Part shown: in pieces, positions 1-64,000 of the stretch
How the letters are laid out: every line of letters starts with the position of its first letter
Numbering within the stretch: position 1 is the first letter of the stretch
Assembly: GCF_026571515.1 (NCBI RefSeq)
Contig: NW_026857137.1
Location: forward strand, 186,001-250,000
Reading direction: 5' to 3'
Source of the DNA: Ruditapes philippinarum
Taxonomy: Eukaryota
Length of the DNA: 64,000 nucleotides
Program-made: the position numbers and the translations under genes
Notes under the pieces: model-generated
What the model was told of the DNA's origin: nothing
Databases searched by the model: none
What the model saw: the letters and a program-made list of their open reading frames with translations, nothing else

Positions 1-3000
1 TGAATATTGAAAGAAGTGTTAAAATGGTATTGCATTTAATGGATTAATTCCTGGTGAGTATCACAATGAGCGGAAATATTTGTTGTGAACAGATTGCATT
101 TAGAATATATGTGTGATTTGTGTATTTACATGATATTAAATTGTTTCTATATTAAAATGTAAAACAAAAAAGTCTTGAGATTTCTGACTAAGTAAATGAT
201 TTTATGTGGAAAACATACTAACGGACCAAGTAACAATGGTCACATGACATATACTTTAGGCAAAAGGTCTATAATTGGAAAGTTAAGTATTTGTTTTATA
301 AATGCAAAGAGGGAAACCTGATTCGCCATGTTAATAAAAACATTTCTCTCCGCTAGTTTAAATTTTCGTTTTTTTTGTTTTTGTTTTTTTTTGTTAGCGG
401 CCTTCTACCTTAAAAGTTTTGATATTAAATATGTTGGCTTATCATGGTTTAAGAAGTCGATACCATTGGTTCAAACGTTTTTAAATCCCTATTAAGAAAC
501 AAGTATTTTAAAGGTTTAAAGGACCCATGATTTCAAAAATAATGATGTGAATAATTTACTGAATCTCATAATCTATCCATATGTATTGCTACTTTATATT
601 TCGAAAATCTCCCGGCATTTTATTGCAAGGAAAGCTGTTCTAGAATACAAGAATAGGTCTATTCATAATTACAAATGTTTACAAACATAAAGATTTCTTG
701 TTGTTCCGTTGATTATTTTTACGGCAATAATATGTGATTATAGACAGAAAACTAAGGCACACTGGAGTAAATTTAAGGATTCAAAATTCATATACTAATG
801 TACACGCAGTCGTTCCATTTACTGCCTTAAATTATCATTAAAAGTGAAGGATAAAGCTTTAGAATAAATCGGAACCTTGAAGAAATTTTGTATAATGAAA
901 TATAAGATAAACACCCTTTTCTGGGACACATGTATCTCCACCGACTACATTTAAAAAATTGTTTCAGTTGAAAAAGTATCTCTACAAAAACTACGAAAAA
1001 AATGATTTCAATTAATGAACGCTAACCAGATGTGTTCATTAAATTTTGCGTCTATAAATATATTTTAACAAAGAAACATAAATTCCTAATTTGCTAAGTC
1101 TGAAGTCTTTTTCATGTGATTTAAATCGTTAGAAAAAACAGACATAGTGATAAAAAATGTACAAAATTAGATATTTCTCAGCCTACACTAGTTATACAAC
1201 AGACGATTTAGTTAAGAAGTTTTTGATTAGTTTCTCTTCACAGCAAAGTCGAGTCTGTTTGTTCTATGCCTGATTAATCATCATTTACACATTTTATATT
1301 GTTTTATTTATACCAATACAATTTGATGTTATGCAATAGCGCAATGTTTCATAAAATATATAATGTATTTTTACTTTTAAAAACAACTTTGACTTGTAAA
1401 TTATACACAAATTATCAGTAAAATCTATTAAATACACTATCATTGTCATTTATGTATAGGTTAGTGTTTATTAGTAAACATTAACGAAATTAAATCGGTC
1501 AACCAAATTTAACAATTTTAGTGTTTGAAATTATTTTTATACACGACTAATTGCGATTTACCAACGTAAATGTGTTACAATTCATGTGAAATACTGCAAT
1601 CCTATTGGACAAAAAATAATTTTAAACACTAAACACAGATTATAGATAATAATTATGATAGGTTGCCGTATGTGGCTAGTTTATTTTATGTAAAGGTATC
1701 GTCTGAAATGATGTAAGGTGCGAAACATGAAATACCTTTAAAATGACTTCGTGTTTTTGATCCTATATGGAAATAAAGAAGCAATTATGATGACCTTCTT
1801 ACGAGTCCTATTTATTTAGTTTTCGCTGATTTGCCATGATGGCGGGAAAGTATGGAACCACGCGGAAATGAGACTTTATCGTGTTTTCTCGCTTTCGACA
1901 TTTTGTCCTGCCACACGGCGAAAACACGACAATGCCATTAATGTGGTTTCAACTAGCTATGCATATTCTATTGTCTGTATATCATTTTCCATCACACAGA
2001 TAATGGTACCAAGACTGTTCTTTCTTTCGTCATGAGTAGGCACATGATCTGGAATGACAGGGAGATTTCTTGTACAGATAACTAAATGACATTCTATTGT
2101 TCTGGATAGCGGATATCAGTTAATTTCGGTTATTTTTGTGTCTAAACTGTACGTTTATTTGAGATAGGTATTGATCTACAAAGAACGAAAGTAATAGAAA
2201 AATATCAGATGTCCGAACAAACTTTGCTAATTGACAAAATGTTTGGCTTAAAAGGAATTCGTTACAATAAGCATGCATTAAGTACGACATAAATATTCAA
2301 TTGAATCTTTAAGTATATTCAGTAAATAGCAAGTAGTATCAAATATCTTGCTTTATTAATTTTATTAAAATCAAGAAATTTTCAAACAGAGTTAGAATGT
2401 AAAGTGTATTTCCACGTGATTTATGTTACTTTTGTGTGTTGTCCGTTTAATGTGTTTCTTATACATCAATTCTATCCAATTTTGATAAATAAATACTCTA
2501 TAAATACACCGACTTGAATGGTTATGTACAAAAAGAAAATAGGAAGGATTGCGTGATAGGAGCTTACAGAAAAGATAACTAAAGATATATTTACTGGAAA
2601 TATGTAGGTGATTACAATTAAACACACAGGTTTTTTTTAAAGAAATAAAACATGAAATGTAAAATGATGTAGTGACCACGCCTCATTGTCCAAAATAGCA
2701 TCTTGAGAAACAATTAATTATTTAAATTGAGTTGTTTTATATGAAATAATAATGTGCCAAAGCTGTGAAAGTCGAAACTCTGACAAAGCGAGATGTACTG
2801 AAAGATACTCGGTGAATTGTATCCAATGTGTACATGAACAGTTGTACCAAACAAATGTTCAATACCAATGGAAGTAAAACATTATCCGATCGAACATTAT
2901 AAAAACAATGTTGTTTCCCTTTCATTACCTCAATAGTTTATATTTTACCAGTCCCGTCTCCACTAGAAGTCTCTGCCAGCAGCTGTTATTGTTCAAGAAA

Positions 3001-5231
3001 GCCTACACTTTGAGATTTATTTGTAAAAGCTTTTACAATGAACATAGTCTCATGAACTCTTTGATACAGATATATTTATTCAGTCCATTGAACAACTCCT
3101 CAAAGTAAGTTTTGCAATTAAGAAAACAAACTGACACCTTCTGAAAACACCATCTGTTTCTACTCGATATTACGAGATGTAGCATTCTGCACTAAAATTG
3201 TTTGCCGACTAACTGGCTCGAATGCATCCGAATATAAAATGTGTTTCCATAACTGCTGCAATTAAGAAAAAATATAATTAACTCGGAACACAAAATACGC
3301 CTGGTTGTGGTATCATAAAACATATGAAATTCATTATAGAATAGTTTTAACTTTTTCAAAATAATTAGCACTAAATTTCACCAATGGGGAAAATATAGTA
3401 AAAGTCAGGTTAAATTGACGTGCATCATATTTTAACATAAAAATAACAAATGTGATTGCAGTCTAATACTTCCGACACCAGCCTGACGTCTTTAATAACT
3501 GTGCTATAATTCCTGGCATTTACTGAACGATAATACATAAATGCTGTTTTCATATATTGATTGATAACGTTAATCGAACGGTTTCATCCTTTCATCTTTT
3601 GATAATTTGTCAATTAATTGCCCGTTCTTGTCAGACTGTGGTGATTTATTTGTGCGAATTTTCACTTTCACCAGCGGTTTATTCCCTCTTTGATACCAAT
3701 ATATTTGTTCAGGCCATTTTAACAAGACGTATAAACAAACAAACTTACACAGTGTGCAAACATCTGTTTTCACTCGTTATTATTCGAAACATAATAGTTC
3801 CGCACTTAAATTATTGTCTCTCAAATAGGTACGAATATTTCAGATATATCCGTAATGGCTTTCTTCTTCAGGTAAGCATTCCAGCGTTCGCATCTTTCTT
3901 CAACAACCTGAGATTGTCTATGTAATATTCAAATATGCTATAGGTATTAAATAAGAACATACGCTTTTGTTTTATTTACTTTTTTGTTGTTGTTTTTTTA
4001 TCGGGGGAGGGGGCTATTTTCTTAAATGCCACTTGCATTTATTTTGCAAGTATGATATCGATCTGCTGTGTTAAAAAGTTAAAGTAAAAGAAATATTGCA
4101 TACTGTAAAATTTTAATTTGTAAATTATTTTTGATGTCATATATTTCTGTAGGCGATTAACCCAACACTGCACTGACTTCGAAACCCCCAAAAAAATCTT
4201 TTTTTAAACAAGTCTACGTACTGTGAAGTATCAATTCGTTTGTGAATCAATAAAACAAATGAGGAGTTTGTAAACACTGTAAACGTGCGATACACGAGGT
4301 TAGTGGGACTTAAAAGCAAAAAAAATAAAATATGTTTGTTGTGAAATAATATCAAAGACTTATTAAAAAGAATTTGTGTTTAATGCTCATTCATTTATTT
4401 TAAATATAATTATTTTCCTTTTTTCTGTAACAAAATAAATTTTGATATGAAATCATCCTATTAGATACCAGATTTTCTTCCTCTATTCTTTTTGTTCAGA
4501 CTTATTTTAGAAATAATCACACATTATATTACTATTCATTTATACACGGAAAAAAACTTATAGAATATTTCTCCGTGTTACCACAGTTCCCCTTTAACAA
4601 CGTGTTGCCTCTCATACATTATGATAACTTCGTTTCTTTTTCGTAACAGCTGTGAATATATGTTTTATGTATTGAATATATCTTTCTCTTAAGCATTTTC
4701 AATATATCTGTGTTTACTTTAAATACATTTGAAATGCTAGTTCATTGATTTAATTAACTCGATAATGCTTATGGATCTTATGTTCAGTTCATTCAAGAAA
4801 AAAAGATCGTTTGTATCTATTAGTGATTCCTTCACAGAAAAATAATGGTAAAGCAGCATATTTCATCGTCAGTTCATGTTTTATATGCGCCGTTCTGTTT
4901 TCTACATTTGTTATTGAAATAAGTTGAAGTTATGGAATCAGGGATTACTTTTCGTGAAATGTCAGTAAATCATGTGAGATGTGTTCATTGACAAGATATT
5001 GACTGGCAATGATATCGGAAAGTTTAACAGTTGTAATCACATAGCAGTTAATAAGATCTATAATAATATTCGTCAGATCCGATGAAAATTTCGGATTTGC
5101 ATACAGTCAGGATGCTCTGATGTCAGGTTTTACCATCCGATAGACATTGAATTCGTTTTGAAATATTCCCGAGTGCTGTGTTTGACAGTGTGAAAAAATA
5201 ATCAAAGGTCTGTTTATTAGATAGGAGAAAC

Positions 5232-5333
5232 ATGTTAGGTGGTTGGATGTTGATGTGTGTGTTTGTCGGAGTCACAGGGGTACATATACATTTGATATCA
5301 AATGAACAACGTTTACATCATTATATAATGCAG
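5232..5333 (+). CDS. Locus A nAChR alpha subunit, exon 1 (signal peptide and start of N-terminal helix)
   Basis: ATG 5232, MLGGWMLMCVFVGVTGVHIHLISNEQRLHHYIMQ (hydrophobic leader plus NEQRL motif), donor CAG|GTGAGT, phase 0 matches exon 2; not in the ORF track. Confidence 0.8.
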
Positions 5334-6649
5334 GTGAGTACATACATCTATTATTTAGGATGATAATGTTTTAGTATATGTACATGTATGTGTAGCTTAT
5401 ATATGTGATCAGTGTATAACTGTTTTTTGTTTGTCAGTTATACCATTTTAAACAGATATATTATAAAACAGATAAAATATCATCTACGTGCAACATAAAT
5501 TCGCTAGATATGAAGCATAAATACCTGTATGTAACCGGCAAATTATGTACTTATAATGGATTTCGTCATACATGTATAATTATATATCCGACGAAGAATG
5601 CGTGTAGTCATTAGTCACGTTGTTACCTATGATAATACATGACATAAGTTTTCATAAAACATACCAACAGACGGTGCATGAGTAAAACAACGTCATATAT
5701 CTGAAAATCATAGATTTCATGCATATCGTTATGTTAATACCGAATTTTATGACTCATATCTGCAAGCTGTCTTTTTTATTGCTCCAGGAATATAAGCTAT
5801 AATATAGACGGACATAAACTCATTTTATATTCATCATATTGCACATGTCATTGCTTATAAACAATGCTTTGTGCCAGCTCATGAAAATGGGGAAGAGTCC
5901 TTATGGATCAAAATATTTTTTTGCCACATAATTGTACAATTTTACCTACGAAAACCATGCATACAAAAGAAAAGCGCGACAAATTTGATACATTTTTCAA
6001 ATGCAAGCATTTTCTCTGTTCTTTCTTTTCAGAACTAATTTACTTAAACATTATTGTGCTGACAATTAATTGATAAATTTGTTTTCAACCAATGCATTTT
6101 CAACATCGTAAATTTTCAGTATAGAAGTCTTTAATCTTATAGTTAAAATAAAATAAAAAAAATCATATTTTCTAAAATATTTGCTTTTAAGTAAAGATTT
6201 TACTTGCATTCAATTACCTCTATGATTTGATGGTAACAGGTCTATAAGGATGGATTTAGTCATAATTCATATAATAAAAACTGAATGCACTGTAAAATTA
6301 TAATGATAAGTTTATAACATATAACAATATTTTAGTGTAATAAAAATAATAATGTGATTGAAATTCATTCTGATATACAAAATATGTTTTCTTTTCTACA
6401 ATTGCCACAGAAATATTTTGAAAACGGACTTTGCTTAATTGACGTTAAACATTATATTATTGTTATTATACTATTTTTTTTTAAAAAAGACACGGTACAT
6501 CGTTTTCTACCTATTTTTCTCAACTGCTTTTTTTCTCTCATCAACTTAAGAAAATAAAAATAAACATTAAACATTAAAAGAAAGAAATAATAAAGATGTT
6601 ATCTTCTTTATATTTGTTTTTATTACTATTGTTGATTTTTTTTTCCCAG

Positions 6650-6796
6650 GATAAACGATACAATAAACTCATCCGGGCACCTGGGGTCATTAAGGTCGTT
6701 AATACAACAGCAGAAGACAATTCAACGAGTGGAAATACAACAGTAAATACTCTTACAGTGAAACTCGGAATCAGTCTGTCCCAAATTCTACTAGTT
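6650..6796 (+). CDS. Locus A exon 2
   Basis: ttttcccag acceptor; DKRYNKLIRAPG...TLTVKLGISLSQILLV; donor GTAAGT. Confidence 0.9.
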
Positions 6797-8513
6797 GTAA
6801 GTTTTATTAGAATTCTAATGTTCCTCAATTTATGAAGATATAATCTTAATCATCCAGACGCTTTTTGTCTATTTGTGTTCAAGGTAACGTGCTGCACCTT
6901 CAAATAATGCTTTGTCTTCAAATAACATTAAAGTAATCATTAAGTGATTTTTAAGAACCAAAATAGATTATTAACCTAAAGTGGTTTTATGCTTAAAGTA
7001 ATTGATTATTATATTTCTATTTTGATACAATTCTATATATATTCTTAATCTTTACAACAAGCGAAATGATACATAGTCAGAACCGTCTTTGCCTTTATTG
7101 ACCAATTTCTCTTAAATAAATTAGTAACTCTAGAATAGTATGCATCTGATCGGTCAACTTAATGCTAGACTATTAATGTGTCAGGTTTTATATTCAATGT
7201 CTTTGTTCAGTTGTGGTACTTCACACAAATTTGACTGTCAAAGGTTTGACTGTAAAGGTCGTAGCAGAAAAAATAATGAAGATTCTACGTGCCTTATTAA
7301 TGTTTCTACTTTAGGAAATGAACATCAATCTAAGTTTCAAGAAATATTTCAGCTTTGATTAGCATTGATCAAGATATAAAGGAAGGTTAAGTTTAATGAG
7401 ATACAGTAATGCTTTGTTGAAACGTCTCATCTCGTGCGTACGAGACTTGTCACAATGTAAGGAGTGTCTCCTAGTTTCATTGATGCTTTCTATAGCTGAA
7501 TTATTTTGACAATAGGGTTTTATCTAAGTTATCATTTTTTTATGTAAATACTATGTACTTTCTGCATATATGTCTGTATTTGTCATATACATTAATATGT
7601 GAAGTTGTATGCTTGATGCCAAGACTAAAAAAACTAGTTCTGTTCATTCGTTTCATTTATGAACATTTTAAAAGTTTCCATCCCAATCAAAAAGATATAT
7701 TAGCTTTAAATTTCCTTAAACCAGTTTAGCTTTATCTTAACAAATAAATTTAATTCTATTCGGTTTAATACTTAACATGTTTTCCTTTTGTCATATAATT
7801 TTGTAAAAGATTATATCTGATAGACTTTTATAAAAAATTATATTCCCAGTATAAATGCCTGATTTTTAATATCTCTGTTTTTTCTTTTATTGATCTTTAC
7901 TAGAAGGGACAATTTAAACAACAGCATCCCGTGAAAACCGTTAAATGTATTTAATCTGCTACCAGAAACCATATTCTATTGATCGATGTGTTTCTACACC
8001 ACTAGACAATGACATTAAACATCAGTCATTTTAACCCATGTTAGAGAACCAGATTGGCGCATTTGACCTATTGTAAAATATGATTAATTCATACAATGAT
8101 GTTAAAGGTGACGCCATTGATATTCATTAGTTGATATGTGTTCTTAAAAAAGCTGAACTGTGAGATTAGTGGTTGGCCATTTAGAAGACATGGGGTTTTC
8201 AATAATTGGTTATTATTTTTAGAATGTCTTAAAGAATTAGAACGGGTTCATTATAATGTTCAACTAAAGACGCCATTTGTGGTACAATATTATCAGCAGT
8301 TTCAACTGAAACGAATCATTTGAATGAATATGATGTTTTATATTTAGTTACTGTGTCTATCTGTTTTAAAAACTTAATAAACGATACAAGACATTGCACC
8401 AATTAATCAAAATATTAAATAAATACAGCAGCATGTTTTTATACTTAAACTGACAATTCCAAACATTTTTGTTTTAAAAAAAAATGACTCATAAGTATTA
8501 CGCTAAGGCATAA

Positions 8514-8728
8514 ATGAGCCGCGTCATGACAAAACCAACATAATGGGTTGCGACCAGCATGGACCAGACCAGCCTGCCCTTCCGCGCAGTCTGATCAGGA
8601 TCCATGCTGTTTGCTATCAGTTTCTCTACTTGTTAAAGAGTTGGTTAGCGAACAGCATGGATCCTGATCAGACTGCGCGGATGCTGGTCGCAAACCCATT
8701 ATGTTGGTTTTGTCATGGCGCGGCTCAA
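8514..8728. mobile_element. Fold-back MITE-like element, family 1, copy 1 (right arm has an internal deletion)
   Basis: TGAGCCGCGTCATGACAAAACCAAC...GTTGGTTTTGTCATGGCGCGGCTCA; long inverted arms; 3 copies in the window. Confidence 0.85.
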
Positions 8729-9605
8729 ATAATGTTGCATATATTCTCGTGATACTTTTGTAAGGTACAGAAATATACATCTATATTTATTCTTTAGTTA
8801 CTGCTAGTATATACGTAATAACACGGTATCCATTAGAAAACAAAATACTTTTTTTCGTAAATACAAATCCCACGTAACATAACAAGTGTAAACATTTCTT
8901 ACATACATGTAGATGTTATCATAAATTTGAAGCATACAAAACTTGGCAAAAGGCCTACAGGCACAGTATTCCTGGCAATCACATTTGTAGCGGGAAAAAA
9001 AATGTTACGCATTAGTAGATTTAGCATTAACATTTTGCTGATGTTCATATTTCACTTATCTTGGCATATTCACCTGAAGATTTTACAGCTAGATACGAAG
9101 CACGGAGGTTTGCGCCCACGTTCTTGCATGATTCAAGTTTTCGTAAACACGTGCAGAATTTATAAACATACGCTTCATTTAAATGTTTATTTACTTTTCA
9201 TTTTTATGACCACATGTTGGCTATTAAAGTAAAAAAACTGAATTACATGTGTGACTATTAAATCGAAAAACGAACAAGCTGAATGTTGCGCGAGATCTAA
9301 TGAATATAATTTTATTTCATTTATGGAGTTATCACAAGCTGGTGATATTTATGTATTTATATTGTTGTTTTCTAGTAAGTTGTTTTAATAAAAATTGCAT
9401 ATTAAAGAAAAATATTCTTGCATACTAGAGAGGATAATCTGCTGTTAACACCTATCATACACCCCAACCCCACCTGCTTTGCTGTAAATGACGTAATTCA
9501 GCGCACCTTTTGAATGAATTACATCATTTATATGTGTCGTAAATTCATATGCTTCTTTGAGAAAAATATGTAAATGAAAATATTATTTTATGTTATTTCT
9601 TTCAA

Positions 9606-9987
9606 GTAATAGAAAAAGCATCGAAACACGAGGCTATCTGATTTGTACGAGGGGGCGTAGCCCCTGAGTATTAATCAGATTGCCGAGTGTTTTGATGCTC
9701 TTTCTCTTTTTTCATAGTCAAACATAAAAACACGTTCCCTGTTGTCACAATATGAAACCCCGGGAAAAAGTGACCAATGAACGAGCATCTGAATATGATA
9801 TTTCTGTCGCTTTCCCTTTCTCTTCCGTCACAATAAGTAAACCCCAGCAAAAATGAGCCAATCAATGGGCATGCTCTGGAGTACGGGTAACTAATACATG
9901 CACTCCACTTAACGCACTGTGCATGTATATGTATACGATTTAACTCTGACACATTTTCAACATACAGGTACCCAAACCATGATATAA
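9606..9987 (-). repeat. Dispersed ~380-bp repeat, family 2, copy 1
   Basis: Reverse-complement homolog of 48391-48773; the ORF track shows the same pseudo-peptide (ELNRIHIHAQC...) in both. Confidence 0.85.
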
Positions 9988-10167
9988 AAGTATAATATGC
10001 AAACAAATGTAATCAAATACCGGCTGTTGTCAAAGACGGGGATATCTAACTCGGTCGTTACTATTTACGGAGGAAACGAGGCTCTGTGTGTTGTATTATA
10101 TAACCAAGTCGCTTGTATTATATAACCACGTCACTAATTGCTAATGTTTTATTTTTTTTTTTTTCAG

Positions 10168-10212
10168 TCCGAGAAGAATCAGATAGTAACCACAAACATT
10201 TGGCTTAGACAT
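10168..10212 (+). CDS. Locus A exon 3 (45-nt loop D exon)
   Basis: poly-T cag acceptor; SEKNQIVTTNIWLRH; GTAAGT donor; canonical 45-nt nAChR exon. Confidence 0.9.
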
Positions 10213-10839
10213 GTAAGTTGATCCTGGACAATGTTTTAATGAGAAAACGTCATTTTATACATATCATTTTCCATTTGTTATTGTTTGTTTATTTATAAAA
10301 TGACCGTTTTCGATATCAAGAGAAAATATAATATGTCGTATACTAGTGATCATAATAATTATGTGATTTATTGCGAGATAATTCAAAAGATATAAGATGG
10401 CAATGTTTAGGATTCATACACACAACAACACGGTCAGTCGTTTGCTTCGCCTTAATACATGGGACTCGAACTCGGCTAAATACGTACATGGGACTCGAGC
10501 TCAGAGCAGCTATTATCTTTTTGTGCAAGCAGCTCTACCAATCCGGTCATTTTTGAAGTGGTTCCTTTTACAGTATTTAAAATAATTTTACCACACGAGC
10601 ATGCTAATGCACCAGAACTCCCACTTTGAATAAGATTCGAACTCACGAACACCGAATTTCAAACAAGTTAAGCCACTGAGTCAATACATCTATTTCCTGG
10701 TGAAGTTGACAGAGGTTATATTTATAGAAATCAAAGGACTCGTCATGTCATGATTACATAACTCATTAACACACATATATATAATAGTTTGTTTAAAAAT
10801 TTAAACATTTTTACGAGTAAAAGTAAATTTGTTTTTCAG

Positions 10840-10949
10840 GAATGGAGAGATTCCAGATTAAAATGGGACCCTGATAATTTTGGCGGTCTTAATTATACAC
10901 ATTTTCCTTCTGACGACTTATGGAGACCGGACATCATTCTCTATAACAA
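10840..10949 (+). CDS. Locus A exon 4 (110-nt loop A exon)
   Basis: EWRDSRLKWDPDNFGGLNYTHFPSDDLWRPDIILYN; AA|GTATGT, phase 2. Confidence 0.93.
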
Positions 10950-11434
10950 GTATGTTGTTCTTAGATTAATACTCACAAATACACAATGCAGTAGTTACTT
11001 AATCTCTTAAGAAATTAAGATATGCATTTCTTTGATCAAAATTAGGAAATGAATTAAATTTCGACTTTCAAAACTTTAACTTGTGTACTATCTTAGTAAG
11101 CAAATGAACAAAATGGAAAATAATTTACTGTCTGACTTTCAAACTGTATAAGTATGCAGAACAATACAGAATGATTGCTTGTTTTAAAAACTTCTACTTT
11201 TTCATATTGTTCCTACAGGCCTTAAAATGATTAATACTAATAATCACGTGTTACATTCTGTGAACAAACGTTGCAACCATGGTAATAGTTGTGAATTGTT
11301 TATTACTGTACATACATGTAAATAACAAGCAGTTGATGAAATAAATTTAGATTTTATAGTCTGTTATTAGTGATTTACATCTTAAAATTGTTTTATATCT
11401 CAGTTATTTCAATATCAACTCTCTAACCTTTTAG

Positions 11435-11615
11435 TGCGGACGGAGACTTCAACGTAACGTTGTTAACCAAGGCGACCGTATTCAGTAACGGTCGTGTTGT
11501 ATGGGAACCTCCAGCTATTTACAAAAGTTACTGTCCAATTAATGTAGAGTTCTTCCCATTCGACCAGCAAGAATGTTTTATGAAGTTCAGCTCATGGACA
11601 CATGATGGACATTCA
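11435..11615 (+). CDS. Locus A exon 5 (Cys-loop, loop B)
   Basis: [13 protein letters not shown]...[38 protein letters not shown]; ttttag acceptor, GTAAGT donor. Confidence 0.93.
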
Positions 11616-12120
11616 GTAAGTATAGTTTCACTCTATTTCAGACAGACTTGCTTTCAAATGTAAAATTGTGTTTGATCTAAAATAGTTTATGAAATCGAAA
11701 TTGACATAATATATTAAAATATGTATCTAATAAATACTCTCATTTAGTTATTCTAGAATATGATAAAATTTAATGTGATTTTTAGATACTGCATTGTTAG
11801 TGAAACTTATTTTTCTAGAAAAAAAGAGAACAATTAATCTTAAATGAATACTTGTCTATTTCATTACCATATGACACTTTGCCTGTTATTTGACTACTAC
11901 GAGAGAATAATAAATCTACGGACCACAATCTATATATAATCATTTATAAGTCGAGACAATTGTTTTGTCTTCATTTTGATTTAAATTCTCTTTCATTTTC
12001 TGTCGATTTGCAAGAGCATCAATTATTATCATTGTTGCTATCATATATTGACCTTAAATAATAGTTTACAAATTATTTGGGTTGCTGTTTTATTCTGATA
12101 TATATATCTATATATTTTAG

Positions 12121-12912
12121 ATTGATCTACGGCACATCAAAGAGGATACAGGTATTCACATTGAAACGTTTACAATATATCCTAATGGAATAGATTTATG
12201 TGAATATAACCAAAATGTTGAATGGGACATTATCAACGTAACAGCAAAACGGAAGGAGAAATTCTACCCCTGTTGCCCAGGAAGTCCATATCCGGATATC
12301 ACATTTAATATAACAATACGCCGAAAGACTTTATTCTACACAATCAATTTAATAATGCCAATAATTGCTATATCGACACTTACAGTACTTGTGTTTTATT
12401 TACCAAGTGACTCTGGTGAAAAAATCACTCTATCCATATCTATTCTGCTTGCATTGACTGTGTTCTTCTTGCTTTTATCAGACATAAACCCGCCGACATC
12501 CATTGTTATACCACTAATAGGAAAATATCTACTTTTTACGATGATAGTGGTCACTATGTCTATATTCTTGACAGTTTATACATTAAGCGTTCACTTCCGG
12601 TCACAGGCGACACATAACATGTCACCGTGGATAAAGCGCGTATTTACAGAAATTCTCCCGAAAATACTTTGTATGAAGCGGCCTGTACAAGAGAAACGAC
12701 CGCCAAAAGAACCTTTAGAAGTAACAACAAATCTTCTTGACGACGAGGTTAACGATGAGATGACACAACAACCGAATTATGCTAATTTACGACGGCGAAT
12801 GGCGCCGGCATATAAACAAGTCTTAGTTGGTTATCCGGAAGAAATCAGAGCGTCATTAAAAGGTGTCACATACATAGCAGAACATCTGAAGTCGGAAGAC
12901 CTTGATAAATCG
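12121..12912 (+). CDS. Locus A exon 6 (loop F, loop C with vicinal CC, M1-M3, cytoplasmic loop)
   Basis: IDLRH...EWDII...[15 protein letters not shown]...RRKTLFYT; M2 [21 protein letters not shown]; donor TCG|GTAAAA. Confidence 0.93.
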
Positions 12913-13081
12913 GTAAAATTGAGTATAAAATTTTCAATTTTCAATACCTTCTCCGTGTAAAACACTATTATTACGATAATAGGACCCATACATGTATATG
13001 TAACTGTATTTTGAGTAAACGGATGACCGCTATAACGCCAGTCATTTTGATATGCAACACTTATACAAAGAAATAAATCAG

Positions 13082-13298
13082 TATGATGGCTGATTTCTGC
13101 CGTTTCATGTCGTCATGTCTTCGCCCCTGAAGTTTGTATAATCAAAATATCGTTTTTTTGCCTGAAATGTAACGTGTCTATGTTTTGGCGCTTCCAAATG
13201 TCGAAGACGAAGACACGATTAGTGACCATAGTATCGTTTCTTCGGCTTTTGAGGGGCGAAGACACGAAATTACGAAATGGTAGAAATCAACAACCATA
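13082..13298. mobile_element. Small MITE-like element in the last intron of locus A
   Basis: Imperfect inverted ends TATGATGGCTGATTTCTGCCGTTTC...TCTTCGCCCCT / AGGGGCGAAGA...GAAATGGTAGAAATCAACAACCATA. Confidence 0.6.
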
Positions 13299-13659
13299 AA
13301 TTTGTACATGTATTCCTTCCTTGCCGGTAAAGTCACTATGTTGCGAATTAGATCAAGGAATTATTGCATTCATACAACAGTTCCATATATGTATTACAAT
13401 GTGCATTCACATATAATGTTGTTGGGGAGCAAAATTTATGTTTCTTATAATATAGCTATTGTACGGTTTAGTAGTAACTTGCTGGTTTTATTACCAACAA
13501 ATAATATTTTCTCCTTTTTTATTGCATTATTAATCTAATAACTACAATGTATAAATCTGAGACTGATAGAAACTCTTGTCTTTCTGAATTTTGGTGACAA
13601 ACAAAAATCAGCTCAGTCAGATAAAATATATATTAATGTTAAATTTGATTACGTTTCAG

Positions 13660-13827
13660 ATTGAAAGAGACTGGAATTACGTTGCCATGGTTATGGATAG
13701 ACTGTTTCTGTTTATTTTTACAACGGCATGTATATGTGGTACAATCGGGATATTTCTGAATGCACCGTCAATACATGATCCCAGGATGCCGATGTCTAAA
13801 GATGACTTCAACTGTTCCAAGCGTTAA
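13660..13827 (+). CDS. Locus A exon 7 (M4 and C-terminus)
   Basis: [20 protein letters not shown]...FNCSKR-stop; exon lengths sum to 1545 nt = 514 aa + stop. Confidence 0.92.
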
Positions 13828-16502
13828 CTCTGTCAGTGTTTCTTGTGAAATGTATTGCTCCATTCCATTCATCCAAGGCTATGTTAGACGTTCGTATGAG
13901 CTGAAAGAATTTTTACCATCAGTTGTCAATTCTTGATTTGAAATAAAACTGAGATAGTTGAAAATAAATTTTCAGTTCATTTTTTAATTCAGAGGACAAA
14001 GTCTTGCTTAACAATTTATGGATGTATTGTTTAACAGTTGATATTATTGCGATGAAGAAAATGGACATTATGCATATGTTTAATATTGCTTTATTCCGTG
14101 TGTTTCATGCTATTTGTCATATCAAATGTATGACAGAACTTTATATCTGTATACATTTTGTAATCTTTAATCATGACCACTATAAAATTAATACGAAAAA
14201 GAAATATTGATAATTTTATTACATATATGCTCTGATTCATAAACATGCCATAATTACTGTATAGAATGACTGTGAAAATATATTTTTCTTTGTTATCTCT
14301 TAAATAAAAGTCTTTATTCGTTTTCAATGAAAGTTGCTTCTTTTATATTTTCACATTGTAATTGAAATAAATTAAGTTATCAATTTCCGTTACTTTAACC
14401 AATCTTACCACAAATGCTCGCTAGTCACGATACAGCTCTTTACACAAATTGACAATTATCGTGTTATGTCGAGGAATATTTTGGCAGGCAACACATATTA
14501 AAGTAAGACTTGAAGTAGTTATGGAAGTTCCAAGCATATATTGATATGTAATTATTGTATAAACAGACGTTATTTAAAAAAAACAAAACGAAAAAACAAA
14601 AAAACAAACAAAAAAACATCATGTGATCGTAATTCATTCATTTAGAAGAGTTTAAAAATTATTAATATATATTCTATCCAGTTGTAAAAGTCAGACTTTC
14701 GTAATTAAATTTTAAGTATTTTAATGTCTGAATAACTCTAGGGTGTTATGATATATTTAGTGCATAAGATAAAAACATGTATATGATACTCAGGAGTTAT
14801 GTAATGTTATCTAATATCAATGGTAAAATAGAGATAAAATATTAATTTATATGGGGGTTGGAGACTTTCAGAATGATGCCCTCAGAACCGCAATTCTTCT
14901 GCAATAAAAATTGTTAGAAACAGTAAAGTTATTTATGTGTGTTCTGGTAGTATTAAGTTTAAGTCTGAAGAACTTGTCTCCGCTATCTAAACTCCTCCAT
15001 CAAAACACAAACAACCTGTCCTGAAACAATGAATAATAGTGATAATTGGAATCTTATTGCAATTCCTGGATACTCGTTCCTCTATCTCAACTCAATTAAT
15101 TACAGTTTCATCCACACCAGTACATTCATCAATGTCTGAAAACACCAATTGTTTCTATCGCTTTCGGCACGGAAAATTGATTGTTCAAGGAAAATGCCTT
15201 GATTTTTCACATTTCTTACGTTGCTTGGATTTATCTATCATTCAAAACGAAGATATAAAACAGAAGAGTCCAATGTTAATTGTTTTACTGAGTCTAAAAT
15301 ATTGCTTATTTTATAATTGCAACTAACAATAATTGTGTCTAATCATCCACATAATCTTATCCTTAGGCTAGCGCATCCTTTTATAATAAAATCATATGTA
15401 AGAATTCACCTTTTGAAACTGTTTTTCTTTAGAGAAGCCTGCTTGGATTGTTAATTAAATAACAGAAGGACCGACTGCAGACAGAACACACGAGAGTCGC
15501 AAAAATCGCATCATTAAACGGGGACCATTGTGAAGCTTTACAGCTTTAGGTTTAATTGTTTGAGGCAACTCTTATGTAATTTCTAGTAATATAGTCAAAA
15601 AAGCTTAAATCATGCATTTTAATAAAACTGAATAATAATTATACAGATATTCTTAGCAAGGCAAACTTATAAAAAACAATGTTCTAACTATCAATTGACA
15701 CGGAAACGGTTTATTAACAATTTAAAATATATATTGTAAGAAACAAAATGATCTACATTTGAATGAACTTTATTTGAACGAACTATATTTGTATGAAACA
15801 AAATGTTTCCGAAACTGTATTAGGGCATTTTTTATATAAAAATGATTACAATGTATGTACCATTTTAAACCTTCCAACGCTAAATACCTTAAATGGACTT
15901 GTCAACCTTTCGATTCGGACAAATCCGTCAACATTTAAAAAAGGTACTGACTGAATAACGAACAGTGCAGACTATGATCACACGACACGAACATACCGAC
16001 AGATTTTGGTCTGCACTTGCTATAAGAGGAAGCTTACACTCATCATGGAAATATAGCTCAAGCGCCAGGCGTTTTTATCCTCTACTTGATCAAAAGTTTG
16101 GCCATTTATCATGTCTCATTTTTTACAGTGTCTATATTATATCACAAAACTTACCAAGATAATGCAGTTTAAAATATGCAAATATGTAGAAGGTTTTAAT
16201 AGAGACCACAACATAATCTCAAAAATACAGTAATACTTGAATGCGTAAGCGTATCCGTTTCAAAAGCAAATAATTATCTTAGTCTATACAGTCACCAATC
16301 CGTATGTCTTAAATAATTCATGATAAACGTCACAGATACGAATATATGAATAATATGTTATACATGTTAGATTAGCTTGCAATAACAAAATTGTATAAAA
16401 AAGACAGTTGATCAATGATAAAATGTTACAGAGTTCAGTGTTTCGTCATCAGTGCTTCTGTAAGACTAAACACTGGTGCCTTCTGACATCCTACCTCGAT
16501 TC

Positions 16503-17652
16503 ACTAGAGTCTGATCACTGTGGATTAGAGTCTAGTAACTTTGGATAAGAGTGACTGTTGCCGAGAGTCTGAGGATTACTCTGGTCACTGAGCACTATAG
16601 TCTGATCACTGTGGTTTACAGTCTTATCACTATTGACTGGAATCTGCTAACTGTTGACTACTGGCATGCGAGCAGTTCCCGTACAAAAATCGTAGTGACT
16701 TAAACATTATTTTTTATTACGCTCACTCACCACAATTTGAATGTTACACATCAATATTCAGCTCGTCACACAAATAATGGAAATTCCATGATGTTCTAAA
16801 CATAGAACAACCCTTAATTATGAGGCCTCATATGGGGTACCGAAATTATCAATTTTTTGTTTGAAGAGAAGTAGTTCCCGTACATAAAATTTAACCCATT
16901 ATAATTATACAAGTTTGTTATATCGGACCTATTTTTCATTTATTATTATTGAACAGAGCATTTTCTAAGAGATAACTAGATGTAATTCAGGAAATAGAGC
17001 GTAGACTAAACGCTGGTATCTATTACCCGGTACCGTTACCCCAACGCATTCACATGCAATAGCATGCTTGTATGCATGATATTTTACGCATCAAAGCCAT
17101 AAAATTATTTAATATTGTAATATTGGCCAAAATTCTGATAATTAAAGAAGTTTTCATCACATTGCCTACTTATCTGTAAACAGGTGGTATCATCGGAAAA
17201 CCCTTTAACAGGCCTCACGTGTCAGTATTTTTGCGCATGCGCGCAAGGACAGAATCCCCCAGAGAAAACAAGGTCACGTTTTGACAACGCACAGGTGAAA
17301 GTGATTTAAAATGAGACTTTTTATACGTACTGCCGAACTGACACTCAAATTTTGTCTCGTTTATGCATCTGGTTGATTTGAAATGATTTTTTGAAGAATT
17401 CAAGTAAAAATCAAGCGTTTAAATGAAAAATACGGATACTGCTTCTGTACGGGAACTGCTCGCATACCAGTAGAGTCTTGTCATTGAGAACTATAGTTTG
17501 GTAACTTTGGGTAAAAGTCTTATCACTGTTGCCTAGAGTTTGACCACTGAGAATTTGAGTCTGATCACTTAGGACAAGAGTCTTGTAACTTTGAATAAGA
17601 GTCTGATCAATGTTGCCTAGAGTCTGGTCACTGTGGATTAGAGTTTCATCAC
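16503..17652. repeat. Degenerate ~21-bp minisatellite (AGAGTCTGATCACTGTGGATT-like), split by a transposon
   Basis: Units visible at 16503-16660 and 17471-17652. Confidence 0.8.
16661..17470. mobile_element. Non-autonomous DNA transposon, 810 bp, ~25-bp TIRs, TA target-site duplication
   Basis: TA|CTGGCATGCGAGCAGTTCCCGTACA ... TGTACGGGAACTGCTCGCATACCAG|TA; removing it restores a minisatellite unit. Confidence 0.85.
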
Positions 17653-17812
17653 TTCATACATGTACACTGACTGCCTAACCTAGCCTTTAACATTATTAAG
17701 AGATTTAACAGAAGTTAAATAATTATAGAAATAACAGTCAGTAAAGTTATGCTGTATTTAAATAAAAATCAAATGTTACATTACAACAACGTTAACAAAA
17801 CAAAAAAACGCC

Positions 17813-18020
17813 AAATATTGAAAATGTTGCAGGCTCCATTTGAATTAGCCTGTTATTGGACGGTAGTGTTAACTGCAAGCTACGATCCACGCTTCCTAGC
17901 ACCGGCTTAAGCTTTCAATATTTAAACACGAAAAAGGTGAAATCTCGAATTTAGAATCAGCCGCAGATGTGTCCATACGGCGTTTATTGTGGGACCGTTA
18001 ATGTGACACATTCGTGCCAT
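17813..18020 (+). repeat. Dispersed repeat family 3 (copies at 17813, 19406 and, more diverged, 54842)
   Basis: Shared GAAAATGTTGCAG...TTTGA...AGCACCGGCTTAAGC core. Confidence 0.7.
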
Positions 18021-19007
18021 CTCTTGATAAGCGGCGTATGGTCCCAAACTGAAAAGAAATGTGTGGCGGAACAGGATTAAATGGATTTTTGAAAGGGGAT
18101 CAGAGGTTTAGAAACCTGTCAGAGATAAAACGTCAAAAGACATATTTAAAAACAAGCACATATCCCAAGGGTAATTATACAGTATTTATCTGGAATTACT
18201 AGAACCACCGAACTAAAAAAAGAGATCAAATAGAATGAACTAAATGGACCACCAGAAACATGCACACACAACAATAACGTGTCACAAATGTATAAGGTTA
18301 TAGATTAAAAAAGGAAAATTGTACTTTATCCTGTTGAACGAGAATACAAAAACTTCTCTTAATTAAATTGCGTATCTGAATAAAAATTATTCCTAAATAG
18401 ATAATTTGCGCTACAATTTTCAGTCAATAAAAATGTATATTACTATGTTTCACAATGTTCTAGGTCGTTGTTACAGGAAAGATCGAATCTTATGCTAATG
18501 GAAGCAACGGATGCAATACCAACATCATTTTAAATTATTGTTTCATGGAAATCCGTATTGTCGAATAATTTACAACATCACCATGGTGCGATGTAATACC
18601 AAACAACATTAATGAGGTCCAAGGGAGACATATATCATAGAACAAAAGATTATGTTTCCGTTGATATGTTTTACTTTAACAAAATGGAAACTGCATTATG
18701 GTGTCATGCTCTAGCAGTTGCAAAATCAGAAAAAAATAAGTATGCAAACGGTTAAATCAAAAGTCTCGTGTATTGTCCTTTAAGACGTGTCTTAACTAGT
18801 ATGCAAGAGAGCAGGAAATTGTTTTCAGATGTCATTTAAGATAATCAATCGTTCCACAAAATGTAATTATCTTGGTTTAAAGATTTCCTATAGCTGCATT
18901 GTAAATCCATTGCGAATCCTTTGTATAATCTTATTTCAGTTTGTAATTAATAGACAAACACTGAGTTCATAATATGTTTGAAATGTGGTCGTTAATCATG
19001 CAGGTCT

Positions 19008-19745
19008 TAGGAAACACTTTGCCTGTCGCACTAGGAAAATACCGTGCTCACCGTACTTATGAAATACTTTGCTTGTCGCAATTAGGATATACTTTGCTCG
19101 CCAAACTGAGAAAATACTTTGCTCGCCGCACTTGAAAAGGAAATAATTTGCTCGACGCACCTAAAAACACTTTGCTCGACACAATTAGAAAAATATTTTG
19201 CTCGCCACACTTTGGAAACATATTGCTGGCCGCACTAGGGATAACTTCTGCTCAACGCATTTAGGAAACCCTTTGTCCGCGGCACTTAGGAAACACCTTG
19301 CTAGGCAACTTTGGTAAATACTTTGCTTGCCACATTTCACAAACACTGTGCTGGCCAAAGTTAAAATAGAGAAAATAAGAATCCCTAACAAAAAGCCCAA
19401 TACGTTAAAATTGAAAATGTTGCAGACTTAGTTTGATTAAGCCTGTTCATGGACGAAACTGTCAAGTGCAAACTACCGTCCACGCCCCAAGCACCGGCTT
19501 AAGCAGAATTCAACATTTATAAACATGAAATTGTAAAATTTTGTATTTTGAAACATCCGCAAATGTGTTCATACGGCGGTTATCATGGAACCTTCAATGT
19601 GACACAGTAGTGCCATTCCATGAAAAACACACTGTGCAAAACACTTTATCCGCTGCTCTTTCGAAACACTTTGCTTACCGCACTGGGGAAACACTTAGCT
19701 CACCGCTCTTAGGAACTATTTCCTCGTCGCACTTTGGTCGCACTC
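19008..19745. repeat. ~22-bp degenerate minisatellite (GGAAACACTTTGCTCGCCGCACT-like) interrupted by a family-3 copy at ~19406-19620
   Basis: Many units at 19008-19350 and 19622-19745. Confidence 0.8.
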
Positions 19746-20363
19746 AAGTACAAATTTAGATAGAACTTGATACATATTGCAGTTAAACATTCAGCAATAC
19801 CACGCTCTTGAAAATGAAATGAAACTTTCTTCAATAGTTACATTTCATTAAACAATATTCCATCAGTTATCTGCCCTTGAAACACAGCAACAAAATCCAT
19901 TCACATCTTAACTTTTATCAAGCTTCAATAGTTGAAACTAAATCGAATCGTTTAACGAATTTGCATAATTATATGTTTTTATGAATCAATCTAATATTGA
20001 GGAAACATTGACTCTTTAAAAGCAGACGAATACGCTATTCATCGATTTGATTATAAAAAGAAAATATAGCCGTATCTGTTTTTATCATTTTGAGTTCATT
20101 AGTACAGTTAAGAAACTGAATTTTAGAATGTTATTTTTGATTTCCTTAAAATACGAGTATATGTAAAAGAGGTGTGGGACACCCCCCCCCCCCCCCGCAA
20201 CACCCCATATCTACCTCCATAACAATTATACAGGCGCGCGAAAAGTCATCATTTAAGTTTGATAGGCGGATAATGTTTTTTTAATTTATTCAGTAAAATG
20301 CTAATGGATGGCTTTAAATGACATAGTACACGATGTATTTTTTATGTTTGGATTTTACTTTAA

Positions 20364-20705
20364 AGCTGCATGCCTCCAAATGAGCCAAACTATTTTAAGA
20401 AAATTAAACTTGGTAAAACTGTACTAAAAATTTAAGAAAAGTAAAAAGATTAAAGATTCAAATAATAATTTATATTTTATGTGCAATAAGTGTGTTTTTG
20501 TAGTATTTATCACCTTATTTCTACTGCATTACTAACGCCGTAGGGGCTATTTTTGCATAGTTTGACATCTTTTTGGTAATTTACGTGGATTATAAGTGCC
20601 GATTGTAATGTGTCAATTACTTTTTTGTTCATTTCACAAAAATTACTTTTAGATACATTTTGAAAATTTTCATGAAATTTAGGTTGAATCTGGAGGCGTG
20701 CTGCT
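20364..20705. mobile_element. Kolobok-type MITE (TTAA flanks, AG...CT ends)
   Basis: TTAA|AGCTGCATGCCTCCA ... TGGAGGCGTGCTGCT|TTAA. Confidence 0.75.
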
Positions 20706-23700
20706 TTAATCGTTTAGAAATTTTACTGATATAAAGAAATCATATTCTTCATCTAAAATTTCTTTAATAATGTGAAAATTTAGAGTAAAATTATTCAAGA
20801 CAGACACTGTGTTGCTTTATTAATAACGATTTAAACTATATTTTATAATTTTCATTATTCAAGTTATTACTATTATTCAGTAATAATCCTTTTAATAACT
20901 TTCAAATTCTAAAATTAAGGTATCCTACCCTCTGTGTAATTTTCATGCTATTATTTACATGTCATTGATATCTTTCAGTTTAGGACAACATTTGTCCGCC
21001 CTTTCAAAATTAATGGGAAAACGTCTTCCGCCGGGATGAATGAAGGGGTAGGCTTCTATTTTATCCGTGTCTTCTATGGCGTTTAGGGGCATTCCTTCAG
21101 CCCGTCTCCCAGCGGAATCATTACTCTATTTGGGTGATAATAATTATTTCCTACTAGTGTTCCTAGCATAAATACGATATGCTCGTAAGTAATACTCAGT
21201 GTAACGAAAGTTGATTGCCAACGATATGTCTAATACGATTTGTTCTCTAAATGCTAAAAGATTAGATATTTAGAAATCACCCGCTCATTATTTCGGTAAT
21301 CATTTCAGACGTGACATGTCAGTTTCATTTCTCGATGTGGAATATTGTGTATAAACGATTAAACTTCATTTTATGATATTACTGTATCGTAATCATGACA
21401 AGGTATTGCGCTGCAAAATTTGCATAATTTATTTCACGGTAAAGAATTATGATCAGACATTTGTAAAATAACAAGTTTATTATTACATGACGCAGTCTTA
21501 AAAATAAAGTAACAAAACTCCATATAAATATAATGAAGCATAGATAACCATTTCCAATTTCACAATTTGTTTCAAATGTATTGTTTCAAATGTATTGTTT
21601 AAGTTTGATTCAAAATTGACATTTAAAACAAGTCTGTTGAAAATAACAAAAGTCGTTAACATATCATTTTAAAATCACTTAGTTATAAGAAAAACATTTA
21701 AATAAATCTAATTTAAAAATGTTTTCAAATCTTATCTGACAAGTTCAAGATGAAATCGTCGTGCTAACTGTTGGACTATGTATTCTGTATTTCCATACAA
21801 CACGTTCTTAAGTATTTCAGTTTTTGAATTTTAATTTTTCATAACGTGATAATGATCAAGCTTTGAAAAAGAGAGGTAACTCTTACTATTTACAATAAGG
21901 GAGTAAACTCACGTCGCATTATTTTTATGACAATGATAGGATACATTGCTTTGAAATCACAGCAAAATGACAGAGTATCAGCAGAATTAAGAAATAAGAT
22001 AATAAATAATGTACAAATCGTATATTTTTATGCAAAATGTGTTTGTTGTTAACACAAAGCGATATACTTTGATACAAACTTAATATGTTCAATCGAGCTA
22101 TTTTACAAAACAGAATAAGACGTTAACAATATCTGTAAGACGGTATGAAATATATTTTGTTCAAGAAAATAAGGTAACTATATAAAGGGAGGCAATAAGA
22201 TACTAAATTAGAAACTAGATTATTCCTCTCACAACAAAATATTCAGCAACCATGAAATCTTTTACATTTATTCAAGTAATGAAGGAACAGATGTATAAGA
22301 TGTTACGGTTTTATTGAATTGAAGACCATTACAAAACCATAACGTCCGGCTGCGGCGACATCTTGCATCATAACTGTACATAATCCTCACTTCTACTACC
22401 ACATGACGTCACAAGCAAAGTGAAGATGTTCTGTTATTAAGTCTGTTATTTTAAAAAATCACATATTATATAGAATGATAAGTCTTTATTTGCATCTGGT
22501 TTTGTGGATATAGATTATCGACAGTGTTAACATTTGGTCGTGTCTGAAACTGATTGTTTTGCAGTTTAGTTAATAAAGACAGTCCTGTTATCAAAGCGGC
22601 ACAATTGCAGATTCTTACAAAATTTGAAAATACTTAAATATTTTGAAATCTGTGAGAACATTACAAAATTCGGAGTAATATGGCAGGCTGAAATTACTCT
22701 AAAATAGAAGAATAACTTACAGAGAAAACAATATTAGCGTCAGTCACGCAATTGAAAGATGACAAAAATATTTAATGAAATATTATCTTCAATCAAGAAA
22801 TGTATAATGGATTATTGATAACTACAACAAGTTATATATTATAATTAAAAATCTATGATCATACCTTTACATACAAAGATATCACATATTCTGGAATAGA
22901 TATGTTCTTTCCTTACATTAAAATTTGATCTTTTAAAAATATATGGTGATATTTTTATTTATAAAGACCTTTGACAGGTTATATGACCATCTGTAAACGG
23001 TCAATTGTTATATTGCAACATCCAATTATACATAGTTATATAACTTTAAAATCTTTATACCTAACACGTTATAAAAAGCATTTTACTTTTGAGGACAAAA
23101 ATGAAAATAACTTTAAAAAATCCTTACTTTAAGTATTATTATAATATCTTTATCTTACCATAATCTTCGCGTACAGGTTAACGTGAACGTTGTTATATAA
23201 AATGTTTCCTGTCGAGTTATAAATATAGATAACAGTACCATATGTTTTCTGTAGATAATAGGTCTAATTGCGTTGAAAGGTAAGCTGCTGCCAAAAGTCT
23301 TATCTTACCATTTGTTTCTCCCATTTCCTTACCCATCTGTTGTATTAACTCACTCCGCACTCAACATAAAACAAAACATTTCTTTACGCAATCTGTTGAA
23401 ATTCTACACATATCTTTTACATAAACAGGTAAACATATGTTTCACAGAACTCTTTCGATTTCACTAAGTATCTTAATGCTCGTAAAAAGAAAAGAAAAAT
23501 CGATAAATGTACGTTATTTGTTATATTATAGAATAATAACTCTAGTATTTAATCAATGAACGATACTTAGAAGTCAGAAAGAAAAGTAAGACATGTATGT
23601 TTGGTTTTAGATAAAGAATCTTTTAAATATACTTTACTTTGTGTTTTATATTTGAAATAAATTATAACTAAATCATTTGCACTAGCTATGGCAAACCATT

Positions 23701-24954
23701 TGCTTTCTATATGACTTCCATTATGTCAAACAATTCGCCTTCGTTATGTAAAAAGCATAAAAAATGCTCGTTTTTTCCCCAGATAAGGATAGTACTTATT
23801 TATTTGATACATGTGATGTGATTGTCTCTGGTGTAATGGGGGAAAATAAATTTATTTTTTGTGAGAAGAAACATATCACCACAGATAAACAAATTTAGAG
23901 AGTATAAGCTCAGATATTTACTAACATTCGTTTGTAATTGTTTTTCGAATGTCACATTTGTCTATAAATATAGGCGCGTGGTTTGTTAATGAAGTTCATC
24001 TGTGTTTTATCTTAAGAAGTAACTAGTTAAATTTTCAAGTCTCGAATAATGAGGAACTTTTACATGGCTTCTTAAATACTAATAGATATTTTTTTGTTTC
24101 CTACGGAACTCAGGCTAATCATGTTTGAAATGCTAACAAATGATAAGAAACCATATTAAGATTAGAAGTCAAAATACCTGATCAAGATAACAAATTATTC
24201 AAATTTAATTAACTTCTTGTTATCATTTACTTCGTTTCCTCTCAATTAACAAATTGAATTTACAAAACTAGAGTTACAGACGAAAATCCAAAAGGATCAC
24301 TAAAAGTCTTGTCATTGATTTCATTATAAATAACCAACGTATGTGTGAATATGTCTTAAACGGAAGTATTATTAGATGATATTTTATAATGTTCACTAAA
24401 TATTCATTTAAGAAAAATATATTGATTAGCGCTACTGAAAATAGATCACGACTTATAACTTATATTTGTATAGAAAGGAATCATAGCCAAACAACGTGAT
24501 TAAAACTTTTAGATGTGACGATCTCTTAAATATTTCGTGTCATTAAAACAGTAACGCATGAAAATGACAAAAAATAAAATCGTTTAATCTTACAACATGA
24601 TCATTATCTATACATTGCATGGTATGATAAAAAATATACGAACATCACCTACTACATATATTTTATGCCATATGAGCTAGCTTTTAATTCATATAAAAAA
24701 ATTATTATCTACAGAAGAATGTTTAGAGGGTAAGGCATTATATGTCTGGGTAGGCTATGTGGGTGAGGGGCGGGGAAGAGTAACGTCTTGTGGTAAAACA
24801 CATTTGCTTGATTATTAAAGACTCGTCTGAACATACATTCTTTTAAAAAAACATAACTTGGACTCTTTACTATCATTTAAAACATGCTATTTCTTGTTAA
24901 AAGCAAATCAGATGTTTTATTTCAACTATATAATACAAACAGAACAAACATAAT

Positions 24955-25191
24955 TAAGCCGTGTCACGACAAAACCAACATAGTGCGTTTGCGACCAGCA
25001 TGGATCCAGACCAGCCTGCGCATCCGCGCAGTCTGATCAGGATCCATGCTGTTCGCTATCAGTTTCTCTACTTGTCATATAGTTTTTAAGCGAACAGCAT
25101 GGATCCTGATCAGACTGCGCGGATGCGCAGGCTGGTCTGGGTCCATGCTGGTCGCAAACCCATTATGTTGGTTTTGTCGTGACACGGCTAA
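24955..25191. mobile_element. Fold-back MITE-like element, family 1, copy 2
   Basis: About 100-bp inverted arms around a short spacer, homologous to the copies at 8514 and 35428. Confidence 0.85.
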
Positions 25192-26197
25192 TATTATCAA
25201 GTATGCGAAAGATAATGGAAATATTTTAAACAGTAACTGTGTAACAAAATAATGAACTACATTTAATACATAGGAACTGCCCACACTAGACGGGAAGTAA
25301 TATTTATGTAAAATGATCCCACTATAAGGATGTAGCCGACCCATACAATCAGTTTGCAGACTGATAAATAAGAAACCGTTTATATACATGTGTCAGAAAA
25401 ATGACAGCAAGTTTATGATTAATAGTGATAGCGTGTCAATTGAATATAAGTAAAAGCTTTCCTTTATAAATTACAGATACATTTAAGATGCGATTCTCTC
25501 ATATTTGTTTTCAACAAAAATCTAAGAATTTTATTTCATCAGCTAAATTTCTGCATCCAAAAAAAGCAAATATTAAATGAAGATAAAAATCATTCTATAC
25601 TGTGCTATAAAAACAAATTACAATTATTATGATCCGCTTTATGTCTGAGGCAATTACTCTTATTTCAAATGAAATCGACAAAAATCGAATTTTGTAAGTA
25701 TTACTTAAATGTCAAATCATTTTAGATAAGATACTTTAAATGTCAATTTACATGATAATGAAATTTAAAGCGTAAAAGTTGCTATGATTTAAGGCTCAAT
25801 TTGTCCATGGAAATAAACAAGTTAAAGGAACGAACTCAAAGGTTATCTTACTTATTCGTCTGAAATTTACTAAAGTAAGTTTTTATGAAATGGCTAGGCA
25901 TACATAAAGCCATTTCAAAATCCGTTGATTAATGCTAAGGTAATACTAATTTGATAGAAAATATCAATAAGAAAATCAATATAAACTACTCATTATTGTT
26001 AACATTATATGATCATAAAGATAAGTTTCTTGGAGATTTCTATCAGTATCTATTTGTCATAGTGTATTTATATATTTATCTGTATAAACTTTACGGGATT
26101 AAATATCTATTTTCACATTGACTGCACATATAAAACATGAACTGTATATGAGCGCCCTTTAACTAACTCATGAAAAATCTTTTATTTCGTTTCTTTT

Positions 26198-26365
26198 CTA
26201 GCACAGGCCACCTTTTGCATTTTCGGCTGATAATGCCTCTCTATCGTCATAGATCGTAGGCGCTTGTAACAAAATTCCAAACGTCCCGATGAGCGATGCG
26301 GTGGTGAATACCCAGAAGAACATTCTATCCAGAACCATTGCAGCAAACTTCCAGTCTTCAATAAC
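26198..26365 (-). CDS. Locus B terminal exon 5b (M4 and C-terminus)
   Basis: ttttag|[55 protein letters not shown]-stop; not in the ORF track. Confidence 0.9.
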
Positions 26366-28238
26366 CTAAAATACGTTATGATAAACTGTAATGTTCATAT
26401 ATTTCCAGTGAAACAGAAATGTTTTGTAATATTATCTTCAACTGATAGTCCATATCAATTGATTGTGCTTTTAATGAACATACCTTATTTAACCTTTATT
26501 AAAAATGTTTAGAAAAAGAACTTAACTGTGTAAGACATATACAGGAGTTTCATAGATTACGCAATGATTTAATAAGTTAACGATATAACCTATTTTAGTA
26601 TCCTTTATAACGTTATACCCTGAGAATTGTTTATGGTTAAGTCAGTTATTACAACTAAATATGAGTTATGTTAGCGCTGGAAGAATCGTTTTCAATGCTC
26701 CAAATTTTTAATTAAACCAATGCTTTTTGAGAAATATAAGTCCTGTATTCACGAATACCTAGGTTTGAATCCTCGACACAAACAAATATTAAGTATTTAA
26801 GCACTCTAACATCTAGGCTGGCAGGATTATTAATACACATTTGCTTATAAGTAATCATATGCAATACTCAAAGCCCGCAATTCAGATACAGAAAATGGTT
26901 CTGAATACTTATTTAAATGCCTCAGGTTAATATTGCCAGGCAGTTCACCAACATATTACATTATTTTACTATATTTATGGGACAGCAAAAACACTACTCA
27001 ATATTTCAACATATTTTTCCTGCGGATTCCCTTAGCGGTAAACTTTGAATTACGCTTCGCCTCCGAATTCTATTTAACATTAGCATGTAAGCACGCTTGA
27101 TTGTAAGCGTAAATATGAGTTTAAAGATAAATATTTTAGTAAGTTTTCTAATGTTTTGCACTAGAAACAGAAATAATAATATTATTTCTAGTTTAAGTAC
27201 AACCAAAATAATTTCCAGTGTCTAATCACTCTGATGGCTAAGCTGACCTACAAATAAATGCGTGAAATAATCTAATTTGTGTATCAACTCGGCGATAATT
27301 ATCTCCGTTTATTTATAATCCTCCGTATCGTAATTGGACTTAGCATAATTCTTAGTTTATAAACAACTTAATTCATCATGTTCTTAATATATCTTTGTTT
27401 ATATAACAAGTTTATTTTTACGTATCCAGTAAGTGTAGCCAAAACCTGATGTTACTATTGTTTCAGTACTATCGTGGAATCGACCTTGTTCCATTGAGGA
27501 AAGTGTTAGAATGTGTTACGAATATTTGACGAATCTGAATTTAGTAAGTGCCAAAAACAATATTTTATCATTTATGAAGCATCGTAATGATAAACAAAAT
27601 ACATTTGCTAATTGTTAACCAGCAACATAAATAGCTATTTTGGAATTCGAGAAAGTATTACTACATTATTAACATTAATTCCCCATTTTACCTTTCTTTT
27701 GATCAGACCATACTCTTTTAGAACAATACACTACTTCAATTGGCGCCTACAATCAATCAGATTTTTTTGCAAGTGTTTTATTTTTCTGACATTGATTCTT
27801 GATTATTCGAGACTCGGGCTATGGTAGGTGAAAAAATAGTACGAGGCAATATGTCATTTGGAATGTACGTCAAAAACACTCGCATATAACGAAAGACTGA
27901 TCATTAATGACACAGCACCATTTAAATTTGTCTGGCCTTAACTTTTTGTAGACATTACCTAAAAAAACTATTGATATTTAAGTATAAACAATAAAGATAG
28001 AGTGCAGTCTTTAGGAAAGACTGCCTCACGATATGCTGTATTTCTTCTACATGACACTTTTGAAATTTATGAGAACTGCACAATGCAAGAAAGCAAACTC
28101 TTAAACGAGGAGATATATTTATGTTTTAAAATACACAACACATTAAACATATAAATATGGAAACAATTATATCAAGAAAATTTTAAATGTTGAAACACAA
28201 ATGTTTTCTGAAGTAAATATGTTTAGATAATTATATAC

Positions 28239-29217
28239 CGAAGAATAGTCATCTTCTTCTTTCAGATGATCGGAAATAAACTTAACATCTGATAGGACAT
28301 GTTCTATTGATTGAGGAAGTATGCTGTCACGCCGACCAGTCCCTGGTTCTTCATCGGAGCTTTGTGAAGCACGTTCGTATATGTGATTCTCGCCAGTTCG
28401 CACAAAGCTGACACCACTTCTTCTTATTGGGGAAATTTTAGAACTCACGCCATTACACTTGGACCGTTTGTGCTTTTTCATAATTGGTCGACGCATAAAT
28501 AATATTTTTGGTAGTATACGTAACAACGCAGTGCGAGTCCAGTTTGACATTTTATGCGTTGCAGGTGACCGGAAATGTATAGTAAGGATTAAAACTGTCA
28601 CAATAATAGATAATGTTACAAGAATCATAGTAAACAATAAGTATTTTCCTATCAACGGAATGACAATGGACGTTGGCGGAATGATTTCTGTCAGTAATAA
28701 GAAAAACACTGTTAAAGAAAGTAGTACGGATATACACAGTGTTATTTTCTCTTCACTATCTGACGGTAAATAAAACACAAGAACCGTCAGAAATGAAATT
28801 ACTGCGCATGGAAGGATGAGGTTCACTGTATGAAACAATGTCTTCCGTCTCATTGTGATGAAGAAAGTTAAATCAGGATACGGTTCAATACAGCATATGT
28901 ATATTTTGATACTTTTCTTTGCTGTCCCAGATAAAATATCCCATTCTACATTTTGATAAAATTCACTGAAGTCCATTCCATTTTCTATTACTTCAGTTGA
29001 ATCTTGGTCCTTAGCGCATACATGTACTAAATCAACTTCAAAACCATCGTATGTCCATGAACCAAATTTTAGTCCACATTTTTGAACATCAAAAGGGAAG
29101 AACTCTACGTTCATTATACAAGCGCTTTTGTAGACAGCAGGAGGTTCCCAAACTATTAAACCAGTATAAAATAAAGTTGCTTTTGTAAATAGTTGAACTT
29201 CGAAATGTCCGTCAGCA
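28239..29217 (-). CDS. Locus B exon 4b: alpha-type module
   Basis: ttttag|[14 protein letters not shown]...[15 protein letters not shown]...SWTYDG...[12 protein letters not shown]; M1-M3; TCG|GTATAT donor; 979 nt, phase 2 to 0. Confidence 0.93.
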
Positions 29218-31805
29218 CTAAAATAACAAAAATAAATTAACTTTTTAAAATAGTACTAACAAAAGTGCTTAAAAGTATCAATAATCTTCAAAAAAATATC
29301 ATGTTAGATATTTTCACTAACTTTACGATTACGCTAAATTAAATTCAATTCACTGCACAAAAAAGAGCAAGTATGTATAAATCTGAAACGCGCTAACAAT
29401 ATACAAACATATAATCTATATAACATATAACTGAAATCTTTAATTCAAATCAATTAAAGTAATTTAGTAAACTGTATTATTGACAGAATTGCATGCAGAC
29501 AACAGATCTAAGATATCTATCTATCTGGAATAGAAAGCACATATTAAGACAACATTCAAGCATGACTAAAGTAGTTGCTTTCAATAAGAAGTGCTTGTCT
29601 GAAGCGGATCATCCAATAACACTAAACATGAATAATTCACTCATAGGTCAATTTATTTGATTAAACTTTTCGTTAATATAGCATTCTCTGATTCAATGCA
29701 AAAATTAGTTTACTAAGCTATTTTTGCTGATCGTAAATATATATAAAACATTTCTTCTTCTGAAAAAAAAATCAAAGACATATAAAGAAAGTAAAAGAAA
29801 AGCTTCTTATTAAATAATGAGCTTGTTATGTCCAAACTTGCCACAGCTGTCAGTTTTATAGAATAAGAAGAAAAATCAACCGATAATTTCAGAGACTAAA
29901 TCTAATGTACGTAATAACTGTGATTATGGGCTACATTCTACTTCAATAGACAAGCAATATTTATAGTAAAGTATGATATTCTCTGAGGAGAACCTGTATA
30001 TATCTGTAAGTAAGTTATATATAATAAAACATTTCAAGCATAAAACGTCTATTCTATACCACAGTTCCATGAACGTTTAGAAATGTTACGATTTCGTAAG
30101 AAATGATATATTTAAGTCAAGATAGTTAATGGGTGCGTATACAAAATATGATCAAATTAAACAAGCAGCATGATCGGCTTTAGACTCAGGCACCATTACT
30201 TGTGCAAATGTTGACTTAAAGTCTTCACTTAAAATCACGTTGCATTTTAGATATAAGTGGCATTTATTGTCATAGTGCATTTAGTTTATCACATCTGATG
30301 TGAACAAGTAAACTGAAAAGAGCGGTATGCAATAAATGTAGCTGAAATGTAAAAATAGTTTAAATGCAACAATGTTTTAATTACAATATAAATTATGTTA
30401 TCAGCAGATGAAATATATCTGACATGGAACTATTCAGATGTAATATGTTGATTCTATTAGAAAATGCATTCCTTTATTTGTTCAGCAATTTTAGACCTAT
30501 ATAGACTGATCAATAATACTTAAACAGTGTATGGGCTTTGGTCTTCACATTAAATGAGTTCGTGCCGAAATAAAAATTGCTAATCATGGGAAATCCTCAT
30601 GATTATTTTGTTTGAATTGAATACGGCATTTTGTTGACACAGGTTTCAGGCATCAATTTATTTTCGATGTCGAATGAAAACCAGGAATGTCACAAATCTA
30701 TTGCATTTGACCATAGTATGCTGAAACAATCAAATATAATGTAGATTTTTTTTTCAGTTTTGTCAAACAACCTACATTAGGGTTCGAATTCTTAGACGAA
30801 AAAAACATACATTTTATTTCAACGGTCACTATAATATGTCCTAACAATTTTATGTCCTTACAACAAAAAGTGAAAGGAAACTTCGGAAATGCAGGTCTCT
30901 CTAGACCAAACACAAATTTCATACAAACATAATGGTGTTTTCGCGTTAGACAGTTCAGTAAAACTTAAGTAGAAAAGTATGTTGTATAAAGCATGTAATT
31001 TATCTTCGGAGTGCAAAGAGAAAACAAACAGTAAATAAAGTAGACGAAAACATCGTAGAAACGTTAATATCATTTGCAAAAGTAATGAATTGCTAATGTC
31101 AGAAACCAAATTTGTTTAATCAAAATGTCAATGCCAATCTTTCCTGTAAATCCAAGCATAAATTTCGTAAAGTCAATACTTTCTATTAAATTGTTACACT
31201 TTCTCTATAAAACCTGAAGGAAAGAAATCAGATTATATTTTTGTTCCTTTGACTTAAAATCTTAAATTTACAATTTGATTCAAACAAAAATATTTCTCAA
31301 ATTAGTGAAATAAAATACTTTAATATCATATATCCTGGAACAAAAGTCTAAAATAACCGAATCTCCCTTCAGCACGAGTTTCGGGATAATAGCAAGTGGC
31401 ATTTTATGACCCTGTATTTCTGTAGATAATTGTCAATCAAAAGGATATGACATAGACAATTACATTAGCAGTCCGTAGAAATGTTTTCCAAGCGCTAATA
31501 AGATTCTTTTATTCGGACAAGGGGTGAATTTCTGTCCCTGATAAGATGTAATATGAATTGGACATTATCATTGTTCTATAGTTGGATTATTTTGTGATGG
31601 TTTATGAAAAGAAATCATTACAGAGATGTGTTGGTTTCAAAGAATATCTCATGTTGCCTGGTTTCATTCGGTGCCAATCATTCACATCGTCACGCTCTTA
31701 TTCAAGGGACATAGGTAATACGCTATTAAAACTATCTTCAAAACATTCAATTGAACGGAGTCTTTATTGTGTATATTCTGTTAAAGGAATACTTCATAGA
31801 ACTTT

Positions 31806-31816
31806 TATCATTATTA

Positions 31817-31855
<39 letters not shown>

Positions 31856-31860
31856 ATTAT
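31806..31860. repeat. (ATT)n microsatellite
   Basis: Direct reading. Confidence 0.9.
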
Positions 31861-32346
31861 TTTTACGTGGTTTTGTCTGTCTCCTTTTAAAAATTTTCGT
31901 AGTTAATTTACATTATTTATTTGCCGAAAAAATAGACAGAGATAATAAAATAACCTTGGCACACATATAAAATAGACTTATGGGAAATTAAAAATGTACA
32001 GAAAATAAATAATTTTTGAGGTTGATTCGATTATACTTGAAGCTAAGCAAGAATATTTTTTTTTACCTTTTTTGCTAGGTTAGATGCGGTATAAAAAAAC
32101 ATATATCAGATCCCTCTAACGGTGATAGTACATAATGTTAACATTTGTAAGCTAATTTCGACCTCGGTTCACGCCTCGGTTCAAATTTTCTTTCTCGGAT
32201 TAACAATTCTAGCACCCTCAGAGGGTCCGATACTTGTATGATAATCAAACATTGCATGATTGCGTTATTCTCTGGTAGATATAGAAGCTCTATCGGACTA
32301 AATTATTTCTAAAAATCATTTTAAAATTTCACTTTCTTCCGTTTTA

Positions 32347-32643
32347 CTAATATTTTAAACGAATGTTTGTATTGAAGGTACAACAGTCATTATTATGCGT
32401 GCAAAGAACGTGAAATGCAACAAGTTCAAGACAGCAAGGTATAGATAATATTAGTATAAAATACATAAATGTATCATCCTTATATACCGGGTAACTTGTC
32501 ACAGGGGTGATGACATTTCGATTGTCATATAGTGTGGGTGCTTGAAGTATAATACCAAAAGTTCCAACAACGCAAGCTACTGTAAATATCCACAGAAACA
32601 GTCGATCTAACACCATAGCTACATACTTCCAATCTTCACTTAT
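32347..32643 (-). CDS. Locus B terminal exon 5a (M4 and long C-tail)
   Basis: ttacag|[20 protein letters not shown]...QAPTLYD...stop 32347; the 3' end is less certain than the 5' end. Confidence 0.85.
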
Positions 32644-33006
32644 CTGTAACATATCATTTCTTTATACATGGACATATATGGAAATAATTTTGATATATAA
32701 ATATTTCTATAAATATAAATAAATTTGTGTAGATATTTACTTATCTCTTGAGATAACTTCGTTAATGGTCAAACTATAAAGAAATATAATACGATTTATT
32801 TGTGACATGCAAGAAAGGTTCATCTTAAGATAACATTTCTTGCCTATAAATGATAGCAGAACATCCGTAAATTTTAAAACATAAATTTAATCTCTCCATT
32901 CGGAATGCAGCTTTTAAGATATTATCACAATTTCGATTCACATAAATAATACATACTGCGGTACTTATAAGGAGAATTCATACATACACGCAATAATACA
33001 ACATAC

Positions 33007-33961
33007 CGATGCTGAATAATCACCCTTCTTTAGATGTTCTGCGATGAATACTATACTGTCTATTGCCTCTTGTACATCTGGTGGAAGTTGCTGTTCTACT
33101 GTAGTACCATCCTCAGCTGGTCCCTGCCTAAGTCGTCTGCTTGTGTCGAACTCTAAATCATGTCTATTCACATACTGGTCTCTCATTTCTATACCATTAC
33201 ATGTCCTTACAATTGTTCTCGCAATTTTCTCGTGCTCAAGATTCGGTCTCCTCATCAAGAGCATTTTAGGCAAAATGTTTAAAAACACCCGCCGTACCCA
33301 TGGTGCCATAGTATGCGTTGATGGAGACCGGAAGTGCACATTTAATGTTATAACCGTCACTATGATTGACAAGGTAATCAGTATCATAGTAAAGAGCAGG
33401 TACTTGCCAATTAGCGGGACAACTATAGACGTGGGTGGAATTATCTCGGCGAGGAGCAGAAAAAAGAAGTTAAGTGAGAGCAGAATAGAGATACACAAGG
33501 TAATCTTCTCACAGCTGTCAGAGGGGAGATAAAATACCAGGATTGTCAAGCAAGAAATTGCAACAGAAGGAATAATTAAATTTACGGTATGAAATAATGT
33601 CTTTCGCCGAATTGTTACGTTGAATGTTATGTCAGGGGCATCTGTGTAGTTCAAGCTCTTTTCCGCAGTTACTTCTAGAACGTCCCATTCCCCGGATTCG
33701 TAGAAGCCCCGCAAATCGATGCCATTTTGAATAACTTCCTTCTTGTGTTTGTGTTTAGAACACTCATGTATAAGGTCCACCTGCGTGCCATCATATGTCC
33801 AAGAAGCAAATTTCATCGAGCAAAGCTGAATATCAAACGGGAAAAATTCGACTTCAATCGTGCATGAACTTTTGTAGATTGCGGGGGGCTCCCACACAAC
33901 ACCACCGCTATAGTTTAATGTTGCTTTTGTCATCAAAGTAACTTCGTACTGACCATCGGCA
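33007..33961 (-). CDS. Locus B exon 4a: non-alpha-type module (Cys-loop to cytoplasmic loop)
   Basis: tttcag|[14 protein letters not shown]...[15 protein letters not shown]...SWTYDG; loop [13 protein letters not shown] lacks CC; M1-M3 intact; TCG|GTATGT donor; 955 nt, phase 2 to 0. Confidence 0.93.
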
Positions 33962-34723
33962 CTGAAAGAGATCTTTCTATTTACTATAACCTGTATACAT
34001 ACTGAACCACAACCGAAAGAAATGAAAATAAAAAGAGCAACACCATGCGTGATTGGTATAAAACAGTTTATCCACAAATGTTGTCTATCTTCATTTGTAA
34101 TACTCCATTCTTTAAGTTGAGGTTTTTGTACAATTCAAACAAATAAATTACAGAAACAAAATATAAAAGCATTTCTTAATCACACCAAAATGCATTAAAG
34201 GGGTAAATGTGAAGCTGTTGTGACTGCAGTGTGTTCTCTACAATTGCTCTCACCCTATCCCAATACACGAGGAGTCACGTGACCCGTGATCCTAAGGGAT
34301 AGTAACCACCCGGTGTTGCCGGGGGCTTGTGATGATTATTGAAAATTGAAAGATACAAATAGCATTGTGTAGAATAACCTAGTAAATACAATACTGAAAA
34401 AGAGTAAAATTGCTACCTGAAAGAATACAAAGACATGTTGCAATTTATTACAATTTTGCAAGTTTTTACTCGTGAAAAGAAAATGATATGTTCTTAAATA
34501 TGTTTGTTTTGTTTAATGATAAATAAATTATTTGTTGAAGCCGTTAATTAAAGCTAAATTTGACTTCATGTGTAAATGTCTGTAAAATTATAACATAATG
34601 TGGTTATAAAATCAGCTTAGCTTTACAAAAAACAGTTTTTCTCAATATAATGATATTACTTTGTGAAAATGGCATTGTTGATAAAATGGTCATGGTAAAA
34701 GAACAAAATAAAAGTAAACTTAC

Positions 34724-34833
34724 TTATTGAACAGCACGATGTCTGGCAACCATATATTTTCTGATGGTAGCTCAAGTGTTTTGATACCTCCATATTCTTT
34801 CGGATCCCATCTTAAACTCACGTCAATCCATTC
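34724..34833 (-). CDS. Locus B alternative exon 3b (110 nt, loop A with Phe)
   Basis: [36 protein letters not shown]; cag acceptor, AA|GTAAGT donor; not in the ORF track. Confidence 0.9.
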
Positions 34834-35277
34834 CTGGTAGATACAAACAGTTCTTCTATAATACCAAGCTGCCTACTGCGTTTAGAAAAAAAACCTACGC
34901 GGAGCATGCCACAAGGAGCAAGAATGTCTCATCTACATTATGTATAGATAAAACAGTTTCATGCATTTGATTTGCGGTACATTTACTTAATATATTTAAC
35001 ATCCATGCTCACATTGACCACAATTACAACAAATTGCCACATTCTTATAACAATAATTTAAGACTTATTACGTCATAGAGGTGAACAAAAACACATGCTA
35101 GCACTAGAAAATACATCAATTTTCTAAGTATTTGTCGACTACATCAAATACTGCACCAATACGAATGATGAATAAAAAAAGGAAACGTGATCCAGACCAT
35201 CGAAAAATGCACATAGGCTTTTGCAACACACTTTACTACAGCAGCACGTTCATGCCTTTGCTAGATAAACAACATAC

Positions 35278-35387
35278 TTATTGTACAAAACAATATCGGG
35301 CAACCAAATCAGTTTGGAAGGAATATACAGCCTGTCCACACCGCCATATTTATGAGGGTCCCATCTTAAGTTATAGTCGTACCATTC
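35278..35387 (-). CDS. Locus B alternative exon 3a (110 nt, loop A with Tyr)
   Basis: [36 protein letters not shown]; poly-pyrimidine/aag acceptor, AA|GTATGT donor. Confidence 0.9.
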
Positions 35388-35427
35388 CTTCGTAAGCAAG
35401 AAAAAAACAAAACGATCAGCAAACGAC

Positions 35428-35669
35428 ATATGAGCCGCGTCATGACAAAACCAACGAAATGCGTTTGCGACCAGCATGGATCCAGACCAGCCTGCGCGTC
35501 CGCAAAGTCTGATCAGGATCAAGCTGTTAGCTATCAGTTTCTCTACTTGTAATAGAGTTTGTAAGCGAACAGCATGGATCCTGATCAGACTGCGCGAACG
35601 CGCAGGCTGGTCTGGATCCATGCTGGTCGCAAACCCATTATGTTGGTTTTGTCATGACACGGCTCATAT
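35428..35669. mobile_element. Fold-back MITE-like element, family 1, copy 3
   Basis: ATATGAGCCGCGTCATGAC...GTCATGACACGGCTCATAT. Confidence 0.85.
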
Positions 35670-38600
35670 TATATTTAATACAGGGCATTGGATATAGTTA
35701 CACAAGCATAACACGAAATTGTTGACCTTCAAAGTTTTATATATGCCACCATTTAAACAATATAAAAATAGACTGTCTTAGGACTTTGTCAATGGATTTT
35801 TTAGTTAGCACAACATCTGAATGTACTTCGATTACATGATATAAATGTTTTAAACTAAAATATACATATCGTCAGCTAGTGAACCTTAAGTTAGCCAGAG
35901 CATTATTCAGTACTGTTTCAACTTAACGACGGAAATGCGGTCAAAACACCCTTTATTATTGAATGGTGACTCATCTTTGTCTAAAGTTATTTCGGTTTTA
36001 ATTTTTTATTTAGTTTTTTTTTCTCTTTTTATATGGTTTTATTGCAAAAGTATTATTTTGGTAATAAGTATTCGTTAGATGAAGTAGCATCAAATCATAG
36101 ATGTTTTAAGTCAATTAGACAAAAATGGTAAGTTACATATCATGTCTAAAGGTTAGTAGAAGCCAAATCAACAAACATTTTATAACATATCAATCATATT
36201 TCACGTGGCATTGACCACATATCAATCATATTTATAAATACATTTGCTCTAGTTGATATCGGCTTGTTTTCTGAAACAGCCCAGAAGGCAATGGCAAAGA
36301 TTTGTGTTGCATATCGTAAGAGATAATATACTTTACTTTTGTTTACACTACATCAGAATTAAGATCAACATTGTGTAATTAACCATTTCTCCGCTGACGT
36401 TTTGTGTAATCGACTGTTTTGAACAATTTGGACAGATATACCAAACAAAATACAAAATAAACCCAGTGCTTTTTTTTGCTAAAATTTAAGGGACATTTTT
36501 GTTTGCATATAATCTAATCAAGTATCCTTACCGCTGTGCGACAGGTGCGATAAAGCAGGAAACATTTCAATAGTTTCTTTTTCCAATTGCCGCCTGCTAG
36601 TCATAATCAGAATTGATTGTTAAGCAGTATCATGTAGATGTTTCATATAAAAAACTTAAAACGAACTTGTAATTTAATTGCAATTGCAACCATTGCATTT
36701 TTTTCCGCAAATGTGGAATCGCATCGTTTATTCAAAAAATTAAACGGTGAAAATTCGTATGGAAAATGGAAATGTTACTAGAAAACCCAGACTCAGTTCT
36801 CGTAAGTTTTCCCAAAATTACAAAGTATCAACGTAATTTGCATTTAGGAAATCGAAAAGCACGGAAATAAATTGATGTTTATACAGTGTATCATTGAATC
36901 AGATCAGTCATTTGATAGAGACATCAAACTTCAATTACTTCTTTCTGGTATGCATTGCATACATAAAAGGAACAAGAAATTGTTTTATTTGATATATGAC
37001 TTATCTATTTGAGAATACACGGTCATGACTTAATTTTTTTTCACCATGAAAATACAAGCTGGGACATAGTTTGCCCTTTACATATGTTTACGGTTCTCTC
37101 CTTTTTTCAAGTTTTTACCTTACTATGATTGTACATAATTAATATTTATTTACCGGTTATCAATATTTTTGTATTTCAGCGAAGAAGAAACATGCAATAT
37201 TACTAATACTTTCGATGATATTGGTGTCATACGGGGTCATGACGCTTGCTAGAACGCCAGGCATGAGTAAACACTGTCCGTCCATCAAGTATCAGTCATT
37301 TCATCCTTTCAAACAATCATCAATCAAAATGACTCTATCTTGTTTGCAAAACATCAGCATCAACATTCATTGTGGATAAAATGTCTTGAATTGAACAAGT
37401 ACAGATGGGCTTGTATTTATCTATATAGCTCCTGTTTGGTATATCTTCTCCTCAGTTTATCAGTACTTTTAAAATTGACCAATCATTTTATTTATAAGAT
37501 GGTCATCGTAAATGAAATGAATTAAGCTTAAACACGTTCATTTGATTCTTAAAAAATTTGCAAAGAAAATTAACAGGCGCTAGATACACATGTACATTAC
37601 TTTCTTTAAACTTGTTATTAATTTTAATTTCAATTATTGATAAATAATCTTAATGCGTTTTTCAAAATTAAATAGGTTTTATCTTTTCTTATTAGAATAA
37701 TGTTTCAAGAATAAGATTGTCTTAAAAGTATATGGATTTAATTTATTTTTAGTGAATACTGTAATATGCATGACACACATATTAAATATTTGAAATAAGA
37801 TAATATGACAGGCAAAGGTTTAGTTTATGAGAACAAGCACTGACGAATTTAAAAAAAATGTTTCGTTTTAAACCCAATTAAAAATGAAGACTAGAAGCTA
37901 AATCCAAGCAAGCCCGTATTTTCATACAAACTTCCGATATTGATATACGATATAAATCGTGTATTTAGAAAAGGTAAGTTATTATTTTAATACATTTATG
38001 CAAAAGCTGTTAACGTGCATACCCTTCCAAATGAAGGCAGACAGAAGATGAAAAATAAGCATTTACTTCAAAGGCAAGCATCATAGATTGTGGTATATAG
38101 AAGATTAATTTTTACGCGTCTGTATTTTGATCATAAACAAATTAATTTGCCAGTTTGATATATACAATGATAACTTGCAGAATCATTGAGCATAAATATT
38201 CATATGAGCAGACAGGAAACAAAAATGGAAAATAGTCTGGTAAATCTGTTATAAATAACACATTATATTGTTAAAATAACTGGCCCTTAAACTGTTTATA
38301 ACATACCAAATGTATAAATCATACAGTTATGTAAGAAGCAAATACGTTAAAAGATAACTACATAAAATATCTAATGATAAAGTGAACGATTCACAAGCTT
38401 TTTAGCCCTTAAGTTACATTTTCCAGATTAACATAGCACATGGAGGTACCAACCAAGCCTGTTTGCATTTGGCCGACTGGTATCGTCGGGATGTTGCCGT
38501 CGGTTGGTTCTATGAACGTGCTGATAGAAGTAGTCAATGTTTAAATATTACAAATCTTGATTAAAACGATGACTTCATGCAAGAAACTGATATTAATCAG

Positions 38601-40533
38601 AATAATCTGTCGTCATAGTTTGCTCCCAAACCGAATAGAAATCTTAAAATTTCTAGCCTGGTAAAGTAGTTGAAATGTGAAAGTTTTTATTGTATTTATG
38701 CGCCGTCAATGATACAATAATAAAACCAGATATTACATTATATACAGTCATCATAGGAAGCTATAGACCGTATGCTTGATTGGTTAACGCAATTATTTTA
38801 TATCAAAGAAAATTTGCATTGCTCGGAAATCAAACTCACGCAAGCGAACTATTTTATATGCATAACGCATTCTGATTACAATCCATCTTTTCGATCATAG
38901 CCGGGAATAACAACTACTTAATCATAAATAGGATTTGTTTGATTCATTGTCTGCCATATTCCATGTAGTTTATTATACCGATAAAAAGGACGAACTATCA
39001 TGTGCTATTTCACTAAATTTAATAGTCTGTCTTTATAAGGTTTGTTTGGCATTCAAATTTTGATCAATATTTTCAATAAATCACACGATATCTGTGACAT
39101 AACATGTCACATTTCATATTTCAATTATGTGAATGTCGTTTAAATTAAAGAAAACCAAAACAAGACAAATAAAAGGAACGGAAATTTTACAAAAAGTAAA
39201 TGCCATCTTTTTTTAGCCCGGTAATTTATTTATAAACAGTTCAATGCTAATTAGGTTTATGATATTTTTTTGTAGCTACTGCATTGACTTTGAAGAGGCG
39301 CTGAATCTATTATTAAAACATTTTTATATAAAAGAAATTATACTGTTAGGAAATGAATTAAAACTGAATTGATTTAAAATCAATATTTGTAATATGAAAC
39401 CATATGAAACCAACAATTAAAATTCAGTTTTTTTTTTAAATTAATGTACCATTGAAAACGGAACATTTGCATGTTAATGTATCTATAATCATATTTTCAG
39501 TTAATTAAAATTTTCATCTATCAATACATTTTTACGGAAATTTGAAAGTCTAAACAACATTTCGGTTTTGTTAATTAAGAAAATTATTCATCAACTTAAA
39601 AGAATCTTTTTAGATTAAATAAAAATATCTGTTTTTATTCGACTGCACAAAAACAGCAAAACATGCAAATATTATCTAATAGAACTTCAATTAAAATCGT
39701 CATTCTTCGCAACATCAATAAATAAGATAAAATGACTTCTTTTATTCCCAGAAATTTAAAGTTTGAATTTAATGTGCTGTTAGTGCACAAAGCCCCAACG
39801 AATTACACCAATGTCTTTTTGCCTCTTACATCCGTAGCAAGCAATAAAGACTTTTACATTGGCAATATGTCCTCTGATAACACTGACTGGGTTTATTTAA
39901 AGACACTTGACTTTTATTGCAATATTCGGAATGAGTTTCAGGAAATAACGGTGTCTCTATATATCTCGTGTGCATATAATGGTATAAAACTATATAAAAC
40001 GTTTAAACTAATGATACGTAATGATATTTAATGATAATTGTTCTTCCTATCTTATTTTGAAATTAATTTTTGGCCGATCAGAAAACAAGTTATTTCAATT
40101 CAAAACATGTAATTTAAAACATTTCTTCTAAATTATAGATCAATTATATATATCTTGGTCTGCTTAAATCCTAACAGAAATTCACAAATTTTGGTAAAAT
40201 ATATATATATAAAAACAATCACATATTTTAATATAAAAGGTTGGTCAAGGTCACATTTGCAAGCATTCATGTCGTTGCGAAACTCGCAAACTTAGTCAGT
40301 TGCTTTATCGTTAAAGTGAATTTAATACTTTGGATATTTTCAATCGTCTCCAATACTTACTTCTCAGAAATGTTTAAAAAGAGGAAACCTCTTTTTAAAA
40401 CATCTCTGAGAAGTAAGTATTGGTTTCACATTTAAAGATAGGTTTAACTTTAAAATACAATAAAATTAAAAGATAATCAAAATGTTTTATTAAATCAATG
40501 AATCAAAGTTTTCATAGGGAAATAGGTAATTAC

Positions 40534-40578
40534 CTGTCTAATCCATACATTTGTCGTCATTACTTGATTTAACTCATC
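40534..40578 (-). CDS. Locus B shared exon 2 (45-nt loop D exon)
   Basis: ttttcag|DELNQVMTTNVWIRQ|GTAATT; not in the ORF track. Confidence 0.9.
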
Positions 40579-41407
40579 CTGAAAATAAATCGAAATAAAA
40601 AAATAATTAAAATAACTTAAATAGATATATCAATCTTATTTTGTACATAAAGGATTATGGCATGGTAAGTAACTATGCATATTCAATGTAGTTATATATG
40701 ACATTTTGTTATTTTCTAATACCTCTCGCCCTATATATATTCGTAACTCATAGTCTCACTATTGCTCGAATATTCTAGCTATAAGTGGGTAGAAATGTAA
40801 AAAGATAATGCTTAATTTTAAAATAAAAGGGAAGCGAATTTCAAACATATTCTTATGTTGACTCCGTTTTCCGTGTATGTTCATACTTTATCATCACGAT
40901 ATATCCACGGACGTTTATCATCTATTGAACTATAAAATTTGTTACAAGAAAATGAGCGATTAGGGGCAACAGTTTATTAACATGACGTCTTTTGGATAAG
41001 ACTGTAATTGAATATAAATGTCTAAAAAGTCATTTGTTACTCTCTTGTTATTTATGTTACATGCAATGTCTGACTGATAACTGTGATTTTATCGAAAGAT
41101 CATAATGACAAATGGAGGCCATATTGGTGGTCTCAGGGGCTTTAACTCTGGGTATGTATATTGGAACGTTATCGTTAAGCCATATAATATATAGAAAAAT
41201 ATATATAAAATACTTTCAATAGGGGTACAAGCCAGATTTACAAGGCAATTGAAATGTTGACATCTCAGTGTAACTTTTTTTTAAAGTTGAATATACATTG
41301 GTTGCACCATAGTCAACACGTATGATAAAACAACAACAAACAACAACATAAAACATAAAACGAAAAACACGAATGGTGTGCACCATATACACATCTGTCA
41401 GATTTTG

Positions 41408-41645
41408 TCGGTAGCTGAGTTGTTAGCGTCGTTGAATTCAAACCGCTAGTCCCTCATCACTGTGGGTCCAAATCCTGCCAGTTACTTATGATTCTTTCAG
41501 GTCAGGAAGCTATCAAGCTAGCTTACAGAATGTCATTAGCTCAATATGTGTCTGTAATAATGCCCTGAGAGGCACTTTAAGGTCTTCCTCCACCAGTTAA
41601 ACTAGAAAGTTGCTTAATTACCTTTACGTTGTTGGTGCGCCGTGA
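41408..41645 (+). mobile_element. Degenerate tRNA-derived SINE
   Basis: A-box-like TAGCTGAGTTG, B-box-like GGGTCCAAATCC, core GGAAGCTATC..GCTTAC...GGTCTTCCTCCACCA resembling bivalve SINE cores (from recall). Confidence 0.6.
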
Positions 41646-43120
41646 CGTTTCATTCTGTTTTTATTAGTGTAAAATACTACATTTACAATTTTGTTAGTTT
41701 TTGTATAAGTACTTTTAAAACTAGCGATAAATTTTCCCATTCAGCAATTCTAGCAAAGAAAGGTATTTCCGCGAGATCAAACACAAAAAAAGAAGCTAAA
41801 TTTACAAACTAGATTTTATCGAGTATGTTAGATATTCCTTATGTCATATCTGTTGGAAAATCATTAATGTACATAACAATTAATATACAATGGGTAAGAA
41901 CTTTGAATCAGTTATGAGATGTAAATGTCTTGTAAATTTTTGATTGATGTAAATATTATTAAAATGACCACAATAATAGAGACTAGAGAGTAAGTATGGA
42001 GAATAAGTATGCGTTATATGTCACTTTCTGTCAAAGTCTTGTGTTGTTTATTGAAGCGACCTGTCCGAATAATACTGTTATGAAAGATTCATCAATTCAT
42101 TATTGTGAATACTATTCATTCGGCACCGGAAGGAACACATTGATATACATAGGGAAATTATTTTCTGTAAGAGCAATGTAATTGCATTGTCATTGCATTT
42201 ATGCTCAACATTGCATTTTTGTTATTATTATTGCATTTGTTTGTCATTACCTAGGTATTGTATAATAACATAACAAAGATCAATTATAATGCGAAAAATG
42301 GAACCAGTTCCAGCGTAATTCACTTAAAGTATTCTAACTTGAACCACAATTGTAATATACGTTTAAACTATTTCATGTTTAGTTGTTAACGCCTTTGATA
42401 TCGGATGGTAATTCATATTCACCTTTTACTGGCCTTTTCCAAGTACCGTTTAGACAAAATTGTCTTTGTAGGAAGTGATAGTTACATTGATAGTGAATAT
42501 ATAGCATGTGGTAAAATAAAAAAATAGAACAGAAATTATAAGTAAGCAGTTTTGTCTGCAAAAAATAATGTATGTGGGTAATTACTCTATTCATTGTCTC
42601 TAAATTGATTCAATCACCTTAATCTGTGTTTTAATAACTCGTCGAAGTTGAAACGAAACATTTACTTGTCTTAATTCTATCTTATATTAAAAAGTAGAAT
42701 TTTAAATTCCGATACATCTGTAAAATCACGTTTCAATAATATCTTTAGCAAAAACCGTTCATATCTTAACAAAATATGAAAGAGGTTTAAAAAAAACCTT
42801 TTTAGCTTCCAACTCAATCCATGACTTTATAAAGGAGCAATTTTGACGGAACAATAACATAAGTAAAAGTCTATCATTAAATAAGAACTTGTACTAAACG
42901 TCATCTGTCGCTCTGTTATTATTCACGAAACATGCAATGCTGGTAATTACCGCCATTTTATTCCGATATTATTATGACAAATGGTAACTTTATGTCAGTC
43001 TGGACTCACTCCATCTTGATCTAGCGTAGGCAATCATTTTAGGTAAGTTTTACTCACGAACACCAATCAATGTCTCTGAAATGTGATTATAAGCAGAAAA
43101 TTGCGCATAATCTTACTTTA

Positions 43121-43642
43121 GAGTGCAACGTGACGGCTTTAGAAATTAACTACTGTCTAAATGTTAAATCGGGAAAACCTTATATAGATTTGGGTATACA
43201 TCTCCAAGTTTTGTTATGTCAAGCTGTTATTTTAATGACATAGTTCATCTAATGTTAGATGTTAACGTGTAACCTATAAAAATTGAAACAATAAACATTT
43301 AAGTGCAACGTGGCTGCTCTAAATATTGTGCCTGGGTGTTAACCCGGGAAACCTTTGTAAAGAATTTGGTATATTTCTCCAAGCCTTTGTATGTAAAGCC
43401 GATATTTTAATTACGTAGTTCATCTTTTGTTAGATGGTAACGTGTAATCTTTAAAAGAAATAAAACAGTAAAATAAATGTACACCATGACGGCTTTAAAT
43501 TTAACAAGTGTCTTAGTGTTAAAACGAGAAAACGTTTGTTGGAAATTGGTTATACATGTACTTCCAATTCTTTTTATGCAAAGCGATTACTTGAAATATA
43601 TAGTACATCTTTTGTTAGATGTTAACGTGTAACCTGTAAAAA
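43121..43642. repeat. Three diverged tandem copies of a ~180-bp unit
   Basis: Recurring TAGTTCATCT..TGTTAGATG.TAACGTGTAA at ~43241, 43416 and 43601. Confidence 0.8.
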
Positions 43643-45289
43643 ACAAAGAAGGCCAGACTCACAGACACGTGTGAATTATGATACTTCATATCATATACTT
43701 TTCCAGCCACTAGGAATGATGGGGATTTCCAAGTTTACGTGTGTTTGTCAGCATCTGCTATCAAGTACACATTTAAGATGTGTTTTGACAATACTTTCAA
43801 AAGGAAAATGTGCATGTAAGATGGCGAAGAACCCTATTAATTTCAAACATCACTAAGAACGTGTCTGTTGTTTTGCTAGACATCGTTAGAGAAAATTTGT
43901 ATTTATAAGTGACAGTGCTTGTTTGGACAAATTATCATTATTCCTTGATGTGATAATAAAAATGAAAGACAAGTATGTCCAATGATTCTGGTTTATTCTG
44001 AGAATGTTCACATTAAGAATCTCCCGTCTTAGGTTGTTATGTTAATTGCATCTCAGAATTTCATATCCCCATATGTTTAAAAGTACGTCTACACTGAGGG
44101 GTTCTTTGACATGTCAACACTGGAAAATGTTTTTTGAGAATTATACAAAAATTTATGAACTATTTTCGTGCAGGTCTGGACCAATAACTTGTGTGCAATT
44201 TTTTAGATCATTCGCTAAGTTTGAAAATTCAAATTTTTGTGTTCCTTGGCTTTTAGACCTCGGTTGTGTTTCCTTAAATTTGATACGGTATAATCGTTAT
44301 ATTAAGAAGTCCTGATGGTGTATGATACAACAAAGTGGTCAGTTCTTTAATGTCATAAATTCTCTTATATATAACTATTCGAATGATAATACAATATTTA
44401 GCTTGACACATTTCACAAAGTTCAATACATTTATGGATTCTATAATTGACTTTCCATCCATGCTAGTTGCTTTTTGACTGACATGGATATGTTCTATTTT
44501 AGCAAGTATCGAACATAAATGAGCCGCTGCAGTTATTAATGACTATTTATTTAAAAAATAAACTAGTCTGTTTGGACTATAGAACTGACTATTTGTTTTT
44601 AACAGTGATGTCATTGTTAGTAGTACGTTACAACAAAAACGCTGTTACAGAACAGAACATCTTTATTTATTTGCAAATACATGCATATATATTCATGCCC
44701 TTCACAAATAGATGAAATCGTATCGGAAAATATTATTAAATTATAATTGATTAATTAAACTTCAAGCTATCAGCAATTATCAAATATTAATTATAAAATC
44801 AAGAGTATTCATTGAAAGTTATAGCATAATACTTTTTATTCAAAATCAAAATATCTTCATAAATATAGTTTTTTTTAATATCTGTGCCATTATAGAAATG
44901 GTTATATTTTGTTATTATTAAAATAATTATGCAAATATGTTAACCGATATGTCATGTATAAAAAATGTCTTAATAAATGTCCAGATACAAAACAATATAA
45001 GTGGTATAAAATAATTTTACCTTAATGCAGCATGCCTTTGGATTCCTGCTCATTTTCACAAAAAAATAAAATTGTATCTAAAAGTAAATATTGTGAAGTG
45101 AACAAAAATTAATTAAAATCAATTAAACATCCTGAAAATGTTACTAAATGATATACTTGTACATAGGTAGATATTAAATTGTTAAATTGTAGCTTATATT
45201 AATAATTCAGAACATTGAAGTTAAGCAATGCTTTTGGGATAGTCAATGGGGAATCTTCAGAATGCTTGTTAACTTATCATCAGTGGTGA

Positions 45290-45570
45290 TTTTTGTAGTT
45301 TACCATCTGGATCACGGCAGTTAGCCACTTTGAATACAATACACCGTCAACGAATCGTTTTTTGACAGGCTGTTAAACGGTTTACCAGTACTAAATGCCT
45401 TCACTTTCCATGAAGTTCTTTACATGCCAGGACAGGGATGCAGACGAGTGCGTACGGCCGTAGAAAGGATTTCATGATCAGTCCCAAGGAAAATAGCCTG
45501 CATTGTCCGGAAATCGAACCCGGTCGCCTGATTCACAGTCCAACGCTTGACCAGTTGAACTAACTGTGCA
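45290..45570 (-). mobile_element. tRNA-derived SINE with a tRNA-like head (GTG loop)
   Basis: Minus strand TAGTTCAACTGG (A box)...CTGTGAA...GGGTTCGATTTCC (B box), followed by a non-tRNA body. Confidence 0.6.
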
Positions 45571-46648
45571 ATATCATTACCGTTTTTTGTTTTCAATTTT
45601 TGTATTCGGATTTGAAGCACTATCAATTTAATATAAATCCACTACATAACTCAGACAACCAATAATCTCAACGATAAATTGCCACCGATTTATTCGATTT
45701 TCAAGTGAAAACATAAAGGTATTGATAAAGAAATGTATAAGGGGGTTCCGTTCTTATTATTCTAATTATTCAGTAAGAAACACTTTAATTGGTTTATTAT
45801 TTACATTGTTAAGGCAATTTTAAAGACCAAATAAAATCGATTTAACATGACTATACGCTATATTCGTTAAATACTTGGTTCAGATGGGTATTGCTCTAAA
45901 TATACTTTGCTTAAATTTGACAATATTGATAATTGATATACAGTCTCTTTGTAGATATTATAAACCATGTTTTGACTTCACACAAAGTTGATAATTATGC
46001 TATCACACTTAAAGCGGACACAATATTAATATGACGTGTTAATATTTAACCAAATGTACTTGACCAGTAATAGGGAATGCAGCTTCGCAAAGTTTGTACA
46101 TTCTTTCCTTTAAATTAGACATATTCGGTGAGAATTGCATATTTTTCAATAAATTTCTGCGATAAAATTTTTTACTCAAAGATGTGCATAGTATATCTTT
46201 AACACATTTAAAGGGAACGACCTACAATTTCCTTAATAAAAAAGGTTACGCTTTTATTAGTCTGTTCCAAAGTGTTTTTATAACAAACGAACCTTAAAAC
46301 TTATTAACTCAACATATGTTATTAAGTATAAAGATTGGAATGATATAGACAAATACTATGATTAATGTGAAGTCATGGAAAACCACGTATAATTGCCTGA
46401 TATGTAAACACCGGTAACATTATCTTCTGGTATTACTAGACCTATCCAATACAACATTGGTATAAATTACCTATCCAATATCATTGTATCAAAGAAATAT
46501 ATACCATCTGTCCACAATATACCGATCGAACATGTTCTGCTCGTGTTTATTAAATGCGGTAACAGCTTGAAGTCCTGTATATTGTTTTGTGTAAAATGAA
46601 TAAAATAAGAACAAATCAATGTCAATATGAAATATAAGATACACTTAC

Positions 46649-46855
46649 CACGTCAATTATCTGTGAAAGTCGGATTCCCATTTTCACAGTCAGTGGGCGG
46701 TCTGTGTTATTACCGACTGGTCGTATTAGTTTGTTGTATTTATTCTGAATTAAAAGATCATGATATAATCGTTTAGCATCGTCATTCGCATAACACTCCA
46801 TTGCCAGTAACACAGCGCCGAAAATACACAGGTGTGCTAATACCGTAAGCGCCAT
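46649..46855 (-). CDS. Locus B nAChR shared exon 1 (signal peptide to beta1 strand)
   Basis: [35 protein letters not shown]...[30 protein letters not shown]; GTAAGT donor, phase 0. Confidence 0.93.
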
Positions 46856-48129
46856 TTTTACCGTTTTACTTTTTCAGTGTTTTGCACAACGTTATAACCG
46901 AAACTAACTACCTCACAGTTTATCTTACGATCATATTTTGCAATCACATTAACTGTATTGAAACGAACATGTTTACATTGCGGTTTCGATAGCTTTATAT
47001 AAAGAATATCCATTGATTAACGAGTGAATATTGAATCTCACAAATGTTCTTTGATATTGTATAGTCCTATCTCTCCGTGCTCCTATTGGAAGAAACGTTT
47101 CGCTATGAAACACGGCCAACTTTCGCTATACAACAAACAGCACTACACACAAAAATCACTGTTATTACTTTTCCGTCTGTTCTACAGATATATGTATCAA
47201 ACTGTAATTTCTATGAAAATAAATCAAGCACTTATACCCTATTACTTGTTGTAATATCATTGGAATGTATTTTAAGTATATGATATGATATGTTCCGATT
47301 ACACAGGTTTATGATAAGAATGATTTATCAAATATTTTAACAAGAATTTTCTTTATCAGATTTTGTTTTTATCTTTTCAAACGTACTTATTTTCCGTATA
47401 TTTTATTCCTGTAACCTGACACGCACACGATTATCCCGGTATGAAGTCCGTCAGGGCTTCGCACAGCTGGTAGGCTGGTTCATGTCCAGTACGCGGCAAT
47501 GGTTTTCCGTGCCCATTGCCAAGTTTTCTCCATCGCAATTTTTCCCATTGATTTATGCGGTAAAATGACAACAAATTGCCGATAACAATGATAATGCTGA
47601 CCCAGAATTTATGAACATTCGTGAAATATTCCAGCATACAGGTTAATAATTGAAATATTATTAAACTTGTTAAACCGGACAAGAATATGTTCATTATTAG
47701 CTTATCTCGCCTCCTTATCTAAATGGTCGTAGGTATGTAAAATAATGGTTTCTACTATCTGAAATATGTGTCCGAAAACAGCTTAAGCAAGAACGATGAA
47801 GGGTTTTGTTTCAAAATAATATTATATACAAGTTTTGTTTAAAAAAAAAATTGGAAATAAATTCAACTGCGATTCAAAACTTGAGAAATATAGATTACTT
47901 TTTTACCGCCTTGTTATGTTTAACTTCTCTACAAAGAACCTTTTTCATATTAACCGAAACGGCTGGTAATTTCTTCATAAACCATGAAGCATTGTCTGAT
48001 AACTTTCCTATCAAAACTTTTTTATACTTACAATAATACCTTTCTGATGGGAAATTTTCCTTCTTATTATTTTGAATGCAAACTTTTTGATGAAATAGGT
48101 ATATACCGTCCGTTTATCTAACGGTAACA

Positions 48130-48180
48130 AATAAATAAATAAATAAATAACAAAATAAATAAATAAATAAATAAATAAAC
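48130..48180. repeat. (AAAT)n microsatellite
   Basis: Direct reading. Confidence 0.9.
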
Positions 48181-48390
48181 AAACGGGAAAGGCCAGTCTT
48201 AAATATATTCGTTTCTCTTCCTGTGAGCCATGCAAGCAAGAAAGGGTATGGCAGGATAAGTTTTGGTAGGGTAGGGTAGAAAGGATTTTTTTTATCTAAA
48301 TACATTGTGATATATTATCATATTGGTTTTTATTTAAATTACACGGATGATGTACTTTAGTTTACATGATACCTATATGTTTAACTACAA

Positions 48391-48773
48391 TTGTATCATA
48401 GTTTGGGGACCTTTCTGTTGAAAAAGTGTCCGAGTTAAATCGTATACATATACATGCACAGTGCGGTAACTGGAGTGCAGGTATCAGTTACACGCACTCC
48501 AGATCATGCCCGTTGATTGGCTCATTTTTACTGGGGTTTACATATTGTGTCGGCAGAGAAAGGGAAAGCGGCAGAAATATCATTTTCAGATGCTGGATCA
48601 TTGGTTACTTTTTCCCGGGGTTTAAAATTGTGACAACAGGGAACGTGTTTTTATGTTTGACTATGATACAAAAGAGAAAGAACACCAAAACACTCGGCAA
48701 TCTGATTTATACTCGGGGGCTACGCCCCTCGTACAAATCAGATAGCCTCGTGTTTCGTAGCTCTTTCTATTAC
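48391..48773 (+). repeat. Dispersed ~380-bp repeat, family 2, copy 2
   Basis: Inverted homolog of 9606-9987. Confidence 0.85.
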
Positions 48774-50381
48774 ATAGCAAATACTATATTAAATAAAATC
48801 ATGCATTTCGTTATTTAAGGACATATACTCGTCTCATTTGATGTTACGTTATTCGTATATATTCCCTTTATGGTTGGTATTTTATGTTTTATTTGGATTA
48901 CAACATGTACTCATTTATTTCGGCTGTATAATACTGAAAAGATTCGTGTATTGAGAAATAGCAGCACGTTTAAATTTCCTTTGAGGTCATGAATCAGTAA
49001 CCTTTTATATATCATAAATGATATAGCGAGATTATTAGATCGGACATGGAAATATGGATTATTATCAAATACAAACTTAATAATTATGGAGAATCATGTC
49101 TGATAAACATATGCGCATTTTACGTAAAAAAGAAAATAAATGAATTAAATGCCCATGTGGCTACTTGCAATGCTTTTAGTTATTTGAGTTTATATCAATT
49201 TTATGAATTATAAAACGAAACTACAAAAGTTTGTTTACATCTAGATGATAATAAAACCACGTCATCTTGTCTCAGCAAATACTCAACGGATACATAGCTT
49301 CGATAATAAATATCACTTTCATTTATTTATGAAATAGTAAAACTCTACAGAGACATATCAAATGTAAAAGAGTAATACTATGCCAAATTTATTTGCAAAT
49401 TTCAGCTTGTTTTAAGATATTTGAGGAAAGAATTTGCAATATTATGATATATCTGTTAGACATTATGGGTTATGAAAAATCTAAAAGTAGCTTTTAGTGG
49501 CATACCGTATAAAAATAACTTTTTTATTGCGATCAAAAATACCGGAAAGAAATCCGAACATCAAAAGGTGACGTTAATTGAGAGTAGTTTCTTTGATAAA
49601 TTGCAACTGGGAGTACTATAATGTAATAATTTACTACACGTGTTTACAGTTATAGAACCTTTAAGTATTCACTTTCACCTTTGATGCCGGCTCGCCACGG
49701 CGAGCCGGTATTACGGTAGGATTTTACTGAGAAACAACCTAAAACTCCGAAGCTATCCAAATATTTAATCGAAGCTTGGCTTCCAGCTTTCTACAAAATT
49801 TATCTATCAGGGCTAGGATCCAAAATTATTTAGCCAATCAAAGTTAATCTTACATAGCGTCAAAAAACCTTCAATTTTCACGCCATTTTTAAAAATCAGC
49901 AAGTATTGTTTTGAGCGCAAAGATATAATGATGATTAAAATGTTTGTCTTTATGAATTCTTTTCAATAAATCATATTTACACTGACTTCTGATTTAGCGA
50001 TTTCACCTGTTTTCTCTGTAGTAAGTTTTCGTTTGGTTAATTAACATAAGTGTACATCTGGTTCTGTGCATTTTTTATTTTTCCTTTTTTCCGGTCATTT
50101 TATCCTTTCCGGTATTTAGTGTATGTATTTACTGGCCGGGATCCGGGACGCCCGGGATCCGGGATCATATAAGATATGGAGGAAAAACCTAATGAACTAT
50201 ATTTGTGTTGATTATTGTCGTAATGAAAGGCCATTAAACGTTAATTTTTTTATTGTATATAATGAACGTTAAATTAATTTAACTTAGAATATAGATATAT
50301 TTAGAGCTATTAATTAACAAACTTAAAATGCGGAAATCACAATACTAATAATAATATGCCTAATTAATTGGAAAAATCAAA

Positions 50382-50656
50382 GACTATTTTCTTGAATTGG
50401 TCAAATCCCGGGATCCCTATATGTTTTAAAACGATCCCAGCTTTTCTGAAAACTATATACTTGAACTGGCCAATCCGTGAGATCTATTTACATTTTAATA
50501 CGATCCCGGCTATTCTGAAAACTATATTCTTGAACTGGTCAATTCCCGGGATCCCTACATGTTTTAATAGGATCCCGGCTTATCTGAAAAACATCTTCTT
50601 AGACTGGTCAATTTCCGGGATCCCTATATTTCTTAATAGGATCCAGGCTTTTCTGG
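50382..50656. repeat. Four tandem 69-bp units
   Basis: Unit ACTATATTCTTGAACTGGTCAATTCCCGGGATCCCTA...GATCCCGGCT..TCTGAAA; the ORF track shows 23-aa periodicity. Confidence 0.85.
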
Positions 50657-51485
50657 CTGAATTGATTGACAACTTGTGTTTACTTTAGGACTTGTGCCTC
50701 TCATTCCAATACTAAATAACATACATGTATTACAACTTAATTTTGTATAAAGAGACATCTTTATGAAATCTACCTATCTAACATTTTGTGGTCAAGGTCA
50801 ACAGGCCATATAGTAAATGTGCATAGACATAGGTTCTTCATTTTATCTGTTTACATGCACCTTCATATATACTCATACTCATCTTGGTTAAACTGAGAGA
50901 ACTTTATATGTCACTTTCAGTCAATGAGTTTAAGATTTTGAATTTACTGGCCCGAATTCCAGTTTTGAATTTATTCTACTAAATAATTAACAAAATTTTC
51001 TTAAATTTACACTGGCCTGAACTTATATACACTGGCCATCGGGCACCGGGCCAGTGTTGACTTCACTTTTATTTTGATGTTCGCTGAAGTCTCTTCAGCT
51101 AACAGAACTGTCATTTTTACATTTAAACACACCCCTTTAAAAAAAATACGAAGCGAGTCGCTACTAGCTTTTTTAAAAGCTTACCTTGTATATTCATATT
51201 ATAGTTACACGTAAATGTATAATATCTAAATAGTGGAAATATGGATTAAACAAAGCTGTGGTGGAACATATGATTCAAAACATGTTCAATATGATGAGAT
51301 ATTTCCACGGCGAATACTGTCATCAGTCTTTGTCGTCATAGTATGTGTAAGTTATCTGCGAAAGGGTAAATATCAAAATGAAAATATCTCTGTTTATTCT
51401 CATTTATTGAAACAAGTATTTAATTTAGTAAAAAAATTAACCCGGAAGCTCGGTAGATTTCATAGAGTACTACATTGTTCCTAAA

Positions 51486-53912
51486 GGTAGCACTCCACAG
51501 TTAATTTCAAGTTTCTGCCGTCAATGTCCTACAAGCAATACGTCTAATAATTCTGATACCAAACTACACAACCTGGAAAAAGAAAACACATTTTGTTGAG
51601 AACATATATGACATAAGATTGCAAATCTACAAAGAAATTATCCCATCTGCAATAGGCAGGCAGTCAAAAAATTTGCAATTCATTCCGTTGAAGCCCAAAA
51701 TCTACAGTGGCCCGAGACCCAAAACAACACATTTCGACCCTCTGGCAAAAAATATCTGCAAATATACAGGCTAAAGGAACACCGTCTCTGCTTTAGCAAC
51801 TCCCTATACATGCAAAATATCACAAAGAAACTAGTCCTCAACCTTGTAGATTTTTTGCTACTGCTAAAAGTTTGTACCCCCCTGTAAAATGACTTCTTTT
51901 TACCGTGCATGCTGTATAAAAGCAATGTTTACAAAAAATGGCGGCCTTGACATTCATAATCAACAGCATGTGATTTCTGGCCATGTTTTCGAATTTGCCA
52001 GTGATCATATTAGATGTCACAAAAACAAATTTTATGCTGAAAATGCATTTTAAAGACAACCAGTCATTTAAATCCAGAATATTCACTATATCCAAGAAAT
52101 CCTCCCTGGCCATTCGAAGCTGTGGCTTACATTACTGTGGTGTGCTACCTTAAGGGGCATCATAACATTGATTGATGACCTTTATATGGACTTTTTCTAC
52201 AAATTCATGCATATTTCAATAAACAAAATGAAAATTTTTGCTGGGAATTGTTTGTTTTTTCATTATCTATGCCTTAAATGAACTATGCTGTCCATCCCAT
52301 TTTCAGCCCTCGGCAAGCCTTTTTCAGTACATGTAGAATAAGAAAGTATTCCCAATGTAAAGTGTACACAATCTGGTTCTTATACCATCTATACAATCAA
52401 AATGTTCAAATATGTCCTTATAACATCTAATATGAAAGAAATATTCAACAAATTGGCATACAGTTTAAGTATATATGGCTTCATGCTTCATATAAGGCAA
52501 AAATACAACAGATTATGTTCTTGCCGGACACCAAAATGTGCTATGTTTTTTTCAATCTTGCACAGTATAAAATCCAATTAGCATGCACAATTTTCATAAA
52601 GGTTTTACGTAAAGTCAAATTCAAAGAGACACAGCACTTATCATGGCCCTCTGAGCATTGTAGATCTATCAATGTTGGTCGCCCAGGGCATCGAAATTCA
52701 CCAAGCAACACCCTGAAAACCAAATTCTCCGACTATTCAATCTCGCATGCCCAACTCCAAAATGGTCAAATTCTAACCCGAAAACCTAGCTTTAACATCC
52801 ATTTGCACCTGTAAATGATTTCAAGCAAACATATCCCTTCGCACAAATATTTCGCATCACATGGAACATGCCCGATGGCCATATTCTACATGTACAGCTG
52901 AAAAGCAATAAAAACATGCCTTTTTCCACCAAAAAAGTTTGGAAAATCAGGAAAATATCAACCGAATAGCTCTATATGTGAATATTTTCACTCTCCCACA
53001 GCTGTCTCTCCTGGAATAAGTAGTCATTATGACTTAAGACACATGGCAGACACAGCACTTTTCATACATTTCACATTTAGGTTTTCATGTATTTGAGTTA
53101 CCTCCCCTTTTTAAACCTAACTTTCAAGCTCTGTGATAAATATTTTTTATGAAATTTCACCATCATTTTGGTCAGTGTGCATGGTAGAGCCTTTACACAA
53201 AGTTAAATGCGAAAAAACAAGGTTTGAAAAAAAATCATTTTACCTTAAGGTAGCACTCCACAGTTAATTTCAAGTTTCTGCCGTCAATGTCCTACAAGCA
53301 ATACGTCTAATAATTCTGATACCAAACTACACAACCTGGAAAAAGAAAACACATTTTGTTGAGAACATATATGACATAAGATTGCAAATCTACAAAGAAA
53401 TTATCCCATCTGCAATAGGCAGGCAGTCAAAAAATTTGCAATTCATTCCGTTGAAGCCCAAAATCTACAGTGGCCCGAGACCCAAAACAACACATTTCGA
53501 CCCTCTGGCAAAAAATATCTGCAAATATACAGGCTAAAGGAACACCGTCTCTGCTTTAGCAACTCCCTATACATGCAAAATATCACAAAGAAACTAGTCC
53601 TCAACCTTGTAGATTTTTTGCTACTGCTAAAAGTTTGTACCCCCCTGTAAAATGACTTCTTTTTACCGTGCATGCTGTATAAAAGCAATGTTTACAAAAA
53701 ATGGCGGCCTTGACATTCATAATCAACAGCATGTGATTTCTGGCCATGTTTTCGAATTTGCCAGTGATCATATTAGATGTCACAAAAACAAATTTTATGC
53801 TGAAAATGCATTTTAAAGACAACCAGTCATTTAAATCCAGAATATTCACTATATCCAAGAAATCCTCCCTGGCCATTCGAAGCTGTGGCTTACATTACTG
53901 TGGTGTGCTACC
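51486..53912. mobile_element. Composite non-autonomous element: two 664-bp direct repeats, each with its own TIRs, around a 1.09-kb core (KolobokP-like)
   Basis: 51486-52149 matches 53249-53912 (offset 1763); each reads GGTAGCACTCCACAGT...ACTGTGGTGTGCTACC; TTAA at both inner junctions. Confidence 0.85.
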
Positions 53913-56900
53913 AAAAGCATTTCGAAGACATATAAAATTACTCGTATTTATTTAAATCAAACGCTAATGTATTTCACACATCTCCGTCGTCATTTATACA
54001 AACTATTTAAAATGTTGTTTCGTGCTTTGACTCAGCTTCGTGTGATTACAAAGAAAACTAAGTATTCCTGGAATGCAGCTTAATATGTATTAAATCTCAT
54101 TTATACTGATTAAGACGGGATTTTATAGATTTGTGCACTTAAACAATTGGCCATTCACGCGCAAAGATTGATTACATCGGGTATTTCTCGGAACATTTAA
54201 ACAAGGCATTGATTCAAAGGCTTATTAAGCCTCGAAATTGATATAATTTTTGTTTCCTAAAAGCTTTTTATTTTGATGACCCGCTACAATTACCAACATG
54301 TTATTCATTGGTCATATATTGGTCATATATTGGTCATACATGTAGCTGAACTTATAGTTTGCTGCATAAAGACATAAAACAATACACAAGAATATGCATG
54401 AAGCTTTTTTTACACCCACATTAGATAATCTCGAATGTAGTTAAAATTTATAAAAAGGATGATACAACAAATTATGTAAATGATTCGTATTTTATGTCAA
54501 ATAAAAATTGTTTTATTGTTTCTGCTCTAACTTTGAACGACCTGCTTTTATCAAATTTGGTTCAAACTATTTTACATTTGTCATAGAAATTAAATTTAAG
54601 AATACTTACGACCCTGTTTATTGTCATTTACTTCACTAAAGATCTATTGATTTTAACTATTTTCTTTTTTGGAGACGTAGGAAAATTAATGTATAATATT
54701 TGACAGAGTACTAATAAAGGATATTTATTTAAAATTTTATTAATTATCAAACCAATAGAAAAGATATGTGTCAGATGTAAACCTGCTTCAAAATCTGGAA
54801 AAAGTGTGATCCCTCAGAAGCATTTATCACAACAAAATTACGTGAAAATTGCAGACCCGGTTTGATTGAGTCTGTACATGATGGATAATTAAACAGTGCA
54901 ACATCCCTACGCCCCCTAGCACCGGCTTGAGCGGTAATCAATTTACAACACTCAATGATCCCGCAGGACCAGAAAAATATAACCACACTGAAGTACAGGG
55001 CAACTTTTCACGTCTGCCACACAGCACTTGACACCTGCTGTTGTAATGTATAAAAATCTGGAAAAAGTGTGATGATCTCTCGGAAGCATTAATCACAACA
55101 AAATTACATGAAAATTGCAGACTCGATTTGAAGTTGCTAAGGTTATTTCTGAGTTTAGTATACATGAACCTTCCTTAACAATAACAGTTATTTCTTGTTG
55201 CTGAAGAGTTTTTTAATGAATTATAAGACAAATGTCTTTTAAAAAGTGTACGTAACATCTTACATATTTCACTGTGTTTTTGAAAGTATATATATATTAC
55301 TTGTTTGAACATATGATTTTACAATGTTTGTAATTATACCTATATGTTGGGAGTGAGTGATACTATTATGATATTAATAAAAACAGATACAACTATGTTC
55401 GGATAAACTGCTAATGGATTGTATAAATTCATCTTGCTACTTTGTTATAACTTAAATTGAATAAGGCTCTCAGACGGGTCTGAAGTTCATTGTATCTTTA
55501 TCACGGTCCCTTAACCACGTGACTGTGTGTGATATACTGGTGTTATTTATAATTTTGTGTCGATATACTAAAGAGAAATCTACTTTTACAAGAAGTCAAT
55601 CTATTCTAAAATGGGCCTATTTTGCTATTGATAACATTTTGCCTTGCTTCACCCGACGACACTTTCTTTTATCTTAATACTTTGAAAATTACTTAGCAGA
55701 GCAATATCTGATATCAAAATCTAGTCTATTATTGTTGTCACGTATACAATCTAATCACATAGGATAAAGTGACACATACTGGGATTTAAGAAACCTAATG
55801 AAGTTGTACAATACAGTTCTCTGTCTGAAAGGGCCTTTGGTTAAGAAAGTCCCAGATTAAAACCACTGGGAATATCCATGTATACAAGACGGCCTTTTAA
55901 CGAGCCCTCTCCAAAAGGGACTTCTTAACTTGAAATGTGAACATCTGTATTTTGTATGTAAAACTAGTATTATTAAGAGGCTCCAAGTTAATAAGGGCTT
56001 GATATAGTCCTACATAACGCCAATAATAATGTATGATTTCACATGTTTATTGTTTCAAAGTCTCATTTCCCGAGATAATTTTTAAGAAAAATATAAAGAG
56101 CTACATGTATGTTCTTCATCTTTTATATTTCTTTTATTGTTGAAACAACTGAATGCACGTAATTATTTCACCCATTATCTTGAAGATATACATTGTGTTA
56201 GCTTCAAAGTTCAGGACAAAATTGCGATATGAAACACCAAATTACATGTAGATACTTTAATATAATTATGGTTCAAAACTGCAGGAAACGATCTGTTATA
56301 TTATATAACCCAGTTGCTGTCTTCTACTGAGGAAAAAGGAAATAAATACAAACACTACAAGACGATTTGTGAAATGAAATGTTCGCAATTTCTTTTTATT
56401 CTTTTTATTCTCATCAAAACAAAACAAAAACGTACATATAAATAGTATGGCACCAATAATGCAGTGACATAAGCATTAAGATAGATGTGAAAAAAATGAT
56501 ATTTGAAGTGTCACGACTGGTGATTATATTCATGTTAGTAAATCTATTATATCTCTGACTGACAAATATCCTCAAGACAGTTCTAAAACAACGGTCGCAG
56601 TAACAAATTCAGATAAAGATAAAAATACCTATCAAAGTATGAGTAACATAAGATCAAATGTCAACAAATTTTTCGTCCCCACAGACGAAATGGTCGTGGA
56701 AAAGGTTATAAATTTGTGTTGACTTACTGATCTCTTCGTTACTAAAATCACAGGAATCATGTTTATGATAAAATGATTATCTTATTTAATAGAATCTCAA
56801 TGAAGGAGTCACAAAAATGTAATGATAAATTGTTTTAGAATGGACAAAAGTGTGAGAGCGTCACTGATAAGGGATATACGATGGAAATCAAACAATTAAA

Positions 56901-58130
56901 ACAGTTCACAATGACCACGTTGTGTTTGTTCATGATGAAACTCGGTAAACACATCATAACAATTTTTATGATACAGTTAGGAATAGTAATTTAAAGTATT
57001 TAGCAAAACGAGTTTTCGGCAAATAAGTGCTGAATAATATCTTAGTTGTTTCCTTATAAAAAAAGCTTGTGGGCTTAAAATTAGAACAAAAATGTGTTTC
57101 ATAATTATATTCATAATATACCTTCCAACGTTTTGGAGGTATATAAAACATACTAAATGTACATGTACATATGTAAGTATGATGCATAAGTCTAGACTTA
57201 TTATAAGAATCCATTACGCCTGAAAGACAAAATGGTATGAAAAATATTGCAATGAATGCAATTTACCATTCTTCGCATAAGGCACAGATCGGACGGATTG
57301 TCCTAAGAAAATAATGCAAAAAATTAATGTAAAATTATATAATTGAGTCTTCGTTGTAATGTGTGAAATCTTTCTTCGTGCACTTAAAACATCTAAAATT
57401 CCATTATCTAGTATCTAGTAAGTTGAATAGAGCTTTAGAATTTTGATCATATTCTTGAATAGGAATATACATGTATTTTCAGCATTTAACTCTTAATTGA
57501 TAGCCGTTATAGATGGAGCTATTGACACAAAACAAATGCAAATGTTTGTCAAATGAGGTAAAATCAAGGAATGGATTGTAAAATGTCATTGTAAATATGA
57601 TTCCTACAATGTTGGGAAAGACAATGATGCATTGGTCTGGTTGAAAACAACATATTTATCTAGAAATATATTACTCAATTAACATTTGATAATATTCCTA
57701 ATACTACAACAAGTATGTACATGTATATTTATTTGTGGCATACCATTTGCATCTGTGTGTCTCTCATACACTTTCCTTTTTTATCAATTTTAATAATAAA
57801 TACCTGTTATTTACAACCCTTGCTTTAAACAAATAAAAATATAATAACATATAAACAATAAAATGACTTATGGTTGTTAACAATAAGGAGAAACGATGAG
57901 CATGCACGCTCCTATAATAATCATGTTCTGTAGACTATTGTTAATGCATAGGACCTTTTGCATTATTTTGTGTTATTTCATCCTGAGGAAAAACGCAGAT
58001 GATGACAGATGTCGAAGGTTTACATTCACAAATTAAGATGATAAGTTGTTAATAACTATGTAAAAATATCAAAATAGGACTATTTGTTCGTTCTACCGTC
58101 CACATTTCTTTTTGAATGAATGATCTGCAT

Positions 58131-58316
58131 CTATGCTGATTTCACCGCATCCCATGCTGCGTTCATTTCAGCCAAGATCTCATTTTGGTCAACAGTCTCC
58201 AGAATATGTGGCGCTTTCATGAATATACCCAATGTTCCAAACGCAGTAACAGCGAAGAAGATAGAAAAGAGAAGCCTGTCAATCACCCTGGCAACATATC
58301 TCCAGTCATCAATAAC
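58131..58316 (-). CDS. Locus C terminal exon (M4)
   Basis: VIDDWRYVARVIDRLLFSIFFAVTAFGTLGIFMKAPHIL...AVKSA-stop. Confidence 0.9.
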   Translation of the reverse strand, partial: VIDDWRYVARVIDRLLFSIFFAVTAFGTLGIFMKAPHILETVDQNEILAEMNAAWDAVKSA

Positions 58317-58738
58317 CTAAAATATAATTATATTGCCACATTATAAATAATGGAAACCATAAGTAAATGTTAAACAGAACGTTGATCTTTAGTAAATCTT
58401 AGTCATCCTGAGGAAAAACGCAGATGATGTCATACATTTTACCTATTCATAGTAAAAGTAATTTATTTGACCTAAAGGCCTTATTTGACCTATAGGTCTC
58501 ATCATGTCCTAAGACTTGGAGAAAAAGATAAAACTGAAAAGATATCAGGATGCGTGAAATGTTAATTGGATCCACTGACAGACAAACAGTATTAATAATA
58601 ACATAAACTTAGCTTCAATTAAATACCACTACCTATACAAATATTAAAGTTGGTTGCAGACAATACCTTCGGAAAAAACGTGTTCATTCTGTGATCAGTT
58701 ACCTGCCCACATGTAATTGATTTAACAAAGATACTTAC

Positions 58739-59611
58739 AGTGTGATATTCGTCGTCTTTTTTAAGATGTCTATGTATGAATTTGACAGATTCAGCTGCTC
58801 TATATATTTCCTGTGATACAGGTTTTAAGGCTTTGTTTATGAATGATGTCTCCATATTACCAGCTGAATCTTCTTCCTGTTGAGAGGTGGCATTTAAACG
58901 ACAATGAGCATGATGAGTTTCTATCAAATTTTCAATTTCTCCTCCACTAAATGGTTGAGGCTGTGCCTGTGGTAAACAATTGTGTGTAGTCCGAGTTAAA
59001 TCTGGGTCTCTATTAATATTCCTTTTGGGAGGAGTATCTCCTTTATCATCAGATGTTTCGTTCCATCGATCGTCGTGGTCTGGTCTTTTCATAAACATTA
59101 TTCTTGGAAGAAAATTTAAAAACACTAGTCTAACCCAGTAAGGCATTTGGTGAGTTCTAGGCGTTCTGTAATTTCTATTTATCACAATAACAGTACTCAC
59201 GATAGCTAAAATATTCATAATAAATGTAAACAACAGATATTGAGATATCAATGGAATAGTTAATGATGGTGGAAGTATTTTTGAAATCAGCAGCAAGAAC
59301 ACAACCAAAGCAAGAAGAATGGATATACATAAAGTAATTTTCTCGCCAGCATCAGCCGGTAAAATAAACACAGATAATGTCACAAATGAAATTAAAACAC
59401 ATGGAATAATTAGATTGACAGTGTAAAATAAAGTTTTTCGCCTTAAACGAAGTCGGAATATCACCATAGCTTTAAATTCATTAGTTTTTCCTGTGGAAGT
59501 CTTTTTTATTTCAGCGTCTCCTTCAACTATATCCCAAGCACCATTTGTAAGATAGTCACTTACATCAAAATGTGAAACTTTTTTGTAAAAAGAAAAGTTC
59601 AACTGATGATC
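58739..59611 (-). CDS. Locus C loop F/C, M1-M3 and cytoplasmic loop exon
   Basis: No vicinal CC; [32 protein letters not shown] with K20' resembles invertebrate beta1-type subunits; GTAAGT donor. Confidence 0.93.
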
Positions 59612-59957
59612 CTGAAATAACAAATGATTTTATAATGATATAATATGCACAAGAAAGATAAAATCATAAATCATATCACATATGTCGATTGCATTGGACG
59701 GGTAATTCGTGTTCTATGCAGTAAAGATCATTCAGACATCCACAATAATATATTTAAATAATTATGTTTTCTATATAATCCTGATGTTTGAATTTGATTT
59801 CGATCATGATATTCTTTCTTGTAAAAAGTACAGTGACAATTATATGTTAAAAGTAAAACACAGAAACTTGTATTTGTTTACAGAACAGTGAATTAAAATT
59901 GTAAAATATTATTAATAGATAATACGCATACTGTTTTACAGAATCATGCAAACGTAC

Positions 59958-60129
59958 CAAAAATGTCCAGGAGCCGAATTTCAAATCACAATTTTGTTCA
60001 TCAAAGGGAAAGTACTGAACATCAATTTTACAAGAGCTTTTATAGATAGCTGGTGGAATCCAATTTACTGTGCCGTCTTTGAATACAAGGCAATTTGACA
60101 TGTAGGAGACCTCATAATTCCCATCAGCA
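59958..60129 (-). CDS. Locus C Cys-loop exon
   Basis: [57 protein letters not shown]; GTACGT donor. Confidence 0.92.
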
Positions 60130-60788
60130 CTAAAAGAATAATATATATAAAAAAACCAACTTTATATCTTTATATAAAACTATTTCAAAATGTACTTGAA
60201 CTATTTGCAATAGTACTTGATTTTTATAGTTCATTTAACTTTTTAAGGAACTTAAAAATTACACACGTATATTAAGAGCTACATGTCTAGTTTAAAATGT
60301 CTTGAAAATTACACACCTATTTTTTCTTTATTTTTTAAAAATGTAATCAGAAATTAAACACAGACTCATATATGAGGGTCTTGTTTTCCCCTTTGTTACT
60401 TCAAGAATTTATGTTACACTATTTCTTGCTTGCCGCAACACAAATAGGTGATTTAAATTGCTTTAAATTTTTAGTTCCCTGTCAGAAGTTAAATAAACAT
60501 TATTATGTCATAAAAGTACCATTGAGACATTGTCCTTAATGAATACTATTTGCAATTTTTAAGCAAACGCTAAAAACCAAAATATTTCAAGCACTTGGGA
60601 GATTTCTTAAATAAGGTGTTGTCATAAAAAGAAAACGTCATGGGTAATTTAAGTCATAAATATTTCATATAAGGGTGTACTTATGGTATAACATTTTTAT
60701 TGTATATATGACTTTTTAATATCGTGATGATTTGTAATGACGTCATTCTATACCAATACAATTTGCTACAGAATTATGTGCAACTTAC

Positions 60789-60907
60789 TTGTTAAATAAT
60801 ACGACATCTGGTCGCCATATAAGGTCAGGTCTAATTCGCACCACTGTTATATCATTATATGCCTCGTATCCTTTTTTATCCCATGCCAGTTGATAATCTC
60901 TCCAGTA
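60789..60907 (-). CDS. Locus C loop A exon (119 nt)
   Basis: YWRDYQLAWDKKGYEAYNDITVVRIRPDLIWRPDVVLFN; AA|GTAAGT; not in the ORF track. Confidence 0.9.
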
Positions 60908-61342
60908 CTGAACAAAATAACAGAAATGAAAAAAAAAACTAACCATTTATACTGACATACAGCTTATTGTGAAATTATATATTACTCAATAAATAGAACT
61001 TTAATAAATTGTCAAATAATAATATGTGTAGTAAAACACAAGGATGGAATCTGGTAATACCCAATACATTTTAAAATATTACAACAAATTTCAGGAAGGA
61101 AGAAGAAAGAGTTATTCAAACAAGACAACATGATCAGTGATTTAAAGGTATGAAGACTTTCAAAAATATTGCAATTGAGGACAAAGAATTAGAAGTGAGC
61201 ATTTATATACCAGGAAGATGACAGCGAATATTTGCGATGGATGGACATGATTCAGTTTTATTTAAAACAAGACAAAGGGATATGTTTTTGGGCGAACAAT
61301 ATATATATTTACAAGAGATAATATTAAACCCAAATAACTCAC

Positions 61343-61387
61343 CAGTTGCAGCCAAACATTTGTTTTCATGACCTGATTCTTCTCATC
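61343..61387 (-). CDS. Locus C 45-nt loop D exon
   Basis: DEKNQVMKTNVWLQL; GTGAGT donor. Confidence 0.92.
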
Positions 61388-61832
61388 CTGAATATTTAAA
61401 ATGTCTATGTTAAATATAAAGTAACCATTATGCCAATTTAAAGATATATTGAGAGTCAAAACAAATTTACATTTCCTTTCAATTTTATAGTTTACTTATC
61501 TCGAACGATTAAATAAAATAACTCACGTGACCTAATGAAAGTTCCATAAATACCCATCGGAATTTACCTGTTATAATTTCCGGCAGATTAATATTTTATC
61601 CTCAACATTTTCAATATCAACTGTCAGTCAATAGCTATTGCAACAGTCATTGTTTGAAATATATAGTCAATTCAGCTCAACTTGACAATGAAAAAGTGAG
61701 CATGTCGCTTTAATTCATACAAAAAACTCAAGCATTTAACTGAAAGTTCTGTTATTATAATAAAGAAAATTATAACTTATAATGAGTAATTGTTAACTGA
61801 AATAGTCTGGTATAAATCAAAGCAAAACCTAC

Positions 61833-61975
61833 CAAAGTTATAATCTGACTGAGCTGGACGCTGAACTCAACATTCAGTGTTTCGTTGATATTTTGTACGG
61901 GTCGTACAAGAGGACTGTATTTGGATGGATCAAACAAGGTCTGCACCAAACATTCATATCTTTTCTGCTCATCGT
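61833..61975 (-). CDS. Locus C beta-type nAChR subunit, first identified exon
   Basis: ttttcag acceptor (phase 1); DEQKRYECLVQTLFDPSKYSPLVRPVQNINETLNVEFSVQLSQIITL; GTAGGT donor; upstream signal-peptide exon not found. Confidence 0.85.
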
Positions 61976-64000
61976 CTGAAAAGAAATTGATCATGGGGAT
62001 TAAATTAGTGACCATTGTACTTAGAATCATGTAAAATTATGTGATTGTAAAACCTGGCCCCAACAGATTTCTTGTTTTCTCCATAAATGTAAACAATTAA
62101 GATACCATTTTACACGTTCAATCATGGACATAAACTGTTAAATATTGCGCTGGAAAGCTGGGCTAAAAAGTACTTTTTTGCAATTTTTTTTTGGCGGAAT
62201 GTCATTTTACATTTTCAGCAAGTTGTATCGCCTTTATCCCATTACTTTTGTGTCCTTTTTAAGATAAATTCGTTAAATACGATTGATTGTGTGACTTGTT
62301 TACGTGTATAGCTAAGATTAATTGTGTGCATGTATTTATGTATGTATGTATACCTTTAACCTTTAAATTTATATAAATATATGTATTTTAGGCTGCGTCA
62401 CATTTTTGTGTTGTATTATGGTGTAATTTTGCTGACAGTTGCATAAATAATAACTCCAAAAAATCATATTAAAAATACAATAAAATACAATAAAGGAATT
62501 TAAATAAACAAATATGAATACTTTTTTCTCTTTAAAAAGTAGTTTCTTCATTGTTTATTCAATAACTTTAACAAAGGAATTAGATGATGCTAGATCATCA
62601 TGTTACATTTTAAATTATTTAAAGCGTACAATTTTGCCACCATGCTACAACCTCCTTTAATATATAATCGCTATGATTATGCCTTTTTTAACAAACTCTT
62701 TTAAGTGATCAAATTAAGATCTTTTATTTCTGTTAGCCAGTGTTAAGAGTTTTGTAGCTTTACCAATTATGTAAATGTATAAACTCTTATCTAGACAAAG
62801 AGATCAAATAGATCCTTGGTCAAACATGTATCCTTAAATGCTTTGTCATTAACATATAAGTCCTCTTCGAAAATTAAGCTATGAAGGAACTAGCAACTTG
62901 TATGTAAGAGAATATTATATGTGTACAATGTATATGTAAAACGATCACAAGAACTTAAAGTACTTAAAGTATTAGTTATGCATGTGGCTTCTGTTTATTG
63001 CATTTTGTATTTATATCGAACATATCATTACATGTTTAAGTAGCTATAGCATTGTTTTACGAAGGAAAGAGTTTATTCAGGTGCCCTCAAGCTATTATTT
63101 CTATAATGCAAATGTAATGCTATTGTTATATGTTCCAGATGTTTATTGTGAATGCACTTGTTTAAATTACAAGCATTTGGATAAACACCGCCCTGCAATA
63201 TTACAGTTCTCATAAGTAAGTCAAATTCAATAAATAAGATACTTTGTGACAATCAAAACTGGAGGAAAACTGTCTATATCATATGCCTGTTTTAAAAAAA
63301 CTGTTTGGAGTGAAGCAAATTTCGCCCTAGGTATTTGCGTAAAGCATACTGCTTAAAATATATGTGCTATGCATATATTTGGTTACAGTGGACCAACTAC
63401 AATAATTATCCTGTAAAATGATGTTTATATGGTAATGCTGGTTCCTGCACTTATGTAAATTTGATTATTAGCGTTGTTCTTTATTTCATACATATTTAAA
63501 TAGTTAATAATTGGATTAAATACAAAACGTCCAGGCAAACAAGAATTATTCATATACTTTTTTACACTTTGATGATTGATATTATACTCGTTTTTGTATA
63601 TTTAAATATTGGTATCCGGTTTATGCATAATGTTATACATTGTATTCAGATATCCAAATTGCCTGTGTGAAAAAAAAATGGATTTTTAATGAGTGCTTAA
63701 AACAGTTTATTCATGGAATAGATGGATTATGATTATAAAGTAATCGTATCATTTCAACAAGCCATAGCGCAATACAACATAATTACGAATGATTGCACCT
63801 TTTGGAAGATATAATCTTTGTAATATAAAATTCACAATTCTTTCCCAAAAGTTAATGTGAAAACTGAAAAATTATGCATCGCATAGTACACGATGTCACG
63901 TGATCTAGGTTAAAGACGAATTTCGGACACCGCTGTTTCAAAATGTCACCATGCGAGATGAAAATCAAAGTTGCAGGTCCATATTGACAGCTATACTTTT

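What the first reader, a model, noticed from the sequence alone, without database searches (positions are those of the whole stretch)
26198..46855. One nAChR gene with shared 5' exons and alternative alpha versus non-alpha 3' halves
Seen: only one signal-peptide exon (46649-46855) and one loop-D exon (40534-40578) precede two 110-nt loop-A exons (3a, 3b) and two intact 3' modules (4a+5a, 4b+5b). I found no 5' nAChR exons in 29218-32346, so module 4b/5b has no front end of its own. Module 4b has the alpha signature YICCIEPY; module 4a lacks it. All sites are GT/AG with matching phases, giving 502 aa (1-2-3-4b-5b) or 537 aa (1-2-3-4a-5a); 4a-5b is also in frame, so up to 2x3=6 products. Known: alpha and non-alpha subunits are normally separate genes, and known insect nAChR splicing (alpha4, alpha6) swaps single exons. 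Inference: splicing or poly(A) choice here switches subunit class, Cys-loop, pore and cytoplasmic loop together, so one promoter could supply both faces of a binding site.
Basis: partly seen in the sequence, partly recalled or inferred. Interest (0 to 1): 0.92.

Follow-up and report, generated by a model that had tools for sequence, protein, structure and literature searches.

The report
One clam gene, alpha and non-alpha nAChR
In the Manila clam a single nicotinic-receptor gene appears to make either an agonist-binding (alpha) or a non-alpha subunit by swapping a block of three exons after two shared first exons, an arrangement that databases model silently but that we found described in no paper.

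Summary
On the minus strand there is one exon 1, one exon 2, two 110-nt exon-3 copies and two 3' modules, all with AG/GT sites. No other 5' nAChR exon lies in the locus.

The window is Ruditapes philippinarum. Its exons match two RefSeq isoforms of one gene exactly:
- X1 (502 aa) = 1-2-3a-4b-5b, the alpha form.
- X2 (492 aa) = 1-2-3b-4a-5a'-Cys, the non-alpha form.

- Exon 3 choice goes with the module: 3a (loop-A Tyr) with 4b/5b, and 3b (Phe) with 4a/5a.
- The non-alpha product is 492 aa, not 537. An internal donor at 32488 joins the 4b acceptor, where TGC TGA gives Cys-stop. The alpha exons then serve as 3'UTR.
- The switch is by splicing, not by poly(A) choice.

Models or spliced contigs from Mercenaria, Mactra, Mya, Dreissena and an unnamed relative also join the non-alpha end to alpha exon 4. 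The alpha and non-alpha clades predate the Venerida-Myida split.

The 3a-to-4b junction therefore rests on Gnomon models and on conservation. I found no paper describing this. I rate it a new variant of nAChR alternative splicing, interest 0.68.

The parts
46649..46855 (-). Shared exon 1 (start codon, signal peptide, N-terminal helix; coding part only, 5'UTR not mapped)
   Evidence: ATG, then 69 codons, then a GT donor. Identical to residues 1-69 of both RefSeq isoforms. The only close copy in the genome.
40534..40578 (-). Shared exon 2, 45 nt, loop D (DELNQVMTTNVWIRQ)
   Evidence: AG/GT sites, phase 0. Matches residues 70-84 of both isoforms. The only such exon in the locus by tblastn and HMM.
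35278..35387 (-). Exon 3a, 110 nt, loop A with Tyr (WLPDIVLYN); alpha-type
   Evidence: Matches X1 residues 85-120 and is absent from X2. 28/36 identical to exon 3 of the Mya alpha model P0006, against 21-23/36 between the alpha and non-alpha exon-3 versions within Mya or within Ruditapes.
34724..34833 (-). Exon 3b, 110 nt, loop A with Phe (WLPDIVLFN); non-alpha-type
   Evidence: Matches X2 residues 85-120. 83-88% identical in tblastn to the exon-3 region of P0121 and Mactra P0122; 29/36 to Mya P0129.
33007..33961 (-). Exon 4a: non-alpha module. Holds the rest of the ligand-binding domain (Cys-loop, loop B, no vicinal Cys), TM1-TM3 and the cytoplasmic loop.
   Evidence: 318 codons without a stop. 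Pfam LBD positions 93-216 plus the TM region. 97% identical to the Mercenaria protein. Matches X2 residues 122-439.
32488..32643 (-). Exon 5a' (short form): TM4 and tail of the non-alpha subunit, ending ...TSYP at donor CCG|GTATAT
   Evidence: Matches X2 residues 440-491. All tblastn alignments of relatives stop at 32488-32497.
32347..32487 (-). Not conserved, probably intron.
   Evidence: No homologue continues past ...YP. tblastn finds no similarity here.
28239..29217 (-). Exon 4b: alpha module (Cys-loop, loop B, loop [11 protein letters not shown]1-TM3, cytoplasmic loop). Its first six bases, TGC TGA, are read in phase 0 as the last codon and stop of the non-alpha mRNA.
   Evidence: 326 codons without a stop. 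Matches X1 residues 122-447. The only AG|TG[CT]+stop site between 32487 and 15000. TM1-3 is 95-98% identical to the Mya, Dreissena and Mactra alpha modules.
26198..26365 (-). Exon 5b: TM4 and C-terminus of the alpha subunit, with stop. A candidate poly(A) hexamer lies at 26186.
   Evidence: Matches X1 residues 448-502. Hexamer scan.
34834..35277 (-). 444-nt intron between 3a and 3b, with five GCAUG motifs
   Evidence: 5 in 444 nt against 0.92 per kb over the whole locus. Regulatory use is not tested.

Best explanation
This is one Ruditapes philippinarum nAChR gene, about 20.7 kb on the minus strand. It is transcribed from a single promoter upstream of exon 1.

After shared exons 1-2 (signal peptide, loop D) the pre-mRNA takes one of two routes.

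**Route A, the alpha subunit.**
- Exon 3a joins exon 4b directly across a 6,060-nt intron that contains 3b, 4a and 5a. Exon 5b follows.
- The product is a 502-aa alpha subunit with loop-A Tyr and loop-C YxCC.

**Route B, the non-alpha subunit.**
- Exon 3a is skipped and 3b-4a-5a' are included.
- The internal donor of 5a' (32488) joins the same 4b acceptor in phase 0.
- The invariant N-A-D codons (T GCT GAC) are then read as TGC TGA, that is Cys-stop.
- The product is a 492-aa non-alpha subunit, and its mRNA carries exons 4b and 5b as 3'UTR.

Because 3a and 3b are both 110 nt, taking both or neither shifts the frame.

**What is shown.**
- The exon anatomy, phases and uniqueness.
- Identity to the two RefSeq isoforms.
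- Conservation of both modules as proteins.
- Spliced joins of the non-alpha end to alpha exon 4 in relatives.

**What is inferred.**
- That the 3a-to-4b junction is used in vivo.
- That exon 3 choice is strictly coupled to module choice.
- That the two products co-assemble.

The shared-5' layout is probably ancestral for Imparidentia. Mya appears to have duplicated exons 1-2 later.
For: **Identity to RefSeq.**
- Every window exon matches XP_060594553.1 (X1, 502 aa = 1-2-3a-4b-5b) or XP_060594554.1 (X2, 492 aa = 1-2-3b-4a-5a'+C) exactly.
- Both are isoforms of one gene on one 417-kb contig.

**Only one set of 5' exons.**
- There is no second exon 1 or exon 2 in the locus or the genome.
- Each module alone starts at Pfam LBD position 93-94 of 216, so each needs exons 1-3. 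Both full isoforms cover LBD 2-216 and TM 1-232.

**The non-alpha stop.**
- X2's terminal Cys-stop can only come from the 4b acceptor.
- The same ...YPC end occurs in Mercenaria X1, in Mactra KAL4228144 and in the cDNA-like Logan ORF P0121.

**Joins of the non-alpha end to alpha exon 4 in relatives.**
- Logan ORFs P0002 and P0174 have 4b-5b spliced. They begin with a peptide that is the shifted-frame reading of the non-alpha tail (10-11 of 13 residues; 0 of 5000 random peptides reach this).
- The first 29 aa of Dreissena X2 are 28/28 codon-compatible with the last exon of Dreissena X1 (random maximum 13).
- Mya WAQ98350.1 strings a whole non-alpha protein onto alpha exons 4-5.

**The alpha module is translated.**
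- TM1-3 is 95-98% identical across Ruditapes, Mya, Dreissena and Mactra. The ECD is 76-80% and the cytoplasmic loop 44-52%.
- It has no stops in more than 10 species.

**Pairing and age.**
- The alpha and non-alpha clades each have 100% support, and each holds venerid, Mactra, Mya and Dreissena sequences.
- In Mya, alpha against non-alpha is 43/45 in exon 1 and 15/15 in exon 2, but 21/36 in exon 3 and 214/366 in exons 4-5. The break falls at the same exon 2/3 boundary.
Against:
- The 3a-to-4b junction rests on two Gnomon models, Ruditapes X1 and Mya P0006. These may be driven by homology.
- Among 5.8 billion proteins, no transcript-derived ORF joins a 3a-type exon to an alpha-type exon 4.
- Every spliced piece of evidence that includes alpha exon 4 has it downstream of non-alpha exons.
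- Mercenaria RefSeq lists no alpha isoform.
- Mya's alpha model has its own exon 1, though without a signal peptide.
- No RNA structure or other mechanism that would couple 3a to 4b was found.
Confidence: 0.66

Rival explanations
1. Only the non-alpha subunit is made. Exons 4b/5b are the remains of a former alpha gene, captured as the 3'UTR and stop codon of the non-alpha mRNA. Exon 3a is an unused or rarely used alternative.
For: - All transcript-like evidence places alpha exon 4 after non-alpha exons.
- No full-length alpha ORF of cDNA origin was found.
- The alpha clade has long branches.
- Dreissena X2 and P0002 encode N-terminally truncated ORFs.
Against: - An untranslated relic would not keep about 380 codons open in more than 10 species.
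- It would not keep TM1-3 at 95-98% while the cytoplasmic loop falls to 44-52%.
- It would not keep the Cys-loop and YxCC.
- Exon 3a keeps its splice sites and is 28/36 identical to the Mya alpha exon 3.
Confidence: 0.14
2. Exon 3a/3b choice is independent of module choice, and the modules are selected by poly(A) or splice choice. This gives up to six proteins, including a 537-aa non-alpha form.
For: - All combinations are in frame.
- AATAAA/ATTAAA hexamers lie after the long 5a stop, the nearest at 31921.
- Nothing tested here excludes minor chimeric isoforms.
Against: - Homology pairs 3a with the alpha module and 3b with the non-alpha module in every full-length relative.
- The 45-codon 5a extension is not conserved.
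- Relatives end at ...YPC.
- RefSeq lists two isoforms only.
Confidence: 0.12
3. These are two separate genes. The alpha module has its own promoter and 5' exons that were missed, or the layout is an assembly error.
For: - Mya has separate alpha and non-alpha models with different exon 1 sequences.
- The assembly is fragmented, with 15,874 contigs.
Against: - The HMM and tblastn scans find no further N-terminal exon in 26-47 kb.
- Exon 1 has no close second copy in 1.41 Gb.
- Independent assemblies or annotations of Dreissena, Mactra and Mya also put the alpha module right after the non-alpha gene.
- The ...YPC ends require the alpha exon 4 acceptor downstream of 5a'.
Confidence: 0.05

Closest known systems
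RefSeq models XP_060594553.1 / XP_060594554.1 (Ruditapes philippinarum 'acetylcholine receptor subunit alpha-like 1' isoforms X1/X2), and the Dreissena polymorpha pair XP_052277530.1 / XP_052277531.1
   Same: These are this very locus and its Dreissena counterpart. They are already modelled by Gnomon as one gene with an alpha-type and a non-alpha-type product.
   Different: They are automatic predictions, both named 'alpha-like'. Nothing in the names returned for them says that the isoforms differ in subunit class or that one mRNA stops inside the other's coding exon. I found no paper that discusses them.
Insect nAChR alpha6 mutually exclusive exons 3a/3b and 8a/b/c (Jin et al. 2007, PMC1919356)
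   Same: A tandem pair of homologous, equal-length exon-3 versions in the ligand-binding domain is used alternatively in a Cys-loop receptor gene.
   Different: In insects single exons are swapped and the subunit stays alpha. Here the exon-3 pair goes with a swap of the entire remaining two thirds of the protein (loops B and C, the pore, the cytoplasmic loop and TM4), and the vicinal Cys pair is gained or lost.
Loci with shared 5' exons and alternative 3' exon sets, such as CALCA calcitonin/CGRP, Drosophila lola and mod(mdg4), and the cholinergic ChAT/VAChT locus (from memory, not tested here)
   Same: One promoter and common first exons serve different downstream coding blocks.
   Different: In those loci the alternatives mostly end at their own poly(A) sites or are trans-spliced. 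Here the proximal block is a cassette nested in an intron of the distal product. It splices back into the distal exons, which then act as 3'UTR after a frame-shifted stop.
Tandem nAChR gene arrays of bivalves (Jiao et al. 2019, PMC6896357)
   Same: The window lies in such an array. Two further complete nAChR genes flank the locus, and more than 150 exon-3-like hits exist in the genome.
   Different: That paper describes whole-gene tandem duplicates and retrogenes. Its text has a single word beginning 'splic', and none beginning 'isoform', 'non-alpha' or 'vicinal'.

Membership tests
Pentameric ligand-gated ion channel / nAChR subunit (Pfam PF02931 + PF02932) | Complete ligand-binding domain followed by the four-helix transmembrane region | tested here: met
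   X1 covers LBD 2-216/216 (1.5e-70) and TM 1-232/233. X2 covers LBD 2-216 (3.4e-71) and TM 1-232. Each 3' module alone starts at LBD position 93-94.
Pentameric ligand-gated ion channel / nAChR subunit (Pfam PF02931 + PF02932) | Cys-loop: two Cys separated by 13 residues | tested here: met
   4a has [15 protein letters not shown] and 4b has [15 protein letters not shown], read directly from the translations.
Alpha-type nAChR subunit | Vicinal Cys pair in loop C (YxCC) | tested here: met
   Met for module 4b (YICCIEPY). Not met for module 4a or for any of the 10 members of its clade. Outgroup orthologues (Pecten, oysters, Potamilus, gastropods, Octopus) have YxCC, so its loss is the derived state.
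Alpha-type nAChR subunit | Loop-A aromatic Tyr (Torpedo alpha1 Y93 equivalent, WxPDxxxYN) | tested here: met
   3a has WLPDIVLYN and 3b has WLPDIVLFN. Phe is present in all seven full-length non-alpha relatives, and Tyr in the Mya alpha model. The residue's role is taken from established nAChR knowledge.
Mutually exclusive exon pair | Adjacent, homologous exons of equal length and phase, whose joint inclusion or joint skipping shifts the frame | tested here: met
   Both are 110 nt and lie 444 nt apart. They are 64% identical in protein, and 110 mod 3 = 2.
Mutually exclusive exon pair | Transcripts contain one or the other, never both | not testable with these tools
   Only the two RefSeq models show it.
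Single gene with shared 5' exons | No separate first exons for either 3' module | tested here: met
   tblastn, HMM over six frames at maximum sensitivity and a whole-genome search. First exons without homology to nAChRs cannot be excluded.

The most novel reading that the evidence does not exclude
Since before the Venerida-Myida split, heterodont bivalves may have kept a single transcription unit that encodes both partners of a heteromeric nicotinic receptor. One partner is an alpha subunit that supplies the principal binding face. The other is a non-alpha subunit. Block-wise exon choice would set their ratio cell by cell. The non-alpha mRNA would carry the alpha coding exons as a regulatory 3'UTR, after a stop codon borrowed from the shifted NADG motif.
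Probability: 0.4. Interest if true: 0.82.

Novelty: new variant of a known kind. Interest (0 to 1): 0.68.

Why it matters
In every textbook case, nAChR subunit class (alpha versus non-alpha) is fixed by which gene is expressed. Known splicing changes single exons within a class.

If this locus works as modelled, three things follow:
- One promoter yields both classes.
- Receptor stoichiometry could be set by splicing factors rather than by transcription. The GCAUG cluster between 3a and 3b is a candidate handle for such factors.
- Counts of nAChR 'genes' in bivalves understate the subunit repertoire.

The locus also shows a rare anatomy: a coding cassette nested in an intron of its paralogous module, which terminates by reading that module's first codons out of frame.

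It is directly testable by junction counting and by oocyte co-expression of X1 and X2.

Tried and rejected
The Mya, Mercenaria, Dreissena and Logan contigs could not be fetched, so there is no cross-species DNA architecture and no dN/dS.
Even with runs, the 3a donor and the 4b acceptor are 6,061 nt apart and would not fit in one 6,000-letter call.

**Searches that found nothing useful.**
- A third protein search, on residues 70-200 of X1, looked for transcript-derived ORFs joining a 3a-type exon to alpha exon 4. Only the Mya Gnomon model P0006 turned up.
- A search for long-range complementary RNA that could loop out the non-alpha cassette found only short AT-rich pairs and a MITE hairpin.
- A hidden exon 6 encoding Cys-stop between 5a and 4b is rejected, because the 4b acceptor is the only fitting site.
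- Hidden 5' exons for the alpha module are rejected.
- A second alpha or exon-1 copy elsewhere in the genome is rejected.

- I built no joined exon model for any search. The joined products were compared only as the database proteins P0173 and P0166, and the window was matched to them exon by exon.
Full report
**What is in the sequence**

- e1 46649-46855
- e2 40534-40578
- 3a 35278-35387 and 3b 34724-34833, each 110 nt
- 4a 33007-33961
- 5a 32347-32643
- 4b 28239-29217
- 5b 26198-26365

The arithmetic of 502 aa (1-2-3-4b-5b), 537 aa (1-2-3-4a-5a) and 494 aa (4a-5b) is correct.

Module 4b has YICCIEPY. Module 4a has lost that stretch of loop C.

Several searches agree that the locus has one set of 5' exons:
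- tblastn with six full-length relatives finds one exon 1 and one exon 2 between 26 and 47 kb.
- A profile HMM of nAChR N-termini, run at full sensitivity over every six-frame fragment of the window, finds only e1, e2, 3a and 3b in the locus. It finds nothing on the minus strand in 29218-32487.
- In the whole 1.41-Gb assembly (window = contig C5624:186001-250000), exon 1, exon 3a and module 4b are single-copy. The next best exon-1 hit is 68% identical over half its length.

The window also holds two other complete nAChR genes, on the minus strand at 58167-61994 and on the plus strand at 6656-13815.

**Identity of the locus**

Protein searches with 4b and 4a and a cluster look-up led to two RefSeq proteins of Ruditapes philippinarum on one 417-kb contig:
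- XP_060594553.1, 'acetylcholine receptor subunit alpha-like 1 isoform X1', 502 aa
- XP_060594554.1, 'isoform X2', 492 aa

Matched exon by exon, the window translations are identical to them:
- X1 = e1-e2-3a-4b-5b
- X2 = e1-e2-3b-4a-5a' plus one Cys, where 5a' is 32488-32643 only

I built no joined model of my own. The joined products were handled only as these database proteins.

NCBI's pipeline therefore already treats this as one gene with an alpha and a non-alpha product. Literature searches found no discussion of it. The main paper on lophotrochozoan nAChR expansion has a single word beginning 'splic' and none beginning 'isoform', 'non-alpha' or 'vicinal'.

**Correction 1: exon 3 choice goes with the module**

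- 3a is closest to exon 3 of the Mya alpha model P0006, at 28/36 identical.
- 3b is closest to the non-alpha proteins, at 83-88% (P0121, Mactra P0122) and 29/36 (Mya P0129).
- Between the two types, identity is only 21-23/36.
- 3a carries the loop-A Tyr (WLPDIVLYN), which goes with a principal face. 3b carries Phe, as do all seven full-length non-alpha relatives. The residue's role is established nAChR knowledge.

**Correction 2: the non-alpha product is 492 aa and ends inside the alpha module**

Relatives share nothing with the 45 codons after ...TSYP. Alignments stop at 32488, where there is a donor, CCG|GTATAT.

X2 then needs one Cys codon and a stop. Between 32487 and 15000, the only AG followed by TG[CT] and a stop codon is the 4b acceptor at 29217. 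There the bases T GCT GAC, which read N-A-D in the alpha frame, are read in phase 0 as TGC TGA.

The non-alpha mRNA therefore runs on through 4b, and presumably 5b, as 3'UTR. The switch is cassette inclusion, not poly(A) choice.

**Evidence from relatives that this join is real**

- The same ...YPC end is found in Mercenaria X1, in Mactra KAL4228144 and in P0121. P0121 is a 490-aa uninterrupted ORF on a 2-kb Logan contig, so it is cDNA-like.
- Two Logan ORFs, P0002 and P0174, have alpha exons 4 and 5 spliced together. They start with MIIG(I/T)LLHPWNIIR. That peptide is codon-compatible, in the shifted frame, with 10-11 of the 13 residues of the non-alpha tail DNRN.ITPV.SYP. None of 5000 random peptides reached this against three of the four tails tested, and 1 of 5000 reached the 9 of 13 scored against the Mactra tail. 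These contigs therefore hold the joins 5a'-4b-5b without introns.
- In Dreissena, RefSeq X1 (non-alpha) and X2 (alpha module) have consecutive accessions. The first 29 residues of X2 are 28/28 codon-compatible with X1's last exon, CVPPVEN...PRQ-stop, in the +1 frame. The maximum from random peptides was 13.
- Mya WAQ98350.1 (892 aa) is a whole non-alpha protein followed by alpha exons 4-5.
- Mactra's two models have adjacent accessions.

Independent assemblies and pipelines thus put the alpha module directly downstream of the non-alpha exons and splice into its exon 4. This removes misassembly as an explanation.

**Is the alpha module only a UTR?**

The conservation pattern says it is not. Between Ruditapes and the Mya, Dreissena and Mactra alpha modules:

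| Region | Identity |
|---|---|
| TM1-TM3 | 95-98% |
| Ectodomain part | 76-80% |
| TM4 | 75-83% |
| Cytoplasmic loop | 44-52% |

The frame stays open in more than ten species, and the Cys-loop and YxCC are retained. That is the signature of a translated channel subunit.

The module alone begins at Pfam LBD position 94 of 216, so it needs a signal peptide and loops D and A. The only exons that can supply them are e1, e2 and 3a.

**Age and origin**

A maximum-likelihood tree gives an alpha clade and a non-alpha clade, each with 100% support and each containing venerid, Mactra, Mya and Dreissena sequences. Outgroup orthologues from scallop, oysters, Potamilus, gastropods and Octopus carry YxCC. 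The split therefore predates the Venerida-Myida divergence, and loss of the Cys pair is the derived state.

In Mya the alpha model has its own exon 1. Even so, alpha against non-alpha compares as follows:

| Exon | Identity |
|---|---|
| Exon 1 | 43/45 |
| Exon 2 | 15/15 |
| Exon 3 | 21/36 |
| Exons 4-5 | 214/366 |

The two Mya exon 1 copies also share Mya-specific residues (RPIGNNTNK, against RPVGNNTDR in Ruditapes). The break falls exactly at the exon 2/3 boundary. This fits an ancestrally shared 5' part that was duplicated or homogenised later in Mya.

**What is missing**

- The 3a-to-4b junction rests on two Gnomon models plus the conservation argument.
- No transcript-derived ORF with that junction exists among the representatives searched.
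- The strictness of the 3a/4b and 3b/4a coupling is open.
- The fate of a non-alpha mRNA whose stop lies about 970 nt upstream of an exon junction is open.
- Co-assembly of the two products is open.
- No convincing long-range RNA pairing was found.

**Verdict**

It is already present as unannotated-in-words RefSeq isoforms but undescribed in the papers searched. I rate it a new variant of nAChR alternative splicing. Confidence in the two-route model is 0.66 and interest is 0.68.

Noticed in passing
window 35428-35669: A 242-bp foldback (MITE-like) element with 93-nt arms that are 92% complementary. It sits 41 nt upstream of the exon 3a acceptor. The family is young and abundant: copies are 93-95% identical, and there were more than 3,000 first-look candidates in the genome. 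Related copies lie at about 24884-25389. Whether the hairpin affects 3a use is unknown.
   Followed up: partly
window 34834-35277: Five GCAUG motifs lie in the 444-nt intron between 3a and 3b, against 0.92 per kb across the locus. This is about 12-fold above the locus average of 0.92 per kb (no statistical test was run), and it fits Rbfox-type control of the exon-3 switch. Not tested.
   Followed up: partly
window 58167-61994 (minus) and 6656-13815 (plus): Two further complete multi-exon nAChR genes flank the locus. More paralogues lie on the same contig (C5624 at about 106, 121-123, 181-184, 304-325 kb). The genome gives more than 150 exon-3-like hits.
   Followed up: partly
Mya arenaria proteins P0006, P0129, P0182, P0185: Mya has at least two alpha modules, two non-alpha genes and three different exon 1 sequences. 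The alpha model P0006 starts MCNLFGYSDG... with no signal peptide. One GenBank model fuses non-alpha and alpha parts in frame, giving 892 aa.
   Followed up: partly
one search hit list: Several insect and helminth nAChR models of 600-870 aa scored highest against the exon 2-4 region. The likely reason is that both alternative exons, or tandem genes, were merged into one model. This is a common annotation artefact.
   Followed up: no

What the first reader, a model, noticed from the sequence alone, without database searches (positions are those of the whole stretch)
34724..35387. Mutually exclusive loop-A exons toggle the ligand-binding Tyr to Phe
Seen: 3a ends WLPDIVLYN and 3b ends WLPDIVLFN. 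Both are 110 nt (phase 0 to 2), so including both or neither shifts the frame. The 444-nt intron between them is too long for steric exclusion. Known: this Tyr (Torpedo alpha Y93) belongs to the principal-face aromatic box; the beta-type locus C in this window also has Phe here. Inference: 3a is the partner of alpha module 4b and 3b of non-alpha module 4a, while mixed products (3b+4b) would be alpha subunits with altered agonist affinity.
Basis: partly seen in the sequence, partly recalled or inferred. Interest (0 to 1): 0.78.

Follow-up and report, generated by a model that had tools for sequence, protein, structure and literature searches.

The report
Clam nicotinic receptor alternative exons
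Two neighbouring alternative copies of one small exon in a Manila clam nicotinic-receptor gene are real and belong to an exon pair shared across molluscs, but in this clam each copy is tied to its own copy of the rest of the gene, so one gene appears to make two different receptor subunits.

Summary
On the minus strand, 35387-35278 (3a, ..WLPDIVLYN) and 34833-34724 (3b, ..WLPDIVLFN) are 110-nt AG/GT-bounded paralogous exons, 444 nt apart.

Every window exon, translated on its own, matches two RefSeq isoforms of one Ruditapes philippinarum gene exactly. X1 is ex1-ex2-3a-4b-5b (alpha, YICC). X2 is ex1-ex2-3b-4a-5a (no Cys pair). So the exclusivity and the 3a/4b and 3b/4a coupling are already in public annotation.

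- Each body has its own TM4 exon. The order is 3a,3b,4a,5a,4b,5b, so the 3b-4a-5a block is nested.
- 5a has no stop. RNA reads join it to 4b, giving Cys-stop, so the alpha body serves as 3'UTR of the non-alpha mRNA.
- The exon pair is old. Bivalves, gastropods and octopus have the same A (Tyr) and B (mostly Phe) exons, both joined there to a single alpha body.

Only heterodont clams have the duplicated body. In them no mixed product appears among 13 full-length proteins.

Use of 3a in this clam rests on a gene model and on conservation, not on reads. The 3a-3b intron holds five GCAUG motifs, also noted by this scan (s1-810657). I found no paper describing any of this.

The parts
46649..46855 (-). 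Exon 1, shared: start codon, signal peptide and the first 69 residues (MALTVLAHL...SQIIDV); donor gtaagt
   Evidence: tblastn. The translation is an exact substring at residue 1 of both P0265 and P0258.
40534..40578 (-). Exon 2, shared, 45 nt (DELNQVMTTNVWIRQ); holds the loop-D Trp; ends in phase 0
   Evidence: Exact match at residue 70 of both isoforms.
35428..35669 (.). Hairpin-forming repeated element (arms 35428-35520 and 35577-35669, 93 nt, 92% complementary). It ends 41 nt upstream of the 3a acceptor. Other copies sit near 8514-8704 and 24984-25146.
   Evidence: the repeat finder I1; shared 14-mers. Probably a mobile element. Any role in splicing is untested.
35278..35387 (-). Exon 3a (A-type loop-A exon, ..WLPDIVLYN), 110 nt; used in the alpha isoform X1
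   Evidence: Exact match at residue 85 of P0265 only. Zero depth in RNA runs X23 and X24.
34834..35277 (-). 444-nt intron between 3a and 3b, with five GCAUG motifs on the transcript strand (first bases at 35255, 35098, 35008, 34964, 34909; one of them is UGCAUG)
   Evidence: 11.3 per kb against 0-2.75 per kb in the six other introns. 1 of 1272 sliding 444-nt windows of the 64 kb reaches 5, and it is this one. 0 of 5000 shuffles reach 5.
34724..34833 (-). Exon 3b (B-type loop-A exon, ..WLPDIVLFN), 110 nt; used in the non-alpha isoform X2
   Evidence: Exact match at residue 85 of P0258 only. RNA run X24 has mean depth 0.61 in the 34630-34829 bin, 0.04 in 34830-35029 and 0 in 34430-34629.
33007..33961 (-). 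Exon 4a, 955 nt: non-alpha body (loop E, Cys-loop, loop B, a loop C without the Cys pair: [14 protein letters not shown]1-TM3, cytoplasmic loop)
   Evidence: Exact match at residue 122 of P0258. X24 depth up to 2.8.
32488..32643 (-). Exon 5a, 156 nt: TM4 of the non-alpha body. It has no stop codon; donor CCG|gtatat, phase 0.
   Evidence: Five X24 reads continue from 32488 into the first 30 nt of exon 4b.
28239..29217 (-). Exon 4b, 979 nt: alpha body (loop [18 protein letters not shown]1-TM3, loop). In the non-alpha mRNA it is read out of frame as TGC TGA (Cys-stop) and then serves as 3'UTR.
   Evidence: Exact match at residue 122 of P0265. Stop at nt 4 of 4b after 5a. Junction reads.
26198..26365 (-). 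Exon 5b, 168 nt including the TAG stop: TM4 of the alpha body
   Evidence: Exact match at residue 448 of P0265.

Best explanation
This is one Manila clam nicotinic-receptor gene on the minus strand, from about 46855 to 26198. It has shared exons 1 and 2, followed by a binary choice.

- Route A: exon 2 joins 3a, and 3a joins 4b across a 6.06-kb intron that holds 3b, 4a and 5a. 4b then joins 5b. The product is a 502-aa alpha subunit with loop-A Tyr, loop-B Trp and loop-C Y-x-C-C...Y.
- Route B: exon 2 joins 3b, then 4a, 5a, 4b and 5b in turn. The 5a/4b junction reads TGC TGA. The product is a 492-aa non-alpha subunit with loop-A Phe and no Cys pair. The whole alpha body then lies in the 3'UTR.

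Shown:
- the exons, their phases and splice sites;
- the exact identity of each exon translation to the two RefSeq isoforms;
- the 5a-to-4b junction in RNA reads;
- that 3a+3b together, or neither, gives an early stop.

Inferred:
- that route A is used in this clam (gene model plus conservation only);
- that double inclusion is removed by the frameshift;
- that the GCAUG cluster between 3a and 3b (an Rbfox-type site, downstream of 3a and upstream of 3b) favours 3a and represses 3b;
- that the short introns inside 3b-4a-5a make that block behave as one unit.

History:
- The A/B exon pair is ancient in molluscs. There both exons feed one alpha body, so Tyr/Phe is a true toggle.
- Heterodont clams later duplicated the body and TM4 exons. 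The upstream copy lost its loop-C cysteines and became tied to exon B.
For: - Gene map by tblastn with six relatives.
- Each window exon, translated separately, is an exact substring of P0265 (X1: ex1, ex2, 3a, 4b, 5b) or P0258 (X2: ex1, ex2, 3b, 4a). Their accessions are consecutive and both are named as isoforms of one gene.
- RNA run X24: 21 reads laid, with depth on 3b, 4a and 5a. A 5-read loose end at 32488 has a consensus (agreement 1) that matches window 29188-29217 uniquely. That is the first 30 nt of 4b, ending at its acceptor.
- Frame bookkeeping: 3a+3b gives a stop at nt 14 of 3b, and 5a-4b gives a stop at nt 4 of 4b.
- Relatives of the non-alpha isoform end in ..YPC, as this junction predicts (P0257, P0002, P0004).
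- Coupling: 11 of 11 non-alpha bodies carry B exons and 2 of 2 alpha bodies carry A exons.
- Body tree of 38 rows: a 4a clade of 9 rows (support 100/100) and a 4b clade of 11 rows (100/100). Each clade holds Ruditapes, Mactra, Mya and Dreissena.
- Exon tree of 42 rows: 20 B exons and 17 A exons fall on opposite sides of one starred branch (100/97).
- In 14 of 15 equal-length same-species isoform pairs, the differences are confined to this exon.
- GCAUG enrichment in the 3a-3b intron.
- Only one 4b copy was found in the whole assembly.
Against: - No read covers 3a in the two true RNA runs. X23 laid 2 reads and X24 21, and only about 6 and 12 in 100 of those runs were read.
- No joint reached the 3-read listing threshold, so 3b-4a, 4a-5a and any 3a junction are not shown directly.
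- Among heterodonts, only two full-length alpha-form proteins exist in what I fetched (P0265 and P0123), and both are predicted models.
- 4b-type bodies evolve faster than 4a-type bodies (72% against 84% identity to Mya).
- The coupling count includes several isoforms and paralogues of Mya and the window's own two models, so it is not 13 independent events.
- The GCAUG cluster is a motif count in one species.
- A stop codon about 975 nt upstream of the last exon junction would mark X2 for nonsense-mediated decay in mammals (recalled rule), yet X2 is the form seen in the reads.
Confidence: 0.7

Rival explanations
1. Exon choice and body choice are independent. All four in-frame products (3a+4b, 3b+4a, 3a+4a, 3b+4b) are made, and annotation simply shows two of them. 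The Tyr/Phe toggle would then also act inside the alpha subunit, as the reader proposed for mixed products.
For: All four combinations keep the frame. B exon plus alpha body is the normal arrangement in scallops, oysters, abalone, Biomphalaria, Aplysia and octopus. No sequence feature that would enforce coupling was found.
Against: 0 of 13 heterodont full-length proteins are mixed. Three of the 13 come from roughly 2-kb contigs of sequencing runs that hold the whole coding sequence without introns (P0002, P0008, P0009). The number is small and the rows are not independent.
Confidence: 0.15
2. Route A is dead or marginal in this clam. Exons 4b and 5b now serve only as the 3'UTR of the non-alpha mRNA, and 3a is a skipped relic. 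The X1 protein would be a prediction without a real transcript.
For: There are no reads on 3a in X23 or X24, while 3b, 4a, 5a and the 5a-4b junction are covered. In Mercenaria only non-alpha isoforms turned up among the hits. 4b-type bodies diverge faster than 4a-type bodies.
Against: Eleven 4b-type bodies from Ruditapes, Mactra, Mya, Dreissena and unnamed contigs keep open frames, the Cys-loop, Y-x-C-C and near-identical TM1-TM3. That is not expected of a UTR. 3a keeps 28 of 36 residues with the Mya A exon (my count), and all 17 A exons keep the Tyr. The window's 3a, 4b and 5b have intact frames and splice sites.
Confidence: 0.1
3. These are two separate genes that merely interleave, each with its own promoter and first exons. 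The shared 5' end in RefSeq would be a modelling artefact.
For: In Mya the alpha model (P0123) and the non-alpha models (P0011, P0266) have slightly different N-termini. Mercenaria X2 (P0001) and Dreissena X2 (P0271) start from alternative upstream sequence.
Against: For locus B the tblastn found one exon-1 match and one exon-2 match, both upstream of 3a and before the next locus. The 444-nt gap between 3a and 3b cannot hold them. The Mya differences fit two tandem copies of the whole locus: two 4a and two 4b sequences, and one GenBank model (P0269) that reads through both bodies.
Confidence: 0.05

Closest known systems
The orthologous molluscan gene: RefSeq isoform pairs in Pecten, Mizuhopecten, Argopecten, Ostrea, Mytilus, Haliotis, Patella, Biomphalaria, Gigantopelta, Pomacea and Octopus, plus Aplysia cDNAs AAL78648 ('alpha 1') and AAL78649 ('alpha 2')
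   Same: It is the same 36-residue exon, with the same two types. A reads ..[20 protein letters not shown] and B reads ..E(V/L)P....FN. The two isoforms have equal length, and the loop-A residue is Tyr in A and mostly Phe in B.
   Different: Those species have a single alpha body (Y-x-C-C) joined to either exon. The clam and other heterodonts have two bodies, with the B exon tied to the one lacking the Cys pair.
Insect nAChR mutually exclusive exons (alpha6 exons 3a/3b and 8a-c; alpha4 exons 4/4')
   Same: These are duplicated, mutually exclusive exons inside the ligand-binding domain of a nicotinic subunit, conserved over long times. Sources: PMC2045683 passages; PMC1919356 and PMC5111602 as search listing and abstract starts only.
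   Different: They are different exons. The alpha4 alternatives differ 'near the Cys-loop', which corresponds to the start of the clam's body exon. Models carrying both insect copies matched that part twice. No switch of the whole subunit body is described there.
Nematode avr-14 (gbr-2), giving GluCl-alpha3A and GluCl-alpha3B
   Same: One gene makes two Cys-loop receptor subunits with a common N-terminus and alternative C-terminal channel-forming parts (PMC8841521 passages).
   Different: It is a glutamate-gated chloride channel. According to those passages the variants differ in the C-terminal region, the ion channel and the intracellular domain. In the clam only 84 residues are shared, loops A, E, B, F and C all switch, and the downstream body doubles as 3'UTR.
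Rbfox-regulated mutually exclusive exons, such as C. elegans egl-15 exons 5A/5B (recalled, not read here)
   Same: A cluster of (U)GCAUG lies in the intron between two mutually exclusive exons.
   Different: Only the motif count is shown here. No binding data, no test of conservation, and no Rbfox gene was confirmed in this assembly (uninformative).

Membership tests
Nicotinic-type Cys-loop receptor subunit (Pfam PF02931 + PF02932) | Ligand-binding domain followed by a four-helix membrane domain | tested here: met
   4a: PF02931 E 3e-31 and PF02932 E 1e-54. 4b: E 2e-30 and 2e-56. 3a and 3b each: PF02931 E 4e-12. The best solved relative of X1 is human alpha4, E 5e-135.
Alpha-type nicotinic subunit | Adjacent cysteines in loop C (Y-x-C-C) | tested here: met
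   Met by the 4b body ([15 protein letters not shown]). Not met by the 4a body ([12 protein letters not shown]). The gene therefore encodes one alpha and one non-alpha product.
Mutually exclusive exon pair | Adjacent homologous exons of equal length and phase with their own splice sites | tested here: met
   110 nt each, phase 0 to 2, AG/GT sites, 72 of 110 nt identical.
Mutually exclusive exon pair | Mature mRNAs contain exactly one of the two | tested here: inconclusive
   Both RefSeq isoforms carry exactly one. Including both or neither gives an early stop. The reads were too few to show any exon-3 junction.
Mutually exclusive exon pair | Both exons are used | tested here: inconclusive
   3b is covered by X24 reads with sharp exon edges, and it is in X2. 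3a appears only in model X1 and has no reads in X23 or X24. Both types occur as cDNAs in Aplysia.
Molluscan A/B loop-A exon pair (grouping made in this report) | 3a groups with A exons and 3b with B exons of other molluscs | tested here: met
   One starred branch (100/97) separates 17 A from 20 B exons. There are only 36 columns, and the single Lingula exon falls on the B side on a long branch.
Insect alpha4 exon 4/4' pair | Same exon position | tested here: not met
   The insect alternatives lie near the Cys-loop (PMC2045683), downstream of the loop-A exon.
Steric or U2/U12 incompatibility mechanisms of mutual exclusion | A very short intron between the exons, or one U12-type site | tested here: not met
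   The intron is 444 nt. Both donors are gtatgt/gtaagt and both acceptors are ordinary AG sites. The thresholds are recalled from general knowledge.
Docking/selector RNA pairing (Dscam-type) | Competing complementary intron segments | tested here: inconclusive
   Of 62 inverted pairs in 26000-41000, the 25 listed are A+T-rich chance-like matches or the repeat-element hairpins. No comparative DNA was available.
Rbfox-regulated exon | Clustered (U)GCAUG next to the regulated exon | tested here: met
   5 in 444 nt; 0 of 5000 shuffles and 1 of 1272 windows reach 5.
Rbfox-regulated exon | Motifs conserved in relatives and bound by an Rbfox protein | not testable with these tools
   Relatives' DNA could not be fetched. 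The PF12414 search of the genome was blank, and its controls were blank too.

The most novel reading that the evidence does not exclude
A single clam gene encodes both partners of a heteromeric nicotinic receptor. An ancient loop-A exon switch, perhaps read by an Rbfox-type factor at the GCAUG cluster, decides between an agonist-binding alpha subunit and a structural non-alpha subunit. The alpha body is carried as 3'UTR in the non-alpha mRNA. Under this reading, splicing alone would set the alpha to non-alpha ratio, and hence receptor stoichiometry, in each cell.
Probability: 0.3. Interest if true: 0.7.

Novelty: new variant of a known kind. Interest (0 to 1): 0.55.

Why it matters
Mutually exclusive exons in Cys-loop receptor genes are known from insects and nematodes. 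Three things stand out here.

First, the loop-A pair is shared by bivalves, gastropods and cephalopods. It swaps a binding-pocket Tyr for Phe in 17 of 20 B exons. It sits in public annotation and in old Aplysia cDNAs named as two subunits, yet I found no paper describing it.

Second, heterodont clams show how such a switch can be captured by a later duplication, turning one gene into a two-subunit gene.

Third, coding exons of one isoform are reused as the 3'UTR of the other. That raises a testable question about mRNA surveillance in molluscs.

The practical point is that counts of nicotinic subunits in bivalve genomes that go by gene number miss such products.

Tried and rejected
As a result, conservation of the intron motifs and of the exon order outside this genome is untested.
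- RNA runs X21 and X22 are labelled RNA-Seq. They cover introns at roughly whole-genome depth, and 7 of their 8 loose ends abut a GATC. I treated them as proximity-ligation-like DNA and drew nothing from them.
- No joint passed the listing threshold in any run.
- Steric exclusion and U12 incompatibility were rejected (444-nt intron, ordinary GT-AG sites).
- A docking/selector search gave only A+T-rich chance pairs and a repeat-element hairpin.
- Homology with the insect alpha4 exon 4/4' pair was rejected, because that is a different exon.
- The insect models that topped one search scored high because they carry two copies of the part next to the Cys-loop, not of the loop-A exon.
- The PF12414 (Fox-1_C) search of the genome was blank, and so were its controls, so it is uninformative.
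- Literature: four searches and passages of PMC6896357 ('splic' occurs once, in the reference list) gave no description of the molluscan exon pair or of the two-body gene. Subscription papers and all supplementary files were not visible, and gene-structure supplements of PMC6896357 might bear on this.
- Torpedo numbering (W86, Y93), the Rbfox position rule, egl-15, the 50-nt NMD rule and Lansdell and Millar 2000 are recalled. They were not read here.
- The spliced model was searched exon by exon. Full-length comparisons used database proteins only.
Full report
OBSERVATION. The gene lies on the minus strand. Read that way, 35387-35278 and 34833-34724 are two 110-nt exons. Their acceptors are cgaag|GAA and accag|GAA, and their donors are TAA|gtatgt and TAA|gtaagt. 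They translate to [36 protein letters not shown] and [36 protein letters not shown]. They share 72 of 110 nt and 23 of 36 residues (my count). Each alone matches positions 56-91 of Pfam PF02931. The intron between them is 444 nt. The description is correct, and so is the remark on locus C (..IWRPDVVLFN at 60946-60788, with no Cys pair in loop C).

WHOLE GENE. I searched the two large downstream exons separately and sent no joined model to any search. tblastn with six of the hits mapped the locus, and reading the splice sites refined it:
- exon 1: 46855-46649
- exon 2: 40578-40534 (45 nt)
- 3a: 35387-35278
- 3b: 34833-34724
- 4a: 33961-33007 (955 nt; loop C reads [12 protein letters not shown], no Cys pair)
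- 5a: 32643-32488 (156 nt; TM4)
- 4b: 29217-28239 (979 nt; loop C reads [15 protein letters not shown])
- 5b: 26365-26198 (TM4 and the stop)

With them the order is 3a, 3b, 4a, 5a, 4b, 5b. The block 3b-4a-5a is therefore nested between 3a and the alpha body.

IDENTITY WITH PUBLIC ANNOTATION. Cluster look-ups showed two Ruditapes philippinarum RefSeq proteins with consecutive accessions, both named as isoforms of one gene. X1 is P0265 (502 aa) and X2 is P0258 (492 aa). Each window exon, translated on its own, is an exact substring. Exons 1 and 2 occur in both isoforms. 3a, 4b and 5b occur only in X1. 3b and 4a occur only in X2. In that call 5a failed to match only because I had started it one codon too early. 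Read from 32643, it gives the ISEDWKY...TSYP of P0258. So the window is Manila clam, as earlier notes of this scan also say. Both the mutual exclusivity and the 3a/4b and 3b/4a pairing are already in the public gene models. Whether RNA supports those models I cannot see.

RNA. Of the four runs laid on 29430-35429, X21 and X22 behave like proximity-ligation DNA. They show intron coverage at about genome depth, and 7 of their 8 loose ends sit at a GATC. I ignored them. X23 gave 2 reads. X24 gave 21 reads, with about 12 in 100 of the run read. Depth in X24:
- up to 2.8 on 4a;
- coverage of 5a;
- 0.61 in the bin holding 3b, with 0 and 0.04 in the flanking intron bins;
- 0 in the bin holding 3a.

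No joint reached the 3-read threshold.

One result is clear. Five X24 reads run on from 32488 into letters whose consensus (agreement 1) matches the window once, at 29188-29217. That is the first 30 nt of 4b, ending exactly at its acceptor. Exon 5a has no stop and ends CCG|gtatat in phase 0, and 4b begins TGCTGAC. The junction therefore reads Cys-stop. This explains why X2 and its relatives end in ..YPC (P0258, P0257, P0002, P0004). The non-alpha mRNA thus carries the whole alpha body, 4b and 5b, as 3'UTR. Use of 3a in this clam is not shown by reads.

COUPLING. Among the proteins fetched, 28 have the non-alpha body by a TM2 signature:
- 10 carry an upstream exon 3, and all 10 are B-type;
- 15 have no upstream sequence;
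- 3 have upstream sequence that is not exon 3.

P0008, which the signature missed, is also B plus non-alpha, making 11 of 11.

Twelve proteins have the alpha body:
- 2 carry an upstream exon 3, both A-type (P0265 and Mya P0123);
- 8 have no upstream sequence;
- 2 have other upstream sequence.

No mixed product was seen. One GenBank Mya model (P0269, 892 aa) reads through both bodies in series. These rows are not independent. Four are Mya isoforms or paralogues, and two are the window's own gene. All four exon-body combinations would stay in frame, so the coupling cannot come from the reading frame.

AGE OF THE EXON PAIR. Other molluscs show two exon types at this position. Cluster look-ups and sequence comparison gave 15 same-species isoform pairs of equal length. 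In 14 of them all differences (8 to 17 residues) lie within a span of at most 35 residues that coincides with this exon. The 14 pairs are Pecten, Mizuhopecten, Argopecten, Ostrea, two Mytilus, two Haliotis, Patella, two Biomphalaria, Gigantopelta, Pomacea and the nemertean Lineus. The fifteenth is the Aplysia cDNA pair, with 22 differences between residues 9 and 379. It has an A exon in AAL78648 ('alpha 1') and a B exon in AAL78649 ('alpha 2'), and NCBI lists the latter sequence as isoform X1 of the alpha 1 gene. Octopus has an A and a B isoform of 548 and 547 aa.

All these species join both exons to one body carrying Y-x-C-C. Mytilus has DDVCC instead.

A tree of the 36-residue exons (42 rows) puts 20 B exons and 17 A exons on opposite sides of one starred branch (100/97). 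With only 36 columns the inner forks are mostly open. The single Lingula exon sits on the B side on a long branch, and both Lineus exons fall with A, so the nemertean pair looks independent.

The loop-A residue is Tyr in 17 of 17 A exons. In the 20 B exons it is Phe in 17, Tyr in 2 (Mytilus, Patella) and Asp in 1 (Potamilus).

AGE OF THE BODY DUPLICATION. A tree of the bodies (38 rows, 397 columns) gives a 4a clade of 9 rows (100/100) and a 4b clade of 11 rows (100/100). Each clade contains Ruditapes, Mactra, Mya and Dreissena. Both clades have long stems (0.47 and 0.65). Unionids, scallops, oysters, mussels, gastropods and octopus have one body each and lie outside both clades in an unresolved comb. 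The duplication therefore predates the split of these heterodont lineages. Where it sits relative to other bivalves is open. 4b-type bodies diverge faster than 4a-type (72% against 84% identity to Mya). They nevertheless keep open frames and near-identical TM1-TM3, which argues that they are translated. The assembly holds only one 4b copy at E 1e-60 or better, though only 123 of 759 candidates were scored.

HOW THE CHOICE MIGHT BE MADE.
- Including both exons puts a stop at nt 14 of 3b.
- Skipping both puts one at nt 52 of 4a or nt 4 of 4b.
- The 444-nt intron and the ordinary GT-AG sites exclude steric and U12-type mechanisms.
- A search for competing RNA pairings found nothing convincing. 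It did find a 93-nt, 92% complementary hairpin of a repeated element that ends 41 nt upstream of the 3a acceptor.
- The 3a-3b intron holds five GCAUG on the transcript strand. That is 11.3 per kb against 0-2.75 per kb in the six other introns. Only this place reaches five among 1272 sliding windows, and 0 of 5000 shuffles do.
- By the recalled position rule for Rbfox proteins, such a cluster would promote the upstream exon (3a) and repress the downstream one (3b).
- 3b also has the poorest pyrimidine tract of the acceptors.
- How 3a would then skip 4a and 5a as well is unexplained.

THE RESIDUE. X1 aligns to human alpha4 over residues 38-370 (E 5e-135), with [15 protein letters not shown] against liwrpdivlynnadg. 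The equivalence to Torpedo alpha Y93 rests on the W-x-P-D-x-x-L-Y spacing and on recalled numbering. Passages of PMC4621750 place alphaY93 in the five-residue aromatic core of the muscle receptor. They say that a Phe substitution keeps the ring but removes the side chain's H bonds. X2 keeps the loop-B Trp (FASWTYDG) but lacks the Cys pair and the second loop-C Tyr. Its Phe therefore sits on a face that is unlikely to bind agonist.

COMPARISON AND NOVELTY.
- The closest known thing is the same exon pair in other molluscs, which is annotated but, as far as four searches show, undescribed.
- Insect alpha6 and alpha4 have mutually exclusive exons elsewhere in the domain.
- Nematode avr-14 makes two subunits with a shared N-terminus and alternative channel parts.
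- New relative to these are the nested two-body layout, the capture of exon B by a non-alpha body, and the reuse of coding exons as 3'UTR.

I rate it a new variant of a known kind, interest 0.55. The wider picture is more interesting than the original claim. Its key functional link, expression of the 3a-4b form in this species, remains unshown.

Noticed in passing
window 35428-35669; also about 8514-8704 and 24984-25146: A repeated element forms a 93-nt, 92% complementary hairpin. One copy ends 41 nt upstream of the 3a acceptor, where it could affect branch-point access.
   Followed up: partly
runs X21 and X22 on window 29430-35429: These two runs are labelled RNA-Seq. They cover introns at about whole-genome depth, and 7 of their 8 loose ends sit at GATC sites. 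They look like proximity-ligation DNA libraries.
   Followed up: partly
window 51484-52149 and 53247-53912: An exact direct repeat of at least 666 nt, 1763 nt apart, lies in the stretch with the window's strongest negative GC skew (52001-54000, -0.20). It carries identical 42-aa open frames.
   Followed up: no
window 10801-13815 (+) and 61979-58158 (-): Two further nicotinic subunit genes flank the locus. Locus A is alpha-type ([16 protein letters not shown], loop-A Tyr). Locus C is non-alpha (no Cys pair, loop-A Phe). Each has a single exon 3 and a single body. More family members lie on the same contig (G000:C5624 near 122880 and 184093).
   Followed up: partly
proteins P0011, P0266, P0123, P0269 (Mya arenaria): Mya seems to carry two tandem copies of the whole two-body locus (two 4a and two 4b sequences). 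Its non-alpha forms end differently (..YKCLPPHDQ...), so the 5a-to-4b Cys-stop junction may not hold there. One GenBank model fuses both bodies into an 892-aa protein.
   Followed up: partly
protein P0094 (unnamed contig of a sequencing run): This 4b+5b open frame is preceded by ..NIIR|ADG. The Arg fits a CG|T junction like the 5a-4b splice (the alpha form would give Asn). The contig may be a non-alpha mRNA of another clam carrying the alpha body as 3'UTR.
   Followed up: no
proteins P0342 and P0033 (Lineus longissimus): A nemertean orthologue also has two equal-length isoforms that differ only in this exon (8 residues). Both are A-like and both keep the Tyr, so this is probably an independent duplication.
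   Followed up: partly
window 32230-32487: RNA run X24 has a little depth (0.45) in the intron just downstream of 5a. Some transcripts may retain it or end there, which would extend the reading frame past ..SYP.
   Followed up: no
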